From positions 1-64,000 of the IMG/VR virus record IMGVR_UViG_3300028797_000101: a DNA stretch of 64,000 bases. One strand, given 5' to 3'. Positions 1-64,000 of the stretch are shown in pieces; the first letter of the stretch is position 1; each line of letters begins with the position of its first letter. Below the pieces are notes generated by a model that was not told where the DNA came from, did not search any database, and saw only the letters and a program-made list of their open reading frames with translations. The position numbers were made by a program, and so were the translations under genes. The stretch is from a virus. Taxonomy: Duplodnaviria > Caudoviricetes.

Positions 1-603
1 TTTCAAAGTTGTTCAAGCTTAACCTCTATTAATATTCCAAGCGGAGTAACTAGTATTGGACGTTCTGCTTTTCAAAGTTGTACAAGCTTAACCTCTATTA
101 CCCTTCCAAATAGCATAACACGTATTGCTGAGCTTGCTTTTGGTTATTGCGCTGGCTTAACCTCTATTATATTCCCAAGCGATGTAACTACAATTACTAC
201 TTGTTTTTCCCACTGTGAAAATTTAACCTCTATTACACTTCCAAGTGGAGCAACAACTATTGTTAGTAGTGCTTTTCAAGATTGTAAAAAATTAATATCT
301 ATTAATATTCCTTCTGGAGTAACTAGAATTGAAGGTTCTACTTTTGGCAGTTGTACAAGCTTACCATCGATTGACATTCCAAGTGGAGTGACCACAATTG
401 GTGGTGCGGCTTTTAGTAACTGCACAAGCTTAACTTCTATCACTTGTCGCGCAACCACACCTCCAACTATTGCAACAAATACTTTCAACAATGTTCCAGC
501 TGATTGTGCTATATACGTTCCCGCAGAAAGCGTAGAGACATACAAAGCAGCTCAGTATTGGAGTGCAAGAGCAGATTACATTCAAGCAATACCTACTACT
601 TAA
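1..603 (+). CDS. BspA-type leucine-rich repeat (LRR_5) protein, C-terminal part (5' truncated by window)
   Basis: Frame 1 is open from base 1: FQSCSSLTSINIPSGVTSIGRSAF... with ~23-aa repeats FxxCxxLxSIxIPxGVTxIxxxAF, then the cap TPPTI...IYVPAESVETYK...W; stop at 601-603. Confidence 0.9.
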   Translation, partial: FQSCSSLTSINIPSGVTSIGRSAFQSCTSLTSITLPNSITRIAELAFGYCAGLTSIIFPSDVTTITTCFSHCENLTSITLPSGATTIVSSAFQDCKKLISINIPSGVTRIEGSTFGSCTSLPSIDIPSGVTTIGGAAFSNCTSLTSITCRATTPPTIATNTFNNVPADCAIYVPAESVETYKAAQYWSARADYIQAIPTT

Positions 604-623
604 TGAAAAGGAGATAATTAAAA

Positions 624-1610
624 ATGATCAAAGTTTTAGAGATTTTAGAAAAGGGAAAAGTTTCAGATTATTTTGGTTCAGATGAGTCTAAAAGACCAAA
701 GATCTTGGCCAGATGTTTCGCCGATACTAAAGAAGAAGTTGTGAAAGGTGCAGTTGTTGAGGGACTCCCTACGGGCTGTATTCTCGCGTCTGGATCAAAA
801 GTTATTGTAGCCGATGGCTCAAGAGGATTTCTAAAGAGTGACGGAACTTGGGGTTGGGAAACTTCCAGCGGCGGGGGTGGTGATAGCAGTAACATTTTTA
901 CTGTTTATGTGTCTGCCAATGCTCAAATGACTGAAGGTTCTTTAGTTACTCCAGCAGCAGATATATTGCGTGCTATAACAGAAGAAAAAATTATTTCTGT
1001 TGTTTTAATTACTAGCAATCAAAAAATAATAGGAACAACGATAGTTAGTGACACCCATATTATGCTTGATTGTGTTATCGGATGGCAATATTGGAACGAT
1101 GCTGAAAAAGTCGAACTGAATATTGTAAATGTTCAATTTGATGCTGCCGATGCAAATCCAACTATTATTATTAGTTGTAAGGATTACATTCTTACGCCGC
1201 TTCCGACAGTATCATCAACAAATGAAGGTTCTGCATTGATGGTTACAGAACAAGGAAAATGGGGTATAGAAAAACCATTACCATCAACAACAGGCAAAGA
1301 AGGCCATGTATTAAAAGTATCCAATGGCAAATGGTCGCCTGAACTTTTAACACCTTATGTTATTATTACTAATAAATTTGATTACGCACTTGGGATCTAT
1401 GCTTCAGTACAATTAACGACTAGTAAATATCCTGAAGGTGGTACACTAACTTGGTCAAGCAGTGATACTTCAACCATAACCGTTGATAATAATGGTCGTA
1501 TTACGGCAGTAGGTAATACAGGAAGTTCTGCTATTATTACTGCAACTTACACATTTAATAACACCCCTTATACAGATTCATTTAGCGTTGAAGCTGGTCA
1601 GGAAATTTAA
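624..1610 (+). CDS. Putative virion protein with C-terminal Ig-like (Big_2) domain
   Basis: C-terminus LTWSSSDTSTITVDNNGRITAVGNTGSSAIITAT fits the Big_2 pattern; LP-x-x-x-x-x-x-G-x-x-L-x-V-x-x-x-G-K-W fibre-like repeats; SD AAGGAG. Confidence 0.7.
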   Translation: MIKVLEILEKGKVSDYFGSDESKRPKILARCFADTKEEVVKGAVVEGLPTGCILASGSKVIVADGSRGFLKSDGTWGWETSSGGGGDSSNIFTVYVSANAQMTEGSLVTPAADILRAITEEKIISVVLITSNQKIIGTTIVSDTHIMLDCVIGWQYWNDAEKVELNIVNVQFDAADANPTIIISCKDYILTPLPTVSSTNEGSALMVTEQGKWGIEKPLPSTTGKEGHVLKVSNGKWSPELLTPYVIITNKFDYALGIYASVQLTTSKYPEGGTLTWSSSDTSTITVDNNGRITAVGNTGSSAIITATYTFNNTPYTDSFSVEAGQEI

Positions 1611-1686
1611 TATTTAATTGTTGTGATGTTAAGTATCTGATTTTACACCACTATACACTGTGGTTTAAATAAAGAAGAAAAACAAA

Positions 1687-1890
1687 ATGGGAAGAAAGCC
1701 TAAAACCGCACTTTTAAGAAAATGTGACAGATGTGGAACACCACAGAAACCGTCTAAAGTCAATCCAGATTCTGCATGGGCAATCGAATATGAACCCAAT
1801 AAGACTTGCGAGTGTGGTGGTAAATTCCATTTTACTCAAGTACCATACGCAGAATATGAAGATTTTAGAAAATCATCAGGCCTTCGTTAA
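1687..1890 (+). CDS. Small Zn-ribbon protein
   Basis: CDRCG...CECGG cysteine pairs. Confidence 0.55.
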   Translation: MGRKPKTALLRKCDRCGTPQKPSKVNPDSAWAIEYEPNKTCECGGKFHFTQVPYAEYEDFRKSSGLR

Positions 1891-2020
1891 AGTATTCAAG
1901 ATGGTAGTTTAATGTCTCAACCAGAATTAGAGACGCAAAATATCTGAAAAATCCATCGGAAGATGTGAGTACATAATCTCACCCATCAGCCAATACACTA
2001 GTTCGTTCTAAGGAGGGTAC

Positions 2021-2149
2021 ATGAAAATCATTGCAAAAATCTTAGGAAACATTCTTACAGTTTTAGGAAGTTTGATGATCGCCTTTTATATCTTGGCTGG
2101 ATCGTTTTTCTATATCAAAGCTGTCGTAGAATTTTTCACTAGAAGTTAG
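2021..2149 (+). CDS. Small membrane peptide (42 aa, not in ORF track)
   Basis: SD AAGGAGG then MKIIAKILGNILTVLGSLMIAFYILAGSFFYIKAVVEFFTRS*. Confidence 0.6.
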   Translation: MKIIAKILGNILTVLGSLMIAFYILAGSFFYIKAVVEFFTRS

Positions 2150-2333
2150 TTGTGCATCATAAGTAGTTGATACTCCTGGGTGGAGATTGAATGTATAGAA
2201 TGCTTCTTGGTTAAAGTGTTCATAGCTATCCCCAAATTAGATGGTGAGGATAAAGCCGAACCCGTAGTTAATTAGTGCCTATAACGAAAAGGGATAAAGG
2301 CAAATTACAAAGATTACATGAAAAGGTGATAAC

Positions 2334-2513
2334 ATGAATGAAGCAGAGTTGAAAGAAGCCATTAAACGAAAAGATTGTGAATATCGTCACGAAAACGGAA
2401 ATTGCCTAAAGGTTGGTGGTTTTTGTACCTCCGTATCTAATAAGTATTGCCCAAAATGTAAAACATCCGAAGTTATAGATCTAGGAATCGTTATGGATGA
2501 TGACGGATTTTAA
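2334..2513 (+). CDS. Small Cys-rich protein (59 aa, not in ORF track)
   Basis: SD AAGGTGAT then MNEAELKEAIKRKDCEYRHENGNCLKVGGFCTSVSNKYCPKC... Confidence 0.55.
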   Translation: MNEAELKEAIKRKDCEYRHENGNCLKVGGFCTSVSNKYCPKCKTSEVIDLGIVMDDDGF

Positions 2514-2549
2514 CTTGCGCAAATAACGGGTTCTTTGAGAGGATCTATC

Positions 2550-2837
2550 ATGTTAGAATTGATCATTAAACTTGTATTTTGTCATTTGCTTGGAGATTAC
2601 GTTTTGCAAATAGACTTCATTGCACAATCAAAGGGCAAAAACCTATATCACTTGTTTGTGCATTGTGCTTTGTACTGCGTCCCATTTTATTTGTGTTTTG
2701 GACTTGATTGGAAATTGCTTGTTGTGTTTGTGACGCATCTAATCATTGACTACCTGAAGGCACGCAAGCAAGCTATAAATTACGTCACAGATCAAGCATT
2801 GCATTACATTGTAGTGCTGATTTACTTACTACAATGA
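2550..2837 (+). CDS. DUF3307-like membrane protein
   Basis: HLLGDYVLQ...K...HCALY...HLIIDY.K...DQALH pattern; ATG 2550 follows GAGAGG. Confidence 0.75.
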   Translation: MLELIIKLVFCHLLGDYVLQIDFIAQSKGKNLYHLFVHCALYCVPFYLCFGLDWKLLVVFVTHLIIDYLKARKQAINYVTDQALHYIVVLIYLLQ

Positions 2838-2887
2838 AGTGTTCATAAGGAGATTTACTATAGCTACAAAGATGGAGGTACAACGAA

Positions 2888-3229
2888 ATGTTTGATGATC
2901 TTTCAAGAATTGAACGATCCTACGGATCTCTTGCAGAATACAACAGGTCGCGTGACGAGGAAGAAGCTCATGAGTATGAACTTCAGATGAAACGGAATGA
3001 GAAATGCAAAGCAAACAAAAAGCAGCTAGAAGACAATGCGGACATTGTTGTATGGTTCTCTTATGATTGTGTAAATTGTAAGTATTACGAAGACGTTGGC
3101 CCGACATATTGGAACCCAACTACAATGGATATAGACGACGTAGAACACGGGCTATGTCACAATTGTAATAGAAATGAATGTCCTGTGTGGAGAGAGCAAC
3201 ACGAAGCTTCATCTCTAGTAACTGTTTGA
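2888..3229 (+). CDS. Hypothetical protein (Cys-containing)
   Basis: SD GGAGGT, 113 aa. Confidence 0.6.
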   Translation: MFDDLSRIERSYGSLAEYNRSRDEEEAHEYELQMKRNEKCKANKKQLEDNADIVVWFSYDCVNCKYYEDVGPTYWNPTTMDIDDVEHGLCHNCNRNECPVWREQHEASSLVTV

Positions 3230-3290
3230 CAAAGTTACGCTGTACCTCAGTCTTTGAACGGAGACATAAACTAAATAAATCTAGAAACTG

Positions 3291-3329
3291 GGGCTAAAGG
3301 TTAGAGATCATACCTTCAGCCCTTATTTT
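3291..3329 (+). terminator. Intrinsic terminator
   Basis: GGGCTAAAGGT...ACCTTCAGCCC stem followed by TTATTTT. Confidence 0.65.
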
Positions 3330-3385
3330 ATTCTGTATTAGATAAAACCTTTTCTATATACATAACAATAGAAGGAGGCAATACA

Positions 3386-6300
3386 ATGAATCCATCTGGC
3401 AAAGTAAAATTCGTGTACGTAGAGGGAGAAAATCTTCCATCAACTGTCGATGATTCGACGATGTACATTGTAGGCACAACTCCAAAAACATTATACATAG
3501 GATCAGATGCTATCGGTGGCGGTACAGATCTCAGCCAGGACATCATTTCATTAAATAATAGTGATGATCTGGAAGGTAAAATTTCATTCTATGCCTCGGG
3601 TGATCTGTCGGTACCTACAGAAACAGTAGACAATCTACCATTGAAGGATTCCTATGCTGATTTGTTTACATATGAGTTAAATGTAAAAGACGCTACAATC
3701 ACTTCAGAAACCGAGCCAATTGACACCAGCAGTTTCTATGAAGATTATAATTTGCAGATAACTCATACAATAACAGTATATGATCCCGCTGATCAAAGTG
3801 ATCCATATGCGGAGGAAACTATTCCTTATTCGGTCCCAGAACTTGTAAATTTGCACAGGTACAATTGTAAGTATCTTGAAAATGCAGATCCATACATGTA
3901 CTACTACTACTTCACAGATGAAGCTAATTCTGTTTTATATGAAGCTTGGTCAAAAGAAGTACCATTAGCAGTAGATAGCTTAGGTGACGATTCATACGGT
4001 CAACTAGTTTCCTACGATTATGATAATGTATCTGTAAATGTTGTTGATTTTTCTGATCTCTCAAATACAGATATTGTATTATTCATTGATGGGGAGCGAT
4101 CAGATCATAATGACTTTCCTTTAGTGTCATTAGATCCAACCATTAAAACTAACATAATCAAATATGATAGTACCGATTCAAGTTCAGAAACCGCTATCGT
4201 CAGCCACTTAAAATTCATAGATGATACATTCTATGAGAAAAAATCATATGGTATTTTTGTAGATTTCATTCATGGATTCATGGGAGAAAAATATTTGATT
4301 TTCCCTATTTGGAACAATATGTTTGAGGAGTCTATTAGAGGAAATAGATTCATCAAAGGTGCTGTAACTCCATTAGTAGAAGGAGAATTTGCAGTATTTG
4401 AATATAACACCAGCTTCCTTATATATTCAGATTTCGCTGATGTAACTTATAAAGGTTCGTATTATTGCTTTGATCCAACCCGGAACCATCAAAGACTTCT
4501 AGTGGAACAGAATCCGCTAGGTAACAAATATCCGGCATCATATCTATACTACAATACGTTATCTGTTGATGAAACTGCATCTTCAGAAGAAATAGCAAAT
4601 CAATATCTACATGTAGAATTTTCCAAGAACGGATTATTTTACAATAAAGATTCTAAAGAATTATCATCACAAGATATAACTAATGCCCTGGAATATACTC
4701 CTGCTGATAGTGCATTATTAGGTAAAAGATTAAGTTACAACGGAATAACTTTTGCAGATGGTAGCACAAATCCAAATCGCTATCCAAACATCAAAATAAA
4801 TTATAAACAATTTGCATTTGATCCGGTTGCTAAGATTTATCCAGCTATTGCACCATATTATGTAGAGCAAGTAGAGTCTCTTAATAGAATTGGATCATAT
4901 ATACGTTGTGATGATGGATTTTCTTATGGCTATACACTTGTCTCGTTTGGTGACGAATTTTATGATTCTTCTTCTGGTACTTATAAGAAGATGCAAATTA
5001 CTTGTCCCTATAATAATAAGAAATACAGCTATCACTATGCTGCCGAATCAACTTATTATAGTAGCTGGACTAGTGAAATTTACAGTAATAAGGTCTTAGT
5101 TGCAATAGAAGAATACGATCCGGAATATGGTAGTGACAGACAATATATTTATTATTTGGAACCTGCACAAGATTCATCTAATGATCAATTGATAAAACTA
5201 GAAGTAACCGAAGACGATACAGATTTCTATGTTGATTTCAATGGAACGCGACAAACTAGTGGATATGTTATCCTTACTGATTATAATGAGGGTTATTATG
5301 TTAGAAGCTATGAATTATTTGATAATGTATCAGATGGTTTAGCATACGCTAAATACTATTATGATCATGCACTCCCTCTTCAAGACATTCATCAAAGAAT
5401 AAATACTATATATCCTGGATTTTATATTGATATCCATAAAAGAGAATTATATCTAATGGATTTCATGGAGTCCTATAATGGTAGATCTTTTGAAGTTGGA
5501 TACAATAGAGAACAACTTTATTGGTATCAATCTACAGCTAGTAATGATCCCGATCACCCTCAGTATAGCGCGTCTGCTACTCCTGAATCAGGGAAGCCGA
5601 TTTTCTATACTAGACCTCGATCTATTTGGAAGCCTTATACAATCACCTCAGCATCGGAGGGAGATTTAGTAATCAAGCCTCATTATGATGAACAGCCTAC
5701 TGCTTATACTATATTTTTTGCAGGATTTGTAGGACAATATGGAGATATATATCAAAAAGCAAGTTTGAAATTTGATTATTATAGTGGAAGCTACGCTCCT
5801 ATTGAAGAGACAACATTGATTAGAGAAAAAATCAATGATATGGATAGCGCTACTAAAGAATATGTAGATGAGGAAATTGCGAGTCATGCCTATACACTTC
5901 CCATCGCATCAGCTTCAACACTTGGTGGCGTTAAGATTGGAGATAATCTCTCTATCGACGAGAATGGTGTACTTTCCGGAGAGGATCCAATTCAAGTTTC
6001 AACTATGCCTGAACCTACTTCAGAGTTAGCAGGAAGAGTAGTTCAGTACATTGGAGTAACTAACGCCAATTACACTAATGGGTACTTCTACAAGTGTGAG
6101 AAGAATCCTGATGGACCTACTCCTGGATCTTATGAAGGTCCTGATGGAAATATCTATCCTTATAAGCTAGTGATTGCTGATTCTGGGCTTGGTGGTGGAC
6201 CTTATACTTTCTTTAGTATGTATCCATTTATATTCTGTGAGGAGAATACAGGCACCTCTGATGGAAGGAAGTATTATGTGCTTTTAACAGGTGCTAGACA

Positions 6301-6817
6301 TGCATCGCCTGAGTCATCGGTTACATGTTTGAGTGGTATAGAAACAACTAGTAATTCAAAGACTATTAGTTTGTCTGATCTTTATCCTCAATCCTCGAGC
6401 TACATAATGAATAACTCAACTGTTAAGGGCTACTATAATAATAATCAGAATTTTCCATATAATTGGACTACTTCTATATTAGCTACTAATGTATCTGGAT
6501 TGGCTGTGCCTATTATTCAGACTAAGGCTGCTGCTTATGCTTATGCATTTGCTGATCCGTATATTTGGACACAAGTAGATACACAAGATGCTTATGTATT
6601 ACCAACCGCGGATTCTTCTACCCTTGGTGGCGTTAAAGTAGGTGATGGTTTGTCTATTGATGGAAGTGGTGTGCTTTCTGTAAATACGTATCAAGAAATT
6701 ATAGATGCTAGAACTGGTGTAGATGGTACAACTTATGCCGATTTAGGAACAGCTATAAGATCTCAGATTAGTGATTTAGCCAGTGGAGTTATTGCAGCGC
6801 TAAATGCTAATTACTAA
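3386..6817 (+). CDS. Large fibre/adhesin-like virion protein (1143 aa)
   Basis: Two YxLPxAxxSTLGGVKxGDxLSIDxxGVLS fibre repeats, ATKEYVD motif and EIIDARTG motif; N-terminus shared with 52268; preceded by the ACCTT motif. Confidence 0.65.
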   Translation: MNPSGKVKFVYVEGENLPSTVDDSTMYIVGTTPKTLYIGSDAIGGGTDLSQDIISLNNSDDLEGKISFYASGDLSVPTETVDNLPLKDSYADLFTYELNVKDATITSETEPIDTSSFYEDYNLQITHTITVYDPADQSDPYAEETIPYSVPELVNLHRYNCKYLENADPYMYYYYFTDEANSVLYEAWSKEVPLAVDSLGDDSYGQLVSYDYDNVSVNVVDFSDLSNTDIVLFIDGERSDHNDFPLVSLDPTIKTNIIKYDSTDSSSETAIVSHLKFIDDTFYEKKSYGIFVDFIHGFMGEKYLIFPIWNNMFEESIRGNRFIKGAVTPLVEGEFAVFEYNTSFLIYSDFADVTYKGSYYCFDPTRNHQRLLVEQNPLGNKYPASYLYYNTLSVDETASSEEIANQYLHVEFSKNGLFYNKDSKELSSQDITNALEYTPADSALLGKRLSYNGITFADGSTNPNRYPNIKINYKQFAFDPVAKIYPAIAPYYVEQVESLNRIGSYIRCDDGFSYGYTLVSFGDEFYDSSSGTYKKMQITCPYNNKKYSYHYAAESTYYSSWTSEIYSNKVLVAIEEYDPEYGSDRQYIYYLEPAQDSSNDQLIKLEVTEDDTDFYVDFNGTRQTSGYVILTDYNEGYYVRSYELFDNVSDGLAYAKYYYDHALPLQDIHQRINTIYPGFYIDIHKRELYLMDFMESYNGRSFEVGYNREQLYWYQSTASNDPDHPQYSASATPESGKPIFYTRPRSIWKPYTITSASEGDLVIKPHYDEQPTAYTIFFAGFVGQYGDIYQKASLKFDYYSGSYAPIEETTLIREKINDMDSATKEYVDEEIASHAYTLPIASASTLGGVKIGDNLSIDENGVLSGEDPIQVSTMPEPTSELAGRVVQYIGVTNANYTNGYFYKCEKNPDGPTPGSYEGPDGNIYPYKLVIADSGLGGGPYTFFSMYPFIFCEENTGTSDGRKYYVLLTGARHASPESSVTCLSGIETTSNSKTISLSDLYPQSSSYIMNNSTVKGYYNNNQNFPYNWTTSILATNVSGLAVPIIQTKAAAYAYAFADPYIWTQVDTQDAYVLPTADSSTLGGVKVGDGLSIDGSGVLSVNTYQEIIDARTGVDGTTYADLGTAIRSQISDLASGVIAALNANY

Positions 6818-6831
6818 AGGTAGGTGATAAC

Positions 6832-8337
6832 TTGAAAACTGATGCGGAGATCAAAGTACTCATCAATGATCACTTCAAAGCTATAGATGGTAGAGAAGCT
6901 GGATTAAATAATGATACACTAAACGCCTTGCTAGCATTTTGGAAGAATAATTTAGGATCAGAATTAGTTATACGTAAAGACACTACTCATACAACAAATC
7001 AAGATCCTCAAATTGTTATTGGTTTCAATGTAACAAAAAGTGGCGATTCATTTTCCGTCAGCACTCCTGCAAAAAGTTGGACAAATTATCAATGGGCAAA
7101 TGCTGGAGGTTATTATCACATCATATATGAATACACTGATCAAACTCCTCCGACCTTCATATGTAATGCTGCTTATGATAATGTGGGCACATATTATGAC
7201 AATGTTTACACTACAATAGCAAAAGCTCTAGCAGCTGAAAGAAATTTATTTGGAAGAATGGCTGATGCGATCAGATATGTGAATGGTTCTAGTTCCACAA
7301 TCAATGGGCAAGATATTCCAAATGAAATAAGAGCATTAAAAGAAATAAGTCCTGTAGTAAAAACTTATGATAATCTAACAGACTATCTTACTGACATTGG
7401 GCAAATACTATATCCTAATGCCGAAAGACCTCCGAAACCTATTCCTGTAGTAGGGCCAGATGGCGAGAGTTACAACTTTGTTATAAATCCTACCATTTCT
7501 GCAGGCGGCGGAGAGTATAAGTTTTATTCAAGACACCCATTCTGCATTTCGAAAGAAATAACAAATTCTACAGGATATTCGCTATTAACAGCAGGAAAAG
7601 CAGATGATACATCATCCGGTGCAGATACATTATATACAATAAATACAAGACAAGGTACTTATGGTACTTCTTTAAGCAATGTTACAAGCGGTGCAAGCGC
7701 AGATGGTGCTGTAAGTGGTGAATGGTATCAAACAGGTCTTAGCTCTTGGACAACATTTCCTTATAACTGGTCTGTATGGTTAACAGAAGCAGAAGCTACT
7801 GCCGCTAATGTTCCGATATTCGATACGAATGACGAAGCTTTGGAATATTGTTTGAAATCACCGGTAATCAATGCTCAAGATTTCCCTCAAGCAATTCTTG
7901 CACTTGATAATAAATATTTAGCTCCTAATGGCCAAAAGTACTACTATAAGTACACCTACTATGGAATATATTCTTATCAAGGTTTTACAGCAGACTTTGA
8001 TGTATATACAAACATTAAGATAGGATGCTTGTCTACAGATCGAAAAGCTTATGCTTTATACAATGGAACAATGGTAAAAGTTGCTGTTAATAGTGCTCCT
8101 GCCGGAACCTATACGAATGGCGATAGCGGATCAGCTAGTAACGACTATGTTCACTATAATCAAAGCGGCTATACAAGCTACTATATCGAGCAGTGTTACT
8201 ATAGCAGAAGCGGACAGAATGGTATTCAATTGATTGTAGTAAAAGATCCAAGTGAGCCAAATTATCCTGGAAGTTTCAATAGCACTTTCCCGATATTCTC
8301 AACAGAGCAAGCTCTTCTTGAATATTTAAATTCCTGA
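6832..8337 (+). CDS. Fibre-associated protein with two copies of a domain shared with the upstream fibre
   Basis: GPDG..Y....GGG.Y.F.S..PF...FPYNW...VPI module; ADAIR....G....INGQDIP..I.AL motif. Confidence 0.55.
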   Translation: MKTDAEIKVLINDHFKAIDGREAGLNNDTLNALLAFWKNNLGSELVIRKDTTHTTNQDPQIVIGFNVTKSGDSFSVSTPAKSWTNYQWANAGGYYHIIYEYTDQTPPTFICNAAYDNVGTYYDNVYTTIAKALAAERNLFGRMADAIRYVNGSSSTINGQDIPNEIRALKEISPVVKTYDNLTDYLTDIGQILYPNAERPPKPIPVVGPDGESYNFVINPTISAGGGEYKFYSRHPFCISKEITNSTGYSLLTAGKADDTSSGADTLYTINTRQGTYGTSLSNVTSGASADGAVSGEWYQTGLSSWTTFPYNWSVWLTEAEATAANVPIFDTNDEALEYCLKSPVINAQDFPQAILALDNKYLAPNGQKYYYKYTYYGIYSYQGFTADFDVYTNIKIGCLSTDRKAYALYNGTMVKVAVNSAPAGTYTNGDSGSASNDYVHYNQSGYTSYYIEQCYYSRSGQNGIQLIVVKDPSEPNYPGSFNSTFPIFSTEQALLEYLNS

Positions 8338-8389
8338 TATTATCAAAAACAGTTGGTTGTTTATCCAATTAGATTGATCACTGCAGTTC

Positions 8390-8429
8390 AATAACAGTTA
8401 GGGCGCATTGTGTTCTAGCTGTTATTTTT
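8390..8429 (+). terminator. Intrinsic terminator
   Basis: AATAACAGTTAGGG...TTCTAGCTGTTATT plus T-run. Confidence 0.7.
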
Positions 8430-8492
8430 ATTGCTTCGTTATAATCATATGAACAAAAAGATATTCAGATACACGAAAGGAGAGCAACAAAC

Positions 8493-8981
8493 ATGTTCAT
8501 ATGTCATCCTTGTTTGAGTACTACAATTGAAATGATGACGCTTCTAGAGAACGCATGTATCATAAGAATCTTACCCTCACAGTCCTGGCGAGTTAAACTA
8601 TGTAGAAGCGATTCAATGAGTGTTCAATGCAGATATCAGAACATACTCGTCAATCTGAGCTTGCCGGAGTTTCAAAATATATTTGGTTCAGAATGTCTTG
8701 AAGCTTTGTTAGATCACAACGCTATGCTTCGATACGAATCTTCTAAAAAGTATCGTAATACACATAACGGGCGATTACGGACTCAAATTGCTGTCAATAA
8801 ATATAGAAATAAGAACCAAGAAAACGCCTACAAGCGCGGGTTTAGATACACTGAGAAGGATCTGGAATTCTTTGATAAGGTGATAGCCGGAGAAATCACA
8901 ATTTCCGAAGCTGCTGTTGCTCTTGAAAGAAGTAATCAAGCAATTCAATGTAAACTTCATCAGATCCGGTACAACATGTGA
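8493..8981 (+). CDS. Hypothetical protein, possible C-terminal HTH
   Basis: ITISEAAVALERSNQAIQCKL looks like helix-turn-helix; SD AAGGAG. Confidence 0.5.
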   Translation: MFICHPCLSTTIEMMTLLENACIIRILPSQSWRVKLCRSDSMSVQCRYQNILVNLSLPEFQNIFGSECLEALLDHNAMLRYESSKKYRNTHNGRLRTQIAVNKYRNKNQENAYKRGFRYTEKDLEFFDKVIAGEITISEAAVALERSNQAIQCKLHQIRYNM

Positions 8982-9059
8982 TAATTACCTTCATTCAACC
9001 TTTAATATCAGTGATATCTCAATGATCTCAAAGTAATTCTAGAGAGGTGGATAAGTCAC

Positions 9060-9641
9060 ATGAAGAAATATATCAAGTCAAGTTCATCAGCTTATGGTTG
9101 GTGGAATCAGTACTACAACGACATGAGCATCGAGGAAGCTTGCAAAGAAACAAATCAGACTCCTGAAGAGCTCATTGCAGAGTATCAGGAAGTTGCTGAC
9201 TCGTATGGTTACACCTTCAGAGGTTTGCTAGAAGCAAAACCTGAGTACTTCGATAACTTAGATGAGCTGTGGTGCATCAGCAAGTACACTGATGAAAGGG
9301 GCAACCTTGTTGTGGGCCTGCAGATCAACGATCGTCTTTACACGGTAGATCAGCAAGAAGTTCTTGACAAACTAACTTCTGATGAGGACGAAATGGAAGA
9401 AGACCCTTTGAGCGCATATGAAGATCAAGGTTTCAGCGTAGAGCAGCTTGAAGAAATCCAAAAAGGTCTTATGGATGGATTAGACGTCAGTGTATATGCA
9501 GATCCAAAGTATGACTTTTGGCAGATGCGCGAAATCAGACGGGGTCTTAAATCAGGAGTTGACGTCAGTCAATACGCAGACCCAAAATTCAATGGTAGTC
9601 AGATGTTTGCAATCAGAAAAGATCTTGAAGATAAGCAATAG
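9060..9641 (+). CDS. MKKYIKSS-tagged protein with ~24-aa DVSxYADPKF repeats
   Basis: N-terminal tag; C-terminal repeats QxxEIxxGLxxGxDVSxYADPKF. Confidence 0.8.
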   Translation: MKKYIKSSSSAYGWWNQYYNDMSIEEACKETNQTPEELIAEYQEVADSYGYTFRGLLEAKPEYFDNLDELWCISKYTDERGNLVVGLQINDRLYTVDQQEVLDKLTSDEDEMEEDPLSAYEDQGFSVEQLEEIQKGLMDGLDVSVYADPKYDFWQMREIRRGLKSGVDVSQYADPKFNGSQMFAIRKDLEDKQ

Positions 9642-9662
9642 AAGATTTGGAGGATTTCTTAC

Positions 9663-10034
9663 ATGAAAAGATTCATAGTAGCTTCAACTGAAGATGATTG
9701 GGAGTGGAACCCGTTTTCAAATGGTACATATTGCGTCTCTGGTGACTACACTGTGAAGTACACCAACGACCCTAAGACTGCTATCAAGATGTGGTATCAG
9801 CTGCAGAAGAAAGATCCGATGGGCGTCGCTATATCCTGCTTGACAAAAGAACAAGCAATTGCACTTTGCAAAGCAGCTACAGAAGATTACATCTATTCTT
9901 TAGCTGAGAAATACAAGTGCCCTTACAAGCCGGAATGGCTTGTTGACGAAGCTGTTAGAAAGGTAGCTGACGGTCAAGAATATTTTCATGAAAGCGATTA
10001 CGGTGATACCATACATCCTTTCGGAGTAGGCTGA
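9663..10034 (+). CDS. Tagged hypothetical protein (MKRFIVAS)
   Basis: SD GGAGG, N-terminal tag. Confidence 0.8.
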   Translation: MKRFIVASTEDDWEWNPFSNGTYCVSGDYTVKYTNDPKTAIKMWYQLQKKDPMGVAISCLTKEQAIALCKAATEDYIYSLAEKYKCPYKPEWLVDEAVRKVADGQEYFHESDYGDTIHPFGVG

Positions 10035-10633
10035 ATACACAATGATTCAAGGAGCGCAACAATATGAAAAAGTATATTAAACCTGCAAGTTCAGATAGCG
10101 TCAGGACATCATTGGATCTCTACAGCAATCAAAATTTTGATGAAGATCAACTTGATGAAATACGCAAGGGTCTTGAAGCAGGTGTCGATGTTAGCATATA
10201 TGCTGATCCTAAGTTTGATTGGGTGCAGATGCAAGAAATCCGACTAGGACTTGAATCTGGAGTTGACGTAAGTGTCTATACCGATCCAATGTCGTTTGAT
10301 GGATGGCAGATGGAAGAGCTTAGAAAGGGTCTCGAATCCGGCGTCAATGTCAGCGTCTATGCGGATCCCAGGTTTGGTGATTGGCAAATGAAAGAGATCC
10401 GAAAAGGTCTAGAATCTGGTGTCGATGTCAGCGTATATGCAGATCCTAAGTTTGACTGTGATCAGATGAGGGCAATAAGAAAAATTCTTGAATCCGGATC
10501 TGATGTCAGTACATATTTCAAACACATGCATGAGTTGTCCACAATCATACACAGGTAGATATCTCTCATTTAGCATATCTACCTGTTGTAGAGTGAATAT
10601 GGTGATACTATACCTCCTTTCGGAGTAGGCTGA
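10002..10633 (+). repeat. 33-bp direct repeat (10002-10034 / 10601-10633)
   Basis: GGTGATAC[C/T]ATAC[A/C]TCCTTTCGGAGTAGGCTGA, 31/33 identical; copy of the 3' end of gene 9663. Confidence 0.9.
10064..10558 (+). CDS. Tagged tandem-repeat protein (MKKYIKPAS; ~5 x 24-aa repeats)
   Basis: Repeats QMxEIRKGLESGVDVSVYADPKFD. Confidence 0.8.
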   Translation: MKKYIKPASSDSVRTSLDLYSNQNFDEDQLDEIRKGLEAGVDVSIYADPKFDWVQMQEIRLGLESGVDVSVYTDPMSFDGWQMEELRKGLESGVNVSVYADPRFGDWQMKEIRKGLESGVDVSVYADPKFDCDQMRAIRKILESGSDVSTYFKHMHELSTIIHR

Positions 10634-11208
10634 GTAGAAGCAGTTGAAATCAATTCAATAGGCAAGGAGTAGAAGATGAAAAAGTATATAAAGAGTGCAA
10701 CTAAATTTTACAATTATCGGCTTGATGAAGATCACCAAGCGGATCGACTTAACATACCTGCAGCATCTGTTAAGGCCAAAGTATTTCAAAATGTAGATCC
10801 AAAAGATGTAGAGGTTTTCCAGTATCTTGTGGATAACAAAGTAATTCCAACTATTGTTTCTAGCGGAAACCTAAGAAACAATCCTTACTACGATGAAAAG
10901 GACAAATTCATAAAAGTTGTGAAGGAAAACTCCGATAGGAGAACTTACTCCATTCCTGTAGCAGGTGGTGGAAGATTTGGTACCGGATCAATATTTGCGT
11001 ATCGCATCACTGTTGACGACGACGGAACTATTCAGTTTGGTGATGGTAGAATTGTAGATCCATATAAGTTGAAGCCAGCTACGCTTAAATCATATTTCTA
11101 CAAATACGGATACTAAGAAAAACATCTATCTGGGTCATTCAAACACATATACACGTTGCCCACAATCATACACAGGCAGATATCCCTCATGTAGCATATC
11201 TGCCTGTT
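10517..11208 (+). repeat. 71-bp imperfect direct repeat with 12-bp hairpin (10517-10587 / 11138-11208)
   Basis: TTCAAACACAT...CACAATCATACACAGG[T/C]AGATAT...ATATCT[A/G]CCTGTT; copy of the 3' end of the minus-strand gene 11135-11782. Confidence 0.9.
10676..11116 (+). CDS. Tagged hypothetical protein (MKKYIKSA)
   Basis: SD AAGGAG, tag. Confidence 0.8.
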   Translation: MKKYIKSATKFYNYRLDEDHQADRLNIPAASVKAKVFQNVDPKDVEVFQYLVDNKVIPTIVSSGNLRNNPYYDEKDKFIKVVKENSDRRTYSIPVAGGGRFGTGSIFAYRITVDDDGTIQFGDGRIVDPYKLKPATLKSYFYKYGY

Positions 11209-11782
11209 TTAGTTTGTATTGACGACGTGATGCATCAGATATCTTCTTATCATCTTTCATCCACCACTTAGTTTTCTGAATATCTCTAACATGCTTCATA
11301 CCGATTGATTCATAATCTTTGTAGTTCTCAAAGGACATGTTAACATATGCTATGATAGAATCTATTTCGAACTTAGATGCTTCTGAAGATAAAATGTCAT
11401 ATCCATCAATCACATTATAAGTAGGTAACATCCAAAGTCTAGATAATTCCGCTGTGAAATTCTTATCACGAGATTTCTTAAACGTCATGATGCAGTAAGT
11501 TTGATCATCTTTAACAAGTCCTAAGGAAAGAACATTTCCGCGAGGTGCACCGAATGGATGATATGTGTTAAGCCAAGTATCAGCATATGATTTTTCAAGC
11601 CTAAACACACTCAAAGAAGAACCTTCTATATTGTTGATACGAGGTTCCTGATAAAATAAGACAGTACGGCGCTTAGATTCAAATGTTTCACGTCTTTTAT
11701 CTTGAACTTCAGATAATTTAGAAACATTATCTACGCCGTATGTAGATAATAAAGTTTGTTTTCGTTTTTCGTTAGTATTCAT
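11135..11782 (-). CDS. YG-repeat plus GNAT/Mom-like domain protein (truncated relative of 15133-16656)
   Basis: TYGVDNVS repeat; WLNTYH...LGL...MTF...ELSRL...IIAY...GYLPVYDCGQ colinear with the central domain of 15133-16656; no nuclease domain. Confidence 0.6.
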   Translation of the reverse strand: MNTNEKRKQTLLSTYGVDNVSKLSEVQDKRRETFESKRRTVLFYQEPRINNIEGSSLSVFRLEKSYADTWLNTYHPFGAPRGNVLSLGLVKDDQTYCIMTFKKSRDKNFTAELSRLWMLPTYNVIDGYDILSSEASKFEIDSIIAYVNMSFENYKDYESIGMKHVRDIQKTKWWMKDDKKISDASRRQYKLKQADMLHEGYLPVYDCGQRVYVFE

Positions 11783-12230
11783 AATCAATTATCCACCTTT
11801 GTAAATGAGCACAATGTGACAGGAGGTCTATTATATGAAGAAAGTTATTGCATCATTAAGCACCGAATCATTCGATGTAAAAGAACCACTCAGCCATCTT
11901 ACAGAGGCGCAAATTGCTGCGTTACCTGATCGGTTTGCTGTTAAGACTCGTATCCCTGGAGGAAATTACGGGTCCAAGTTCGTAGTACTTAGTAAAGCAA
12001 GATTTATAGAAAATCCTCGGGAATGTGTTTTCATTGATAGCTATTGGGGATACGCACATCCTGGCGATATTTACTTGGCAACTCGAGAAGATATATACAA
12101 TTATCAGAGCAGACGATCAGCTGAGTTAGATCAAGAAAAGGAGATTCTCAAAAATCGAGTTCGAACATTAGCTAATGCTGCTGTTATGTAGATGCTGCTG
12201 AAGCTTATTTTATTTTTCGTTAGTATTCAT
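11765..12230 (+). repeat. 18-bp exact direct repeat (11765-11782 / 12213-12230)
   Basis: TTTTTCGTTAGTATTCAT flanking gene 11835-12191. Confidence 0.85.
11835..12191 (+). CDS. Tagged hypothetical protein (MKKVIAS)
   Basis: SD AGGAGGT. Confidence 0.75.
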   Translation: MKKVIASLSTESFDVKEPLSHLTEAQIAALPDRFAVKTRIPGGNYGSKFVVLSKARFIENPRECVFIDSYWGYAHPGDIYLATREDIYNYQSRRSAELDQEKEILKNRVRTLANAAVM

Positions 12231-12266
12231 TGTAAATAAATATAAGGTGAAAGAGAGGTACAAGTC

Positions 12267-12596
12267 ATGAAATTATATGTATCGGCTGCAAAAGCTTCTA
12301 GTGCTAGATCTTCAATTCGATTGAATTCGAAGTCTAATAGAGATCTGTTAGATGCGCTTACTCAGGACATGCTTTACCAAACATTTGAGAATTATCCTGA
12401 CTGCAACTTAGATGATGCTTATGAATATACATTAGACCATGTCATACTAGCTATAACGGAGATGGATGATGAAGAGGAGCCTATGTATTCATCGTTACTT
12501 CCGTTCGCAAATCATGAAAACGAAGAATTCTGTAACATGGTGAAACGTATTGTGAACGATCATTATGATGATTTCAATTGGTACGATGAAGTCTGA
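12267..12596 (+). CDS. Tagged acidic protein (MKLYVSAA)
   Basis: SD GAGGT, tag. Confidence 0.75.
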   Translation: MKLYVSAAKASSARSSIRLNSKSNRDLLDALTQDMLYQTFENYPDCNLDDAYEYTLDHVILAITEMDDEEEPMYSSLLPFANHENEEFCNMVKRIVNDHYDDFNWYDEV

Positions 12597-12670
12597 GTCA
12601 GCGAATTGTTTAATGAATTGCGCACAGTAACATCGGTTGAACTATTTGTAAGATAGCAGGTGAGGTAAGG

Positions 12671-12901
12671 ATGAAGAAATACATACAAGCTTCAGCAGAA
12701 GCAACAAATGAGCAGTTAGATCAAGTATTTAAGAAAACGGAGGCAGCTAACATGACTGAATACGCTCAGTTACTAGAACTAATACAAGAGCTACAACAGA
12801 AGATTGAAGCACAAGATGAACGAATTTCAGAGCTTGAGTGGAAAGTTGAAGAATTGTATTCGGAATATAAATCAGAGCACGATCCTTACCGATATGATTA
12901 A
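12671..12901 (+). CDS. Tagged coiled-coil protein (MKKYIQAS)
   Basis: Tag plus heptad-rich body. Confidence 0.75.
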   Translation: MKKYIQASAEATNEQLDQVFKKTEAANMTEYAQLLELIQELQQKIEAQDERISELEWKVEELYSEYKSEHDPYRYD

Positions 12902-12943
12902 ATATTTTTGGCGCATAAACATAAGGTGACGGAGGTACAAGTA

Positions 12944-13507
12944 ATGAAGAAATACATACGATCCTCAACAGAAGTAACAAACGAGTATCTGAATCAATTG
13001 TTCAAGAAAATAGATTGGGATGATGTTGATTATGCTGACAGGCTTATCGACAGAACTATAAAGAAGTACATACCTGTTGATAACATATTTGATCAAGCAA
13101 AATACATAAACATGCTGGACGAAGATGTAAAACAGGAACTTATGTCCTTGCTTGAATCTCCAGAAGCTATACATGAAAAGCGTATGAAGAGCAGGAAGCA
13201 ATCTAAATCCCGTAGTAACAAATCTGAAAGTACAGAACTGTATGTCAAGTTCGAAGATTATCCAGATGGAAACATCAAGGAAGATAAATTCACTGGAAGT
13301 AACAGGCTAGACGCACTGAAGAAGATGGTAGACTCTTTACTACTTTATCTAGATGTAGACACCATAGAAGAAGACAATCTTTCAGATGAAGATGTAATAA
13401 AAGCTTTAGAGCTACAGAACGGTGACGGGTGCGACTACATCATTCGTCTAGAAGATAAGAACACCGGAGAAGTCCTCATGGATTATCCTTATGAAGAAGA
13501 ATTTTGA
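12944..13507 (+). CDS. Tagged hypothetical protein (MKKYIRSS)
   Basis: Start reassigned to ATG 12944 after GGAGGT; first 22 aa similar to gene 12671. Confidence 0.8.
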   Translation: MKKYIRSSTEVTNEYLNQLFKKIDWDDVDYADRLIDRTIKKYIPVDNIFDQAKYINMLDEDVKQELMSLLESPEAIHEKRMKSRKQSKSRSNKSESTELYVKFEDYPDGNIKEDKFTGSNRLDALKKMVDSLLLYLDVDTIEEDNLSDEDVIKALELQNGDGCDYIIRLEDKNTGEVLMDYPYEEEF

Positions 13508-13537
13508 GAAGCATAGAAAAGTATAAGTAGGTTAAGC

Positions 13538-13930
13538 ATGAAACGATACATTCAATGTGCAGAACAATCTAACGGAGTATTTTGGGTCATTGATGACGAA
13601 CTTTTTGCATTCCCTTTTTACGAAGGATATTCAGGACACGGAGTTGCAAAATCAGGTTCAACATTTAATCATGAGAAGCTTTGGCCTGAAATAGCGCCTA
13701 AGTCTTGTAGAAACAAACCATTTGATTACTATCCAAGAGGCAGAGTTCAGCTTAAGAATGATGGCTCATCTATTATTTACATGAATCCAAACATTGATGA
13801 ATCGATGATTCCAGAAATCAAACGTCAATTCGGTCTTAGATCTGATCCAGAAATTCATCTAGATAACAGCATACACTACAGATGTCATCTAGATGATGGA
13901 TATGTATCAAATAAGAAAAGCAGAAGGTGA
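13538..13930 (+). CDS. Tagged hypothetical protein (MKRYIQCA)
   Basis: Tag; GVFW...H...W...DYYPRGRV...HY motif. Confidence 0.75.
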   Translation: MKRYIQCAEQSNGVFWVIDDELFAFPFYEGYSGHGVAKSGSTFNHEKLWPEIAPKSCRNKPFDYYPRGRVQLKNDGSSIIYMNPNIDESMIPEIKRQFGLRSDPEIHLDNSIHYRCHLDDGYVSNKKSRR

Positions 13931-13937
13931 GGTACTT

Positions 13938-14228
13938 ATGAAGAAATACATACGAAGCGCAGCAATACAGCCATCATACCATGTAGGTGATGTAGTATAC
14001 ACCGGAAACGCACTCGGCTATCAAACCACAAGTGAAATACAAGGGGACATAAATAACTTTCCGGAAAGCCTTGCAGACTATGTAAGAAACATCTACTACA
14101 TAGGCGATGACGTCTACAAAGTTGAATGGCTCACAGACGAAGATCATCTGTTTGAATCAAACTATCAAAGATTCTTTGACAAAGTATACAGAGTATTAGA
14201 AGCTTCAGGATTCACTGTTTTAGATTGA
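13938..14228 (+). CDS. Tagged hypothetical protein (MKKYIRSA)
   Basis: Start reassigned to ATG 13938 after GAGGT. Confidence 0.75.
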   Translation: MKKYIRSAAIQPSYHVGDVVYTGNALGYQTTSEIQGDINNFPESLADYVRNIYYIGDDVYKVEWLTDEDHLFESNYQRFFDKVYRVLEASGFTVLD

Positions 14229-14240
14229 TGGAGGTAACAC

Positions 14241-14450
14241 ATGAAACGATACATTAGAGCTGATTCAGGAGTTAAGTACGTAGTATATGCTGAAGGAACT
14301 TGGAAAAACTACAGGGCGCTGTTTCGAAAGCGGAATGGGTCTTCAAGGTATTCAACTGAAGCAGACGCCGATAAACTCGATGAAGCGCTCGCGAATAGAT
14401 TCTGTAATCAAACTGGTGGTAAATACACTTGGGTGAAGAAGAAGGTATGA
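14241..14450 (+). CDS. Tagged small basic protein (MKRYIRAD)
   Basis: SD GGAGGT, tag. Confidence 0.75.
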   Translation: MKRYIRADSGVKYVVYAEGTWKNYRALFRKRNGSSRYSTEADADKLDEALANRFCNQTGGKYTWVKKKV

Positions 14451-14526
14451 ATCACGTCCAGTTGTGCAGAGTGTGAACAACTAGATCGTTATATCTCATA
14501 TACGACAATATAAGGAGATAAAGGTC

Positions 14527-15141
14527 ATGAAATTATACATACGAAGTTCCGAAGAAATAAATGAACCTGGTGTTCTATTTGAGGACTACATACTTATTGA
14601 TGTGGATGCTTCAGATATTAAGAGCATTTGTGCATCTGAGGAGATTGCTAGATTTCCTGGACCTGAAATATTTCGACAAGACGTAGCGAAGATTCTACAA
14701 AATGAGTACGGCTTCGACATCATAAAAGAGTCAGGTGGAAAATTAGGTTATGTAAGTAATAAAAATGGTAGTGAGTCTGTATATTTCAACGCGTACTACG
14801 ATCTATCTAATTCAGATCCTGTTTTGAAACGAGTCGGCACATCTGTAAAAGCTCCAGAGTCTGGAAAAGTTCATTGCTTCATACATTTTAGATTTTCCGG
14901 ACATATCTTAGAAAATGTAGGTGATGCAGATCACAATGATTTCTTGAATGATAATTTGGCCAAACACATACAAGGTCATCCGGAGATAAATTTTACAGTT
15001 AAAGAAGAACCTGTAATAATACCAGAACGAACATTGCTCTTAGAGTATAACAAAGTAAAAGAATTTGTAGAAGACGAATTGGATGTAAGAATATTTGGGT
15101 GGGTTCATAGAGCACTTAAGCAACATCCTGAGTTATTTTGA
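14527..15141 (+). CDS. Tagged hypothetical protein (MKLYIRSS)
   Basis: SD AAGGAG, tag, internal ICAS site. Confidence 0.75.
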   Translation: MKLYIRSSEEINEPGVLFEDYILIDVDASDIKSICASEEIARFPGPEIFRQDVAKILQNEYGFDIIKESGGKLGYVSNKNGSESVYFNAYYDLSNSDPVLKRVGTSVKAPESGKVHCFIHFRFSGHILENVGDADHNDFLNDNLAKHIQGHPEINFTVKEEPVIIPERTLLLEYNKVKEFVEDELDVRIFGWVHRALKQHPELF

Positions 15142-16656
15142 ACGTCTTTTTCTATATGATATCTTAGCTTTCTCTCGAGCTTCAGCAGAATTGCCTGGAA
15201 CTTTACAGCCGTAGCGTTCCAGGCTTGTTTGTTGTGTTTTCTTAACTCTACATTCATAGGAACAGGCAACTGGTGGACGCTTCAGATTTTCAACATTATC
15301 TTCGAGGTACTGCTTTCCACATATTGGGCAAGTTCTATAGTGCGGACGCTTGCAGTAGCGTTGATGACTAGACGCAGGTATAAATGATTCTCCGCAGAAT
15401 TCACACTTTCTTTCTTTTGATTTTCTTGTCATCTCAACTAATTGATTGTAGTCCATTTCGATAGATGAATTGGTATCATAACCTTGTTCTGTATCGAGTA
15501 ATTGCATAGCATACACAGCTTGACCGCAATCATAAACCGGAAGCCACCCATCTTTTATCATCAACTCTTCATTAGACGTACCTTTACCGTAGTTAGCATT
15601 AAACAACTTATCATAACCCAAAGCCCGTAGTGTAGATCCTAGAATCTTATCGTTTCCTTTTGACCATACTTCTTGTGGAGTATTGATCCGAACGAGCTTC
15701 AGACCTAATCTTTCATACACATCACCATCAAATTTCGACATATCACAGTACGAAATGATGCTGCTAGATTTGAGAAGATCTAGTGAGTGTTTGAATAATC
15801 TACTTGCGCCACTGACAACTTGTATTTCAGGCCTGGTACACAATCTAAGCAATTCATATTCATATTTCGTGTTGTATCTGGGTTTGCCAAATGTCATCAC
15901 CTGTACTAGTTCATTGTGATAGTATAGTCCCAGACGTAAAACAGAAGATCTAGTATGTCCCTGAAGATGATAAGCGTCTAGGAACTCATCACACGCATGC
16001 TTGTCCACTTCTTTCAATTCGCAGTTTCTAGCAAACACTTTGTGCCTAGGTTTAAGCATACTCACTATCTTGTTTACATCGTCCCAATCAAATATGTGTA
16101 TACATCTGTAACCATGTTCATGCGCAATTGCAGTCTTAATCTTATGATAATTTTCCTGTATACCTGTTTTTGTCCAATGATTTCCTATAACATTGTGCGT
16201 GTACGAGGGATCTATTTCAATAACTATATTGATGTCAGGGAGTAAAAGATCATACATCTTATCTTCTATTTTGAACTCGTAGATTACTTTGAATCCTGCT
16301 TCCTCAAATAACTTCCCGATCGCTTTATTCTCAGAAGATACTCGAAAATGCGAATTACTCAAGTATTCATCTGTCATCACATAGTACGGAACTCCATACA
16401 GCTCCATCATTGTATCTTTGAATTTCTCTCGAAACTTCGGAACCTTCATCGCACAATTCACTCCGTACTTATCTAACATCGTATTCGCTATCTTATCGAC
16501 AAACTGCTTACTGTGCATAACATTGTCCACACCATATCTTTCTATGCAAGTTGCTTTACGTTTCTCAACCGCTTGCTTCTGACTACAACTTCTACACAGA
16601 CCTGTTACACTACTATCAGATATAACTGAGTTACAAATGCTACAATACTTTGACAT
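15133..16656 (-). CDS. Hef/Vsr-like homing endonuclease fused to a GNAT/Mom-like domain and Zn-ribbon
   Basis: E[RK]YGV repeats; YEF...YDL...IEID..Y.H...GYRCIHIFDWD nuclease motif; FLDAYHLQG...ELLRLC...GASRLFK...IISYCD GNAT-like domain; C-terminal CxxC clusters. Confidence 0.7.
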   Translation of the reverse strand: MSKYCSICNSVISDSSVTGLCRSCSQKQAVEKRKATCIERYGVDNVMHSKQFVDKIANTMLDKYGVNCAMKVPKFREKFKDTMMELYGVPYYVMTDEYLSNSHFRVSSENKAIGKLFEEAGFKVIYEFKIEDKMYDLLLPDINIVIEIDPSYTHNVIGNHWTKTGIQENYHKIKTAIAHEHGYRCIHIFDWDDVNKIVSMLKPRHKVFARNCELKEVDKHACDEFLDAYHLQGHTRSSVLRLGLYYHNELVQVMTFGKPRYNTKYEYELLRLCTRPEIQVVSGASRLFKHSLDLLKSSSIISYCDMSKFDGDVYERLGLKLVRINTPQEVWSKGNDKILGSTLRALGYDKLFNANYGKGTSNEELMIKDGWLPVYDCGQAVYAMQLLDTEQGYDTNSSIEMDYNQLVEMTRKSKERKCEFCGESFIPASSHQRYCKRPHYRTCPICGKQYLEDNVENLKRPPVACSYECRVKKTQQTSLERYGCKVPGNSAEAREKAKISYRKRRSK

Positions 16657-16807
16657 ATCTTCACCTCCAATTATATTATATGTTATTTGGCCAAGACCGT
16701 CAAGTGGTTTTGTAAATAAATATAAAATACTCCTTAGTTCTTACGCCAGAAGTAATCTTATATAATGATGAAGTTGATTCTACATTATAATCAAGGAGGT
16801 GAAAAAT

Positions 16808-17353
16808 ATGTTCAGTCCGCTTTACTTAGGTACTAACCACATGCTCGGTGTAGACAATTATGTACCTTTGACTACGAATAACTTTGAAATTCGTATCTAC
16901 AACATGGACGGATCCACTCCGGCAGAGTTCTCTGATCTCCTTACACTTTCTACGGATGAAGTAGGAGCAATACAGGAGCAGCAGGACAGCATCATCGTTC
17001 ACTACGGCAACGGTATCATCAAGTTCCCTAGCAAGGTTACATTTGACGATGTTGAATGGACTCTTAACTGCTATTGTGAACCCAATGTACTTGAGGCCCT
17101 TAGAGAATGGAGACGTCAGGTTTACGATCCCGATACAGAGAAGATGGGTCTGCCTAGCCAATATATGAGGCAGGTATTCTTCATTAAGTATGACGGTCAG
17201 GGAAATCCCAGGGACGTAATTCGCTGTCCAGGCACATGGATCGGCAGCTTAAATAATGGACAAATGTCTCAGACCGGTGGAGAAGTAGTGAAAGTCAGTG
17301 TTCCCCTTCACATCTCTCGTGCTATTTACATGAAGCCCGAAGATTTCAGGTAA
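16808..17353 (+). CDS. Tail tube protein (T4 gp19-like)
   Basis: NNFEIRI...VHYGN..IKFP.KVTF...W...VYDP.T..MG...Y...YD..G......GTW pattern; ATG 16808 after GGAGGT. Confidence 0.75.
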   Translation: MFSPLYLGTNHMLGVDNYVPLTTNNFEIRIYNMDGSTPAEFSDLLTLSTDEVGAIQEQQDSIIVHYGNGIIKFPSKVTFDDVEWTLNCYCEPNVLEALREWRRQVYDPDTEKMGLPSQYMRQVFFIKYDGQGNPRDVIRCPGTWIGSLNNGQMSQTGGEVVKVSVPLHISRAIYMKPEDFR

Positions 17354-17366
17354 GATTTTAGAAAGC

Positions 17367-17399
17367 GTCGGCGGGTAGAAATGCTCGCCGATTTCTTTT
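17367..17399 (+). terminator. Intrinsic terminator
   Basis: GTCGGCGGGT...GCTCGCCGAT plus TTCTTTT. Confidence 0.75.
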
Positions 17400-17463
17400 G
17401 ACTTCTACGACAGGTGTTTATCAACAACTTTCATCGTTATTGATAAACAGGAGGACTATATCT

Positions 17464-19134
17464 ATGAAACAATGTGTGTTGTGCGGAGAAATGTTTGAAC
17501 CTAAAAAGAATGCTCAGAAGATCTGCGAGAGGATTCACTATCGGGCTTGCAAAAACTGTGGAAAAGAGTTTGTTATTACTCGCCCATCTGCTTCTCAAAT
17601 GTGTTGCTCTAAAGCCTGTACTGCTGCTTTGAGAAAACAGACAATGCTATCTAGGTATGGCGTTGAACATGCTTTGCAGAGTGAGGAGTTTGTTCGTAAG
17701 TCTCAAGAGACATCTATGGAGCGGTATGGCGTCAAGAGTGCAATACAGAATAAAGAAATCTTGAAAGCAACACAGGATAAGTTTATAGAGAAATACGGTG
17801 TGTCTACACCTTTCTTGATGAAAGGCTTTTCTGAGAAATCTAAGACCACCTGTTTAGAAAAATACGGAGTAGAATTTACATCTCAGATTCCTGGACGAAC
17901 AGAGAAGATGCAAGCTACTAATCTTGAAAAGTATGGCTTTGTAGCACCTCTAGGCGATGCAAACATTCGCAGTAAATCATATCGAAACAAAAAGCACAAA
18001 AGTTCGCTAGAGATAAGACTACATCAGTTCCTCTCTGAGTACAATATCGAATATGCTTCAGAATACATCATAACTAAAGATGGTCTGACGCATGCATATG
18101 ATTGCTACATACCTAAATACAAAATATTAGTTGACTGTGATGGTACATACTATCATAGTTATTTAGATGATCCGGATGGAAAACAGGTTAGAGATGATTA
18201 TGATGAGGTTAGACTGCTTTTAGTACCTGACGATCATATCTTTCTGGTTATTGTAGAGTCTTCATTTGAATCTGGATTGAAGCAGCTTCAAGATACCATT
18301 CGTGGACTTGATGCAGGAGTGCTGAATCATGATACTAACCTATTTAACTGGTGTAGAACTGTGAGATTTCCATATCCTCATTTCAGCCTAGAACGTCTTA
18401 ACAAAGAATACAACAAACTGTGCTCATTGGAGTTAACCACCTACAATCCACATTGTAAAATAGGGCAGTCCATCATTCAGCATTTTCATCCATCTATCTA
18501 TCATTGTCATGTGAACGGAAAGGTTTCCCCTTATGACGGTTGGAATAATGATGACATTCTCAAGAAGTGCATCGCTAATCGTCTTATTTATCAGAATGAT
18601 GTGGATCCTTCAAAAGTACTTTATGGATTTACTGCATCTAAATTAGCACCGAAAGTTTCTGTATTCAATCCTGTATTGTCAAGATACTTAACACTCAAGT
18701 ACTTAAGTGAGTATTCAACTATTGTGGATCCGTTTTCAGGATTCTCTGGAAGAATGCTCGGAGTATGTTCAACAGGAAAACACTATATTGGAAGAGACTT
18801 GAATGAAACTTCTGTCAAGGAAACAAATGAAATCCAAGGATTCTTTAATCTGGCTGCTACAGTAAGCGTAGAAAACATATTGGATCATACCTCTAATGAA
18901 CCTGAGGTTTCTGCACTACTTACTTGCCCACCCTATGGGCACAAAGAAGTGTACGGAACTGAAACAGTATTCAAATCCTGTGATGAATGGATAGACGTCT
19001 GCTTAGAAAAATACAAGTGTAAAAGATGTGTGTTTGTTGTTGATGAAACCACAAAGTATTTAAATCACGTTGCAGAAGAAATCAAGCATTCTTCACATCT
19101 AAGTAACACAAAAGAACTGGTGATTGTTATCTAG
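17464..19134 (+). CDS. Zn-ribbon/YG-repeat Vsr-like endonuclease fused to an amino-DNA-methyltransferase domain
   Basis: Five [EK]YG[VF] repeats; SSLE...EY...YDCY...VDCDG.YYH nuclease motif; DPFSGFSGR (SAM-binding motif I) and TCPPY (motif IV). Confidence 0.7.
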   Translation: MKQCVLCGEMFEPKKNAQKICERIHYRACKNCGKEFVITRPSASQMCCSKACTAALRKQTMLSRYGVEHALQSEEFVRKSQETSMERYGVKSAIQNKEILKATQDKFIEKYGVSTPFLMKGFSEKSKTTCLEKYGVEFTSQIPGRTEKMQATNLEKYGFVAPLGDANIRSKSYRNKKHKSSLEIRLHQFLSEYNIEYASEYIITKDGLTHAYDCYIPKYKILVDCDGTYYHSYLDDPDGKQVRDDYDEVRLLLVPDDHIFLVIVESSFESGLKQLQDTIRGLDAGVLNHDTNLFNWCRTVRFPYPHFSLERLNKEYNKLCSLELTTYNPHCKIGQSIIQHFHPSIYHCHVNGKVSPYDGWNNDDILKKCIANRLIYQNDVDPSKVLYGFTASKLAPKVSVFNPVLSRYLTLKYLSEYSTIVDPFSGFSGRMLGVCSTGKHYIGRDLNETSVKETNEIQGFFNLAATVSVENILDHTSNEPEVSALLTCPPYGHKEVYGTETVFKSCDEWIDVCLEKYKCKRCVFVVDETTKYLNHVAEEIKHSSHLSNTKELVIVI

Positions 19135-19244
19135 TTTATTCGTTATCATGTTGTAAGAATATTTATTATTTTATGAAACATATCAACCTTCAATATACAT
19201 TGAGGGCAAGTAAATCCAATCTAGAACGAAAGGGAGGCATCAAC

Positions 19245-19571
19245 ATGAAGAAATATTTGAAAGTATCTGATCAATGTACTGACGAAGTAGATGAGGTAAA
19301 TACATGTACTCAGGCAGAACCTGGAAGAGAAAGCAAGCTGAAGGTTCAAGCTTCTACATCGTTGTTCTACGATAATGATACAGCAAGAGATACATTTATG
19401 TCTGCAATACAGAAGGGGATAATAAGCGAAGAAGAAGCTATCAATATGCTTGTCGATTTCATAGGAACTAAGACTGCAATTTCTTCTCTGTTGTATGATG
19501 TGGGTGCGGATGATATAGAGGACATGTTTGATGCAGAAGGGCTCATGGATAAATTAGATCAACCTGAGTGA
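19245..19571 (+). CDS. Tagged hypothetical protein (MKKYLKVS...KVQAS)
   Basis: Start reassigned to ATG 19245 after GGAGG. Confidence 0.7.
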   Translation: MKKYLKVSDQCTDEVDEVNTCTQAEPGRESKLKVQASTSLFYDNDTARDTFMSAIQKGIISEEEAINMLVDFIGTKTAISSLLYDVGADDIEDMFDAEGLMDKLDQPE

Positions 19572-19614
19572 TATGCTGCCACTGATTTTGTAAAACATTT
19601 TCGGAGGATAAACC

Positions 19615-19950
19615 ATGAAGAAGTTGATACTCAGTGCTCAATCGAACAAATCGTTGTATAAGTACGCGGGTATTGTCCGCATAAGAGATGAGAAAGTGGA
19701 AGATAACAAAGTGCTTCATACAAGAGCGATGTCTACTAAGGAAGCGGCGAATAATTTCAGATGGCAGATCGCTAATGCTAGAAATGTCCGCTATGCTGAT
19801 GTGTTTATAGATGTGTCTAAAATCACTGAGATTGACGAAGATGTGCCTGTTTCATATACACCGGCTAAACTTACATGTGATAGGTGTGGAACAAGACTTA
19901 CAGATTCTGGAGAGTGCCCTGTATGTGATTTAGGCGAAGAAGATATTTAG
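19615..19950 (+). CDS. Tagged protein with C-terminal Zn-ribbon (MKKLILSA)
   Basis: CDRCG...CPVCD. Confidence 0.7.
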   Translation: MKKLILSAQSNKSLYKYAGIVRIRDEKVEDNKVLHTRAMSTKEAANNFRWQIANARNVRYADVFIDVSKITEIDEDVPVSYTPAKLTCDRCGTRLTDSGECPVCDLGEEDI

Positions 19951-19957
19951 AATAACA

Positions 19958-19993
19958 GGGCTGAGATGTCAATGATCTCAGCCTCTATTTTTG
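19958..19993 (+). terminator. Intrinsic terminator
   Basis: GGGCTGAGAT...ATCTCAGCCT plus CTATTTTT. Confidence 0.7.
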
Positions 19994-20042
19994 AATGGTC
20001 ATGTTCAATAACAATGATGCAAATACAAGGAGGATACTTGTC

Positions 20043-20354
20043 ATGAAAAGATATGTACGTGCAGCTACTTTATCATTTGAAAAACAGGAAGGGTTGGGAC
20101 TTAATGCTCCTGTTTTGAAATTATCTAATGGGGATGAGGTGAAGTTAACCGTGTCTGCTTCTGACCGAGGCTATGATATTAAAAATCTAGATGCAGCTGC
20201 AGATGTAGATGAACATTTTGTAGAGAGTTTTGACCTACATGGTGTAGGCGGAAAGAAATATAAAGTAACCAGAGAGGTTACAATCTATAACAAAAACGCT
20301 AAAGTTAGAGGCGGCAGATTCAAATCAAAGATCGTTAAAGTAGAAGAGATCTAA
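20043..20354 (+). CDS. Tagged hypothetical protein (MKRYVRAA)
   Basis: Start reassigned to ATG 20043 after AGGAGG. Confidence 0.75.
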   Translation: MKRYVRAATLSFEKQEGLGLNAPVLKLSNGDEVKLTVSASDRGYDIKNLDAAADVDEHFVESFDLHGVGGKKYKVTREVTIYNKNAKVRGGRFKSKIVKVEEI

Positions 20355-20386
20355 GATACTCTTTAGAAAGGATCAGGTTTGATACA

Positions 20387-20896
20387 ATGAAAATGTATAT
20401 TAAGTCTCAAAAGTACATTTACGCAATGTCTACTGAACGAAAAAAGTTCATCAAACAATTAGAATCATGGGAAGAAGAACTTACTGAGCACATTGCAAAA
20501 TGTGTAATGTATGGAGATTCTCTAGGTGTTAACAAATACAATCATTGGATTGAGCACGAAATCGCAACCTGGTTAAATGATGCCAATGATACATTAGTTA
20601 AACCTTCTAACAAGAAGCTGAAACCTAGGGATTATGCATCTACTTTGTTTGCAGGATTAGGCACAGATAGAGTAGACGCTCGAGTAGTATTGCACGATCT
20701 TCAAAGAATGAATCATAAGTCGGCAGAACCTTATCCAGATGTTGATGTAGATTCTGCGATGATAGAAAGAATGTTTCAAGCAAGCAATTCTATTGTTAAG
20801 ACATTCTTACCTATTCTTAGTAGTGTTAACTCTTTATCTAAAGAGGATATTGAACGTAAGTTACATGAAGTTCTGGATCCAATCTGTTTGAAATAG
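20387..20896 (+). CDS. Tagged helical protein (MKMYIKSQKYIYAM)
   Basis: Tag; EHIAK...Y...HW...EI motif loosely DUF29-like. Confidence 0.65.
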   Translation: MKMYIKSQKYIYAMSTERKKFIKQLESWEEELTEHIAKCVMYGDSLGVNKYNHWIEHEIATWLNDANDTLVKPSNKKLKPRDYASTLFAGLGTDRVDARVVLHDLQRMNHKSAEPYPDVDVDSAMIERMFQASNSIVKTFLPILSSVNSLSKEDIERKLHEVLDPICLK

Positions 20897-20934
20897 TAAG
20901 ATTCGTTATTTAATACACAGGAGGATAACTATTC

Positions 20935-21165
20935 ATGAAAACACTTAAAACAACATTTGGCGCAGAACTAACGTTCTATGAGATATCTGATTTCAAAGTA
21001 GGAATGAAAGTAGAATTAGGTCGTCAGGTAACACCTCATTATTTAGAAAACGACATCGTTACAATTGTACGTGTCAACAAACAGACCATTTCTGTTGTAA
21101 ATGACAAGTATCCGGGCGAACGATTCTCTGTTTCACCTTATGCGGTGAAAAACATTCTAGAATAA
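20935..21165 (+). CDS. Small beta-barrel (KOW/SH3-like) hypothetical protein
   Basis: FKVGMKV...TIVRVNKQTISV pattern; SD AGGAGG. Confidence 0.55.
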   Translation: MKTLKTTFGAELTFYEISDFKVGMKVELGRQVTPHYLENDIVTIVRVNKQTISVVNDKYPGERFSVSPYAVKNILE

Positions 21166-21179
21166 GTGAGGAATCTACT

Positions 21180-21656
21180 ATGCAGAAGATTTGTAAGGAG
21201 TGCGGTGAGGTATTTGAAGCAACTTCCGCTAAGCAGCAGTATTGCACAAAACTTCATTTTAGACCATGCCCTGTTTGTGGAAAATTAGTACCTGCAAAGT
21301 ATCTAAGTGATCCTGCAAGGTGTTGTTCCAAAGAATGTAGCTCCAAAAGATCTTCTGCTAAGAAACTTATTCTTCCGAAATCCACAGCTATTCTGCAAGA
21401 GAGCAAGGAAGATTTCATCACGCCTGATGATGCGTTTCTTGTGCTCGTGGATGCCGGATCTGTATCCTTCAGAGGAACCTACGTAGGTCCGTCCACTTGC
21501 GGATTCATCAAGGATCATACTTATGATGTATCTGTAACCAGAAACGCGCCATACTACGAAGTAACAGCTAACAGAGATGTTACTACAGATGCTTCCGTAA
21601 AGCATATGATCTATCTGAGCAGTCTTATTTCAGTTAAACACTACTTTTCAGTGTAA
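21180..21656 (+). CDS. Zn-ribbon protein
   Basis: CKECG..F...Q.YC...H.R.CPVCGK...CCSKEC module shared with both endonuclease fusions. Confidence 0.65.
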   Translation: MQKICKECGEVFEATSAKQQYCTKLHFRPCPVCGKLVPAKYLSDPARCCSKECSSKRSSAKKLILPKSTAILQESKEDFITPDDAFLVLVDAGSVSFRGTYVGPSTCGFIKDHTYDVSVTRNAPYYEVTANRDVTTDASVKHMIYLSSLISVKHYFSV

Positions 21657-21723
21657 GGAAATACACAATCCGTAAAAATTTATACAAATTAACAATGAAA
21701 TTTATAAGGATCTAGGAGGAACT

Positions 21724-21926
21724 ATGAAATTAAAAAAGATTTAGTCAGGATTAAGAAATTTTATGATAGCAATCCTGACTTCAAATGCTATGTAGATAAG
21801 TATATGACAACACGTCACATCTCTCAAGATAAACTGGAGGAAGTGCTCCAGCATGTAATTGTCCGTGATTACGCAGAGTACATAGAAGAAACTTCGAGAG
21901 AGGTAACACATGATGGCGACATTTGA
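21724..21926 (+). CDS. Small protein split by a -1 frameshift at A_AAA_AAG (programmed, or a homopolymer lesion)
   Basis: GGAGG-ATG AAA TTA AAA AAG ATT TAG; the -1 frame continues DLVRIKKFYDSNPDFKCYVDKY...DGDI*. Confidence 0.5.
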
Positions 21927-22620
21927 ATCTCAACCGACACTTGCACCAGGTTCTTATTTACTTTCTAGACAAGGGAAAGTAACACCCGTGCGTATGCACG
22001 TACCTTCTACAACATATCAAGACAGAGGTATCTTTCATCTATCTTGTGTAGACGCTCAGTTCCTATATGATACCAGAAGGATTGATGAAAAAGATGCAGC
22101 GATCATCGCAAAATACTGCTTTCATGAATTCCTAAAAGACAAATTGCATAAGGGCAAAGATTACACTCCTGGAGTTATAGACTTCTCTCAGTTTCATAAA
22201 TATGGAGAGCTTTCGTATGCTCCAAGGATTTCGCAGATTCTCAATAAAACATACTACACTGATCCTACATTGTCTGAAGCAGAGATTGCTAGATTTGAAT
22301 ATCTTGATACATTGTGGTACGACTTCTTGTCTCAGATGTATGTGAAGATTTCAGTATTCGAGCATTCTGTAGAATTCCGGATCTGCAGCAACGACAACTT
22401 CGACTGGAATTCTGCTATCATTGATGATGTGCTGCTGACATACACGTTCCCATACAACACAAAATTTACTATACTGAAATCATATGGAACTACGTTCCTG
22501 GCGTACTTTATGAATGCATCGCTTTCAGAAATACTAGAAACTGATCACGTAGTACTAAGCACTACACAGCTAACTAGGATGCAGAACAGGAACGGAGTAT
22601 CTTATGAAAGAGTAAAATAA
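21910..22620 (+). CDS. Hypothetical protein
   Basis: 236-aa ORF with SD GAGGT. Confidence 0.65.
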   Translation: MMATFESQPTLAPGSYLLSRQGKVTPVRMHVPSTTYQDRGIFHLSCVDAQFLYDTRRIDEKDAAIIAKYCFHEFLKDKLHKGKDYTPGVIDFSQFHKYGELSYAPRISQILNKTYYTDPTLSEAEIARFEYLDTLWYDFLSQMYVKISVFEHSVEFRICSNDNFDWNSAIIDDVLLTYTFPYNTKFTILKSYGTTFLAYFMNASLSEILETDHVVLSTTQLTRMQNRNGVSYERVK

Positions 22621-22644
22621 TTTTTACCAATTTGGAAAAAGTTC

Positions 22645-22673
22645 TTGACTTTTCATGGATATCCGTCTATAAT
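22645..22673 (+). promoter_or_regulatory. Host sigmaA/sigma70-type promoter
   Basis: TTGACT-17 bp-TATAAT with A/T-rich upstream region. Confidence 0.85.
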
Positions 22674-22745
22674 AATACTTAACACAACATATGCGTTTTC
22701 CACATTCCACCACATCAACAGTTCAATAGAACAGGAGGATATCTT

Positions 22746-24038
22746 ATGAAACAGTATAAAATTCTTGAAGCCAACATGGACCGCCTCACCAAGAAGCTCG
22801 ACACTATTCGCAGAAAATGTCAGAAGTACGGATGCGATTTCTACTTCAACGTAGTCGACACTTGTTATCAGGATGTCAAGCTTGACGACGGATCCATCAT
22901 TACTGCTAAGTACGACATCGTCGAAGCTGAAGGAACTGCTGTCATCAACAATTGGAAGTTCGTTGGTACTATCGAGCATCATGCAGAAGGTAACATCATT
23001 CGCAATTCCACCGATCTTGTAATCCCTATTCGTTATTACAACGCGCCTTGTGTCTGCGAGCATTGCAACAAGATTCGCCCTCGTAAGGACACCTATCTCG
23101 TATACAACGAAGAGACGAAGGAATTCAAGCAAGTCGGGCACACCTGCCTTCAGGATTTTACTTCCGGTATGAGTGCTGAGCTTGTAGCACAGTACATCGC
23201 ATTATTCGATGTGCTCATTCAGGGAGATGCTCCTGTTCCCGGAGGATATGTAGAATCCTACTTCGAGTTAGAGGACGTCCTCTGCTACGCGTTAGAGCTC
23301 TGCAAGCACTTCGGTTACATCAAGAATGATTTTGAACTTGCTCCCGAACACACCACCAAAGAAATGACGCTGGATTGCCTGGACAGATTCCAGAGAGGTC
23401 GTAAGAACAGATACAATGAATACCTTGAGGATCTTCTTCCTGCTAACTTTGTTGCTTACAGCGAAGAGAACAAGCAGAAGACTCAGGACATCTTGAACTA
23501 CTTCAAGAACGCCGATGATTCCTCTTCGGATTATATTCACAATCTTAAGATCCTCGCTTCTGAAGGATGCACGTCAGCTAAAAATCTCGGTTATTCAGTA
23601 TCCATGGTGCCTACCTATCGTCGAGAGGTAGAGAAGATTGAAGCTGCAGCTAAAAGGGAAAAGGATCACAACGCAGAGGCAGAAGCTTCTCAGTTCGTCG
23701 GCAAAGTAGGCGATAAGCTCTCTATCAACGTAGCATCTGCAACTTGTGTTTACTCTTCCGAGTCGATGTACGGTATGCAGTACCTCTACAAGTTCGTTGG
23801 AACAGATAACAACGTGTACATGTGGTCGACATCTAATTGGATCGAAGATACAGACCGAGTTGAATCCGTGAAAGGTTCTGTAAAGAATCACGAGGAGTTT
23901 CGAGGTGTGAAGCAGACGATCTTAACTAGATGCAAAGTTGTTCTCAAACCTGAACCTAAAAAGGAAGAGCAGAAGGCTCCCGGTAGTTCAGAAGTAGCGG
24001 ACGCAGTTGCAGATTTCCTTCAGTACTGCAACGCATGA
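22746..24038 (+). CDS. Putative early protein with CxxC and C-terminal OB-fold-like domain
   Basis: CEHC...R.R...VG..C motif; FVGKVGDK...YG...YKF...G.VK.H.EF.G.KQT.LTR C-terminus; C-ending codon bias. Confidence 0.6.
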   Translation: MKQYKILEANMDRLTKKLDTIRRKCQKYGCDFYFNVVDTCYQDVKLDDGSIITAKYDIVEAEGTAVINNWKFVGTIEHHAEGNIIRNSTDLVIPIRYYNAPCVCEHCNKIRPRKDTYLVYNEETKEFKQVGHTCLQDFTSGMSAELVAQYIALFDVLIQGDAPVPGGYVESYFELEDVLCYALELCKHFGYIKNDFELAPEHTTKEMTLDCLDRFQRGRKNRYNEYLEDLLPANFVAYSEENKQKTQDILNYFKNADDSSSDYIHNLKILASEGCTSAKNLGYSVSMVPTYRREVEKIEAAAKREKDHNAEAEASQFVGKVGDKLSINVASATCVYSSESMYGMQYLYKFVGTDNNVYMWSTSNWIEDTDRVESVKGSVKNHEEFRGVKQTILTRCKVVLKPEPKKEEQKAPGSSEVADAVADFLQYCNA

Positions 24039-24058
24039 TCAACACATATTCGAGAAAG

Positions 24059-24093
24059 ATAAGGTTCTGATCAAAACCTGGTCAGAACCTTAT
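24059..24093 (+). terminator. Hairpin whose 3' arm contains the AACCTTATATA motif
   Basis: ATAAGGTTCTGATCA...TGGTCAGAACCTTAT. Confidence 0.55.
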
Positions 24094-24142
24094 ATATTGT
24101 AGTCACAAAAATCCATCTAAAACTGTTAGGAGGAAAACAAAC

Positions 24143-24961
24143 ATGGCTTTATCAGAAAAGATCGAGCTCTTGGGAAAAGGTCTGTATACAGATATCCCAA
24201 ATGAACTCACACTCAAAAGTATCCCCACCGCTTCAGAACTTGAGTATGTAGGAAGTGAAGATTTTGAAGCTACTATGGTAGAAAAGATCCTACCTCAAGC
24301 GATTGAAGAACAAATTGATTTCAAAAAACTTTTAGAAATCGACTTCTATTGGATCTGCAGATGTCTTCGTATTCTCAATTACGGACCGTATCACACAACT
24401 AATGCCATCTTCTGTAGTAAATGTGGAAAAACTTCATACGGCGAGTACAGCGTTAGCTTGATGACAGTAGGATGCAAGCCGCTGCCTGCAGGTTTTGTCA
24501 ATGACATCGTAGTAACAAAAGATGAGTTCATCGAGTTCGATGGAGATGTTCATCTCAAGTTACCTACCATTCAGGACATGCTCAATGTAAAGAAGGACAA
24601 AGCGTTTCAGACCGCTTCCGGCAATCCTAACTTGGAACTCGGAAGATTGTGCTACATGATCAAGTCCATCAAAGGCAAGTCTAACTTAACACCTCTTGAA
24701 ATCAAGATGATGTTACTTAGAGAGCTGTGTGATGCAGATTACAGAGTACTGAAGGACGTTGTATCTGATCTAACAGATTACGGTCTTCGAGCTGCCGGTA
24801 CATGTCAGTGCCCTAATTGCTTAGACAAGGACGCAGCATATCTCGCTCTGGTGAATGATAAATTTTTTCGTCCGACCCTGGGAGATTTACGGAACTGGAA
24901 ACACGATAGAAGTTCAGGGACAACTCAAAACTTATCAGCAAGTTCGACAACAGCTGTATGA
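24143..24961 (+). CDS. Baseplate hub/tail assembly chaperone (T4 gp26-like)
   Basis: L...G..Y...L...D...LR...YG...CxxC...LPT..D...CxCPxC...FFRP pattern; immediately upstream of the tape measure gene. Confidence 0.65.
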   Translation: MALSEKIELLGKGLYTDIPNELTLKSIPTASELEYVGSEDFEATMVEKILPQAIEEQIDFKKLLEIDFYWICRCLRILNYGPYHTTNAIFCSKCGKTSYGEYSVSLMTVGCKPLPAGFVNDIVVTKDEFIEFDGDVHLKLPTIQDMLNVKKDKAFQTASGNPNLELGRLCYMIKSIKGKSNLTPLEIKMMLLRELCDADYRVLKDVVSDLTDYGLRAAGTCQCPNCLDKDAAYLALVNDKFFRPTLGDLRNWKHDRSSGTTQNLSASSTTAV

Positions 24962-25130
24962 AAACATAATAGATGAAGCTCTCTTTATCTCTAGAGCTTC
25001 AGAAGGCGCAGTTTCTGCTGAATGGATAATGAATCAGCCTATATTCATACGAAAACGCTATGTTGAATCTTTTACCAAAGAGCTGAAAGAACGTGAGAAA
25101 TCATTGAAGCAATCTTCGCGTAAATCTTAA
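24855..25130 (+). CDS. Small tail/baseplate assembly protein, overlapping in the +1 frame
   Basis: LYENIIDE..FI.......S.EWIMNQPIFIRKRY pattern, position before the tape measure gene; start uncertain. Confidence 0.5.
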   Translation: MINFFVRPWEIYGTGNTIEVQGQLKTYQQVRQQLYENIIDEALFISRASEGAVSAEWIMNQPIFIRKRYVESFTKELKEREKSLKQSSRKS

Positions 25131-25198
25131 AAAGACTTTGGAAAGCAGGGTTGATGATACACTTGTCAATCCTGCTTATTTTATTTGGAGGTTCTAGT

Positions 25199-28100
25199 AT
25201 GGCAGACAATCCTAATACATACAACTTTGGAAGATTCATAACTACAGACGACACAGGAGGAAGTAGTAGCACAAGTTCACAAAATACTAATTCTAATTCT
25301 TCTGATAATCTATGGAGTTTGGTAGACAAAATAATGAAATCCTCTCAGTCCATGGAGAAGAGTCTTGCAGCTATGCAGAAATCCATGGTAGGTATGTCAC
25401 AGTCTGGCGCTAGAGATAGAATGTTCGGCGAATCTGCAACACATTTTCGTGATGCAGCATCTACTAAGTCTGGCTACACAATGGGAAGCACTCTGTTTGA
25501 CAAACCTCTGGATAAGTTTCTGGATTCCTTTGAGGAAACACTTCTCAAATCGTTAGTAAGTACATCATTCAAGAATAAGCTGAATACGGCAATGAGCACG
25601 TTTGCTACAGCTCTTGGGACTAACCTTGAAGGTCTTCCTAAGGAAGTAGGTAAGCAACTTGCACGTAACGTAGCGCGATCTCAAAGATTTCAAAATCTTT
25701 CAGGGAGTGTTAATAAGGTATCTAACAAAGCATTTAGTAAAGTACAAAACGTATTTTATCAAGGCGTGCAACAGTATCAAGCAACACAAGGTGCGACAGG
25801 TATCAATTATGTAAACACTCTCAAGAACATTGGTCAGAATATTGGTACTGGAAATTTTGCAAAGGTTGCAGAGCTTGCGAAGACTTCTGGTCTTGCAAAT
25901 GCAGCTATGGCCGGATTCGCCAAAACAGCTATCGCATTTGGGCCATATGCAATAGCTGCAGTAGTAGCTATAAAAGCTCTTTCAAAAGCGATTGGACCTG
26001 CTGTTGACGGTTTTAAGTCGCTTACAAAAGGCATCTCACAAGCAGCTAACAGAGAGCAAGAAAGTCGTAAGAAGAATCTGGAGTACGAGAAGCAGCGTAT
26101 TGCAGAAGATGTCAACACTCTTATCAAAGAACCATTTGAGATCCTCAAAGATGCTGCTCAAAAAGTATATGATGCTTGGGACACTAATCTACGTGTCATA
26201 ACTGCTACACAAGGATACAACAAGTCTGATCTACAGGATCTCTTGTCTGCATATTCTGAGCGTCTTAGAGGTTCCGGACTAACAGATGTAGTTGCAAGCT
26301 CAAGTATCATTGAAAATCTTGCATCAGTTCTTAAATCTGGATTGAGCGGAGCTATTGCAGAAGAGTTCGCTTATCAAGCAACTATCCTCAATGCTGCGAT
26401 ACCTACACAAGACTTCTTCTCGTATGCAGCAACATATTCTTCTATCGCAGCAAATGCTGTGAAGAACGGAATGTCAAATGCAGAGGCCATTGCAGCTGCT
26501 AACCGAAGCTTATCTGATTTTGCAAATAGCTTGTTATATGCAAGTAGAGAGCTTTCAGGAGGATTTACAACAGGTCTTCAGAATGCAGAGCACCTTTACA
26601 CAAATGCTGCAAAGATTGCACAAGCTGCAAGAACTGGTAACACAGCTGAGATTGCAGGAGTGCTTACATCTGTATCGGCTATTGTCGGTGCCATTGCACC
26701 TGACCTTGCGAACTCTTTAACAGACGCAATATACTCAGCTGCTACTGGTGGTAATGCTTCCTCGCTTGTAGCTCTTAGATCGCTTGCCGGAGTAAACGCT
26801 TCCAACACAGAGTTCTTACAAGCTCTTGCAACTAATCCTAAACAAGTCTTCTCTAACTTGTTTAAGAATCTTTCTGCTATGTATACATCTTCAGGTGACG
26901 CATACATGGAGAAGGCGGAAGGTTATGCAGAGCTCTTCGGATTGTCTGCAGAAGCATTTCAGAGGATAGATTTTAACTACTTAGCTGATGCAATCTCTGC
27001 TATGAATACATCAAGCGATGCGCTTGAGCAGAATCTTAATTTGCTCGTTTCAGGACAAACTACACTTACAAAAGAGCAGTTAGTTAACAGGCAGATTAAT
27101 CAGTACATGCTAGAAGAAGGTCTAACATATGTGCTGGACAACGCTGCAGCTCGATCTATTCAAGAGCACATGTGGGAGGAGCAGATTGCTAGAGAGCTCA
27201 TGGAGGCTCAATACGGAGTAGAACTTAGAGGTGCTGGTTTACAGTTCCTGGAAGGAATTGTGACAACTGTACAGAATATCTTGAATTTACTCAATCCTAT
27301 CTCTTGGCTAAAGAAAGCTGCAAATGTTGTAGGAACTGGTGCAGAATCTGTAGCACTTAGAGCAGACATCGCAAAGGTTCTTGAGCTAGGCAAAGTAGGT
27401 GCTGGAAATGCTGGTGTGCTTAAAAACTTAACATCAACCAACCAAAATCTACGATTAGCTACAAGCCTAGTAGAACTTTTAGGCGGATCTTCATCTTATT
27501 CTGTAGTAAGTAATGCTAGAAATAAGGTAGTAAATACACTTAACAGCTCAATTTTTGGACTTCTTGGATCAGCTATTGGCGCGAACGCTTATTCAACGTC
27601 AGATTTTACACGAAATCTTGTAAACACAGTGCTTGTGAACAGCGCAACTTCGGGCATAGGAAAAGGTGTAGGATCTTCTGGCGGAATGTATAGATGGGGA
27701 ATGATTTCTAAGTCCTCAAGTAATGCAGTTGCTTCTTATTTACAAGGGCTTGCAGGACTATCAGGACTTGAAAGTGCTATCGTAGCTTCTACAGCATCTT
27801 CACCTACTTCTACATCACAAGCAGGTCTTCAAGCTAAGCTCCAGAAGATGATGTCTGATGAGTACATGAAGAACTTCATAAATGATACTACTCACAAGTC
27901 TTACGAGGAGTGGGCAGCATCTGCTAAACAGCTCGGTATCACAGATTTCGCTAAAGCTGTTGAAGCTGCAGGGTACACAGAGAACCAGATGAAGATGTTC
28001 TACGAAGGCAAAGAAACAGAAGCTGGTGCAGCTGCACAACATGAAGAGAAAGAACATCAGTATAAATTTAGAGAAACTGGAATGGATTTCTGGTCTAACA

Positions 28101-28618
28101 AATTCCCGAATGAATTCCAAGATCCTCTATTCGCTTTACTCACAACAACAAACGACTTGCTTTCAATAAACAATGCAACACTTGCAGATATCTTGTTACG
28201 GCATGACACATGGTTAGAGAATTGGAGTGCCTTCAAGTCATCTGATAGACGTAGTTGGGACGTGTTCTTCGACAACATGATAGCATATGGCGAGAAGATA
28301 AAGGAGCATACAAAGAACTTTGCTGATTACTTCATTCGTCATATTTACTATGATGCTTCTGGCTACAATTACTCAAGTGTCCTTGAGATACAGCAGAAGG
28401 AAAGATCTGAATCAGGAGATGCTATCTACGCACTTGCTGAAGCATTGTCCAAGAACACAGTAGACCTGAAAGATCCTGCAGTACAGACCAATGCAATACT
28501 TGCAGAGATCCTTAAGGTTGTAAATGCTATCATGACACAAAACAACAACACGGCCGGAGCTGTATCCTTATCCGATACGCTTGCAGCATTATCAATGGGA
28601 ATAACACACACCGTGTAA
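25199..28618 (+). CDS. Tape measure protein
   Basis: ~1140 aa, Ala/Ser/Leu-rich and helical; follows the chaperone pair; ATG 25199 after GGAGG. Confidence 0.75.
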   Translation: MADNPNTYNFGRFITTDDTGGSSSTSSQNTNSNSSDNLWSLVDKIMKSSQSMEKSLAAMQKSMVGMSQSGARDRMFGESATHFRDAASTKSGYTMGSTLFDKPLDKFLDSFEETLLKSLVSTSFKNKLNTAMSTFATALGTNLEGLPKEVGKQLARNVARSQRFQNLSGSVNKVSNKAFSKVQNVFYQGVQQYQATQGATGINYVNTLKNIGQNIGTGNFAKVAELAKTSGLANAAMAGFAKTAIAFGPYAIAAVVAIKALSKAIGPAVDGFKSLTKGISQAANREQESRKKNLEYEKQRIAEDVNTLIKEPFEILKDAAQKVYDAWDTNLRVITATQGYNKSDLQDLLSAYSERLRGSGLTDVVASSSIIENLASVLKSGLSGAIAEEFAYQATILNAAIPTQDFFSYAATYSSIAANAVKNGMSNAEAIAAANRSLSDFANSLLYASRELSGGFTTGLQNAEHLYTNAAKIAQAARTGNTAEIAGVLTSVSAIVGAIAPDLANSLTDAIYSAATGGNASSLVALRSLAGVNASNTEFLQALATNPKQVFSNLFKNLSAMYTSSGDAYMEKAEGYAELFGLSAEAFQRIDFNYLADAISAMNTSSDALEQNLNLLVSGQTTLTKEQLVNRQINQYMLEEGLTYVLDNAAARSIQEHMWEEQIARELMEAQYGVELRGAGLQFLEGIVTTVQNILNLLNPISWLKKAANVVGTGAESVALRADIAKVLELGKVGAGNAGVLKNLTSTNQNLRLATSLVELLGGSSSYSVVSNARNKVVNTLNSSIFGLLGSAIGANAYSTSDFTRNLVNTVLVNSATSGIGKGVGSSGGMYRWGMISKSSSNAVASYLQGLAGLSGLESAIVASTASSPTSTSQAGLQAKLQKMMSDEYMKNFINDTTHKSYEEWAASAKQLGITDFAKAVEAAGYTENQMKMFYEGKETEAGAAAQHEEKEHQYKFRETGMDFWSNKFPNEFQDPLFALLTTTNDLLSINNATLADILLRHDTWLENWSAFKSSDRRSWDVFFDNMIAYGEKIKEHTKNFADYFIRHIYYDASGYNYSSVLEIQQKERSESGDAIYALAEALSKNTVDLKDPAVQTNAILAEILKVVNAIMTQNNNTAGAVSLSDTLAALSMGITHTV

Positions 28619-28659
28619 CGCACCTTGTATATGTTCAATCTCAGTAGGAGGAAGTCTAT

Positions 28660-31311
28660 ATGAATCTTATTGCTTTTCCTGTTAGTACTACTAACTTATT
28701 TCCTATCGCAAACAGTCATGCGGGAGGCCAACTTTTAACTGAATTTAATCTCAGATCTAGAGAAAGTGTAAACACAGACTCTTCTGTAGAATACATGATA
28801 GGCCCATCTTACACACATTCAGATAGAGATTTCGCAGTTACTTTACAGTCTGATGCTTCTGGCGTAGCTATCAGCAGTACTGCACTTCAGATAGCTCCTG
28901 GTAGAGCTCTTGTAAATGGTCACTACGTTGAATCCCTTGCTGATATTGTAATAGATATTGCTGAGTGCAATGCAAAGCTTCGCCAGGATGGACTTCCTGT
29001 ACTGAAAGGAAATCTGACCATCGGTCTAAGAATCATGTATAGCACAGAGACGACGATGTCAGGTTCCATGCTAGTTGAGAATGCTGCAAACATGTATGCA
29101 GGTGTACAGGTAGTTATACTTCCTACTGAGGGTGAAGTAGGGACTAAGTTTACACTTCCTTCAGATTCACCCACAGACATCACAAAAGTAAATGCCCACT
29201 TGAAGCTAGCTACATTTTCATTCGTACAGGGCAGCATTGCAAGTACTAGCATTGTATCCAATCCGAACAAGTCGAAGGTAGTTGCTGCAGATAAGATCAG
29301 CAATGTAGCAGATCTCATATCCGAAGTATACATCAAGAAAACAGGCCTCAATCCTAAGAAGATCTACACATTCTCCGGAAAGGGCACAGATCCTGCTACG
29401 GGATATGACACATGGTGCGATTCTACGGATAGCTTGATAGTTTGGGACGAAACGCCTGACTTACAAACTGGCGCATATCCTGGAGTAGGTCAAGCAATGT
29501 TTGATTACAATCCTATAACAGGGAAAACTGTTCTCCATCTTCCTCATAAGCAGCCAGACGGAATGTCTGCAACCGATGGTACTCCTCAGTATTATGCCGA
29601 TAAGCTCGTTGAGCTGCCTGTTGCAAAATACGGAACCAATGTAGGCGGTACAGTAGACAAGAACTTCATCTCAAGTATAAAAGCAATCGATCAAAAGATT
29701 CAAAATTTCTATAGACTTCCTCAAGGCGAGCTCAAGTACTATTATTCCGAAGTTCTTGCAGATAGAAAAGATCTTCCTCCTATCTACGGTAACAACAATT
29801 GGAGTGTCGGTGATTACGTTCTTGTAGGACAAGATGCAACTACTGGAGTAGATGGATCACTTAACCGCTTGCCTGCAACATTGTATGTAGTGCTTCCAGG
29901 TGCTGTAGCATCACTCAGCTATACAGGTGATACTACTTCTGATGATGCAGTACCTGCTGAACTTGTAGATGGGGTAGAACTTGGCCGCTACGAGATGGCT
30001 TCTGATTCCTTTGACCCAACCGACGTAACTACTGTAGAAGGTTTCTGGGATTTCACAGAAGGATTTTACAGAGGTGTTGTAGGAAAAGATTACTTCAGAG
30101 TGCAGAACACAGTAAGTGACGTAACGACATATTACTTCTACGCAGTAGCAACTACAGATAGAAAAGTTTATTCTGATCCTGTTTGGATAACTGCAGAAAT
30201 TCCTCTTGCACAAGAAACAGCTATTGGAGGATTCTTAAATGTACCTGAAACCGCATTAGGTTACGGATACATATACAGGACTAATGAAGGATATCTCAGA
30301 TTACTTGACTACGATCTTCTAGTTACCGGTGTTCTTGCATATCAGCTTGGTCAGGATTACACAATTCCTGCAGGTCTCAGCATTGCTGAAATACAAACCA
30401 ATCTTGATGATCATGTGAATCAGAGAGTATGCTTCCCTAACACACAGCAGCAACAGAACGCAGAGACTCCTAACATCATAAATGTTTACATTGATTTGTC
30501 CGAAGAATCTGAAGTAACAAATCTCTACATACACGATATCGATAGCAGGTTCGGTGCGATCTTGTATCTGCATTTCACAGGTGAAGCTAATTCTAACACA
30601 ATCATAAATATTTCTAATTGTGAAAAGGTTAGACTTGATATCTCCTGCCTCGGCAATCCGATCTTCAATCTGTATCGAAGCAATCTCTATTATGACTCTA
30701 CTATACTCGACAGACTCACAATCATAGAGGACTTGGAGCTCTGGTATCAGAGATTTACACTTGATGATCCAGATATACTTGTAGACGGTATGACGGTTGA
30801 ACTTGTAGGAAGACCTGATGCAATCATGGGAGAGAACTACTGGACCGTAGATGCACCTAATGATAACCATTATCTCTACGCACTGAAGTCAATCACATTC
30901 GCAAATGACGGCACAGTAATCAGATGTTCGCTGTTAGTTGCAGATGATGTAACTGCTAACGTAGCGGAAGGAAAATACATCTCCGCATTTGAATTCAAAC
31001 TTCCGCAGGGCTTGTCCTTAACTTATCCTGTAACAAGATTGTCTCGCCAGCTCAAGGTTACAGGTTCGTTCGTAACTGCATATCCTATCAGTTCCGTTTC
31101 TGAAGAAGGATACATAGTTAAAGATACAAATTTCACAGCAGTAACTCAAGCGTATACACAGAATGATATAAATGAATATGTAAGCGGTACAATCGCTTTC
31201 TACACAGTAGTTACTACTTGTACAAATGTTTCAGGCGTATCTTCTACACAGACCATTGACGGTTGGGAGAGCGGAGAGTTCCATATTTTCTCAGGAGGTA
31301 CTATTGAATGA
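28660..31311 (+). CDS. Large baseplate/tail structural protein
   Basis: LQIAPGRALVNGHYVE motif; beta-rich; in tail module; ACCTT motif upstream. Confidence 0.55.
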   Translation: MNLIAFPVSTTNLFPIANSHAGGQLLTEFNLRSRESVNTDSSVEYMIGPSYTHSDRDFAVTLQSDASGVAISSTALQIAPGRALVNGHYVESLADIVIDIAECNAKLRQDGLPVLKGNLTIGLRIMYSTETTMSGSMLVENAANMYAGVQVVILPTEGEVGTKFTLPSDSPTDITKVNAHLKLATFSFVQGSIASTSIVSNPNKSKVVAADKISNVADLISEVYIKKTGLNPKKIYTFSGKGTDPATGYDTWCDSTDSLIVWDETPDLQTGAYPGVGQAMFDYNPITGKTVLHLPHKQPDGMSATDGTPQYYADKLVELPVAKYGTNVGGTVDKNFISSIKAIDQKIQNFYRLPQGELKYYYSEVLADRKDLPPIYGNNNWSVGDYVLVGQDATTGVDGSLNRLPATLYVVLPGAVASLSYTGDTTSDDAVPAELVDGVELGRYEMASDSFDPTDVTTVEGFWDFTEGFYRGVVGKDYFRVQNTVSDVTTYYFYAVATTDRKVYSDPVWITAEIPLAQETAIGGFLNVPETALGYGYIYRTNEGYLRLLDYDLLVTGVLAYQLGQDYTIPAGLSIAEIQTNLDDHVNQRVCFPNTQQQQNAETPNIINVYIDLSEESEVTNLYIHDIDSRFGAILYLHFTGEANSNTIINISNCEKVRLDISCLGNPIFNLYRSNLYYDSTILDRLTIIEDLELWYQRFTLDDPDILVDGMTVELVGRPDAIMGENYWTVDAPNDNHYLYALKSITFANDGTVIRCSLLVADDVTANVAEGKYISAFEFKLPQGLSLTYPVTRLSRQLKVTGSFVTAYPISSVSEEGYIVKDTNFTAVTQAYTQNDINEYVSGTIAFYTVVTTCTNVSGVSSTQTIDGWESGEFHIFSGGTIE

Positions 31312-31874
31312 TCTTCAATCATGAAGTAGTCAAAATTCAATACACATATCTTGGATACTTACCGAGTTATCCTGCCCATCTCATTTCTGATGAAGAGATG
31401 TGCGAAGCCTTCTTACCTCTAGACTATCCGATAGACAATGATGCATGGGCAGGATTCTTGAATGGTGATAAGCTGTCAATGTTTAGAGACTACTATCCAC
31501 TGATGGATGAAGCACTAGAGCCCGCATACAGAGAGTTAGTATCCAACATAGCATATCATCTTACACAGTTCAAACAATCTGTTGAAGATGATAGATCCCT
31601 TCCGGATTGGGTTCTGTCTTACATGAACGGATCTGTGATAGGCCCTACAAGTGATATGCATGATATTCATGATTTACTTACATTACTCGGAATTGACATC
31701 ATGGATGAAGAATTTACAAAAGAAGCTAGCAGTGAATGTTATGAAGTTAGCAAGAAGTGGCTACGGAAGTTACCATCTTCTCAACTAGATCATCGTTCTC
31801 CTTCCATGTTTGGTGCTCCGCATGTAATTAAGTCCCTGAGATTGTCTTCTACAGAAATGCGATGGGAGGCGTAA
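31308..31874 (+). CDS. Hypothetical protein (tail module)
   Basis: ATGA overlap with upstream gene. Confidence 0.6.
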   Translation: MIFNHEVVKIQYTYLGYLPSYPAHLISDEEMCEAFLPLDYPIDNDAWAGFLNGDKLSMFRDYYPLMDEALEPAYRELVSNIAYHLTQFKQSVEDDRSLPDWVLSYMNGSVIGPTSDMHDIHDLLTLLGIDIMDEEFTKEASSECYEVSKKWLRKLPSSQLDHRSPSMFGAPHVIKSLRLSSTEMRWEA

Positions 31875-31877
31875 GTT

Positions 31878-32882
31878 ATGCAACTTTTACATGTTACTTC
31901 AAAAACTACATTAGCTGATATAACAGAAGCTGTTGGCTCTAGAAATGTAGAAGAAGTTTTACATATAAATAACATACCGAGAACTCCTAATGCAGGAAAA
32001 GCTTTCATTGACCAATGTGCTTCTGCAATAGAAGGAGTTCCAAACGTACCTTGGCAGAAGAAGAGTACTGTCCTTAATCAGCTTGCTACAGATTCTGATA
32101 TATTCGAGACGGGTGCACTTGCGAGTTCTTCAGCTTGGAGAACCATGATAGTAACAGGGACATTTCCTTACTACGTGAAGATACCAGAATCTGTAAGACT
32201 TCCAGACTCTGTGAATTTGCTAGGAAATGGAAAACCGGTTCCCGAGCAAATTTACAAGAAGACGATGCACTATCTTGAAACTCCGCCGCACTCAGTAGAT
32301 CCGGAAATCTTCAATGAATACAGTTCGTTGAAACCTTCTAAGCTGATTGACCTCATCTCGAATACCACAGATCCATTTCCTGGATTCAAGATACCTTGGG
32401 GTGAAGTATCCCTTTATTCGTCACTTGCAAATGAACGAGTAGACTTCCCAGTGTATCCGGAAACCGTGTCAGATAGCAGAAAAGCAAACTTCACACAGAT
32501 GCCTGATATGCTTTATCAATATGAACCTTGGCAGATATACACATCCTCAGGACCTAGATCCAACACATATGTATTTGATTTTCATAGAGATATGTGGAAC
32601 GGAGATCACAGAGACGGAATGGCTAATAAGCTGATAAGATTCTGCGAAGCTAACTGCTACCCAGAGTATCATGGATCTGCTGTATACACCTCACAAGTAT
32701 CTCTGCTTATTCGCGGAAAAGTATTGATAACAGGTGTTATGACAGATGTAAGCACAGAGTGGGATGGACCTATTGGATTAGACGGATGGTATCTTCACTG
32801 TAAGTTGTCTATAACAATAACAGAAGTTTCTGATGTTCCTCTTGATTTCACTACCATCAGAAACAAAGGAATAATAGAATAA
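31878..32882 (+). CDS. Baseplate tube-initiator-like protein with LysM-like N-terminus
   Basis: FPVYPE.VSDS..ANF...YEP...Y..SGPR...F...YPEY...L..G....GVMT.VS..W pattern. Confidence 0.6.
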   Translation: MQLLHVTSKTTLADITEAVGSRNVEEVLHINNIPRTPNAGKAFIDQCASAIEGVPNVPWQKKSTVLNQLATDSDIFETGALASSSAWRTMIVTGTFPYYVKIPESVRLPDSVNLLGNGKPVPEQIYKKTMHYLETPPHSVDPEIFNEYSSLKPSKLIDLISNTTDPFPGFKIPWGEVSLYSSLANERVDFPVYPETVSDSRKANFTQMPDMLYQYEPWQIYTSSGPRSNTYVFDFHRDMWNGDHRDGMANKLIRFCEANCYPEYHGSAVYTSQVSLLIRGKVLITGVMTDVSTEWDGPIGLDGWYLHCKLSITITEVSDVPLDFTTIRNKGIIE

Positions 32883-32891
32883 CGAGGTAAT

Positions 32892-33323
32892 GTGATGAAA
32901 ATACTAAACACATTAGAGCCTTACAAAGTATTAGACACAGAGGGTGGTATTCAATACGGTGTATGCAGAGATTTTTCACATGTATCTAGATACAGAGGTC
33001 TTCGCCAAGTAACACATTGTCCTGATGTAAGAGAAGATCGTTTCGTTGCATTTGAAACACCTAATCCGTTTACAACACATACATATGTGAAATACTATGA
33101 TGTCCCTGAATTTGAAGAAAATCGACTTGACCTTATTGCGTACAAGTTCCTCGGCGATGCAACATACTCCTGGGTGCTTGCATACTTCAATCATATTGAA
33201 GATGGATTCACAGTAAAAGAGGGTCAGAGACTTATGATTCCAAATTCTATCACAGATCTGTTCAATAAAGGAGAGATGCTTGCTCCTATCAATCCTACAA
33301 AACTCAATCTTGGAGGCGAATAA
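32892..33323 (+). CDS. Baseplate wedge LysM-like protein (T4 gp53/P2 gpX-like)
   Basis: RLDLIAYKFLGDATYSWVLAYFN...G..L.IP. Confidence 0.75.
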   Translation: MMKILNTLEPYKVLDTEGGIQYGVCRDFSHVSRYRGLRQVTHCPDVREDRFVAFETPNPFTTHTYVKYYDVPEFEENRLDLIAYKFLGDATYSWVLAYFNHIEDGFTVKEGQRLMIPNSITDLFNKGEMLAPINPTKLNLGGE

Positions 33324-33883
33324 TGAAACGATACATACGTGCATCGGAAAACATCAGACAGAACGAGTATAACACATATCTTGCTTCACACATACAGGGA
33401 GTAAATGATGTCTGGAACCAGATGCTCAGGCCTGCCGTAACAGAACATCTAGATGAATTAAATGAAGAGTTCGGCATTACAGATGAAGATATCGCTGAAT
33501 GCGATAACACAATCATGTATCATGATGCATCTAAGTATGGTGATGAAGAGTATGATGCGTATTGCAATCATTGGTACCCAACAGAGAAAACTCCTGCAGA
33601 TGAGGATGCATATGAAATAGCTTGGATACATCATAAACGCGTAAATTCTCATCATTGGCAGCATTGGCTTTCAGTTCATGATTCTGGGTCAGTTGTTCCT
33701 GTAGATATGCCAGCAAGTGATGTGTTCGAGATGCTGTGTGATTGGCATTCGTTTTCAAGACGCGATCCAAGTTCTACTGCGCCCGGGTGGTACAAGAAAC
33801 AAAAATCCAAGATGATCTTATCATCTAACACAAAGAAACTTGTCAAAGCTTTACTTCCATTCTTAAAGGAGCCGCTTAAATAA
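33323..33883 (+). CDS. Tagged HD-like metal-binding protein (DUF5662-like)
   Basis: MKRYIRAS tag; H...V...HDASK...AW.HH...N.HHWQHW...MP....EM.CDW. Confidence 0.75.
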   Translation: MKRYIRASENIRQNEYNTYLASHIQGVNDVWNQMLRPAVTEHLDELNEEFGITDEDIAECDNTIMYHDASKYGDEEYDAYCNHWYPTEKTPADEDAYEIAWIHHKRVNSHHWQHWLSVHDSGSVVPVDMPASDVFEMLCDWHSFSRRDPSSTAPGWYKKQKSKMILSSNTKKLVKALLPFLKEPLK

Positions 33884-33886
33884 CAT

Positions 33887-35341
33887 ATGAAGAAACAACC
33901 ATGGGTGTCATTTACATTATCAAATGTATCATTAACTGAATTTGGTTTGAAGATACCCTCTCCGTTTGTATCTTTAACATTGTCTAACAGTGAAATAACT
34001 TCTACTACTTCCTGGACACTAAGATGTGTAGTAGGCGGAGATGATACTAAGAAAGTGAATGTAGCTGCCTTTGAAGCATTACTATACAGCGCAGCACAAG
34101 CTATCAGTTCTTATCCAAACGCAAGCGGAATACCTGTATCTTTTGCATTTGGTTGGTTAGATGAGAAAGGCAAGATAACAGATTACTTGTCTTACCAAGG
34201 ATTCACACTCACATTCAAAGTATCAACTTCTGGGCTGTATATGCAATATGAGATAACAGGATTCGCGTCACTTGCAATACAGTGCAGTATGCCTGTTTTA
34301 CGTATACCAGAACTTACAGGGTTTGTTCAGCCCTCCGCTATCTTCTGTGCACTTGTTAAAGCAACAAAAGCTGATACATTCTATGAAATTGATGTAGATC
34401 ATACAGATGCTCCAACACTTGTTAGCCATGGCGCAATGACAACAAGTTTCAATAAGTATGTTAGAGGCTCATTCTCTGCAGAAGATAACTACGAAGAATT
34501 TCCAGGATTGCTCAAGCTTTCTAAAACATACAGCGGTTCAAGAGACTCTGCAGGTCTAAACAGTTACAAAGCAAAGAAGCTGAGTCAGGTTCTCAACAAT
34601 GCTACTCATACGCCGGTAGAAGAATTCTTAAAGTCTTCTAACACAGATCTAACTCCGCAGTGCTCTGCCTATTCCTACTGGGTAGATGAACCTACTTCTA
34701 CAAAGCTCGGAGTAATTCATTACAAGAGTAACGCGAATCTGTCAATGTCGCAGATATCTGATACACTAAGATATGGAACAAGAGATTCTAATGTGATATC
34801 ACTTCAAGGTTCCTACAATGGCGTAGCATACAACATGACAGACATGAGATTCTCTACAGTAGGATTCTCACTAGACGAAAGCGGTAACACAATTATTCAG
34901 GATGCCGAAGTAGTAAACAGCTGGAGTGCTTCACTTGCTGATGTATTCCAAACAGTTAACATAATCAATGATGTAAACGCAATAGCGTCTCAGTTCAGCG
35001 GAGATTTTACAGTAACTATTCCCGGAACAACAAAGACCTATCAAATCGCACAGCCAGTTTCGTTATTGGTTATGACGGGGAACACTTTATCGCCCGTGTC
35101 TGGAATATACAATGTGATGTCTGTTTCTCATACTATTGGAACTACATTCACAACAACACTAAAGATTCAAAGACTTGTTATGAGCTCTGCTAATGATGTC
35201 GCTTCAAGTCAGGGCATATTCATCTCAGGAAGTGGAGCTTATCCAAGAAGTGCTTATACAACTACATCTAATGTTAAGAGCACTTCTTACGTAGATTTCG
35301 GAATACTTTATCCGGATTTTACGTGTATGCAATTATCATAG
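33887..35341 (+). CDS. Baseplate hub protein (gp27/gpD-like)
   Basis: C-terminal SGIYNVMSVSHTIG..FTTTL pattern; FGW motif; position. Confidence 0.65.
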   Translation: MKKQPWVSFTLSNVSLTEFGLKIPSPFVSLTLSNSEITSTTSWTLRCVVGGDDTKKVNVAAFEALLYSAAQAISSYPNASGIPVSFAFGWLDEKGKITDYLSYQGFTLTFKVSTSGLYMQYEITGFASLAIQCSMPVLRIPELTGFVQPSAIFCALVKATKADTFYEIDVDHTDAPTLVSHGAMTTSFNKYVRGSFSAEDNYEEFPGLLKLSKTYSGSRDSAGLNSYKAKKLSQVLNNATHTPVEEFLKSSNTDLTPQCSAYSYWVDEPTSTKLGVIHYKSNANLSMSQISDTLRYGTRDSNVISLQGSYNGVAYNMTDMRFSTVGFSLDESGNTIIQDAEVVNSWSASLADVFQTVNIINDVNAIASQFSGDFTVTIPGTTKTYQIAQPVSLLVMTGNTLSPVSGIYNVMSVSHTIGTTFTTTLKIQRLVMSSANDVASSQGIFISGSGAYPRSAYTTTSNVKSTSYVDFGILYPDFTCMQLS

Positions 35342-35362
35342 AAGAAAAGCGAGGATGATAAC

Positions 35363-35923
35363 ATGATCATTGCAAACTGTGCGGTGACAAAATCAGATGC
35401 TACAATTGTAAAGTACTACGTAGACACAGAAAGATCTTCAAAATACAAGATAAATGGCGGATTATGTGCCGGTGTAGTTCTAAAGTCTACATCGGCACAA
35501 GATTTGAGTGCGTATAGCTTGTGTCCAGGCACTGTTGTTTACACAGGTGTTAATAACACAGGTGCTTATGGATGTGACCTTGGAAAGTATGTAGTGATAG
35601 TTATGTACAATAGGTACAACGCTGTAATGTATTCAGGCCTCACATCTCTAAATGTGAAGATCATTGACAAGCTAAACAAAGGCGATAAGCTAGGATCTTG
35701 CAAGAGCATCTTGGTTTCCTATCTTTCCAAAGAGAACGCCTTATGGGCTGTCCGTCTTGACAGCCAAACAACCTGGTACAAGCATGATCCACTTGATATA
35801 CTTCAATCTGGATATGAAGCAACATTCATGTCTATCGACATTCCTGAAGAATCTTCGGAAGACGATCCCGGAGAAGGACTCAATCCTGAAGCTGATTACA
35901 CTTTATCAAACAACCAAGGGTGA
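35363..35923 (+). CDS. Degenerate M23-like tail protein
   Basis: GTVVY.G...G.YV.I......Y..L....V......KG..LG scaffold without the Zn-binding His residues. Confidence 0.4.
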   Translation: MIIANCAVTKSDATIVKYYVDTERSSKYKINGGLCAGVVLKSTSAQDLSAYSLCPGTVVYTGVNNTGAYGCDLGKYVVIVMYNRYNAVMYSGLTSLNVKIIDKLNKGDKLGSCKSILVSYLSKENALWAVRLDSQTTWYKHDPLDILQSGYEATFMSIDIPEESSEDDPGEGLNPEADYTLSNNQG

Positions 35924-35929
35924 TAAACA

Positions 35930-37093
35930 ATGGGTTACAGTTCATTAGTTTCTTACATAAAGCTAAGTCCAAATAAAAACAGCCCTCGAAACCATAAGAT
36001 TGATTCTGTAGCTATTCACTGTATGGCAGGGAATCTATCTGTAGAGACTTGTGGAGATTTGTTTGCTAATCCAGAAAGAAAAGCGTCGTCAAACTATGGA
36101 ATTGGTTCAGATGGTAGGATTGCTCTTTATGTAGATGAAAATGATAGATCCTGGTGTACATCTTCTGGTGGTGTAGATCATAGGGCAATCACAATAGAAG
36201 TCGCTAACAGCAGTATTGGTGATCCATGGCCTGTTTCTGATGCTGCGTATCAATCTCTTTTGAATCTTCTAACTGACATATGTAGAAGGAATCAGATATC
36301 TTCGCTAAGATGGATGGCCAATAAAGCGTATGCTGTTACAGCAGCTAACGGAGGTCCGGTAGATCAGCAAAACATGTTTGTACATAGATGGTTTGCTGCA
36401 AAAGCATGTCCAGGTGACTATCTTTACAACGCACATGGTGCAATTGCTACAGAAGTAAACAGACGTCTTGCATCAGGAGCTCCTATCACTCCAGTAGTTT
36501 CTACTGCAGCTCCTACCGTAGCTATTGATAGGTCTAAACTGAGACCATATGTCCCTATTCTAGATAGAGACTCACCAACTCCTAATTACTCTCAATTTTA
36601 TGCAAACGGTGTAGTAGGTGCGATTGTAGAAGCTGGATATCAGTTTACATCTGCACACATTCGTGTTGAAAACTTCAGAAATCCTAAGGCCTACGATCAG
36701 GTTCAAGCTCTTATCTCTGTGAGACTTCCCTTCGGCTACTACATGATAGCAAGAGCACAAAATTTATCGGAAGTTAGAGAGGAAATGTATCAGCTATCAT
36801 TTCTGGTAAGAAAATACTCTCCAGGGCTTGGTGTGTGGTTGCAATTAGATCTTCCTAAAAATCAACCAGATATAAATGATAATATCTTAAACGCATATAA
36901 GACATATCTCATAAAATTAGGTCTTGTAGGTAAGATAGGAATATATGCTGATAGCAGTACAATCAAAAGTATCAACTGGAGCAAGCATTATCACGAATGG
37001 CTTCTGTGGTATGTAGATAGAGTTTCTGGAGTTGGTCAATTATCTACTGTATTTGACTCTTCGTTCTTCGCTATGTCAGGGAGGTACACATAA
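35930..37093 (+). CDS. Virion-associated N-acetylmuramoyl-L-alanine amidase (Amidase_2) plus GH25-like barrel
   Basis: IHC...ASSNY.IG.DG...RSW.....D..AITIE...HRWF..KACPG. Confidence 0.8.
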   Translation: MGYSSLVSYIKLSPNKNSPRNHKIDSVAIHCMAGNLSVETCGDLFANPERKASSNYGIGSDGRIALYVDENDRSWCTSSGGVDHRAITIEVANSSIGDPWPVSDAAYQSLLNLLTDICRRNQISSLRWMANKAYAVTAANGGPVDQQNMFVHRWFAAKACPGDYLYNAHGAIATEVNRRLASGAPITPVVSTAAPTVAIDRSKLRPYVPILDRDSPTPNYSQFYANGVVGAIVEAGYQFTSAHIRVENFRNPKAYDQVQALISVRLPFGYYMIARAQNLSEVREEMYQLSFLVRKYSPGLGVWLQLDLPKNQPDINDNILNAYKTYLIKLGLVGKIGIYADSSTIKSINWSKHYHEWLLWYVDRVSGVGQLSTVFDSSFFAMSGRYT

Positions 37094-38763
37094 TGGCGTT
37101 TATAGGCTACACTGATACAGACTCCTTAAAAGCTCATGTGCTTTCTGCAAGACAATGGTGGACTAAGGGAACATACAATGATTGTATATTAGGAAACAAC
37201 GCAAATATTGATAGGCCTTGGATAGGTAGTGTACTTCCGAACTGCACAGGCTACGCTTATGGAAGATTCTCAGAGATCCTGCAGAAGAATGCAAAGCTTC
37301 CTATCAGCGATGCTGGTACTTGGTACGCTAATGTTAAAGGTTATGAAAAGGGAAGTAAGCCGAAGATTGGTGCTGTTGCTGTTTGGACAAAACCGGGAGC
37401 TGCCGGTCATGTTGCTATCGTAGAGAAGATAAATGTAGATGGTTCTATTGTGCTTTCTGAAAGTGGATGGTCTGCGTCTAAGATATGTTGGACTTCTGTT
37501 CAGCAGCCACCTAACTACTACAAAGCTCCTTATCAGCTACAAGGATTTATCTACAATCCTCATGTAAATCTAAATAACAAAGTTTATGATTTCTTGAAAG
37601 AAGCTTCAAAGCATGTTGGCGAAGATGGTACATGGACCTGGAAAACTACAGGAATGATTGCAGGAGCTCCTTGGGCAGCAGGATTTATTCTTGCCGTAGG
37701 CAGAACAGTAGGCGATATAATCGACAAAGTTATATTCAACTCAGCTGGTGCAGGAGAGATGGCCAGAGGTGGAGTAGTAAATGGATTAGGAAGATGGATA
37801 AGAGGACCTCATCATGGGCCGTCTTATGTAGTCACTCCAAATCCAGGAGATCTAATACTGTATAGATGGAAGCCTGCAATGAGTTACACGCAAGCCGATG
37901 AATATGTTTCTGATCACATAGGAATTGTTTATCAAGCAGAGAATCAAGTAGTGTATACTATAGAAGGAAACAACGGAGGTATCTGTAAACTTACATCGCA
38001 TAGTATCTCAGATACAACTATCAACGGCTACTATAGACCGTACTGGGAGAGGATTGGCGGGTCGGCAAATGGATATGCTTCTGATGGACTAGAGATGGCT
38101 GTAAGTATGGCCTACAGAGTATTTACATCCGATGACATGACATTGAGGGAAGTGGGTTACATGACAACCAACGCACAACCTTCTATACAATCAACAGGAA
38201 TTCGTCTTGCGGTGATAAATTACACAGATGCATTAGCATCGCTCATCAATGCATATGGTCAGACTGTTGCAGGTGGAGAGATAGTAATAGACGGTGGAGC
38301 TCAAGCAGTTAACATCAACTTACTTTCCAACAACAATGCTAAGATAATCGGTCAGTTTCTTCTAAGCAAAGGAATGAATATTTCACAGGTAGTCGGATTT
38401 CTCGCTAACATACAAGCAGAGTCAAGCTACAGTCCTGCCGCAGTGAATTCTCGTTCAGGAGCTAGTGGAATTTGTCAGTGGTTAGGAAGTAGAAAAACTG
38501 CAATGATAAAAGCCTGCGGAGCTGAATGGAAAACAAATCTTTCTGGGCAGCTGAATTTTATCTGGACAGAGCTAAACAGTACTGAGAAGAATACATGGAA
38601 TCTCTTGCAATCAAGGATTACATCCATTAGTCAATCAGCTGCTGAGGATGCTGCAGAGCTCATAACACGATACTATGAAAGACCCGGTAACTATGATTCA
38701 TCTGTGCCACCACGCAGAGCAATCGCTGCTAGCATCTGGAAACAGATACTTGTCGTCAATTAG
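37093..38763 (+). CDS. Tail lysin: CHAP + degenerate CHAP + phage tail lysozyme
   Basis: NCTGYA.GR...GHVAIVE; second domain PWAAGF...DHIGIV...TIEGN; C-terminal ANIQAES...GICQW...YERP. Confidence 0.8.
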   Translation: MAFIGYTDTDSLKAHVLSARQWWTKGTYNDCILGNNANIDRPWIGSVLPNCTGYAYGRFSEILQKNAKLPISDAGTWYANVKGYEKGSKPKIGAVAVWTKPGAAGHVAIVEKINVDGSIVLSESGWSASKICWTSVQQPPNYYKAPYQLQGFIYNPHVNLNNKVYDFLKEASKHVGEDGTWTWKTTGMIAGAPWAAGFILAVGRTVGDIIDKVIFNSAGAGEMARGGVVNGLGRWIRGPHHGPSYVVTPNPGDLILYRWKPAMSYTQADEYVSDHIGIVYQAENQVVYTIEGNNGGICKLTSHSISDTTINGYYRPYWERIGGSANGYASDGLEMAVSMAYRVFTSDDMTLREVGYMTTNAQPSIQSTGIRLAVINYTDALASLINAYGQTVAGGEIVIDGGAQAVNINLLSNNNAKIIGQFLLSKGMNISQVVGFLANIQAESSYSPAAVNSRSGASGICQWLGSRKTAMIKACGAEWKTNLSGQLNFIWTELNSTEKNTWNLLQSRITSISQSAAEDAAELITRYYERPGNYDSSVPPRRAIAASIWKQILVVN

Positions 38764-38771
38764 AGGTAGAT

Positions 38772-39065
38772 ATGATAGTATTAGGATATGTGAAAGATTA
38801 TCAATACACAAGTGATGGTACTCTAACATTACAAGTAAGAATTCCGGCTATACATGGACCTTACAAGCTGTCAGAGTACAAAGGTAAAACAGTTCACAAC
38901 TATGTAAGAGACAACGATCTTCCGTTTTATCCATCATTATTGCTACCACATCTTCCGGTAGAGGGCGAAGTAGTAGCTCTTTCATCTATGAATGAAGACA
39001 CCACTCACTTCATTGTGATAGGTTTAACAGGCGGTTCTTATGCCAACGGTCTTGTAAATTTATAG
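38772..39065 (+). CDS. Baseplate spike OB-fold-like protein
   Basis: QVRIPAIHG...LP...P..GE.V......F.VIG. Confidence 0.55.
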   Translation: MIVLGYVKDYQYTSDGTLTLQVRIPAIHGPYKLSEYKGKTVHNYVRDNDLPFYPSLLLPHLPVEGEVVALSSMNEDTTHFIVIGLTGGSYANGLVNL

Positions 39066-39075
39066 GAGGTATGAC

Positions 39076-39489
39076 ATGGCTAAAACAACATCATGGGCTT
39101 TTCCTAACATGATTGATCCTTCTAGAAACAAAGTTCAAATAGTAGAGGATGATGCTTCTGTAGTTAACAGAGTTCGTCTTCTCATGCTATCTGACCCTAC
39201 TGAGCTATACAATGAGCCTCAATTTGGACTAGGATTGAAGAGATACCTTTGGCAATATAATAACGCAAATACTCGTGCAATTATACAGAGCAAGATAGTT
39301 GAACAGTTAACATTATTTGAGCCGAGTGTAGAATCTGAGTCCACTTCATTCGCTGATGGATTGTTATTCACAGGCGAAGAAAACATTCCATCTTCTCAAG
39401 AATTCAATCAGCTTAAGATGACGGTAGGCCTTCATACAATATATGGAGACGATTTAACTGTGAATCTGAACACAGACACTCAAGAATGA
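39076..39489 (+). CDS. Baseplate wedge gp25-like protein
   Basis: L..S.P.E....P.FG.GL..YL......I...L..FEP. Confidence 0.8.
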   Translation: MAKTTSWAFPNMIDPSRNKVQIVEDDASVVNRVRLLMLSDPTELYNEPQFGLGLKRYLWQYNNANTRAIIQSKIVEQLTLFEPSVESESTSFADGLLFTGEENIPSSQEFNQLKMTVGLHTIYGDDLTVNLNTDTQE

Positions 39490-39505
39490 TCGGAGGTAGT
39501 TATTC

Positions 39506-41557
39506 ATGGATTATGAAAAAGGTGTAGTTAACTACACTTCAAGAGATTATGAATCCATAATGAAGGATTTCTGGGAGTTAGTTCCTACACTAACCGAGTT
39601 ATGGAAGCCAGAAGCTGACGCAGATCCTGGAGTAGTTTTAGGCAAGTTTCTAGCATCTGCTGCGGATATGCTAGGCGTGAATGTTGACATACTTGTAGGT
39701 GAACTACTTGCGCCGTCTGTGTCCCAGAGAAAGAATGCAGAGAAGCTATTCGGATTGATTGGCTATGAACTCGGTTGGTATCGAGCAGCAAGGACAGAGG
39801 TTACGTTCACCAACAACACAAGTGTCAACATGACGCTTGATTTCGGTTTCAATGGAACCAATTTCGCTACACTTAATGCTTACACAGATATCACCAATCA
39901 ATCTAGAGTGTTGACTTACAACATTTTACCGCTTACAAATTCGTATGGTGCAACAGAGTCAAGAAGCAGACGTGTAACTACAACAGAAAATCTGAATGTG
40001 TTTGCCACATCCGATGAAGTTACCTTGCTTCCAGGAGCTAGCGTGACAAGAGTTGCAATTGAAGGCGAACTCAGAAGTTACAGTGTTTCTGTAGATCAGG
40101 TGAAGAAGAATAACTACATAATAAACGTACCTTCACAGCATATTGATACTACAGCCATCTGGATAAAAGCAAAAGCTTCTCAAGGAGCGGAAGATTTCTT
40201 AGCTACGCAGTGGATTCAATGTAATAGCCCTGCAGAGTTTGTAACTCCAGAACCCAGATTCGCGGTAACATATGATTACTACTCCAATGCACAGATACAA
40301 GTAAGCAACTATCTCAATCAACTTGAGAACTACGAAAACAATTACTTGACTGTTTATTGGATAGACTGTTCCGGCATCATAGGATGTGTAGGAACTAATG
40401 TGCTCCGCAATTACCTTCAGGCGAAAGTAACTAGCGGTGTAGTTGTTAGCGATGAAAGCGGAGACCTTAGCGTGTCTAACTTGTCTAACACAGTGGAGTT
40501 ACCACACACCAATACCGTTACAGGCAAGAGCCCTGAGACGGCAAAAGAAGCTTACATCAACAGCAGAAATTATATCAACACTTTCGACAGTTTAGTTACA
40601 CTTCCGGACTTCAATAGGTTCTTAAATAGAGAGCCTGGAGTAGATTGTGGATTGGTCATCGACTGCCAGAAAGCTCTTGACATTAACTTGGCGATTTATG
40701 ATGATGAAAATCTCTCAGACGCACAGAAGTCTAAGATGTACATAAGCAACTACGACTTCCCTGCAGGCAATGAATCACTTGATTGGTCTGCACTTATCAA
40801 CAGCAACTTGAGCTCCAGAACACTTCTTCATCTTGTAAGTGCTGGAGAAACATTAGAGGAAATCTCTTTAAGATACAATGTTACAGAAGCAACCATTCTT
40901 AACTACAACAATCTGACATCTGCGGATGACATTGAAGTAGGAATGAGGTTGAAGATTCCTGGAGGCTTCTCTGTAGCAAAAGCAAAAGGTCTTGTAACTA
41001 ACTTCAAGACATACACAGCGATGTGCTTTGCAATACACAATGACTTCAAAAACAGTGTATGGGGATCTGGTAAAGTATCAACAGCACAGATACAGAACAA
41101 GACTATCTTCACACGGTACAAGCCGCCCATGCAGTTCATCGACAATGTAATCAGAGATTATAGACCCCTTCAGGCCATGACAGTTGAACTTGAATTTGGA
41201 TATCTTCGCGTATTTCCATTTTACGTTGTAGGTCAAATATATCCGAAGAAGCCGGTTAGCAAAGATGTTGCAAACAACATAATCGCAAGAGTAAAAGAAT
41301 CACTTGCGATGTATTTTGCTCCTGCAAATCGTCAGATAGGTCAGAAACCTACTGTAATGGAAGTTGTAAACGTTGTACGAAACGCTGACAGTCGAATTGA
41401 TTACTTCGACGCAGGCAGTTTGAAGAACGAAGTTATTGTCTGGTTTGATTGTGATGTAAGCTATTACAATCCTATCAGCTTCGCTAGATTTTCTGATCCA
41501 GGAGTAACATCCACTAACATAAGGATCGCTCCTGAGTATATTGTTAAGAATCAGTAA
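39506..41557 (+). CDS. Baseplate wedge protein (gp6/gpJ-like) with inserted LysM
   Basis: NYTSRDYESI...DPG...GY...VTL.DF; LysM HLVSAGETL..IS.RYNVT...I..YN.L.....I.VG..LKIP. Confidence 0.8.
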   Translation: MDYEKGVVNYTSRDYESIMKDFWELVPTLTELWKPEADADPGVVLGKFLASAADMLGVNVDILVGELLAPSVSQRKNAEKLFGLIGYELGWYRAARTEVTFTNNTSVNMTLDFGFNGTNFATLNAYTDITNQSRVLTYNILPLTNSYGATESRSRRVTTTENLNVFATSDEVTLLPGASVTRVAIEGELRSYSVSVDQVKKNNYIINVPSQHIDTTAIWIKAKASQGAEDFLATQWIQCNSPAEFVTPEPRFAVTYDYYSNAQIQVSNYLNQLENYENNYLTVYWIDCSGIIGCVGTNVLRNYLQAKVTSGVVVSDESGDLSVSNLSNTVELPHTNTVTGKSPETAKEAYINSRNYINTFDSLVTLPDFNRFLNREPGVDCGLVIDCQKALDINLAIYDDENLSDAQKSKMYISNYDFPAGNESLDWSALINSNLSSRTLLHLVSAGETLEEISLRYNVTEATILNYNNLTSADDIEVGMRLKIPGGFSVAKAKGLVTNFKTYTAMCFAIHNDFKNSVWGSGKVSTAQIQNKTIFTRYKPPMQFIDNVIRDYRPLQAMTVELEFGYLRVFPFYVVGQIYPKKPVSKDVANNIIARVKESLAMYFAPANRQIGQKPTVMEVVNVVRNADSRIDYFDAGSLKNEVIVWFDCDVSYYNPISFARFSDPGVTSTNIRIAPEYIVKNQ

Positions 41558-41567
41558 GGAGGCTTGA

Positions 41568-42671
41568 ATGAGAATTTCTGATATTTCACTTCCTGAAATT
41601 TACAAAGAGTCAATGGACTTCCGGTTCTTTTGTAGATGGATTGAACTTGCTCTATCAAAGATACAAGCTGATACCGAAAACGTTCCTGACATATATGATC
41701 CTCTGAGATGTCCTGCAGACATCTTGTGGATGCTGTGTGACACAATTGGATACAGATATGATGATAGACTACCAACGGCTTTCAATCGTCTTGTAGCCCT
41801 CTACTTCATGTCAATGATTCGGAACAAAGGAAGTAGAGACGGCGTTACACTTGCTGCCGAAGTCAATCTTGCACAATTCAATCTGCTGGACTATGGGAAA
41901 GAGAAAGATATCTTGTACAACCGTCTAGAAGATACATCCATTCCTGTAAATGCAGTTCATGTAACTCCTCATGTAGCAGAAGGATACATTGATGTAGTTT
42001 ACTTGAGTGAAGAACTCCCTGTAGATGCTTGTATAGAATATGTTAGACCGCTTGGAATGTATCTTTTCCAATACGCAGGTGTACAGGTGAACGCGAAGAA
42101 TAAGATCCTTGTAGATGCACGCCTCACTAACTATGCAGATAATAACATATCAATAGGAGCTACACACGTAGGTCATTATCGTAGAGATGATTACGCTAGA
42201 TTACAGAGACTTCCTGTAGAAGACGATCCTCGCCATCCTGTGTATTACCGAAACAGTGATGCAGAAGGTCTTCCAGACCCTGATGTAAATCCTGGATACC
42301 GAGCGCTCTTTTCTATGCAGATATCTAACAATGAACACATTGTAAGATCTCTTTTACCTGATAAGATATTTGGATTAGGCTACACGCCTACAGATGTTGA
42401 GACATATGATGGACCTTCTATCTTGCCGCCTACGGCAGATTTCCCGAAGACTTGGAATCTTCGCTATGATAAATCTGTTGAAGAAGCTGTATCTAGTGAT
42501 GTATACACACTTGATGATGACAGATCTACTGCATATACACACGGCCGTCCGGTTGTCAATCCTGTAATGAGTGCTGTAGGCGATGCAATATCTATGAATG
42601 ATCAAAACAGCCAGTACACAAAGGTAGATGATCAAGGTAACATTCACGTAGTGGATGCAGAAGATCTGTAA
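41568..42671 (+). CDS. Baseplate/tail protein (P2 gpI-like N-terminus)
   Basis: YDP..CP...L..L...IGY...R......IR.KGS..G. Confidence 0.65.
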   Translation: MRISDISLPEIYKESMDFRFFCRWIELALSKIQADTENVPDIYDPLRCPADILWMLCDTIGYRYDDRLPTAFNRLVALYFMSMIRNKGSRDGVTLAAEVNLAQFNLLDYGKEKDILYNRLEDTSIPVNAVHVTPHVAEGYIDVVYLSEELPVDACIEYVRPLGMYLFQYAGVQVNAKNKILVDARLTNYADNNISIGATHVGHYRRDDYARLQRLPVEDDPRHPVYYRNSDAEGLPDPDVNPGYRALFSMQISNNEHIVRSLLPDKIFGLGYTPTDVETYDGPSILPPTADFPKTWNLRYDKSVEEAVSSDVYTLDDDRSTAYTHGRPVVNPVMSAVGDAISMNDQNSQYTKVDDQGNIHVVDAEDL

Positions 42672-42702
42672 GCTGAACCTTGTATACTGATGGAGGCACA
42701 AT

Positions 42703-43002
42703 ATGGATAGTTATACAATCAATGAACCAATTGTATATGAAGAACGCGAGACACATGTAGAGAAGAAATACATCCCAGTCAAGCAGGGTCCGGCAACACC
42801 TGCTGATGCAGAAGCCCTTGCGAAAGACGAACTAGGACTCACAAATCCTAATCTACATCGCAGAATAGATCCACAACCTCCCACTAATCCCGAAGAGTAC
42901 ACTAGCAGAGAATACATGCTCAGTATATCAAATCTTCAGTCTTACAGAACTACCAAAATAAATACGCATGACGAAGAATCTGTTACGTCAGAGATTCCAT
43001 AG
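42703..43002 (+). CDS. Hypothetical protein
   Basis: SD GGAGG; ACCTT motif immediately upstream. Confidence 0.6.
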   Translation: MDSYTINEPIVYEERETHVEKKYIPVKQGPATPADAEALAKDELGLTNPNLHRRIDPQPPTNPEEYTSREYMLSISNLQSYRTTKINTHDEESVTSEIP

Positions 43003-43073
43003 AACGATTTTATAATTACTCGTATAAAATCATATAATTGTTTATAAAATCTAGTTGATAGGAGATAACACCA

Positions 43074-43955
43074 TTGAAGGATATAGTATCCGCATCGAAA
43101 TCAATAGGATTACAACAAAATGTACTTATAAGGATAATAGATCCGGTAACAGGCGATGTAGTTCAAGAGCATCAGGGTCATAACTGTGCGACCAATTCTG
43201 CACTTGTCGGTATTGGACATTATCTTACAGGTGATGGAGTCTTTAATCAGGGCTATGATATGTTGAGTAGATACATTCCTCAGTACATATCTTTAGGTAC
43301 AATGGGTCTTTACACTCAGGAAGAAGATGCTGAAGGACTTCCGTCAGGTATTGGAGTAAACACAACTCTTTCAGAAGTTGATAATTTCAAAAGATATGTA
43401 GCCGAAAGACCTGGATACGGAGCTGACGGGTATGATCCTAATCAGAACAACAATCGTCCGTATTTAGGAATTGGCCCGGTGTTTTCAGATAGACCAGATA
43501 GCACAAAGACCGTAAATTGTGAATTGATCGATGTATCGTTTCCCAGGGCTAAGGTATCTTTCAGAGATATTGTACCGGAGACACAATCGGAAGTTCCCAA
43601 GACGATTGATGTCGTGTTTAGTGCAATGATATCAACAGGAGCTTTAAGAACATTTCGTGAAACTGGGAAAGATTACATATTTATAACTGAAGCAGGTCTT
43701 TGGTCTAAACCTGTTTGGGAGTCAAGTGGAGAGAATGGTTTAATTGCAGCTTATAGAATACTTCCTACAGATGAGGATAACTGGGACATGGAAGATCCTG
43801 AAAACAGAGATCTTCTCAAGAGAAGCATACTAAAAGTAGGGCTGAATCAAGTAGTTCAAGTTATTTGGAAGTTTCAGCTAGGCAGCAAAGATGAACTCGG
43901 TGGATATGATCCAATTCCTATACATTATGAAAATGCAGACATAGTTAGGTACTAG
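43074..43955 (+). CDS. Baseplate/fibre-attachment protein
   Basis: HN..T...YI.LGT...ITEAGL...AY....K......W.. pattern; TTG start after AGGAG. Confidence 0.55.
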   Translation: MKDIVSASKSIGLQQNVLIRIIDPVTGDVVQEHQGHNCATNSALVGIGHYLTGDGVFNQGYDMLSRYIPQYISLGTMGLYTQEEDAEGLPSGIGVNTTLSEVDNFKRYVAERPGYGADGYDPNQNNNRPYLGIGPVFSDRPDSTKTVNCELIDVSFPRAKVSFRDIVPETQSEVPKTIDVVFSAMISTGALRTFRETGKDYIFITEAGLWSKPVWESSGENGLIAAYRILPTDEDNWDMEDPENRDLLKRSILKVGLNQVVQVIWKFQLGSKDELGGYDPIPIHYENADIVRY

Positions 43956-43966
43956 GAGGAACACAT

Positions 43967-44308
43967 ATGAATTCAACATTGTTATTTACACCTGCAGCGC
44001 TCATGGATCTGTTAACACAGATTGAAGAGCTCAAGGACAAAGAGATCGAGATAAATGAAAGTTCAGATGGATCTATTTCCTTGAAAATAGGTGAGTCTAC
44101 TTACAACATAGATTCATCTGATGCAACTGAACTTGCAGCTGATGAAGATACGGTAGATGCTGTAGATGAAATAAATATGGAAGCATATGAAGAGGTGCAG
44201 GACAAATCAGATGCAGATGAACCTGTTACGTCTGGAATTCTTAAAGAGATGGTTAAATCACTCATGCTTGGCGGCATGATTCGGCTTTCTAAAAAATTAT
44301 TAGATTAA
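43967..44308 (+). CDS. Acidic head-module protein
   Basis: Directly upstream of the protease; contains PVTSG site. Confidence 0.55.
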   Translation: MNSTLLFTPAALMDLLTQIEELKDKEIEINESSDGSISLKIGESTYNIDSSDATELAADEDTVDAVDEINMEAYEEVQDKSDADEPVTSGILKEMVKSLMLGGMIRLSKKLLD

Positions 44309-44320
44309 GGAGTGATAGAG

Positions 44321-45724
44321 ATGAAAGATTCAAAGATCAAAGCAGATGTAGCTCTCAATGCGAAGCCTCTTGCTATCTTAGGCGAGTACGCAGGTGAATG
44401 TGCAGATGCAAATATCACTAACAAGAATGGTCTTGATATCACAAGGCCTGTGTGGGAAGGTGTATTTGCATCGGAGGAGTACAACGAAGGCATCAAAAAT
44501 GGTCATTACATCGGGTTCCTCGGACATCCTGAAGATCCAAACTGCATGGATTTCGAGCATGGATGTATTGTGATGACAGAAGGTCACATTGATCCAGATG
44601 GAAAGGTTCAAGGCAAATTCAACCTTGTTAACACGCCTGTAGGTCAGATTGTAAAAACTTTTATAGACGCAGGAGTTAAATTCGGCATATCTGTTAGAGG
44701 TGCTGGTGACATTGTAGACAATTCCGTAGATCCTGATACGTTTGTATTCAGAGGATTTGACCTTGTAGCGTTTCCTGCATATCCTAACTCCATTCCTACT
44801 TTCACAGAGATAGCCGCGTCTACAGACGCTGTTCAGCAAAAGAAATATCAAGCGGTTTGTGCTGCGGTAACAAAAAACTTAGATACACTTAACAAGACTG
44901 AGGTAGATGTTATCCAGGCTAATTTCGCAAAGCAGTCCAAGGAATATGCTGCACTTGAAACCAGAAAGAAAGTTTTAGCGGGTGAGCAAGTAGAAGTAAC
45001 ATCAGAGGCTGCAGAAGCTGTAGTTGCTTCTCAAAAGCTCGACGCTGTAACAGCTCTTTATCTAGAAGCACAGAAAAAGAATAAAGTTTTGCAGTCTGAA
45101 AACATCCATCTTCGTCAGCTACTGAAGACAATAAAATCTGCAGATAGCAGAAAGATCGACAGCTTGAATCGCATAACAGCTGCTCAAATGAGAGACATGG
45201 ATCAAGCTCTTGCAGATGCAGCTAGTAGAACAAAGAAAGCTGTACTGAGCAATCATTCTTTATCCAAAGATCTAGCAGACGTGACAAAGCGTCTTAAGTC
45301 TGCTGAAGATACTAACCTTAAATATAGTCAGAAGATCGAAGCCAACACTCAAATTATTCTGGAAAAGGATTCTATCATTTCTAAGCTTCAATCAAACTTA
45401 TCTGAAACTGTCAGAAAGGCCAATGATGCAGAAGCTAAGACATCAAACTGTGATGCACAGATAGCGAGCCTTCAACGAAAGATCGAGGCTGCACAAGCTC
45501 TCGTAGATGAGTATCAGAACGCATATGCACAGATTTATGCAAATGCAATTGGTGTAGGTCTAGAACACGTTTCTGTAACAGCAACAACGACTGTTTCAGA
45601 ACTCCAACAGATCATAAAGGGATCCTCCAAGTACACTTCTGGAGCGCAAGAAGCTGTTTTAGCTTCGGCACAAATCTCCGAAATAGGTACAGACATGGAT
45701 GACTCTTCCCTCATCACGTTGTAA
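44321..45724 (+). CDS. Prohead protease (T4 gp21-like) fused to coiled-coil scaffold
   Basis: N.NG, GFLGHP (His), GISVRGAG (Ser), FDLVAFPA (Asp); C-terminal ~300-aa coiled coil. Confidence 0.9.
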   Translation: MKDSKIKADVALNAKPLAILGEYAGECADANITNKNGLDITRPVWEGVFASEEYNEGIKNGHYIGFLGHPEDPNCMDFEHGCIVMTEGHIDPDGKVQGKFNLVNTPVGQIVKTFIDAGVKFGISVRGAGDIVDNSVDPDTFVFRGFDLVAFPAYPNSIPTFTEIAASTDAVQQKKYQAVCAAVTKNLDTLNKTEVDVIQANFAKQSKEYAALETRKKVLAGEQVEVTSEAAEAVVASQKLDAVTALYLEAQKKNKVLQSENIHLRQLLKTIKSADSRKIDSLNRITAAQMRDMDQALADAASRTKKAVLSNHSLSKDLADVTKRLKSAEDTNLKYSQKIEANTQIILEKDSIISKLQSNLSETVRKANDAEAKTSNCDAQIASLQRKIEAAQALVDEYQNAYAQIYANAIGVGLEHVSVTATTTVSELQQIIKGSSKYTSGAQEAVLASAQISEIGTDMDDSSLITL

Positions 45725-45750
45725 ATAATATATAAAGGAGAAAACGTATT

Positions 45751-47277
45751 ATGAGTATCACGAAAACTATTCATCCCTCTAGCAGACGTCCTGTTGCAAG
45801 CAACAGCCGCCCTGTTATGGCTAGTTCCAATGTTGGTGCTGCACGTCGTCCTGTAGCTCCTACCAATCGTCCTGCATCCGCTATTACAGCCGGTGTTCGT
45901 ACTCGTCAGCAGAGCCCTATTTCGGCTGCTATTTCTAAGCTGTCTCCTGAGAAGCAGATCTTCGCTCGTCAGCTGCAGGCAAATATGAATCGTCAGGCAC
46001 GTACCATCACTGCTGCTACCAACACGACCAACATCATGGCTCGCCCGGATTTCATGGAGCTGCTGCCTATGTTCGTTCAGAAGCTGCTTATCCTGGACGT
46101 TTATGGTTCCGTAGCAATGAAGTCCCGTCAGCAGTTGATTCCTTACTTCAAGTTCATCGCTGAGAACACTAAGGGTGAGACGAAGGCCGGTGACATCCTC
46201 TCCAGTCCTTTCGTAAATCGTCAGGGTGTTGATCCTAACTTCACCAGCAAGACCATCAAGAATGAGGTAATTGCTGAAGGCACCGATATCACCGACAACT
46301 TGACCGTTGTTTACACTCCTGTACTTCCTGGTTCCGTAACCATCAAGTATGTAGCTTCCGGCGTTACTACCGCACTTGTTGATGACGGTAACGGCAACAT
46401 CGTTGAGGCAGGTTCTACTACTACCGCAGGTGTTATCAATTACAGCACCGGTTCCATCAGCTTCGTGAACGGTGTGCTTACTCCTGCAGCAGGCAACAGC
46501 GTTTCTGCAACTTATCAGTACGACAACGAGAACGTAGGTCCTAGAACTCCTGGCAATGGCGGTTATGGTTACGAGTACGGCGCACAGATGGCTAAGGGCT
46601 ACTTGCAGCTGGATGAGATCAACATGGTAGCTGAAGCTCACGAGCTTGCTTGCTACTGGAGCATCTTCTCCGCATTCGCAGCACAGCAAGAGTACGGCTC
46701 CAACGTAGGCGACATCGCGAAGGAAGCTGCTTTCTCTGAACTCACTGCTGAAATCAACACCGATGGCTTCCAGCGTCTGCTCCAGGCTGCATCCTACAAG
46801 CCTCAGTTCAACTGGGATGCATCTCCTGTACTTACCGGTTCTGTTGTTCCTTCCGATTACCTGAACATGTTCAAGCTTAAGCTCACTCAGGCAGCTGCTT
46901 CCATTTATCAGGCAACCAGATTAACGCAGCCTAACAAGCTGATCGTTGGTTCCAACGTAGCTTCTTACATCAGCATGATCAACGGATTTGTTGCACAGGG
47001 CGCAGCAGAGAACGTAGGTCCTTACAAGGCAGGTAAGCTGGATCAGTTCGACATCTATGTAGATCCTAACTACAATCCGGATACTTGGGTAATGGCTTGC
47101 AAGTCTAACGACATCAGACGTAATACCGCTCTCTTCGGCGAGTACATGCCTCTGACGAGTACCGATGCGGTAGGTTTGGCCAATAGCTCGGTACAGCAGG
47201 GTTACGCTACGATGTATGGTATGAAGATCGTAAATCCTGACACCGTTGTATCCGGTAAGATTCTCGGCACATTCTAA
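45751..47277 (+). CDS. Major capsid protein (T4 gp23-like)
   Basis: M.S....I.Y.KF, L...WS.....G.......ELTAEIN, GPYKAGKL....IY.DP, YMPL, G.AT.YG.K.VN; strong codon bias; follows protease. Confidence 0.9.
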   Translation: MSITKTIHPSSRRPVASNSRPVMASSNVGAARRPVAPTNRPASAITAGVRTRQQSPISAAISKLSPEKQIFARQLQANMNRQARTITAATNTTNIMARPDFMELLPMFVQKLLILDVYGSVAMKSRQQLIPYFKFIAENTKGETKAGDILSSPFVNRQGVDPNFTSKTIKNEVIAEGTDITDNLTVVYTPVLPGSVTIKYVASGVTTALVDDGNGNIVEAGSTTTAGVINYSTGSISFVNGVLTPAAGNSVSATYQYDNENVGPRTPGNGGYGYEYGAQMAKGYLQLDEINMVAEAHELACYWSIFSAFAAQQEYGSNVGDIAKEAAFSELTAEINTDGFQRLLQAASYKPQFNWDASPVLTGSVVPSDYLNMFKLKLTQAAASIYQATRLTQPNKLIVGSNVASYISMINGFVAQGAAENVGPYKAGKLDQFDIYVDPNYNPDTWVMACKSNDIRRNTALFGEYMPLTSTDAVGLANSSVQQGYATMYGMKIVNPDTVVSGKILGTF

Positions 47278-47336
47278 GCAGCTTAACATTCTGAAGATGA
47301 ACTCTCACCCTCTTCAAAAAGAAAGATAACCAATTC

Positions 47337-47369
47337 AGCCCGCGACTTCAAGAGTTGCGGGCTTTCTTT
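47337..47369 (+). terminator. Intrinsic terminator after the capsid gene
   Basis: AGCCCGCGACT...AGTTGCGGGCT plus TTCTTT. Confidence 0.85.
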
Positions 47370-47460
47370 GTGTATAATCATAGGCAAATATCTCACCTTA
47401 TATAACACTGGTACATAAATAAACTATGTATACATTATAGATAAATTGGCGAGGTACATC

Positions 47461-47805
47461 ATGGATTTCACACAGGTTTCTGTAATTTTAGCTCTTCTCC
47501 TTTCCATATTCAATCTTTGGGACAAAATTGAAACGCGAGTAAGACAAGCAAAAGAGCCGACGAAGCAGCTTGAAAATCGGCTAGCTACTATTGAGAAAGT
47601 ATTAAACGAAGATTATGCTCAGAAGTTCAAGACCTATGACGCACACTTTGACAATGATCTGAGAAGAATCGAAGAAATTGAAAAAGGGAACAGAGTAACA
47701 CAACAAGCGATCCTTGCATTACTCAAACACGCAATAGACGGAAATGATGTATCCGCGCTTAAAGAAGCAAGTGATGCTTTAACAAAGTACTTGATAAACA
47801 GATAA
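47461..47805 (+). CDS. Small membrane-anchored coiled-coil protein (holin-like?)
   Basis: One N-terminal hydrophobic helix; ALL.H.IDGN...L...L..YL C-terminus. Confidence 0.5.
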   Translation: MDFTQVSVILALLLSIFNLWDKIETRVRQAKEPTKQLENRLATIEKVLNEDYAQKFKTYDAHFDNDLRRIEEIEKGNRVTQQAILALLKHAIDGNDVSALKEASDALTKYLINR

Positions 47806-47871
47806 ACTTTACTTAGAACCTTATATATTTCCAGGTTAGAACTTCACAGAAATTCAATGGAGGTACAACAA

Positions 47872-48090
47872 ATGAATGCCAAATTGATTCAAAACATGAT
47901 AGACGCACTTGACGAAGCGTCTTCTAAGATCTTCAAGGCCTACAAAGCTCTTGAGGTGGCTAAGGACAGTGGAATACATGTGAATCTTGCAGCACAGAAA
48001 AAGGAACTTGTGAATTTGTGCGACCAGCTTGATGAGTTATCTATGTATTACGGACGTGAGCTGGAAAACAGACAAAACGGAGAGCAATAA
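47872..48090 (+). CDS. Small helical hypothetical protein
   Basis: ATG after GGAGGT. Confidence 0.6.
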   Translation: MNAKLIQNMIDALDEASSKIFKAYKALEVAKDSGIHVNLAAQKKELVNLCDQLDELSMYYGRELENRQNGEQ

Positions 48091-48220
48091 AGCAGCTACA
48101 GTTAATTCAAGCACTAAAGGTAACCTTATATGTATATAGGAGGGTGAGAGCTCCAGAAAAAGCTGCTGCATAAACGGTTATCTTTTGTTCTAGATCAATT
48201 AAATTAGGAGGATAATTCTT

Positions 48221-48877
48221 ATGTCAGTTACTATCAAGATCGTATATGGCGGTCCTATTGTTGATGTAACACGCCAGGGTCAGAGTATCGCAAGATATTT
48301 CGAGCCTACTAATTCGTATGTTGACACTCCTGTATTCACAGACGGTCACGGCGCGGATTATGGCAAGTCTATCTACGCAACCAACGTTGAAGGTTGGGGC
48401 AAGCTTGATGGTCTGAAGCCTATGGCTTCTACTCCTGTTAAGTTTGCAGAGTACGAGCAGGCGATCATCGCTGCTGCAAATACTGCTGAAGGTGCAGTGA
48501 ACGCAGGTGTAACGTTTGAGGTTGATGGCTACACCGAAGAGCTGTATTGGAACCAGATGGCACCTAACATGGTTTCTCAGGGCTTCTACACCAAGGTTGG
48601 CGACAAGGAGTACGGCGTACTTCCCGAGAACGGCGCACCTTATGTAAAGCTTGACAAGACGTCCGCATCTATCGCAGTAGCAGGTACTGTTACGCTTGTT
48701 GCAACTACGCTTCCCGCAGATGCTTCTGTTACCTGGACTTCTAGCGCAGAAGGTAAGGCTGAGGTTACTGATGGTGTTGTTACCGGTGTTGCAGCTGGTG
48801 ATGCTGTTATCACTGCAGCAATCACTCTTGGCAGCACAACCTACAGCGCAACTTGCGACGTTACGGTAACCGCGTAA
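48221..48877 (+). CDS. Putative capsid decoration/structural protein with Big_2 Ig domain
   Basis: LDKTSASIAV.GTVTL.AT..PA...VTWTSS....A.V..GVVTGVAAG.A.ITA; capsid-like codon bias. Confidence 0.75.
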   Translation: MSVTIKIVYGGPIVDVTRQGQSIARYFEPTNSYVDTPVFTDGHGADYGKSIYATNVEGWGKLDGLKPMASTPVKFAEYEQAIIAAANTAEGAVNAGVTFEVDGYTEELYWNQMAPNMVSQGFYTKVGDKEYGVLPENGAPYVKLDKTSASIAVAGTVTLVATTLPADASVTWTSSAEGKAEVTDGVVTGVAAGDAVITAAITLGSTTYSATCDVTVTA

Positions 48878-48917
48878 ACAGCATCAATGAATATCTTGGA
48901 AGGAGGATCTAGTTCTT

Positions 48918-49628
48918 ATGACAATAGACGAAGTTGTCGATCAAGTAAGTTTTATGCTAGGTCTTCCTGCCAATGATAACGTAGAAGGATTGCAGCTCAA
49001 AAGAGCTGTACAGATTGCGTTTCAGGAATTGAAGCGCTACATGAAGACACCGGTAGATAAAACAGTACCGTTCGCAACGCGTATAAAACTATCCGATGTA
49101 GGAATCATAACAAAGAATGTGTTATATGTCCAAGCAGCGCAACCTAGGATAGGTTTAACAATGAGCTCTATAGATAGCGGAAATGTATTTCAAGTAGCTG
49201 CAGCAGTTAACACATACAGTGCAATAGGTAATACAAGTACTATCAACATTGACCCTATCATGACTGAGATGGCGATGGCGCAAGTAAGAAACACACTTAG
49301 CACCGACTTCCAGTGGAGATATGATAGCAACAATGATGTAGTGTATTGCACACATAGAGATCCAAGACCTTCACAGATTACTATTCGATATGTTCCGGAT
49401 TACCAGGATGTATCAGAAATCAAGAGTAACATGTGGATCAACTATCTTCTCAGATTAAGCGAAGCTAACATGAAGAAAGCATTAGGTCGTACAAGATCCA
49501 AATACACGATCGAAGGCTCAAATGTAACGTTTGACGGTGAGGTGCTTTTAACAGAAGCTAACGCAGAGCTAGAAGCTATCAGAGCAGAACTTGAAGGTCA
49601 CAGAAGTAAACTTGTGATACTAAACTAA
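48918..49628 (+). CDS. Neck/head-completion protein (T4 gp13-like)
   Basis: LG.P...VE......A...W......A..K..LG..RSKY......V..DG..L..EA..E. Confidence 0.7.
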   Translation: MTIDEVVDQVSFMLGLPANDNVEGLQLKRAVQIAFQELKRYMKTPVDKTVPFATRIKLSDVGIITKNVLYVQAAQPRIGLTMSSIDSGNVFQVAAAVNTYSAIGNTSTINIDPIMTEMAMAQVRNTLSTDFQWRYDSNNDVVYCTHRDPRPSQITIRYVPDYQDVSEIKSNMWINYLLRLSEANMKKALGRTRSKYTIEGSNVTFDGEVLLTEANAELEAIRAELEGHRSKLVILN

Positions 49629-49655
49629 ATTTTATAGAAAAGGAGAATTTAACTC

Positions 49656-50096
49656 ATGCGCAATAATAGAAGACACTATCGCGTAGTTGCTGATGAACTC
49701 ATTGATGAGAATCTTGATCAGATCGACGCTATGCCAGATGATGTAGAAGATGTTGCAGATGATGCACAGGTTGACGTAGCACCTGAAGCTTCCGAGCTCT
49801 TGTTCGAAGCTGAAGATGTTGCAGAGCTGCTTGCAGAAGTAACCGGAGACGATGTAGAGGTAACCGTAGATGAGGATTCCGTTAAGTTTACAGTTGGCGA
49901 TGTAGATTACACCGTAGCTGCAGAAGGTGACGAGGAGATCCTTGAGAGTTCTCGCATCTACAACAAGAAGAGTATCAAGGCGTCTGTTCGCAGACCCGTA
50001 AAGTCCTCTACTCAGGCAGCGCCTAAGCGTGCTGTTGCAAGACCTGCTGCTCCCGCACAGAAGCCTGTTCGTAGAGTATCTCGCACAACTCGCTAA
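49656..50096 (+). CDS. Acidic/basic core or scaffold-like protein
   Basis: Acidic body, basic tail RRPVKSS resembling the capsid leader; VVAD, IKAS sites. Confidence 0.55.
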   Translation: MRNNRRHYRVVADELIDENLDQIDAMPDDVEDVADDAQVDVAPEASELLFEAEDVAELLAEVTGDDVEVTVDEDSVKFTVGDVDYTVAAEGDEEILESSRIYNKKSIKASVRRPVKSSTQAAPKRAVARPAAPAQKPVRRVSRTTR

Positions 50097-50115
50097 ATAA
50101 CAGCGTAAGAAAAAA

Positions 50116-50170
50116 ACGCATGGTTGCATGATTGGACATTTCACACATGCAATCATGCGTATTTTACTTT
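50116..50170 (+). terminator. Intrinsic terminator
   Basis: ACGCATGGTTGCATG...CATGCAATCATGCGT plus ATTTTACTTT. Confidence 0.7.
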
Positions 50171-50190
50171 CATGACGAGGTGAAATAAAA

Positions 50191-51249
50191 ATGAGTCTGA
50201 TGGATAAGCTTTTTGGAAAACTGAAAGTGGCTATGTCTGAAGTTACAAATAATCTCATCGGAGATGGAGTAGACATCATAGACAAACATGTTTCTCAAAA
50301 TGGTGTATTTAATTGGGTCATTCGTCTTCAATCTATGGAGAACAAGAATGAGTACAAAGACATTCAGGTGACGGTGGTTCCTGTTGAAGACAAGCCTGGA
50401 TATGTTGACCTAGAGTTCGTGTCAAATGATGGAAAATCAGAATCGTATCTAGATGTTGCTGCAAAAGACATTGAGTACTACTGCAGAGAAGTAGGTAAAG
50501 ATATGTATGGTTTTGAAACTAAATTCTCTTCGACGTTTACAGATTCCGAATCAGCAAAACTAGAGAAGAAGCGTCAAAGAGCTGCAAAACTTGAAGCCCA
50601 GCGTCAGAAAGATGCACAGAGAAATGTAAATAGCGCCAAAGTTATACATGTTACGTGCAGTAAGATAGAGGGAAGTGAAGACATTGAGATCATTCCATCT
50701 GCTTCGTCTTATTCTCTTTGGGAGGCATCAAAAGATCTCAATCTTGCATTAGATGGTGGTGTATTTGATGGCGCTGCTGCAGATAAGTGTTATGCGCTTA
50801 CAGTAGACCCTGAAAGCTTCACTATTGGCGAAGTATGCGAAGATGACACCACGCTGAAGTATCAAACACTTCAAAATATTATCTCCCAGTTGTCTACTAT
50901 TGCAAGACAACTGCATTACATAAGCAACTTTTCGGAGAAGTCATCCTCTAGCCCAAAGTTACGAGATACATCTAACCTGTTCTGGTTGATAGATGAGCAG
51001 ATACGAACCATGTCACAGCTGTCTATTGAGCTTTATCATACAGTAGACTATCCAGAGTCAAGTAAAGACGAGATAATAACTGTTTCTGAAGTCGAAAGTG
51101 CATCTTGTATCGACAGAATTTCGATGGAAATAACTCGTCTGATTGAGTCTTATCAATTCATGTATTTTAGCTATCCAGAAGATATCAAAAATTTAGTAGA
51201 TCAATACATCAGAAGCTTGAACCGGACGGTAAACTTTATTTTACAATAG
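50191..51249 (+). CDS. Hypothetical protein
   Basis: 352 aa, SD GAGGTG. Confidence 0.65.
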   Translation: MSLMDKLFGKLKVAMSEVTNNLIGDGVDIIDKHVSQNGVFNWVIRLQSMENKNEYKDIQVTVVPVEDKPGYVDLEFVSNDGKSESYLDVAAKDIEYYCREVGKDMYGFETKFSSTFTDSESAKLEKKRQRAAKLEAQRQKDAQRNVNSAKVIHVTCSKIEGSEDIEIIPSASSYSLWEASKDLNLALDGGVFDGAAADKCYALTVDPESFTIGEVCEDDTTLKYQTLQNIISQLSTIARQLHYISNFSEKSSSSPKLRDTSNLFWLIDEQIRTMSQLSIELYHTVDYPESSKDEIITVSEVESASCIDRISMEITRLIESYQFMYFSYPEDIKNLVDQYIRSLNRTVNFILQ

Positions 51250-51270
51250 CCAACTTCGTTATAGTTATAC

Positions 51271-51699
51271 ATGAAGAGCTATTGGACAAACAACAAATTG
51301 ATAGATACTTTAGCAGCTGCACTTGGAAACAGGTACGCTGCGATACAGTACATAATGAAATTCGCAAGGCATAAAGCGGATGAATGTGATAATGTGATAT
51401 TGCATTCCTCTGCTTTAGTTTGGATTGTTACAGGTTCTGTTCCAAAAGATCTAAAACTTCGTCTGAACATCAAAAAATATCGTCTATCCAAATCTCTCGA
51501 CACATTTCTTGAATACGTCACAGATGATGAAATCAAAGAAGCTGTGAAATACTCTGTAGCACAATCTGTTCAAGCTTTTAACCTTACATATGAATACAAC
51601 AATATACAGGAAGTTTCTAGGCAAGCACGAGTAAGAATACTTGTCAGAATAATACTAGAATCCCTTGATCAGGAGGTTATTTATCATGGAAGAAACTAA
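51271..51699 (+). CDS. RNA polymerase omega-subunit (RpoZ)-like protein with C-terminal extension
   Basis: IDTL...LGNRY-x9-AR and AL-x2-I-x2-G match RpoZ motif spacing. Confidence 0.5.
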   Translation: MKSYWTNNKLIDTLAAALGNRYAAIQYIMKFARHKADECDNVILHSSALVWIVTGSVPKDLKLRLNIKKYRLSKSLDTFLEYVTDDEIKEAVKYSVAQSVQAFNLTYEYNNIQEVSRQARVRILVRIILESLDQEVIYHGRN

Positions 51700-52246
51700 A
51701 GTAGAAGTGAACGCAGTGGAAGAAAAACCTGCTAAGCGCACTTATAACAGACAGAAGAAAACAGAAACTGCAGTCAAGTCAGAAACTGCAGAGGTTACGA
51801 AGGACACCGAGTCTATTAAAGTTGAGGTTGCGGAAGAAAAGGCCGAAACTGAGGTTAAAGTAGCTAACGAAGCAAAACAAGAAGAAGTTAAGGCTGAGGA
51901 GAAGAAAGAGGAAATTAAGGTGGAGGAGCCGGTCGAGATTCCGGAAGAAGTTAAGGCTGAGGAGCCTGAGAAACCGGCAGAGACACTGGAAGAGGTTAAG
52001 GCCGTACTGTCTATCGAAAAACCTGAAATCGGCTCAGATGAACCAGATCTCAAAGCTTCTTATGTAATAAGAAAGCCTGTTATGATTTATTTCGTTCCTC
52101 GGGTTTCTGAACGCTACAAGATGTTTGTAGGAGTAGTTCGAGTTCTTGATAAAGTAGATGACAAGTTCGTCAAGATCGCTTATAGAGATAGCGGAACAGG
52201 GAAGGACATAACTGCATATGTATTAACTTCATCTCTCCCGCAGTAA
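51686..52246 (+). CDS. Glu/Lys-rich low-complexity protein with small C-terminal domain
   Basis: EEVKAEE repeats; ATG after AGGAGG. Confidence 0.65.
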   Translation: MEETKVEVNAVEEKPAKRTYNRQKKTETAVKSETAEVTKDTESIKVEVAEEKAETEVKVANEAKQEEVKAEEKKEEIKVEEPVEIPEEVKAEEPEKPAETLEEVKAVLSIEKPEIGSDEPDLKASYVIRKPVMIYFVPRVSERYKMFVGVVRVLDKVDDKFVKIAYRDSGTGKDITAYVLTSSLPQ

Positions 52247-52267
52247 CAAAAGGAGGGCAACTAAAAT

Positions 52268-53458
52268 ATGAATCCTTCAGGAAATGTACAATTTGTTTAT
52301 GTAGTAGGTGATGTATTGCCTGAGGAGGTAGATGATTCTACCATCTACATTGTAGGTACAGAAAAGAAATCTATCTACGTAGGGTCAGAACTCATTGTAT
52401 CTGACCTTACTGGAGACATTGAAACAATTGAAGAACAAATTGGCAATAATACTTTAGGTACTAGCGTTCCAAAGTATGACGTGTCGTTTACAGATCACAC
52501 CTATTCAGCTAGTAACGGTAGTACGGATGGCACCATTACTATTACACAAGAAGCTATTTATGCGCCTAATGATACTGGTGAGCACCATCAACAGATTCCG
52601 GCTGTTTCTTTTACACCTAAAGTGGGTGGATGGGATGAAGTTGTAGCTTCCATTCCTAAATCGTATTATACCGCTACTGCTAATTCATCTATGGGTAATA
52701 AATCTGATAGTACCCGAAATAACTTTAACTTATTATCATATGCCTTTCTCAATAATACTAAAAGTAATAACACGATTATTGGAAAAATAGATTATGGGTA
52801 CAGTGTGAAGGCATTTTCAAGTAGCGCATCAATTATTTTACAGTGTTATTTAGGTAATAACAGTATTTTATACAAAAACATACCTGTAACTAGCACTGGT
52901 CATGTTTATGAAACTGAAATGATTATGACTCAGGCTAATCAATTAAGTGAAAACGGTGTAGCGTACATTGGAATAACGTCATATAATTGCACCATAACTG
53001 GATGCGATGGTACCGTGTATTTATACGCAGGTAATTTAAGTGGACATACAAATTATGTAGAAATGGACGATTTTGATGAATGGACTGCAACTGGAAACGT
53101 ACAATGCAGTTATCAGTCAATGTACGGGGGATGGTTAATTACTACAGACAATGCAAGTCCTGCAAGTTGTAAATTAACTAAAACATTTAATGTTGAGGGC
53201 GATAGAGATTATACGCTAATTATAGATACAATGATGTGTGACGGTGTAAGCGGTTATGCAAGTATAGAAATGGAAGATTTAAGCGTTGGAGCAACTTCAT
53301 ATCCACCAGTAAAAATAGACACAAATAATCAAGGTGGTTTTAGAACTTATCTTACAACTAATGAAGAAGCTACTCAAATGAAAATTACCATTGACTTAAG
53401 TAATGTTTACACCACAGGTACGGCTATGTTCCTGTTAAATAAAATGTATCTTGCTTAA
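52268..53458 (+). CDS. Fibre/adhesin-like protein, N-terminal paralogue of 3386
   Basis: MNPSGNVQFVYV.G..LP..VDDST.YIVGT..K..Y.GS; beta-rich C-terminus. Confidence 0.6.
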   Translation: MNPSGNVQFVYVVGDVLPEEVDDSTIYIVGTEKKSIYVGSELIVSDLTGDIETIEEQIGNNTLGTSVPKYDVSFTDHTYSASNGSTDGTITITQEAIYAPNDTGEHHQQIPAVSFTPKVGGWDEVVASIPKSYYTATANSSMGNKSDSTRNNFNLLSYAFLNNTKSNNTIIGKIDYGYSVKAFSSSASIILQCYLGNNSILYKNIPVTSTGHVYETEMIMTQANQLSENGVAYIGITSYNCTITGCDGTVYLYAGNLSGHTNYVEMDDFDEWTATGNVQCSYQSMYGGWLITTDNASPASCKLTKTFNVEGDRDYTLIIDTMMCDGVSGYASIEMEDLSVGATSYPPVKIDTNNQGGFRTYLTTNEEATQMKITIDLSNVYTTGTAMFLLNKMYLA

Positions 53459-53580
53459 TTAAAACCGATTTTAATAAAGTAATGCATCTAGAAGTTACAT
53501 TAAAAGAACTTGGAGTTTTCTTTAATAAGAAGAAAACCAACAATGTATCTGATAGAGTAACTAGTTCTGAAATTTTATAC

Positions 53581-53618
53581 AAAGACCTTGGTACGAATCG
53601 GCGCGCCAGGGTCTTTTC
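53581..53618 (+). terminator. Intrinsic terminator
   Basis: AAAGACCTTGG...CCAGGGTCTTTT. Confidence 0.7.
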
Positions 53619-53701
53619 TATGTGTATCGTTATGTTATTCAACAAAATAAATTTGATGACGATCTCATGTAATGTTGTTATATCAGAATGGAGGTGATTA
53701 A

Positions 53702-53989
53702 ATGAGTGAGTTGGAATATTATCAAGATCTAGACACTCATCCTTTTACAGGAAAGCGTGTGTTACGAAGACCAATTAGAGCAAGGATCAAAGCTACCGAA
53801 CACATTCTGCATTTCTTCGATGGGTCGGAAGGTTACTATCAGGTAAAAGATCTGACGATCGGTAAGACATATGAAATCAAGGCTGTTGAAGGTTTCGGGG
53901 ACGTCGCAGATGCTCTGTTTGAGAATGACAAAGGTGAAGAAACACGAGCAATGATCGGTTGGTTTGAAGCTGTTGATAAAGACGCGTAA
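53702..53989 (+). CDS. Hypothetical protein
   Basis: SD GGAGGTG. Confidence 0.65.
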   Translation: MSELEYYQDLDTHPFTGKRVLRRPIRARIKATEHILHFFDGSEGYYQVKDLTIGKTYEIKAVEGFGDVADALFENDKGEETRAMIGWFEAVDKDA

Positions 53990-54003
53990 TGAGGTAGTCA
54001 ATC

Positions 54004-54126
54004 ATGTATGATATTATACATTTATGGCACAATACACAAGGTGATGCTGACCAATACTTTGTACGTAAAGGAGAAAAAATTTTGTTCAGAATTCCGAAGT
54101 GGTTAGGGAGATTGCTCATGTCATGA
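54004..54126 (+). CDS. Small hypothetical protein (40 aa)
   Basis: SD GAGGT; MYDIIHLWHNTQGD... Confidence 0.4.
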   Translation: MYDIIHLWHNTQGDADQYFVRKGEKILFRIPKWLGRLLMS

Positions 54127-54203
54127 ATTCGGTTAACTGCAAATATCTTCAATTCTCTGATTCGTTATGTTGTTACATGCATTAAAATAAGAGGAGAAAC
54201 AAC

Positions 54204-54383
54204 ATGAATGATAAGCGAGTAAAAGAGCCTTGTCCGTTCTGCGGAAATCCTGCAGAAAATATTCAGATAAAGCGTTACACTAACGGGTACAACAAGATAA
54301 TGTGCCCAGAGTGCAATGCGACGTTTGAAGGTTTCTATAGCAGACAAGAAGTTATAGACAAGTGGAACCATAGGTTCAGATAG
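54204..54383 (+). CDS. Lar-family (restriction alleviation-like) Zn-finger protein (59 aa, not in ORF track)
   Basis: PCPFCG...CPEC.A........I.KWN.R; SD GAGGAG. Confidence 0.7.
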   Translation: MNDKRVKEPCPFCGNPAENIQIKRYTNGYNKIMCPECNATFEGFYSRQEVIDKWNHRFR

Positions 54384-54400
54384 GAGGTAGGTTGTGTTAT

Positions 54401-55777
54401 GGCGTACCTTTGGAGGATCCTCCGTCAGCCACTTTTCAAATATTAAAGAAAGGAGAATAACATGGCTACATATTGTGTACAGAGTAATGTAATCAGAGGA
54501 TTGAGCAAAGAACAGTATGACGTACTTCGAGAAATGTGCAGATATTCTAATAATCTATACAATGTTGCACTTTATAACATTCGTCAACATTATTTCAACA
54601 CAAAGCAATTTTTAAACTACGAAGGCAACTATCACGAATGTAAGACGAATGAAAATTATAAGCTTTTGCAGGCAGGAATATCACAGCAGATAATGAAAGT
54701 TGTAGACAGAAGTTTCAAATCTTTCTTCAATCTGATTAAGAAATGTAAACTTGGAGATTACAGATATCACGATGTCAATATTCCACATTATAGACCTAAA
54801 GGCGGAATGTTTAATCTGATAATGTCTACAAATGCTCTTGTAGTGAAAAATGGATATCTATATGTTCCAATGAGTAGGAATTTCAGAACTTTGCACCCAG
54901 GTATGAAAGAAATCAAGATTGCATTTCCGGAAAGATTGACAGACAAGATTATTAAAGAAGTTCGCATCTTACCTTTTAACAATGGTCGTTACTTCAAGAT
55001 ACAATATGTATATGAAGTTGAACAAGAAGATGCCTACGTTGACAAGAATAATATTCTGTCAATAGATCTAGGTGTGGACAATCATGCTACTTGTGTTTCA
55101 ACTGTTGGGACACCGTTCATTATGGAAGGTCGTAAACTCAAATCAATCAACCATCAGTGGAACAAAGAATTAGCAAGACTTCGTTCTATTTCTATGAAAC
55201 AGAAATTAAAGACCACAAATCGGATACAGAATATCACAACAAAGCGAAACAATCGAGTCAATGATATTATCAAGAAGTCAGCAAGATACATAATCAACTA
55301 CTGTATCAAAAACAGTATTGGTACGCTCATTGTAGGCTACAGTGTTGATTTCAAAAGATATTCTAACATCGGTAAAGTTAACAATCAGAACTTTGTCCAG
55401 ATACCTTTAGGTGATCTTCGGCAACAACTTGAATTCCTTTGTTGGAAGTATCATATAGATTACATTAAACAAGAAGAAAGTTACACTTCTAAAAGCAGCT
55501 TTCTAGATAAAGATGTGCTTCCGGAGTACAAAGCAGAACAGCCGTATGAAGGTACATTCAGTGGTAAGCGCATAAAAAGAGGACTATACCAATCAAAGAA
55601 CGGTACAATCCTTAATGCTGATGTAAACGGGGCAGCTAATATCTTAAGAAAATGTAAGCAGAATGTCGATTTCGATAGACTGTGTAAAGGGCTTTTGGCG
55701 AGTCCAGTAAGAATAAGGATATCTTAAGTATCAAACTTCTTATGAATCCTATCAGCTTTAGCCGATGGGTACGTCAA
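54401..55777 (+). mobile_element. TnpB-only IS200/IS605-family (IS1341-like) element
   Basis: Follows TTAT; left hairpin GGAG-GATC-CTCC; right end GAATCC...GCTTTAGC...GGG.ACGTCAA; removal restores ATG GAA ATG ACT in frame with 55782. Confidence 0.8.
54462..55727 (+). CDS. tnpB: RNA-guided endonuclease TnpB
   Basis: NLYN, SIDLGVDN (RuvC-I), QEESYTSK, RGLY, NADVNGA.NI (RuvC-III). Confidence 0.92.
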   Translation: MATYCVQSNVIRGLSKEQYDVLREMCRYSNNLYNVALYNIRQHYFNTKQFLNYEGNYHECKTNENYKLLQAGISQQIMKVVDRSFKSFFNLIKKCKLGDYRYHDVNIPHYRPKGGMFNLIMSTNALVVKNGYLYVPMSRNFRTLHPGMKEIKIAFPERLTDKIIKEVRILPFNNGRYFKIQYVYEVEQEDAYVDKNNILSIDLGVDNHATCVSTVGTPFIMEGRKLKSINHQWNKELARLRSISMKQKLKTTNRIQNITTKRNNRVNDIIKKSARYIINYCIKNSIGTLIVGYSVDFKRYSNIGKVNNQNFVQIPLGDLRQQLEFLCWKYHIDYIKQEESYTSKSSFLDKDVLPEYKAEQPYEGTFSGKRIKRGLYQSKNGTILNADVNGAANILRKCKQNVDFDRLCKGLLASPVRIRIS

Positions 55778-55781
55778 GGAA

Positions 55782-55991
55782 ATGACTGTAAAAGAAGCGA
55801 AGAGACATGTTGAAGCTTTGCAGGAGTTGAGAAAAGACCTTGATACACTCCATGATCATATTCTTAAGATTCAGGAGGAGCTGCCTGAAACCTTTGTGTG
55901 CGATGGGTCTATCATTGACGCTATCGCATATCTCAAAGATTATGAGATCATCTTAACAAATGCTATTGACAACGCTAAGATTCCGCTGTAG
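55782..55991 (+). CDS. Small helical protein whose original start was interrupted by the IS
   Basis: In frame with the reconstructed ATG GAA; its SD (GGAGGT) lies left of the IS. Confidence 0.6.
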   Translation: MTVKEAKRHVEALQELRKDLDTLHDHILKIQEELPETFVCDGSIIDAIAYLKDYEIILTNAIDNAKIPL

Positions 55992-55999
55992 GTGATGTT

Positions 56000-56179
56000 A
56001 TGAAGAAGATGAAGCATGCTACAGAGATCAAGAAGTACTACAGATATTGTGGTTATACTGATGGAAGCGGAAAGCCTAGTGGCTACATGATCAAATATTA
56101 CACTCAAGCAGAATATGAATACTGGACGAAGCGATGCAAGCATGTTCTGATTGAGATGGGTCAAAACAGAGAGCAATGA
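56000..56179 (+). CDS. Small hypothetical protein (59 aa, not in ORF track)
   Basis: SD AGGTGA; MKKMKHATEIKKYYRYCG... Confidence 0.45.
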   Translation: MKKMKHATEIKKYYRYCGYTDGSGKPSGYMIKYYTQAEYEYWTKRCKHVLIEMGQNREQ

Positions 56180-56259
56180 AGATGTCGACAGTAGAGGTCT
56201 ATTAGATGAGCAAGCCGATTGAGAGTTATGTATGTATTTCGACTAGAGGAGTGAGTAGC

Positions 56260-56673
56260 ATGAAAAGTCTTTCAGAGATACTGCAGGATATTGCACCTTA
56301 TGTTATTGTCACCGGTTCATATGCATTTGGAACACAGAAAGCTACTTCTGACATTGATTTCTATGTTAAGGCAAGATCTGATGAAGATCGAGAAAAGGAA
56401 TGTGAAGAAACGGGCATAGACTGGAGCGATACAGAAGAGACCTACGTTCCAACATTGATCAGATATTTTGAATCGCTTGGATACGAATGGTCAAGTTGTT
56501 TCATTGAATCTTTTGCAATAGACGAAACAGACATACCGCTAGAGTTTTCATCATTTTACAGCATAGACAATCAGCTGTTTGATATTGAAATTTGCGGAGT
56601 TAAGTTAACAGCTTCTAGAAGCAATTACACTGGCGGAAAGTACATCAACGGTCAGAAACTCAAAAATAGGTAG
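56260..56673 (+). CDS. Pol-beta-superfamily minimal nucleotidyltransferase
   Basis: TGSYAFGTQKATSDIDF motif. Confidence 0.75.
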   Translation: MKSLSEILQDIAPYVIVTGSYAFGTQKATSDIDFYVKARSDEDREKECEETGIDWSDTEETYVPTLIRYFESLGYEWSSCFIESFAIDETDIPLEFSSFYSIDNQLFDIEICGVKLTASRSNYTGGKYINGQKLKNR

Positions 56674-56735
56674 TCAGTGAATCTATCATCTAACCTTCTA
56701 TCATGTTATCAAATATCAAAGAGGAGGATTTTACC

Positions 56736-56831
56736 ATGGAAGAAAAGACAGATGTTGAAATTCCCGAAGTTGAAGTTGAAATTCCTGCAGAGATGCTTGA
56801 GGAATTTGAAAATGCGAAAGGAGACGATTGA
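56736..56831 (+). CDS. Acidic 31-aa peptide upstream of the endolysin
   Basis: SD GAGGAGG; MEEKTDVEIPEVEVEIPAEMLEEFENAKGDD*. Confidence 0.6.
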   Translation: MEEKTDVEIPEVEVEIPAEMLEEFENAKGDD

Positions 56832-56833
56832 TA

Positions 56834-58378
56834 ATGGGTTACACTAATAGTCCCTTAGTGTCGTATGTAGCTCTCAGCCCGAATCATTCAGGTCAGAGAG
56901 TTCACGTTATCGACAGAATTACTCCACACTGCGTAGTAGGTCAAGCTACTGTGGAGAGACTTGGTCAGATATTTGCGCCCACTTCTAGAAAGGCAAGCTG
57001 TCAATATGGTATCGGTGTAGATGGGCGTGTAGGAATGTACGTAGAAGAAAAGAACAGATCTTGGTGCACTTCGTCTAACGCAAATGATCAGAGAGCTGTT
57101 ACAATTGAATGCGCATCGGACAATACTCATCCATACGCAATGAATGCATCGGTGTACACTACACTTGTTAACTTATGTGTAGATATCTGTAGCAGAAACG
57201 GGAAGAATCAGCTGTTGTGGATAAGCGATAAGAACAAGGCTCTGGCGTATGAGCCTAAGTCGAATGAGATGCTCCTTACTGCTCACAGATGGTTTGCTGC
57301 AAAAGCATGTCCCGGCGATTGGTTGTATTCTAGACTCGGAGATCTAGCTACAGCTGTAACCGCAAGGCTTGCAGGCAAATCAACAGACGATCAGGAATCC
57401 GGAACAATCGGAAATGTTCTCTATCGTGTGCAAGTAGGCGCATTTACATTTCAAGCGAATGCCGAACTCTTAAGAGAAACTCTCAGAGAAAAAGGATATG
57501 AGGCCATTGTTTCTAAGAACGGTGAATACTATCGTGTGCAAGTAGGCGCATTTAGAAACAAGCAGAATGCAACGGCTCTTGCAAACAAGTTAAGATTCGA
57601 TGGATATTCTCCATTCCTTGCAACTACAGGCGGCGTGAATGTCGGTAAAGATGCACTTCCGGCGGTTACCGGTACACCTACCACTGGATCTGATTCAGAT
57701 AATCAAGTGATCTGGAATTCGCTTATGGACTTCATAGGCAATGAATATGGTGTAGCAGGACTAATGGGCAACCTGTATGCAGAATCTAGCTTGAGATCTG
57801 ACAACCTTCAGAATTCTTATGAAGCTAAACTCGGATTCAACGATACAACGTATACACAGGCAGTAGATAGCGGTAACTACACTAACTTCGTTCATGACTC
57901 TGCTGGATACGGTTTAGCTCAGTGGACGTTCTGGAGCAGAAAAGAAAAGTATCTTGCATATGCGCAGAAGATGAAGAAGTCTATCGGAGATGGGCAGACA
58001 GCACTTGAATATCTGAAGATTGAGTTGTCTGAAAGCTATCCTTCTGTTGTTAGTACTCTGAAAGCTGCAACATCTGTTCAAGAAGCTTCTGATGTAGTGC
58101 TCGTTCAGTTTGAACGACCTGCTAATCAGAGCCAGAAGAATAAAGATCTCAGAGCTTCATATGGTCAAACATTCTATAACAGATATGCAACTCCTGAGGA
58201 GCCAAAAGAATCTGCTGCACCTGTATCCTCTGATAAGATTTACATTGTTAAGACTGGCGATACTTTGTCTAGAATCGCTAGCATGTATCATACAACCTAC
58301 GCAAAGTTAGCAGAGTATAACAATCTGCAAAATCCTAACAAGATCAGAGCTGGTCAGAAGATCAAAATTCCATCTTAA
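56834..58378 (+). CDS. Multidomain endolysin: Amidase_2 + 2x SPOR + phage lysozyme + LysM
   Basis: PHC...HRWFAAKACPG; YRVQVGAF twice; GNLYAES...GLAQWT...FERP; YIVKTGDTLS.IA...GQKIKIP. Confidence 0.88.
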   Translation: MGYTNSPLVSYVALSPNHSGQRVHVIDRITPHCVVGQATVERLGQIFAPTSRKASCQYGIGVDGRVGMYVEEKNRSWCTSSNANDQRAVTIECASDNTHPYAMNASVYTTLVNLCVDICSRNGKNQLLWISDKNKALAYEPKSNEMLLTAHRWFAAKACPGDWLYSRLGDLATAVTARLAGKSTDDQESGTIGNVLYRVQVGAFTFQANAELLRETLREKGYEAIVSKNGEYYRVQVGAFRNKQNATALANKLRFDGYSPFLATTGGVNVGKDALPAVTGTPTTGSDSDNQVIWNSLMDFIGNEYGVAGLMGNLYAESSLRSDNLQNSYEAKLGFNDTTYTQAVDSGNYTNFVHDSAGYGLAQWTFWSRKEKYLAYAQKMKKSIGDGQTALEYLKIELSESYPSVVSTLKAATSVQEASDVVLVQFERPANQSQKNKDLRASYGQTFYNRYATPEEPKESAAPVSSDKIYIVKTGDTLSRIASMYHTTYAKLAEYNNLQNPNKIRAGQKIKIPS

Positions 58379-58395
58379 ATTCATGAGGGCCCGGT

Positions 58396-58444
58396 ATATC
58401 CACGAAACTGCTGAGTTATTCACGGCGTTTCGTGGATATCTTTG
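58396..58444 (+). terminator. Hairpin/terminator
   Basis: ATATCCACGAAAC...GTTTCGTGGATAT 13-bp stem. Confidence 0.65.
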
Positions 58445-58498
58445 TAAATCGTTAACTATAGTGTAACAACAATTTCTCTTTGTAAAGGATGAGTAACC

Positions 58499-60313
58499 AT
58501 GATTCATGTAGTTCAAAATGATAAGATATATGAAATAACTTTTCCATATGATCCTACTGTGATTGATCTTATCAAGCAAGTTCCGGGAAGATCTTGGGTT
58601 CCAGAATCTAAGAAATGGACTATTCCTAAGGATAAACTTGGATTTCTTATCAATCAGTTTAGAGGGACTGCTTATGAATCATCTCTTAACATAATATCTG
58701 ATGAAGCTATCAATGTGAACGCAACAGTTGATAAAACTACACAGATTCCAGACATAGATATCTCAGATGTTGATTTCAAGGTGAAAGATGGGGCAGCTCC
58801 GTACAAGCATCAGCTTGATTTCATGAAATTTGCAAAGTATCGGCAAGATCTAGGTAACTACAATGGCTTCTTGATTGCAGATGAGATGGGAGCAGGTAAA
58901 ACACTAGAGCTCGCAAATCTAGCGATATATAACAGAAAGCGATATGGCTATAAACATTGTTTAGTTATCTGCTGTGTAAACAGCTCTAAATATAACTGGA
59001 AGAATGATATTGAATCACACTTGAAAGAGCCTGCATACATCTTAGGCACTCGATACAAGAGAAACGGTGATATTAGATTTGATACAGGAAGCAAAGAGAA
59101 GATTGAAGATTTGAGTCATAAGGGTGTTTACAATCCAAAGACTAAAACAGCTTCACCCTTCCCGTATTTTATCATAATGAATATTGAAGGCTTCCGATAC
59201 AGAGAAGGAAAGAGATTTCCTATTGCGGAGCTCATTCAGAGATACATTGACCTGGGTGAGATTTCTATGATCGCTATAGACGAAGTGCATAAGAATATGT
59301 CAATGAGTTCTCTTCAAGGAAAAGCGATTCAAGACATTCAGGCCAAGTCCACTAAGCATGCAATGTGGCTTCCAATGACCGGAACGCCTATCGTGAACAA
59401 ACCTACAGATTTGTATCTTCCACTGAAACTGATCGGTGGGCACACATTCAAAAACTTTTACTCCTGGTGTTTAAGATACTGTGTATATGGAGGATACGGA
59501 GACAAAGAAATCATTGGATATAAGAACATATCCGAATTGAAAAATCTTCTTCAGCCTAACATGATTCGTAGATTGAAAGCAGATATACTAGATCTTCCTC
59601 CTAAGATTCAGTATACTGAATATGTAGAGAATACACCGTATCAATCTAGGCTATACGATAAGATATCTCAGGAGATGATAAGCAAGAAGGCAGAGATACT
59701 ATCATCGCTCAACCCAACAGTTGCGTTCATGCGGCTTCGTCAGGTGAATGGGTCTCCTGAACTCCTGGACAACACATTGAGCACAGCGTCAGATGATTAC
59801 ATAAAACACAATGCTAAACTGAAAAGGCTCCTTGAGCTTCTTGAAGATGCTAATGATCGTGGTGAAAAGACAATAGTTTTCTCAAACTGGGTAGAGCCTT
59901 TGCGAACCTTATATAAGTTCGTATCAGCTCGCTACAAAACTTGTTGTTTTACAGGTACAATGAAATCTGATGAAAGAGAGCGTCACAAACAAGTCTTTCA
60001 AACCAATCCAGAATACAAAGTGCTTTTAGGTACTGTTGGGGCAGCCGGAACAACTCATACATTCACAGCTGCAACAAATGTTATATTCTACGATGAGCCT
60101 TGGACACCTGCTGATAAAGTTCAAGCAGAAGATCGAGCTCATAGAATTGGCACAAAGTCCTCTGTTAACATCTTCACGCTCATTTCCAAAGATACAGTAG
60201 ATGATAAAGTCCACGATATACTTTATCAGAAGTCTAGTACCTCTCAGTTTATCGTAGACAACAAGATAGATCTGAGGAACAATCCAGAATTATTTGATAT
60301 GATGTTATCATAG
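58499..60313 (+). CDS. SNF2-family helicase with HARP-like N-terminus
   Basis: ADEMGAGKT, DEVH, TGTP, RRLK, QAEDRAHRIG. Confidence 0.92.
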   Translation: MIHVVQNDKIYEITFPYDPTVIDLIKQVPGRSWVPESKKWTIPKDKLGFLINQFRGTAYESSLNIISDEAINVNATVDKTTQIPDIDISDVDFKVKDGAAPYKHQLDFMKFAKYRQDLGNYNGFLIADEMGAGKTLELANLAIYNRKRYGYKHCLVICCVNSSKYNWKNDIESHLKEPAYILGTRYKRNGDIRFDTGSKEKIEDLSHKGVYNPKTKTASPFPYFIIMNIEGFRYREGKRFPIAELIQRYIDLGEISMIAIDEVHKNMSMSSLQGKAIQDIQAKSTKHAMWLPMTGTPIVNKPTDLYLPLKLIGGHTFKNFYSWCLRYCVYGGYGDKEIIGYKNISELKNLLQPNMIRRLKADILDLPPKIQYTEYVENTPYQSRLYDKISQEMISKKAEILSSLNPTVAFMRLRQVNGSPELLDNTLSTASDDYIKHNAKLKRLLELLEDANDRGEKTIVFSNWVEPLRTLYKFVSARYKTCCFTGTMKSDERERHKQVFQTNPEYKVLLGTVGAAGTTHTFTAATNVIFYDEPWTPADKVQAEDRAHRIGTKSSVNIFTLISKDTVDDKVHDILYQKSSTSQFIVDNKIDLRNNPELFDMMLS

Positions 60314-60332
60314 AAAGGAGAAACAAGGTTTC

Positions 60333-61124
60333 ATGAAAATCATTTCCAGTAGACTAGATGATGTTCGCATGGAGAAGGAGAACTACGAACGCGACTATGC
60401 AGAACAGAAGGCTAGATATGATGAACAAAACGCTGCTTACACACGAGCAACTAGAGCGGTGCTTGACAACATTGAATCTGCACTTCTTCAGCAGATAAAC
60501 GCAAGAACTTCTCAGAATGTTAAGGTGAAAGCAGAACGAGACTTTTCTTACAGATATCCTCAAGAGTCCTTTGTACAGGTTAAAGTATATGCAGAAAATC
60601 CTGGATGGCCGTTAAGATGGTCATGGTATGCAAATATCAATCAAGAAACTGGCGAGGTGGAGAAATCTTCCAACAGCTATTCAGGTATCGAAGCTACAAC
60701 TCCTGAAGACATCAACATGCTCAAAGAGTCTTTAGACGTAATGGACTACTTAGTAAATCAAGTAGATTGGAACACATTACTTCATGTGCAGCTTCCTAAA
60801 GGTTCTGATTATTTTACAATGAAGCAGCCTGAGCGTAGAAATTTTGCTCAAGCTGAGGCAGACGCGCTGATTGCCGATTGCGTAGGTCAGCCGATCCTTG
60901 TCAAATGTACTGTAACTAGCGATAATTACAGAGTCAAAAAATGGGTTAGGTTCTTATCACAAACTGCTGCTTTCTACAATGTAATAACTATCAGCTCTTC
61001 TTATTCTGCGGAAGAGCTGGAAAACGATTTCAAAGAACTGACTGAAGTCAAATATCCTCAAAGAATAAGCAAGGCTAAAATCTTCCCTGTTACACCTTTT
61101 GAAACAATAGAGATTTTAGAGTAA
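60333..61124 (+). CDS. Hypothetical protein with short tag variant (MKIISS)
   Basis: SD AAGGAG. Confidence 0.65.
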   Translation: MKIISSRLDDVRMEKENYERDYAEQKARYDEQNAAYTRATRAVLDNIESALLQQINARTSQNVKVKAERDFSYRYPQESFVQVKVYAENPGWPLRWSWYANINQETGEVEKSSNSYSGIEATTPEDINMLKESLDVMDYLVNQVDWNTLLHVQLPKGSDYFTMKQPERRNFAQAEADALIADCVGQPILVKCTVTSDNYRVKKWVRFLSQTAAFYNVITISSSYSAEELENDFKELTEVKYPQRISKAKIFPVTPFETIEILE

Positions 61125-61163
61125 GCGCATATTCAATCATTCACAAAAGGAGGAACATAATCA

Positions 61164-61400
61164 ATGTTAGCATACATTAAATCTGCTCAAGACCCTAATG
61201 CAGATCCATTAGGTGATATCATGGACACAGTCGAAGATGATTTCGATTTCATCATGTCAGGATTAGATAAGCTGGGTCGAGAGAAGTCGACACAAGGTCA
61301 AGCTCTGACAATTGCATCTAACATGGCAGATGGGTTCCAGAGCATAATCAAAGACATAGCGAGTGCGCTGAAAGGAGAAAGAGTAAATGAGACCGAATAG
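61164..61400 (+). CDS. Tagged small protein (MLAYIKSA)
   Basis: SD AGGAGG, tag variant. Confidence 0.7.
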   Translation: MLAYIKSAQDPNADPLGDIMDTVEDDFDFIMSGLDKLGREKSTQGQALTIASNMADGFQSIIKDIASALKGERVNETE

Positions 61401-62034
61401 ATGCTCTTCAGAAGAATTCATGCAGATATTAGAGGATCGTATCTCTAATCTGGAACAAGACGATTACGTAGCTAGCTCTCAAGCTATTCAAGCCGATGAG
61501 GAGATTGATGAGGAGACATTGGATGCCATTTGGGACATTGCAAACAGATATGTCACATCTTATCCTGTTTCGGGTGATTGGGAGACTGAGACACCACATG
61601 CGATGCACGCCATCATGGATGAGCTTGGCGTAGACGAAGCTACAGCTCAGAGGTACATGATCGAAGGACTTGGATATTCACCTGAAGAATTTGAGTCTAT
61701 GAACAAACAAGCTAAAGTAGAGAAAGAAGTTTTAGATGTGCTTGCGAAGCATGGTTATGATATCAGCACAGAAGCTGCTCGGTATCTTGCAAATGCTGCA
61801 ACAATGTATATCCTCGAGTGGCCTGAGGGCGAGTACGATGCAGAAACATGGTTCAACGATACAAAGACGAACTATCCAGAAGAGCTCGAATACCTCAAAT
61901 ACCCCGAAGAAATCGAAAGTGCTTGCAATACAACTGGAATGCCTGCAGCTGTAACTCAGTTAGATGACGTAGACAAGATCGAGGGCTGCGGAATCAACTG
62001 CTCCACGAACATTGACGGACTTATCACCGTCTAA
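61387..62034 (+). CDS. Acidic protein with multiple [IV]x[AS] sites
   Basis: YVASS, IQAD, IESA. Confidence 0.6.
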   Translation: MRPNRCSSEEFMQILEDRISNLEQDDYVASSQAIQADEEIDEETLDAIWDIANRYVTSYPVSGDWETETPHAMHAIMDELGVDEATAQRYMIEGLGYSPEEFESMNKQAKVEKEVLDVLAKHGYDISTEAARYLANAATMYILEWPEGEYDAETWFNDTKTNYPEELEYLKYPEEIESACNTTGMPAAVTQLDDVDKIEGCGINCSTNIDGLITV

Positions 62035-62045
62035 TTCAACAAGCT

Positions 62046-62549
62046 ATGAATGATACATTAGGAAAAGACGCCGAAGATAAAATTACAGAATGGCTAGACA
62101 AGCCGGAAGAAGGATATTCATTTGATCGCATATACGATCAGATGACAGGCTTCTGGGGATCTTCTAACATATGTGATTTCATTTGTTTCAAATCACCTTA
62201 CTTGTATTACATCGAAAGTAAGGCAACTTGGGAAGATAGATTCGACTTCTCAATGCTTTCTAAAAAACAGCATGATGATCTACAGGACAAAGCGAAAATA
62301 CCTTATGTTAGAGGCCTAGTTATTGTTCTATTCGCAACGTACCAAAGAGCATTTATCTTTGATATACGTGATATCATATACATAGAGGAAGAACTACATA
62401 AGAAATCCATCAACATCAAGAAGATAGATTCTTACAACATTCCCTACGCAGAGATAGAAACCATTCCGAATAAACGAAAACGTCTATTGGATTACACAGG
62501 TTCTCTCGAAACGTACTGTTCTAAATTGCGAGAAACTAGCACCTTTTAA
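62046..62549 (+). CDS. recU: Holliday junction resolvase, RecU-like
   Basis: GK..E, RIYD, CDF, IESK, Q...L PD-(D/E)XK motifs. Confidence 0.7.
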   Translation: MNDTLGKDAEDKITEWLDKPEEGYSFDRIYDQMTGFWGSSNICDFICFKSPYLYYIESKATWEDRFDFSMLSKKQHDDLQDKAKIPYVRGLVIVLFATYQRAFIFDIRDIIYIEEELHKKSINIKKIDSYNIPYAEIETIPNKRKRLLDYTGSLETYCSKLRETSTF

Positions 62550-62593
62550 CTTTGCTTGTTTCAAGTTCATTTGTAGTCTCCTTATTCAACATG

Positions 62594-62642
62594 GCGCGAA
62601 CCCTAGGCATGAGTCCTGCCAGCTTATGTCTAGGGTTCGTGC
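62594..62642 (+). terminator. Long hairpin
   Basis: GCGCGAACCCTAGGCATGAG...CTTATGTCTAGGGTTCGTGC ~20-bp stem with GU pairs; no strong T-tract. Confidence 0.5.
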
Positions 62643-62694
62643 TATGTACGATTCGTTATGTAAGTTACAAATAATTCATAAAGGAGTGTTACAT

Positions 62695-63564
62695 ATGGCA
62701 AGTGTATTGTTAGCAAACTATCCGAAGTACTCAACTTTCACCTACTGGTTCGTGAGAACTAATACATTCAGTGTGTATGATGTGTACCGCAAGGACACAA
62801 AAGAAAAGATGGGAAGGATCATAGACCTGCCTAGTGAATTTAAGATTCATGAAGACAAGCCCATTCTTCCAGAGATTTGCAAAGCTGATTTTGCAATGTT
62901 TCATGAACGTCCTGAATTCATCAGATTCCAAGGAATTTATGATCAGGACACTTATGAACGCACCTTACTCGGCGTGTTCTTGATTCATCTCTTCCGGACT
63001 ATCGAACCAGGTAAGGACTTAGATGCAGAAGAAAATCTCAACAGAATAAATGCTTGTTTAGAGTGGTTGAAATCTACAGATTTCTACACCTGTCCTGCAA
63101 GCTCTCGATATCATGAATGCTATGATGGGGGCCTACTTGCGCATACATTAAAAGTAGCAAAGCTCTCCTCAGAACTATGCGGGCTAAAGGTATTCAAGAC
63201 TGTAAACTGGGAGGAAGCTATATTTGTTGCACTTGTCCATGATTGGTGCAAGATCGGCTACTATGAAAGTTATGAGAAAAACGTGAAGAATGCTTCCGGT
63301 AACTGGGTGAAAGAGAAAGCATACAAGACACGGGACACTTCTTTAACGTGCTTCGGTCATGGAGTATCTTCTATGTTCTTGGCCCAGAGATTCTTCAACC
63401 TTTCTGTACCTGTTGCGCTTGCTATTAGATGGCATATGGCTGCTTGGAGAGTAGTTGATTCTGAGATGAATGAGTTACAGCAGGCTAACGAAACTACGCC
63501 GCTTGTTCACCTTATTCAATTTGCTGATCAGCTGTCCATCACTAAGTATCCTTTAATATCTTGA
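62695..63564 (+). CDS. HD-domain phosphohydrolase (YhaM-like HD)
   Basis: PASSRYH....GGLLAH, HDWCK, GHG, AIRWHM, ADQ. Confidence 0.85.
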   Translation: MASVLLANYPKYSTFTYWFVRTNTFSVYDVYRKDTKEKMGRIIDLPSEFKIHEDKPILPEICKADFAMFHERPEFIRFQGIYDQDTYERTLLGVFLIHLFRTIEPGKDLDAEENLNRINACLEWLKSTDFYTCPASSRYHECYDGGLLAHTLKVAKLSSELCGLKVFKTVNWEEAIFVALVHDWCKIGYYESYEKNVKNASGNWVKEKAYKTRDTSLTCFGHGVSSMFLAQRFFNLSVPVALAIRWHMAAWRVVDSEMNELQQANETTPLVHLIQFADQLSITKYPLIS

Positions 63565-63621
63565 ACCTTGTATACTTGTTGAAATGATTCTTTTACATTT
63601 ATCATTATGGAGGTTAGAGTG

Positions 63622-64000
63622 ATGAGAATTTCTGTTAACAAACATACAGTGACAGCATCTCAGAGAATTGTAGCTGCAGATGAAGATAATCCATTTGAGG
63701 GAATGCAGGCAGACAAGGTCGAGGAGGACAACTTCGATACCTCTTTTGAATCTACTGAGGATGATGTAACAGATCAGTTAGACGACATATCTGATGATGT
63801 TGAAGACCTTCAGGACGCTTTATCTGATGTTCAGGAGGATGACACAAACATCGAGATAGACAACAACATCTCCGGACATTACATAGCTGAATGTGAGAGA
63901 TGTCATGGAATCTTTATTTCAGCTGTAACCGAATCTGATCAAACTGTCAAGAAAATAACCGGTGTGTGTCCTCTGTGTGACAGAGAGACAGATCAGTATT
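63622..64000 (+). CDS. Acidic Zn-ribbon protein with tag-like leader (3' truncated)
   Basis: MRISVNKHTVTASQRIVAADED...CERC...CPLC; open to window end; ACCTT motif upstream. Confidence 0.7.
   Translation, partial: MRISVNKHTVTASQRIVAADEDNPFEGMQADKVEEDNFDTSFESTEDDVTDQLDDISDDVEDLQDALSDVQEDDTNIEIDNNISGHYIAECERCHGIFISAVTESDQTVKKITGVCPLCDRETDQY

Follow-up and report, generated by a model that had tools for sequence, protein, structure and literature searches.

A short N-terminal peptide common to about 25 phage proteins ends in the predicted cleavage motif of a T4-type head protease

About one tenth of the genes of an uncultured phage encode proteins that begin with the same short peptide. The window analyzed here is bases 1-64000 of its complete 159,304-bp record, which has direct terminal repeats. 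The 7-8-residue start, M-K-[KR]-Y-[IV]-x-[AS]-[AS], is common to about 25 mostly unrelated small proteins. The same motif as at its end is conserved where the capsid protein and the protease-scaffold are predicted to be matured. Most likely the tag is a removable address label that corresponds to the capsid targeting sequence of T4, a reading to which we assign a probability of roughly 0.65. The tagged proteins are probably loaded into the capsid and then trimmed like the T4 internal proteins, because the tag ends in the motif at which the T4-type head protease of this phage seems to cleave.

Results

Occurrence of the tag

Sixteen genes between 9060 and 20896 and 25-26 of the approximately 237 genes in the whole genome carry the tag (Table 1). 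Those beyond the window are at 64239, 81582, 82538, 83048, 83516, 155050, 155903 and 157354. All 19 N-termini listed in the initial annotation were found in place. Every one of these genes is encoded by the + strand, and a GGAGG-type ribosome site precedes nearly all of them by 5-12 nt. Two of the 19, at 60333 and 61164, are weak variants. No hydrophobic stretch lies behind the tag, which agrees with the earlier view that it is not a secretion signal.

The motif-enrichment analysis proposed earlier, run on the whole proteome, placed the N-terminal tag far above chance. The strict form MK[KR]Y[IV]x[AS][AS] occurs at 9 N-termini, and 0.0007 are expected from position-specific N-terminal composition. 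Column shuffles (n=2000) gave a mean of 0.015 and a maximum of 1. The strict heptad does not occur inside any protein of the proteome. The loose form is found at 23 N-termini (0.05 expected), and its 13 internal occurrences are at chance level (10.7 expected).

Codon usage within the tag is mixed. TAT/TAC are used 9:9 and AAA/AAG 13:10, Ser comes from both codon boxes, and Arg is CGA, AGA or CGT. This free synonymous variation indicates that conservation is at the amino-acid level and that selection acts on the peptide. It also rules out a DNA repeat as the source of the tag.

Table 1. Features in the window that bear on the tag and on the head proteins.
Coordinates	Strand	Feature	N-terminus	Length (aa)	Remarks
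8997..9010	+	promoter-like motif copy AACCTTTAATATC			62 nt before first tagged gene
9060..9641	+	tagged gene	MKKYIKSS	193	acidic body; C-terminal half with 27-aa repeat also in 10064
9663..10034	+	tagged gene	MKRFIVAS	123
10064..10558	+	tagged gene	MKKYIKPAS	164	about five 27-aa repeats; tagged homologues in sister phage G003
10676..11116	+	tagged gene	MKKYIKSA	146
11135..11782	-	untagged gene breaking array			paralogue of homing-endonuclease-like genes
11835..12191	+	tagged gene	MKKVIAS	118
12267..12596	+	tagged gene	MKLYVSAA	109	very acidic; tagged homologue in G003
12671..12901	+	tagged gene	MKKYIQAS	76	coiled-coil-like
12944..13507	+	tagged gene	MKKYIRSS	187
13538..13930	+	tagged gene	MKRYIQCA	130	widespread phage family, distant members without tag
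13938..14228	+	tagged gene	MKKYIRSA	96
14241..14450	+	tagged gene	MKRYIRAD	69	basic
14527..15141	+	tagged gene	MKLYIRSS	204
15133..16656	-	untagged DUF7487 protein breaking array			homing-endonuclease-like
17464..19134	+	untagged DUF7487 protein breaking array			homing-endonuclease-like
19185..19198	+	promoter-like motif copy AACCTTCAATATA			59 nt before 19245
19245..19571	+	tagged gene	MKKYLKVS	108
19615..19950	+	tagged gene	MKKLILSA	111	CxxC...CxxC at C-terminus
20043..20354	+	tagged gene	MKRYVRAA	103
20387..20896	+	tagged gene	MKMYIKSQ	169	tagged homologue in G002
33323..33883	+	tagged gene	MKRYIRAS	186	DUF5662, domain from residue 13
43967..44308	+	small conserved head-module gene			just upstream of protease; position of T4 prohead-core gene 68; untagged
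44321..45724	+	prohead protease with scaffold-like tail		467	gp21/S77 fold about residues 1-165, then coiled-coil
45751..47277	+	major capsid protein			Pfam Gp23; about 90 aa of variable propeptide containing several [IV]-x-[AS]-[AS] sites, followed by invariant junction I-T-A-A-T-N-T
60333..61124	+	weak, doubtful variant	MKIISS	263
61164..61400	+	variant-tag gene	MLAYIKSA	78	G002 and G003 homologues tagged

Cargo bodies and turnover among sister phages

The bodies behind the tag are mostly unrelated, as the initial annotation held. BLASTP found none alike except 9060 and 10064, which have the 27-aa repeat in common. The bodies span 52-476 aa, differ in composition and include DUF5662, BspA-type LRR, repeats and a zinc ribbon. 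For none of the tagged proteins was a function found.

Near members of the DUF5662 and 13538 families are tagged, and distant members begin directly at the fold. In the AF2 model of 13538 (pLDDT 85), residues 1-12 are unstructured. DNA-pattern searches for the tag gave 0-2 matches in records with untagged family members and 1-9 in those with tagged members. These comparisons of sequences indicate that the tag is a modular, portable N-terminal add-on. The pattern has 24-26 matches in G001-G003, all on the coding strand; the reversed control gave 0.

The number of tags in sister phages ranges from about 6 to 26 or more, and the proteins that bear them mostly differ. Of the 26 tagged proteins, only 5 are represented by a homologue in G003 or G004, compared with 81-94 of all 237 genes (34-40%). 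The tagged set thus turns over quickly between sister phages, like the internal-protein locus of T4 and in keeping with the variable cargo suggested before.

Position of the array

The tagged array sits inside the structural gene block. It is downstream of a promoter-like motif of the form GAACCTTaTATA, which has 22 forward and 6 reverse copies and precedes portal, sheath, tail and head genes. The ACCTT copies reported earlier at 8998 and 19186 stand, and the copy near 11795 is weaker. We infer the label 'late' for this motif from the genes downstream of it. A second promoter-like motif class, TTCGTTAT at 19139, also precedes 19245, which counts against settled late timing. Two observations on the setting count against a capsid tag. 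G003 shows no conservation of the promoter-like motif (10 against 11), and several tagged genes are located outside the structural block, at 61-64 kb and 81-84 kb. In the head module, the small gene upstream of the protease is untagged, and its G004 counterpart bears the tag MKKRYIRSAE.

Predicted cleavage sites in the head proteins

The T4-type machinery on which the initial annotation drew is present as a gp21-family (S77) prohead protease and a gp23-type capsid protein. The protease matches PHROG 207 'head maturation protease' (E 5e-22) and Pfam Peptidase_S77 (28.7 bits, cutoff 27). The AF2 model of its protease domain has T4 gp21 (5JBL) as best match (E 1e-4, probability 1.0), with herpesvirus proteases next, weakly. 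His69 (G-H-P) and Ser124 (G-I-S-V-R) are invariant in the protease clade; the third catalytic residue of the Ser-His-His triad was not identified. The capsid protein matches Pfam Gp23 with an E of 4e-18.

Conserved [IV]-x-A-[AST] sites are found at four places in the protease-scaffold. Among 17 relatives, the site after the protease domain is [IV]-A-A-[ST], invariant behind residue ~165. The mid-protein site is R-I-T-A-[AS], and the site about 45 aa before the C-terminus is [IV]-T-A-[ST]-T. The fourth is near the N-terminus (K-I-K-A-D). The C-terminal end, ..[LI]VTL, is also conserved. The N-terminus of the capsid protein is variable in 17 related IMG/VR phages until the invariant [IV]-[TM]-[AG]-A-T-N-T-x-N-I-M.

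The form [IV]-x-A↓[AST] is invariant in the 17 relatives where the capsid propeptide meets the mature protein, at the C-terminal site of the scaffold and at the N-terminus of the protease. At all three places, each alignment column pairs it with [LM]-x-E↓[ST] of the cultured relatives Bacillus HSE3, Listeria LIS04 and Streptococcus GXN1, whose L-x-E sites we infer to be cut sites. The form in these cultured relatives is the T4-type cleavage motif, documented by LIE-9 and a cleavage logo (PMC9026906) and by AXE and SXE (PMC5694885). The alignment makes the first small residue P1 and thereby predicts a cut after tag residue 7, at Ala/Ser. The tag had been described as Ala/Ser-terminated and cut behind the pair; the aligned sites suggest instead that the cut likely falls within the pair. 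The tags and the conserved sites have Ala or Ser (sometimes Cys or Gly) where the relatives have Glu, and neither presents an [LI]-x-E with cleavage after Glu. Conservation of the motif suggests that the head protease in this clade prefers Ala/Ser over Glu at P1.

The protease-scaffold ranks first in the proteome for enrichment of [IV]x[AS][AS] (8 vs 1.3 expected), and the capsid protein ranks fourth (6 vs 1.4). Two further points count against the capsid-tag reading. The motif is low in information, with 193 occurrences in the proteome against 135 expected, and P1' in some tags is D, E, Q or L.

Discussion

Comparison with known systems

In T4, the leader MKTYQEFIAE on IPII/IPIII and related leaders on IPI and Alt are removed by gp21 (PMC9026906, PMC3012670, PMC8442874). 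For packaging, the first 10 residues of IPIII are enough; residues 4 and 7 are needed in targeting, 8 and 10 in processing (PMC9026906). The targeting sequence is the only common part of T-even internal proteins (PMC3012670). Similarly, a short N-terminal leader ending in a predicted head-protease motif is the sole common part of unrelated, fast-changing proteins here, and both systems use the same protease (S77) and capsid protein (gp23) families. Both leaders begin M-K-x-Y; the T4 leader depends on residue 4 for targeting and on its final residues for processing (PMC9026906, PMC3012670, PMC8442874). The tag shares with MKTYQEFIAE only M-K-x-Y and Ile at P3, a match too short for statistics; one tag is MKTYISAS.

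The two systems also differ. The tag has 7 residues, whereas the T4 leaders have 10-19. The predicted P1 is Ala/Ser instead of Glu. About 25 genes are tagged here (6 to 26 or more in sister phages), whereas T4 has a handful. Most of the cargo bodies are acidic (median pI 4.8, 73% below pI 6, net charge down to -29). The internal proteins of T4, which lie against DNA, are basic, and this difference counts against the capsid-tag reading. By its sequence, the protease is fused to its scaffold. The hosts are probably Bacillota, as indicated by the GGAGG ribosome sites.

The fusion of an N-terminal protease domain to a coiled-coil scaffold resembles herpesvirus assemblin (pUL26), a protease-scaffold fusion with sites Y-L-Q-A↓T and V-Q-A↓S (PMC4498786). 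As a sequence pattern only, one conserved site directly follows the protease domain in both, and a second lies some tens of residues before the C-terminus. The sites are also similar in form, (V/L/I)-x-A↓(S/T), and P4 of the release site is Tyr (PMC4498786). The AF2-model match points to a related fold. Homology of gp21 and herpes proteases is cited in PMC5694885. The differences are that this is a tailed phage with a protease nearest T4 gp21, and that assemblin sites are not known to tag cargo. The similar specificity may have arisen by convergence.

In phiKZ, 201phi2-1 and SPN3US, head and ejection proteins are processed at S/A/G-x-E (PMC5694885). As proposed here, these giant phages load many different proteins into the head, where a protease related to gp21 trims them, and each propeptide has several sites (PMC5694885). 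However, their propeptides are mostly >100 residues with no single uniform tag, and they have Glu at P1. Mass spectrometry has demonstrated processing in the giant phages, whereas here it is predicted.

Alternative explanations

The best-surviving alternative is that the tag is a head-protease site on proteins that are not delivered. These would be transient core or filler that is later expelled or degraded, or pro-proteins activated late by the protease, inside or outside the prohead. The cargo is acidic like scaffolds, and the tag is similar to the protease's own N-terminal leader. In addition, a cytoplasmic protein can be a substrate of T4 gp21 in vivo (PMC12991175), so cutting alone is no proof of packaging. 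We nevertheless regard this explanation as unlikely. Folded 8-50 kDa domains could not exit a closed shell as small peptides do, and quick turnover and diversity suit accessory effectors more than assembly parts. T4 proteins with such a leader all end in the head (PMC9026906).

Less likely again is recognition by another partner with no head-protease cut, such as a modifying enzyme (RiPP-type leader), a chaperone, a degradation system or another virion compartment. Nothing at the capsid or scaffold sites corresponds to the M-K-[KR]-Y part of the tag, and this would suit such a partner. However, the tag end fits the motif of the three conserved maturation sites. No candidate partner gene was found beside the arrays, where the neighbors are homing-endonuclease-like genes. 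The genome has no SPASM domain, and its sole radical-SAM match is in a queuosine cluster at 85.9 kb.

The tagged genes are short, lie in clusters and evolve fast, and 9060 and 10064 are true paralogues. It is nonetheless very improbable that all tagged genes are divergent paralogues of one ancestor with only the N-terminus still recognizable. The differences in length, composition and domains among the bodies argue against it, as do the two families that occur with and without the tag, and conservation of the N-terminus only would still require a function. A nucleic-acid signal (a translation enhancer, an mRNA repressor site or a recombination cassette junction) could draw on the A-rich start (AAR AAR), which favors initiation, and on possible swapping of array genes by microhomology, but it is already close to refuted by the free synonymous codon use at every position and by the differing sequences upstream of the start codons.

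Proposed role of the tag

Comparison largely supports the interpretation of the tag as a capsid-targeting signal, as the N-terminal add-on, the machinery, the motif match, the turnover and the array position are all in line with it. Cleavage, packaging, injection and an anti-defense role of the tagged proteins are proposed by analogy. Under the capsid-tag reading, the tagged proteins would be made alongside the structural proteins. The basic/aromatic M-K-K/R-Y may dock them on the protease-scaffold core during prohead building. The prohead protease would then cut after residue 7, with Ile/Val at P3 and Ala/Ser at P1 as predicted from the homologous sites, and folded cargo would be released within the head. 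By analogy only, the cargo would exit with the DNA at the next infection. If true, this would be a T4-like capsid-targeting system with Ala/Ser instead of Glu at P1.

Genome setting and occurrence of the tag

The phage record is complete, 159,304 bp long and bounded by direct terminal repeats, and the window is its first 64 kb. The GC content is 37-45%. Nearly every gene is encoded on the + strand behind a ribosome site of the GGAGG type. The structural genes span the record ends, with terminase at 142.5 kb, portal at 146.4 kb and sheath at 150.4 kb, and continue into the window (table). A megablast search of the array of tagged genes against 50,697 phage records found no near-identical phage.

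Main features of the phage genome
Feature	Location
Structural protein, 1143 aa	window 3386
Tagged array	window 9-21 kb
27-residue tandem repeat, two tagged proteins	window 9400-9641, 10100-10540
Tail and baseplate genes	window 22-42 kb
Head protease	window 44321
Major capsid protein	window 45751
Capsid propeptide (putative)	window 45751-46020
DUF7487 / homing-endonuclease-like paralogues	window 11135-11782 (-), 15133-16656 (-), 17464-19134 (+), 21180-21656 (+); genome 152631-154682
TTCGTTAT(A) motif	window 8435, 19139, 20902, 51255, 62652; 15 more sites genome-wide
Methyltransferase-domain protein, 633 aa	genome 65630-67531 (L028 1630-3531)
Tagged leucine-rich repeat protein, 476 aa	genome 155903-157333 (L027 15903-17333)

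A crude gene call gave about 237 genes, 25-26 of which begin with the tag, an N-terminal peptide of the form M-K-[KR]-Y-[IV]-x-[AS]-[AS]. Sixteen lie within 9060-20896 and the others at 33323, 61164, 64239, 81582-83857 and 155050-157716. All N-termini listed in the initial annotation were found in the sequence, and its proposal of a shared N-terminal motif is borne out by enrichment. The strict form MK[KR]Y[IV]x[AS][AS] occurs at nine N-termini, compared to an expectation of 0.0007, based on how the remaining genes are composed at their N-termini, and a mean of 0.015 in column shuffles. Inside the proteins of the proteome it does not occur. Taken over three genomes, 55 tags give the consensus M, K, R/K, Y, I/V, K/R, A/S/C, S/A. 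Six tag strings had no occurrence in the literature searched.

The codons of the tag are not conserved: TAT and TAC are in a 9:9 ratio, both serine codon boxes are used and three different codons encode arginine. It is therefore the peptide that is under selection, and on this variation a DNA repeat or an mRNA signal was rejected. A radical-SAM leader is not supported, as the SPASM domain is absent from the genome and the sole radical-SAM match is within a queuosine cluster. The gene at 43074 (MKDIVSAS, TTG start) was rejected as a tagged head protein, since its homologues in 15 relatives do not have such a start. A 232-aa protein just ahead of the terminase block (genome 140153-140851) starts with M-M-K-A-I-F-A-S, possibly a truncated version of the tag; it was left out of the count.

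Portability of the tag

The bodies of the tagged proteins had been described as mostly unrelated. With the tag removed, the sole resemblance is between 9060 and 10064, via a 27-residue repeat. Homologues indicate that the tag is a portable add-on. In the 33323 protein, a DUF5662 domain begins at residue 13. Among its 91 homologues, the distant ones start straight at the domain (MSxxYxxYLxxH), whereas about 20 nearer ones carry the tag and a short linker. Similarly, the tag, in some cases as a close variant, is present on most near homologues of 13538, and its distant homologues begin at the first strand. Residues 1-12 of 13538 are without structure in the AF2 model. A degenerate DNA pattern of the tag gave 0-2 matches in phage records with untagged members, which is the control level, and 1-9 in records with tagged members. 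In the sister phages G001, G002 and G003 the pattern matches 26, 25 and 24 times, always on the coding strand, and the reversed pattern has no match. A fourth relative, G004, has only about six tags. In G004 alone, a tag is found on the small conserved gene directly upstream of the protease, the position of core gene 68 in T4.

The tagged proteins turn over rapidly. Only 5 of 26 have a homologue in G003 or G004, compared to 34-40% of all genes. G002 has retained the three large tagged proteins of 155-157.7 kb, tags included. The array is interrupted by three paralogues of a homing-endonuclease-like gene, consistent with a plastic region. The family to which they belong has zinc-ribbon repeats and a common G-W-L-P-V-Y-D-C-G-Q motif, and its members break the sheath region as well as the array. 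Two copies are on the otherwise almost empty minus strand.

Features of the tagged proteins

Almost all tagged proteins have no match in Pfam or PHROGs, and the Pfam, PHROGs, PDB, Foldseek, VIA-align and ESM Atlas searches run found no function for any of them. An 'Organ_specific' match of 10064 is an artefact of its repeats. Sequence searches of the PDB with 14527, 155050 and 20387 found nothing; in the ESM Atlas, 10064 matched only viral hypothetical clusters and 155050 gave nothing usable. The initial annotation had proposed predicting structures of the bodies. A good AF2 model was obtained for 13538 (pLDDT 85), but it has no Foldseek match at E <= 0.001, and a gelsolin/ADF-like fold is unconvincing (best VIA-align Z 4.2). 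The proteins are mostly acidic, with a median pI of 4.8.

The 27-residue tandem repeat, G-V-D-V-S-V-Y-A-D-P-K-F-x3-Q-M-x-E-I-R-x-G-L-E-S, is also present in three tagged G003 proteins; it belongs to a virus-only family, and its Atlas model is confident. In the tagged 476-aa protein there is a leucine-rich repeat domain of the BspA type (Pfam LRR_5, E 2e-37); a protein with such repeats would be unusual as capsid cargo. G003 has untagged leucine-rich repeat proteins of 429 and 604 aa. The 633-aa protein has a central methyltransferase domain, with I-T-S-S, V-K-S-A, I-T-S-A and I-K-A-S in linker-like stretches. In G004, a 995-aa tagged protein ends C-terminally in a homologue of tagged gene 64239.

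The head protease and its predicted sites

The head protease at 44321 has 467 aa. It matches PHROG 207 (head maturation protease), and its match to Pfam Peptidase_S77 is only slightly over the threshold. T4 gp21 (5JBL) is the top structural match of the AF2 model of its first 185 residues (E 1e-4, probability 1.0), and herpesvirus proteases are weak further matches. The remainder is coiled-coil-like, suggesting a protease-scaffold fusion. Among all phage proteins, this protein ranks first in enrichment for [IV]x[AS][AS] (8 compared to 1.3 expected), and the capsid protein ranks fourth.

Through the capsid protein, 26 related IMG/VR loci (57-97% identity) were gathered. An alignment of 18 capsid proteins shows a variable stretch over the first 70-100 residues, rich in Arg, Pro and Ser and with additional [IV]-T-[AS]-x sites. 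It is followed by the invariant [IV]-[TM]-[AG]-A-T-N-T-x-N-I-M-A-R-P-D-F. This is the picture of a predicted cleaved propeptide. Units of R-R-P-V-x-[AS] recur in the propeptide alongside several [IV]-x-[AS]-[AS] sites, suggesting that it is cut into small pieces like the T4 gp23 propeptide. Seventeen protease-scaffolds share an invariant [IV]-A-A-[ST] right behind the protease domain, a conserved R-I-T-A-[AS]-Q mid-protein, and [IV]-T-A-[ST]-T about 45 residues before a conserved ..[LI]VTL C-terminus.

Judged by the capsid protein, with 26-27% identity, the closest cultured phages are Streptococcus vB_SagM-GXN1, Bacillus vB_BceM-HSE3 and the Thornevirus Listeria LIS04. In HSE3 and LIS04 the same long protease gene is located beside the capsid gene. 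At the capsid junction, I-T-A-A-T-N-T of the clade aligns with L-L-E-S-T-D, M-T-E-S-T-Q and L-L-E-T-T-Q of the cultured relatives. At the scaffold C-terminal site V-T-A-T-T-T-V aligns with I-T-E-S-T-S-L and L-P-E-S-I-T, and at the protease N-terminus K-I-K-A-D aligns with V-L-K-E-L. The L-x-E sites of the relatives are themselves inferred. The known gp21 motif is [LI]-x-E|, with LIE-9 in T4 gp21 itself (PMC9026906), and giant phages have A/S/G-x-E sites (PMC5694885). By alignment, Glu is replaced by Ala at three homologous predicted sites. The residue before the cut (P1) would therefore be the first small residue, and the tag would be cut as M-K-K-Y-I-K-[AS]|[AS], freeing seven residues.

No tag of this kind was found in HSE3, LIS04 or GXN1. 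Three small HSE3 genes have a faint MIRS...L-L-E pattern. Among the HSE3 genes at 6181, 32285, 45248, 81065 and 83283 (L080-L086), three small proteins start with MIR[SK]... and have L-x-E no more than 10 residues on, and two large ones start with M-x-x-[RS]-I-T-E. A limited equivalent of the tag, of Glu type, may be present here.

Promoter-like motifs

The GAACCTTaTATA motif occurs 22 times forward and 6 times in reverse in the genome. It is located 30-100 nt ahead of portal, sheath, tail and head-proximal genes, and also of 9060 and 19245. This placement supports, but does not prove, co-expression of tagged genes with structural genes. The motif has no strand bias in G003 (10 compared to 11), so the label 'late' cannot be generalized. 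A second strand-biased promoter-like motif, TTCGTTAT(A), with 20 forward and 2 reverse copies, also precedes 19245. It is distinct from GAACCTTaTATA and from sigma-70-like TTGAC...TATAAT sites at 22650 and 121.8-125 kb. Promoters of the phage seem to fall into three classes.

Discussion

Our analysis suggests that the tag probably acts as a capsid address that is clipped off by the head protease; we place the probability at roughly two in three. In T4, the sole common feature of the internal proteins is the capsid targeting sequence (PMC3012670), MKTYQEFIAE (PMC8442874), and the tag likewise begins with M-K-x-Y. The first ten residues suffice in T4, with residues 4 and 7 contributing to targeting and 8 and 10 to processing, and a review has already suggested the sequence as a general loading route for varied proteins in T4-like phages (PMC9026906). 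The T4 literature foresaw the principle, so our reading extends a known principle and is not a new one. The system differs from that of T4 in its shorter tag, the inferred cut at Ala/Ser, the number of tagged proteins, the fused protease-scaffold and the acidic cargo, the T4 internal proteins being basic.

The predicted site form Y-[IV]-x-A|S resembles those of herpesvirus assemblin, Y-L-Q-A|T and V-Q-A|S. Assemblin, too, is fused to a scaffold and has both a release site and, at the C-terminus, a maturation site (PMC4498786). The assemblin family and gp21 are considered homologous (PMC5694885).

The acidic cargo, the low information content of the motif and the location of some tagged genes beside DNA-modification genes, not structural genes, argue against a capsid tag. 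It is possible that the tag is cut and the proteins are not loaded, because gp21 can cut a cytoplasmic protein (PMC12991175).

Building on the capsid address, we tentatively propose a fuller scheme, somewhat less likely to hold than to fail. In an uncultured T4-type clade (gut/rumen Bacillota), a gp21-family protease would have been re-tuned from Glu to Ala/Ser at P1, like assemblin, and a seven-residue tag would load at least about 25 mostly acidic, fast-exchanged proteins, about a tenth of the genes, into the capsid for injection. As pure speculation, the change at P1 could hide the protease from host sensors triggered by cutting of an L-x-E loop (from PMC12991175).

The homologous Glu-to-Ala sites make the Ala/Ser specificity directly testable. 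If correct, a gp21-family head protease cutting after Ala/Ser would link the specificities of phage and herpesvirus maturation proteases. The T4 targeting sequence serves for packaging foreign proteins in E. coli, and the portable seven-residue tag would be a simple handle for this in phages of Gram-positive hosts. A one-line rule would read the injected or packaged proteome from sequence across this entire clade of uncultured phages from gut and rumen, and dozens of small acidic proteins would be candidates for the first proteins that reach the host.

Follow-up and report, generated by a model that had tools for sequence, protein, structure and literature searches.

Introduction

The prohead protease of phage T4, gp21 (MEROPS S77, structure 5jbl), follows the (L/I)-x-E cleavage rule of the characterized members of its family. 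In its substrates (gp22, gp23, gp67 and gp68) a leader is removed and the scaffold is saturated with cleavage sites. A 9-residue N-terminal piece of gp21 plugs its active site and is presumably removed by self-cleavage (PMC9958956). Otherwise unrelated T4 cargo proteins carry a short N-terminal capsid targeting sequence with an MK.Y start and a triplet at its end, and this tag is common to IPII and IPIII (PMC9958956). The gp21-related prohead proteases of phiKZ (gp175), 201phi2-1 and SPN3US (gp245) follow S/A/G-x-E and A-x-E rules (PMC5694885, PMC10052503); these enzymes process themselves and use a three-residue motif to cut a large set of head proteins and propeptides, and their specificity drifts among related phages, varying at P3 with P1 Glu fixed. 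A literature search for T4-type proteases with a rule other than Glu, phage G included, found no published case. Herpesvirus assemblin (pUL26, MEROPS S21) has a related fold and follows an aliphatic-x-Ala↓Ser rule (arrows mark scissile bonds, actual or predicted). In pUL26 the protease forms the N-terminal and the scaffold the C-terminal part of one fusion protein; a release site lies just past the protease and a further site near the scaffold C-terminus, predicted for pseudorabies virus as R-site YLQA-T and M-site VQA-S (PMC4498786).

Here, we analyzed a window of 64,000 nucleotides from an uncultured phage with a 159-kb genome. An earlier note on this DNA had proposed that its prohead protease exchanged an (I/L)-x-E site for [IV]-x-[AS]. 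This core inference is supported, the support being comparative throughout (homologous sites, clade split, motif enrichment and tag). The gene at 44321 encodes a gp21-type serine protease fused to the capsid scaffold. We consider it likely that in this phage and its whole clade a small residue has taken the place of Glu in the P1 preference of the enzyme, which would cut after [IV]-x-[AS].

Results

A gp21-type protease fused to a scaffold

44321..45724, + strand: prohead protease fused to coiled-coil scaffold, 467 aa from ATG 44321
44345..44818, + strand: protease domain with gp21/assemblin fold (AlphaFold2 model, pLDDT 90.5)
44525-44527, 44690-44692 and 44759-44761, + strand: catalytic residues His69, Ser124 and Asp147 (numbering from the Met at 44321)
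44321..44344, + strand: predicted 8-residue N-terminal propeptide MKDSKIKA, ending I-K-A↓D (by likeness to the T4 gp21 start)
44810..44818, + strand: predicted protease/scaffold release site I164-A165-A166↓S167 (conserved in relatives)
44819..45721, + strand: scaffold part, in which islands of [IV]-x-[AS] are conserved (occupancy 10 to 19 of 20 relatives)
P1 residues of the scaffold islands, + strand: A181, A200, A287, A341, S354, A390 and A421 (conserved sites)

The true start of the gene is ATG 44321, with a Shine-Dalgarno sequence directly upstream (ribosome-binding site AAGGAGTG, 44308-44315); the GTG start of the open reading frame list was rejected, as it falls inside this ribosome-binding site. 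The product matches Pfam PF03420 Peptidase_S77 with 28.8 bits (cut-off 27, E=1.1e-6) and phrog_207 (head maturation protease) at 5e-22. A PDB search with the whole protein as a single sequence returned coiled-coil noise only, and a profile of relatives retrieved 5jbl_A (E=1e-8). The solved structure closest to the AlphaFold2 model was T4 gp21 (5jbl, E 1.8e-6, rmsd 1.6 Å over 138 columns, TM 0.65-0.69), followed by the HCMV, HSV-2, pseudorabies, KSHV, EBV and VZV proteases (E 1e-3 to 6e-2, TM 0.4-0.57). The assemblin fold is thus present in the model with a weaker match than to gp21, and in sequence as well as in fold the enzyme is far closer to gp21 than to the assemblins.

An alignment of 31 relatives shows no variation at His69, Ser124 or Asp147, which line up with His85, Ser140 and the GVDAV Asp of T4, i.e. 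the triad is that of gp21. The Ser-His-His triad of herpesviruses is absent, the third catalytic residue being the invariant Asp and not the His of assemblins. Judged by family match, modeled fold and triad, the protease belongs to the T4 gp21 type (MEROPS S77). In contrast to T4, where gp21 and gp22 are separate, protease and scaffold form one polypeptide, as in pUL26. The Glu rule of the characterized S77 members does not appear to hold, the homologous sites carrying Ala or Ser.

Small residues replace Glu at three homologous sites

At the N-terminal propeptide, the end of the protease domain and the capsid maturation site, [LIVM]-x-E↓ of T4 or Glu-type relatives is replaced by [IV]-x-[AS]↓ in this clade. 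Among 138 protease representatives, P1 was Ala, Ser or Gly in 83 (A/S-type) and Glu in 55 (Glu-type). T4 gp21 starts with MNEPQLLIE↓T, so that LIE↓T there stands against IKA↓D here. N-terminal extensions contain [IV]x[AS] in 38/56 of the A/S-type proteases that have one and [ILVM]xE in 8/56; for Glu-type proteases with an extension the figures are 10/54 and 38/54, respectively. About one third of the A/S-type proteases have no N-terminal extension. The propeptide was modeled with low confidence (pLDDT ~57), and the fold therefore shows no sign of its docking in the active site.

At the end of the protease domain, [IV]-A-A↓[SA] was found in 20/20 close relatives and P1 is A, S or G in all 83 A/S-type representatives; at the aligned place, all 55 Glu-type representatives read [VIL]-x-E↓S and T4 gp21 reads I-T-E↓S. 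Both enzymes would accordingly resemble each other in having a short N-terminal plug that ends in a cleavage triplet and another triplet right past the domain, with Glu at P1 in T4 and, by prediction, Ala or Ser here.

The capsid leader and its predicted end

45751-47277, + strand: major capsid protein gene (T4 gp23 family)
45751..46014, + strand: basic 88-residue leader of the major capsid protein with repeated [IV]-x-[AS] (comparison with 121 homologues)
46006..46014, + strand: predicted capsid maturation site I86-T87-A88↓A89 (onset of conservation)
46015..47277, + strand: predicted mature major capsid protein (Pfam PF07068 Gp23, 3.9e-18)

The capsid protein has 855 homologues at E<=1e-10. 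The leader motifs named in the earlier note are all present (PVAS 14-17, VMAS 22-25, VGAA 28-31, ITAG 45-48, ISAA 57-60 and ITA↓A 86-89, followed by ATNTTNI). In the window the leader holds seven [IV]-x-[AS] sites against 3.5 +/- 1.5 expected from shuffles (p=0.03). The leaders of 121 homologues (mean 71 aa) hold 4.6 sites against 2.0 expected, each of the 121 being above expectation, and A47 and A59 are occupied in 117/121 and 71/121 of them. With a mean of 1.2 Asp+Glu against 13.8 Lys+Arg, the leader is strongly basic, unlike that of T4.

Conservation of the 121 capsid proteins begins exactly at [IV]-[TM]-[AG]↓ATNTTNIMARPDF, with Ala or Ser at P1 in 114/121 and Gly (I-M-G↓A) among the remainder. 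Alignment with cultured Glu-type relatives places TITA↓ATN of the window against HMTE↓STQ of Bacillus phage HSE3, ALLE↓TTQ of Listeria phage LIS04 and LLE↓STD of Streptococcus phage GXN1. Ala89 is our prediction for the mature N-terminus; if true, a semi-tryptic peptide ATNTTNIMAR is expected, whereas the uncut capsid protein gives fully tryptic TITAATNTTNIMAR. A conserved I-M-A97 sits within the predicted mature protein (N-arm), and conservation by itself is therefore no proof of a cut.

The leader also contains Glu67 (T-P-E↓K) in 104/121 homologues, which would agree with the looser rule of phiKZ-like phages (S/A/G/T-x-E). The protease could still be Glu-specific and cut the capsid protein once after Glu67, a site of the phiKZ/201phi2-1 kind, the [IV]-x-[AS] islands being binding or structural motifs; the characterized T4-type and phiKZ-type proteases all cut after Glu (PMC5694885). 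We regard this as very improbable. Glu67 has Pro at P2, and some homologues have Asp or Gln in its place. In HSE3 and T4 the alignment puts residues other than Glu opposite Glu67, and the Glu sites of these two phages fall opposite I-T-A88. Moreover, the two processing positions of the protease itself are without Glu among the 83 A/S-type representatives, Glu-type motifs are not enriched in the window scaffold (z=0.26-0.95), [ILVM].E reaches 1.17x in 80 A/S-type scaffolds and does not exceed its reversed control E.[ILVM] (1.23x), and a conserved Arg near the catalytic His is lost in the A/S-type (see below).

Motif enrichment in the scaffold

All motifs that the earlier note listed for the scaffold half (IAAS, VVAS, IKSA, ITAA, IEAN, IEAA, IKGS and VLAS) were found, IKGS lying outside [IV]-x-[AS] with Gly in third place. 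[IV]-x-[AS] is a loose motif (~2 per 100 residues across the proteome); its chance level was taken from shuffles preserving composition. The window scaffold contains 18 sites against 9.4 +/- 2.4 expected (p=0.001) and 14 against 5.7 if a small or polar P1' is included, a count reached by 0/2000 shuffles; the mature capsid protein and the protease domain showed no [IV]-x-[AS] enrichment in the same test. V-T-A421↓T lies 46 residues ahead of the conserved acidic ..L[IV]TL C-terminus.

In A/S-type scaffolds (n=80), [IV].[AS] is enriched 1.86x (79/80 above expectation) and the four-residue form of the motif 2.88x (80/80), while K.A is depleted (0.65x), on which ground a K-x-A code was rejected for this clade. 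Glu-type scaffolds (n=52) show the opposite pattern, with [ILVM].E at 1.71x (52/52 above) and [IV].[AS] at 1.03x. Offset and reversed control patterns gave 0.87-1.33, with 1.06x for the reversed form of [IV].[AS] and a mild enrichment (1.23-1.33x) for the offset form [IV]..[AS]. As a positive control, the same test applied to T4 gp22 returned the known rule ([IL].E 16 against 5.6, z=5.2).

A by-product of an Ala/Ser/Ile/Val-rich composition and chance would fit the window leader taken alone (p=0.03) and four further proteins with counts at chance level (p 0.19-0.54). The earlier note had set motif density against that of an Ala/Ser-rich tape measure, and its proposal withstood this comparison: the protease-scaffold ranks first of 164 genome proteins by motif z-score (2.86), whereas the Ala/Ser-rich tape-measure-like protein (37093-38763) is below expectation (z=-0.96). 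The shuffles, the flat control patterns, the excess in 79/80 scaffolds and 121/121 leaders of relatives and the retention of sites column by column within otherwise variable sequence likewise contradict a compositional artifact, which was rejected as the source of the pattern and to which we give hardly any weight.

Alternatively, [IV]-x-[AS] may have co-evolved with the clade as a motif for docking or targeting, serving the contact between scaffold and capsid or the targeting of proteins to the capsid, with cuts at other bonds or hardly any cuts. In favor of this stand the shortness of the motif and a conserved copy (I-M-A97) in the mature N-arm, and coiled-coil periodicity may give part of the enrichment, as the offset pattern indicates; as its full cause this periodicity was rejected, the reversed pattern being flat. 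We consider a docking role unlikely: the sites coincide exactly with the T4/Glu-type cleavage triplet, with the hydrophobic P3 kept and P1 alone changed, the catalytic triad is fully conserved, the enrichment depends on spacing and orientation, and the neighbors of the catalytic Ser and His change along with the motif.

Residues co-varying with the predicted cleavage rule

In the protease tree, the A/S-type enzymes form one derived clade (support 98) nested among Glu-type clades. The residue following the catalytic Ser is Ser in 55/55 Glu-type and Val or Ile in 82/83 A/S-type proteases. Four residues past the catalytic His, Arg is found in 51/55 Glu-type enzymes, and Arg or Lys never occurs in the A/S-type (138 representatives). 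T4 Arg88 aligns with this Arg; it corresponds to Pro73 in the window protease, and T4 Ser141, past the catalytic Ser, corresponds to Val125. In pseudorabies virus, a hydrophobic residue also follows the catalytic Ser (Leu110 after Ser109). That Pro73 and Val125 affect the S1 pocket is a guess from the alignment. As the switch occurred once on the tree, the co-variation counts as one evolutionary event and not as many independent ones.

Tagged proteins and further predicted substrates

The N-terminal tag to which the earlier note refers, MK[KR]Y[IV]x[AS], indeed ends in the same motif as the predicted cutting site. Twenty-five genome proteins start with MK[KR]Y[IV]x[ASC][SA], and the tag also occurs in relatives down to 57% capsid identity. 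This resembles the T4 capsid targeting sequence in its position, MK.Y start and triplet end, with ~25 tagged proteins here against IPII and IPIII in T4.

43967..44308, + strand: acidic 113-aa protein adjoining the protease upstream; V87-T88-S89↓G (44225-44233), then a conserved C-terminal helix
49656..50096, + strand: acidic protein with basic ends, predicted cleavable; N-terminal ..RVVA12↓DE (49683-49691) and C-terminal SIKA109↓S (49974-49982)
63622..64000, + strand, continuing to 64029 past the window: acidic protein with a Cys-rich (CxxC) C-terminal part; starts MRISVNKHTVTA↓SQRIVA↓ADE

These three proteins and that at 61387 had been predicted to be processed core proteins. The motifs cited for them are present (VVAD, IKAS and VKSS in 49656; VTSG in 43967; VASS, IQAD and IESA in 61387; VTAS and IVAA in 63622), with counts at chance for each protein in shuffles (the p values given above). 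This extension of the proposal is supported in part: conserved sites in relatives back 43967, 49656 and 63622 as candidate substrates. In 43967, whose gene occupies the place of gp67/gp68 in T4, [IV]-[ET]-[SG]↓G-[IL]-[IL]-K-E is retained in nearly all of 19 relatives. Both terminal sites of 49656 are conserved in 14 relatives, and the C-terminal one is followed by RRPV[KS][AS] repeats resembling those of the capsid leader. For 63622, a homologue was found in 5/5 related genomes; the N-terminal extensions are of unequal length and all finish with [IV]-x-A, after which most have Ala and then acidic residues. The protein at 61387 is left unsupported, with a partial homologue in just 1/5 related genomes and helicase and resolvase genes as neighbors. 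The MKDIVSAS start of 43074 was rejected as a cleavage site, as it is not conserved among relatives.

A host enzyme might also perform such cuts. Signal peptidase I follows a -3/-1 rule with an aliphatic residue at -3 and a small residue at -1, with which [IV]-x-[AS] agrees, and the Prp protease of Firmicutes processes ribosomal protein L27 as well as certain capsid proteins of staphylococcal phages. Neither is at all probable as the enzyme acting here: tags and leaders are without a hydrophobic signal-peptide core, no Phe-Phe-Ala type Prp motif is found, and the motif shifts in step with the clade of the phage's own protease.

Discussion

The proposed change of P1 from Glu to a small residue builds on the observed fold, triad and fusion, the exchange of Glu for Ala/Ser at homologous sites, the enrichment and the co-varying neighbors; from these comparisons we infer every actual cut as well as the S1 roles of Pro73 and Val125. 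Modeled on T4 and herpesvirus pUL26, processing may proceed as follows. In the assembled prohead, the protease would strip its own 8-residue N-terminal plug (I-K-A↓D) and then free itself from the scaffold at I-A-A↓S. The scaffold would be cut at ~8 conserved sites, and the 88-residue basic capsid leader shredded, leaving Ala89 as the mature N-terminus. Finally, ~25 cargo proteins would lose the 7-residue tag, and 43967, 49656 and 63622 would be trimmed at their ends. The usual P1' of these cuts would be Ser, Ala, Gly, Asn, Asp or Thr.

Such a scheme would share with T4 the removal of a leader at the homologous place and a site-saturated scaffold. With the phiKZ-like enzymes it would share self-processing, the cutting of many head proteins at a three-residue motif and a specificity that drifts among related phages, yet those vary at P3 with P1 Glu fixed, whereas here P3 stays aliphatic and P1 changes. 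The predicted I-A-A↓S and V-T-A↓T would correspond to the release and C-terminal sites of pUL26, and the predicted rule to that of assemblin. Since, on the tree, the Ala/Ser rule arises from within the Glu-type enzymes of phages, this likeness looks convergent.

On balance, we lean towards a broader reading, in which a large clade of gut/rumen phages rewired its whole protease-substrate network. P1 would have moved from Glu to Ala/Ser through loss of the Arg beside the His and replacement of Ser by Val or Ile beside the Ser, with the leader, the scaffold, the self-processing sites and ~25 tags following, so that the assemblin rule was reached from a phage lineage.

The locus would then offer a natural specificity switch for which two residues are candidate determinants and dozens of substrates have co-evolved, and in which joint change of protease and substrate becomes testable. 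Scaffold motif enrichment, with the T4 rule recovered as control, provides a way to read head-protease specificity in uncultured phages. For a clade with >850 metagenomic capsid homologues, the rule predicts where the mature capsid, scaffold and cargo proteins begin and end, and it points to small proteins that the phage probably packages and delivers into its host. Phage gp21 and herpesvirus assemblin would also be brought closer in function, with architecture and an Ala↓Ser rule in common, apparently by convergence.

A T4-type protease fused to a scaffold

The two head genes considered here are adjacent:
44321-45724, protease-scaffold: a T4 gp21 family protease (Pfam S77 above cut-off; phrog_207) fused to ~300 residues of coiled coil
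45751-47277, major capsid protein of the gp23 family

The window covers the first 64 kb of the 159,304-bp phage genome to which both belong. Residues are counted from the Met at ATG 44321, the start codon of the protease gene; the mechanical ORF start (GTG 44312) falls inside the Shine-Dalgarno sequence AAGGAGTG (window 44308-44321). The best match of the AlphaFold2 protease model (pLDDT 90.5) was T4 gp21, followed by herpesvirus proteases. Like gp21, the protein has Asp as third catalytic residue, whereas assemblins have His.

Elsewhere in the window, the proteins encoded by 3386-6817 and 52268-53458 (1143 and 396 aa) are nearly identical in their first 30 residues (MNPSG.V.FVYV.G..LP..VDDST.YIVG); they are probably paralogues that share an N-terminal anchoring domain. 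A transposase-like gene (54462-55727; phrog_506, 7e-39) has the neck/tail genes on one side and the endolysin gene (56828-58378) on the other. Between tail and head genes, 43074-43955 encodes a 293-aa protein with a conserved GHN.ATNS core and without family match; relatives do not keep the tag-like MKDIVSAS with which it starts.

Homologous positions of the predicted cleavage sites

An earlier note proposed that the prohead protease cuts after [IV]-x-[AS] instead of the T4-type [IL]-x-E. As judged from alignments, the strongest evidence for such a shift from Glu to Ala/Ser is positional homology: at three places, known or proposed T4 triplets and the aligned [LIVM]-x-E of Glu-type relatives (Glu at P1 of their own processing site) are replaced by [IV]-x-[AS] in the A/S type (Ala, Ser or Gly at P1). 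At the capsid maturation site, MAFFT placed R-T-I-T-A|A-T-N-T-T of the window protein over E-H-M-T-E|S-T-Q-T-S, R-A-L-L-E|T-T-Q-A-S and L-L-E|S-T-D of the Glu-type Bacillus phage HSE3, Listeria phage LIS04 and Streptococcus phage GXN1, respectively, and in 121 capsid homologues the exact onset of conservation is [IV]-[TM]-[AG]|ATNTTNIMARPDF. The protease domain ends with ..[IV]-A-A|[SA]-[ST]-D in 83/83 A/S-type representatives and, at the same aligned place, with ..[VIL]-x-E|S in 55/55 outgroup representatives and K-E-I-T-E|S in T4 gp21. The third place is the protease N-terminus, MKDSKIKA|D in the window and IKS|, VKA|, INA|, IVA|, VEA| or ILA| in relatives; in T4 gp21 it is MNEPQLLIE|T, and the crystal structure shows the active site blocked by this piece, which is thought to be self-cleaved (PMC9958956).

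Glu67 of the capsid leader shows fair conservation and conforms to the loosest rule of the phiKZ type; its alignment column holds non-Glu residues in Glu-type relatives. The motif is loose. A conserved copy, I95-M96-A97 (window 46033-46041), lies inside the predicted mature N-arm; I-M-A|R-P is kept in 111/121 homologues and represents a pseudo-site that is protected, or else an alternative cut.

Features of A/S-type and Glu-type relatives (enrichment relative to expectation)
Feature; A/S-type; Glu-type
Scaffolds; n=80; n=52
[IV].[AS]; 1.86x, 79/80 above expectation; 1.03x
Four-residue form; 2.88x, 80/80; 0.64x
[ILVM].E; 1.17x; 1.71x, 52/52
N-terminal extensions; n=56; n=54
[IV]x[AS]; 38; 10
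[ILVM]xE; 8; 38
Residue after catalytic Ser; Val/Ile 82/83; Ser 55/55 (T4 likewise)
Residue four after catalytic His; Pro 69/83, Arg/Lys never; Arg 51/55

Enrichment in scaffold, leader and tag

All motifs listed in the earlier note were found in the sequence. Against shuffles preserving composition, [IV]-x-[AS] was enriched in the capsid leader (7 observed, 3.5 expected, p 0.03) and the scaffold part (18 versus 9.4, p 0.001); with a small or polar P1' the scaffold count was 14 (5.7 expected), reached by 0/2000 shuffles. This enrichment was absent in the mature capsid protein and the protease domain. By motif z-score the protease-scaffold ranked first of 164 proteins and the tape-measure-like protein stayed below expectation, so an outcome named as speaking against the proposal, a motif density no higher than in other Ala/Ser-rich proteins such as the tape measure, did not occur. 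In the scaffolds of 19 relatives, control patterns (adjacent, wider spacing, reversed, Glu-type) were flat or weak (0.87-1.33x versus 1.89x). The same test recovered the known T4 rule (gp22, 16 [IL].E versus 5.6 expected) and a Glu-type signature in the HSE3 scaffold. K.A is depleted in the scaffolds of the A/S clade (0.65x), which therefore does not use a Lys-x-Ala code.

Capsid leaders of the clade are basic (mean Lys+Arg 13.8, mean Asp+Glu 1.2) and retain another three [IV]-x-[AS] islands amid variable sequence. The tag MK[KR]Y[IV]x[ASC][SA] starts 25 proteins of the phage genome and also occurs in relatives; it closes with the [IV]-x-[AS] triplet, as had been noted. In GXN1 (PQ819873.1; 98803, 132585, 132841), MRLV[KR]L[NT]E starts three small proteins, two of them directly past the capsid gene; this short start, with L-x-E at its end, is a candidate tag for capsid targeting.

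Four genes, named by their starts, had been predicted to encode processed core proteins. Three carry conserved sites. For 43967, nearly all of the 19 relatives keep [IV]-[ET]-[SG]|G ahead of a conserved helix at the C-terminus. In 49656, a conserved N-terminal [KR][KR][IV]-x-A|[DE] is accompanied by a likewise conserved C-terminal [IV]-x-A|S followed by RRPVxA repeats resembling those of the capsid leader. In 63622, [IV]-x-A ends N-terminal extensions of widely different length, usually with Ala and then acidic residues next. The fourth, 61387, was not counted as a substrate: it has a partial homologue in 1/5 related genomes and lies beside helicase and resolvase genes. Motif counts alone were not significantly above shuffles in any of the four (p 0.19-0.54).

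RRPV[KSA][AS]-type basic repeats are common to the 49656 tail (49974-50093) and the capsid leader (45751-46014), are kept in varying number in relatives, and may be a common module yielding small basic peptides.

Co-variation of the catalytic centre

A search of 1.84 billion representatives returned 91 close relatives of the protease and, after a gap, the Glu-type outgroup. The Glu-type Arg four after the catalytic His aligns with T4 Arg88; its loss, together with the gain of a bulkier hydrophobic residue after the catalytic Ser, would be expected for a pocket changing from Glu to Ala/Ser. The assemblin of pseudorabies virus cuts after Ala and has a conserved Leu directly behind its catalytic Ser109 (PMC4498786). 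In P0233 (504 aa), a basal, long-branched member of the A/S clade, A-I-A|S-S stands past the domain, the catalytic Ser is followed by Glu, and the catalytic His by an acidic stretch; this protein may be an intermediate form.

In the tree, the A/S type forms a single clade (support 98) amid several Glu-type clades, with T4 outermost; the switch is thus derived and happened once, and the co-variation therefore counts as a single event, not as repeated evidence. Our literature search, with many subscription papers outside its coverage, found no paper on a non-Glu rule for a T4-type head protease. By its sequence, the window protein is a gp21 family member that resembles assemblin in two ways: its protease and scaffold are fused, and its predicted rule is aliphatic-x-Ala|Ser.
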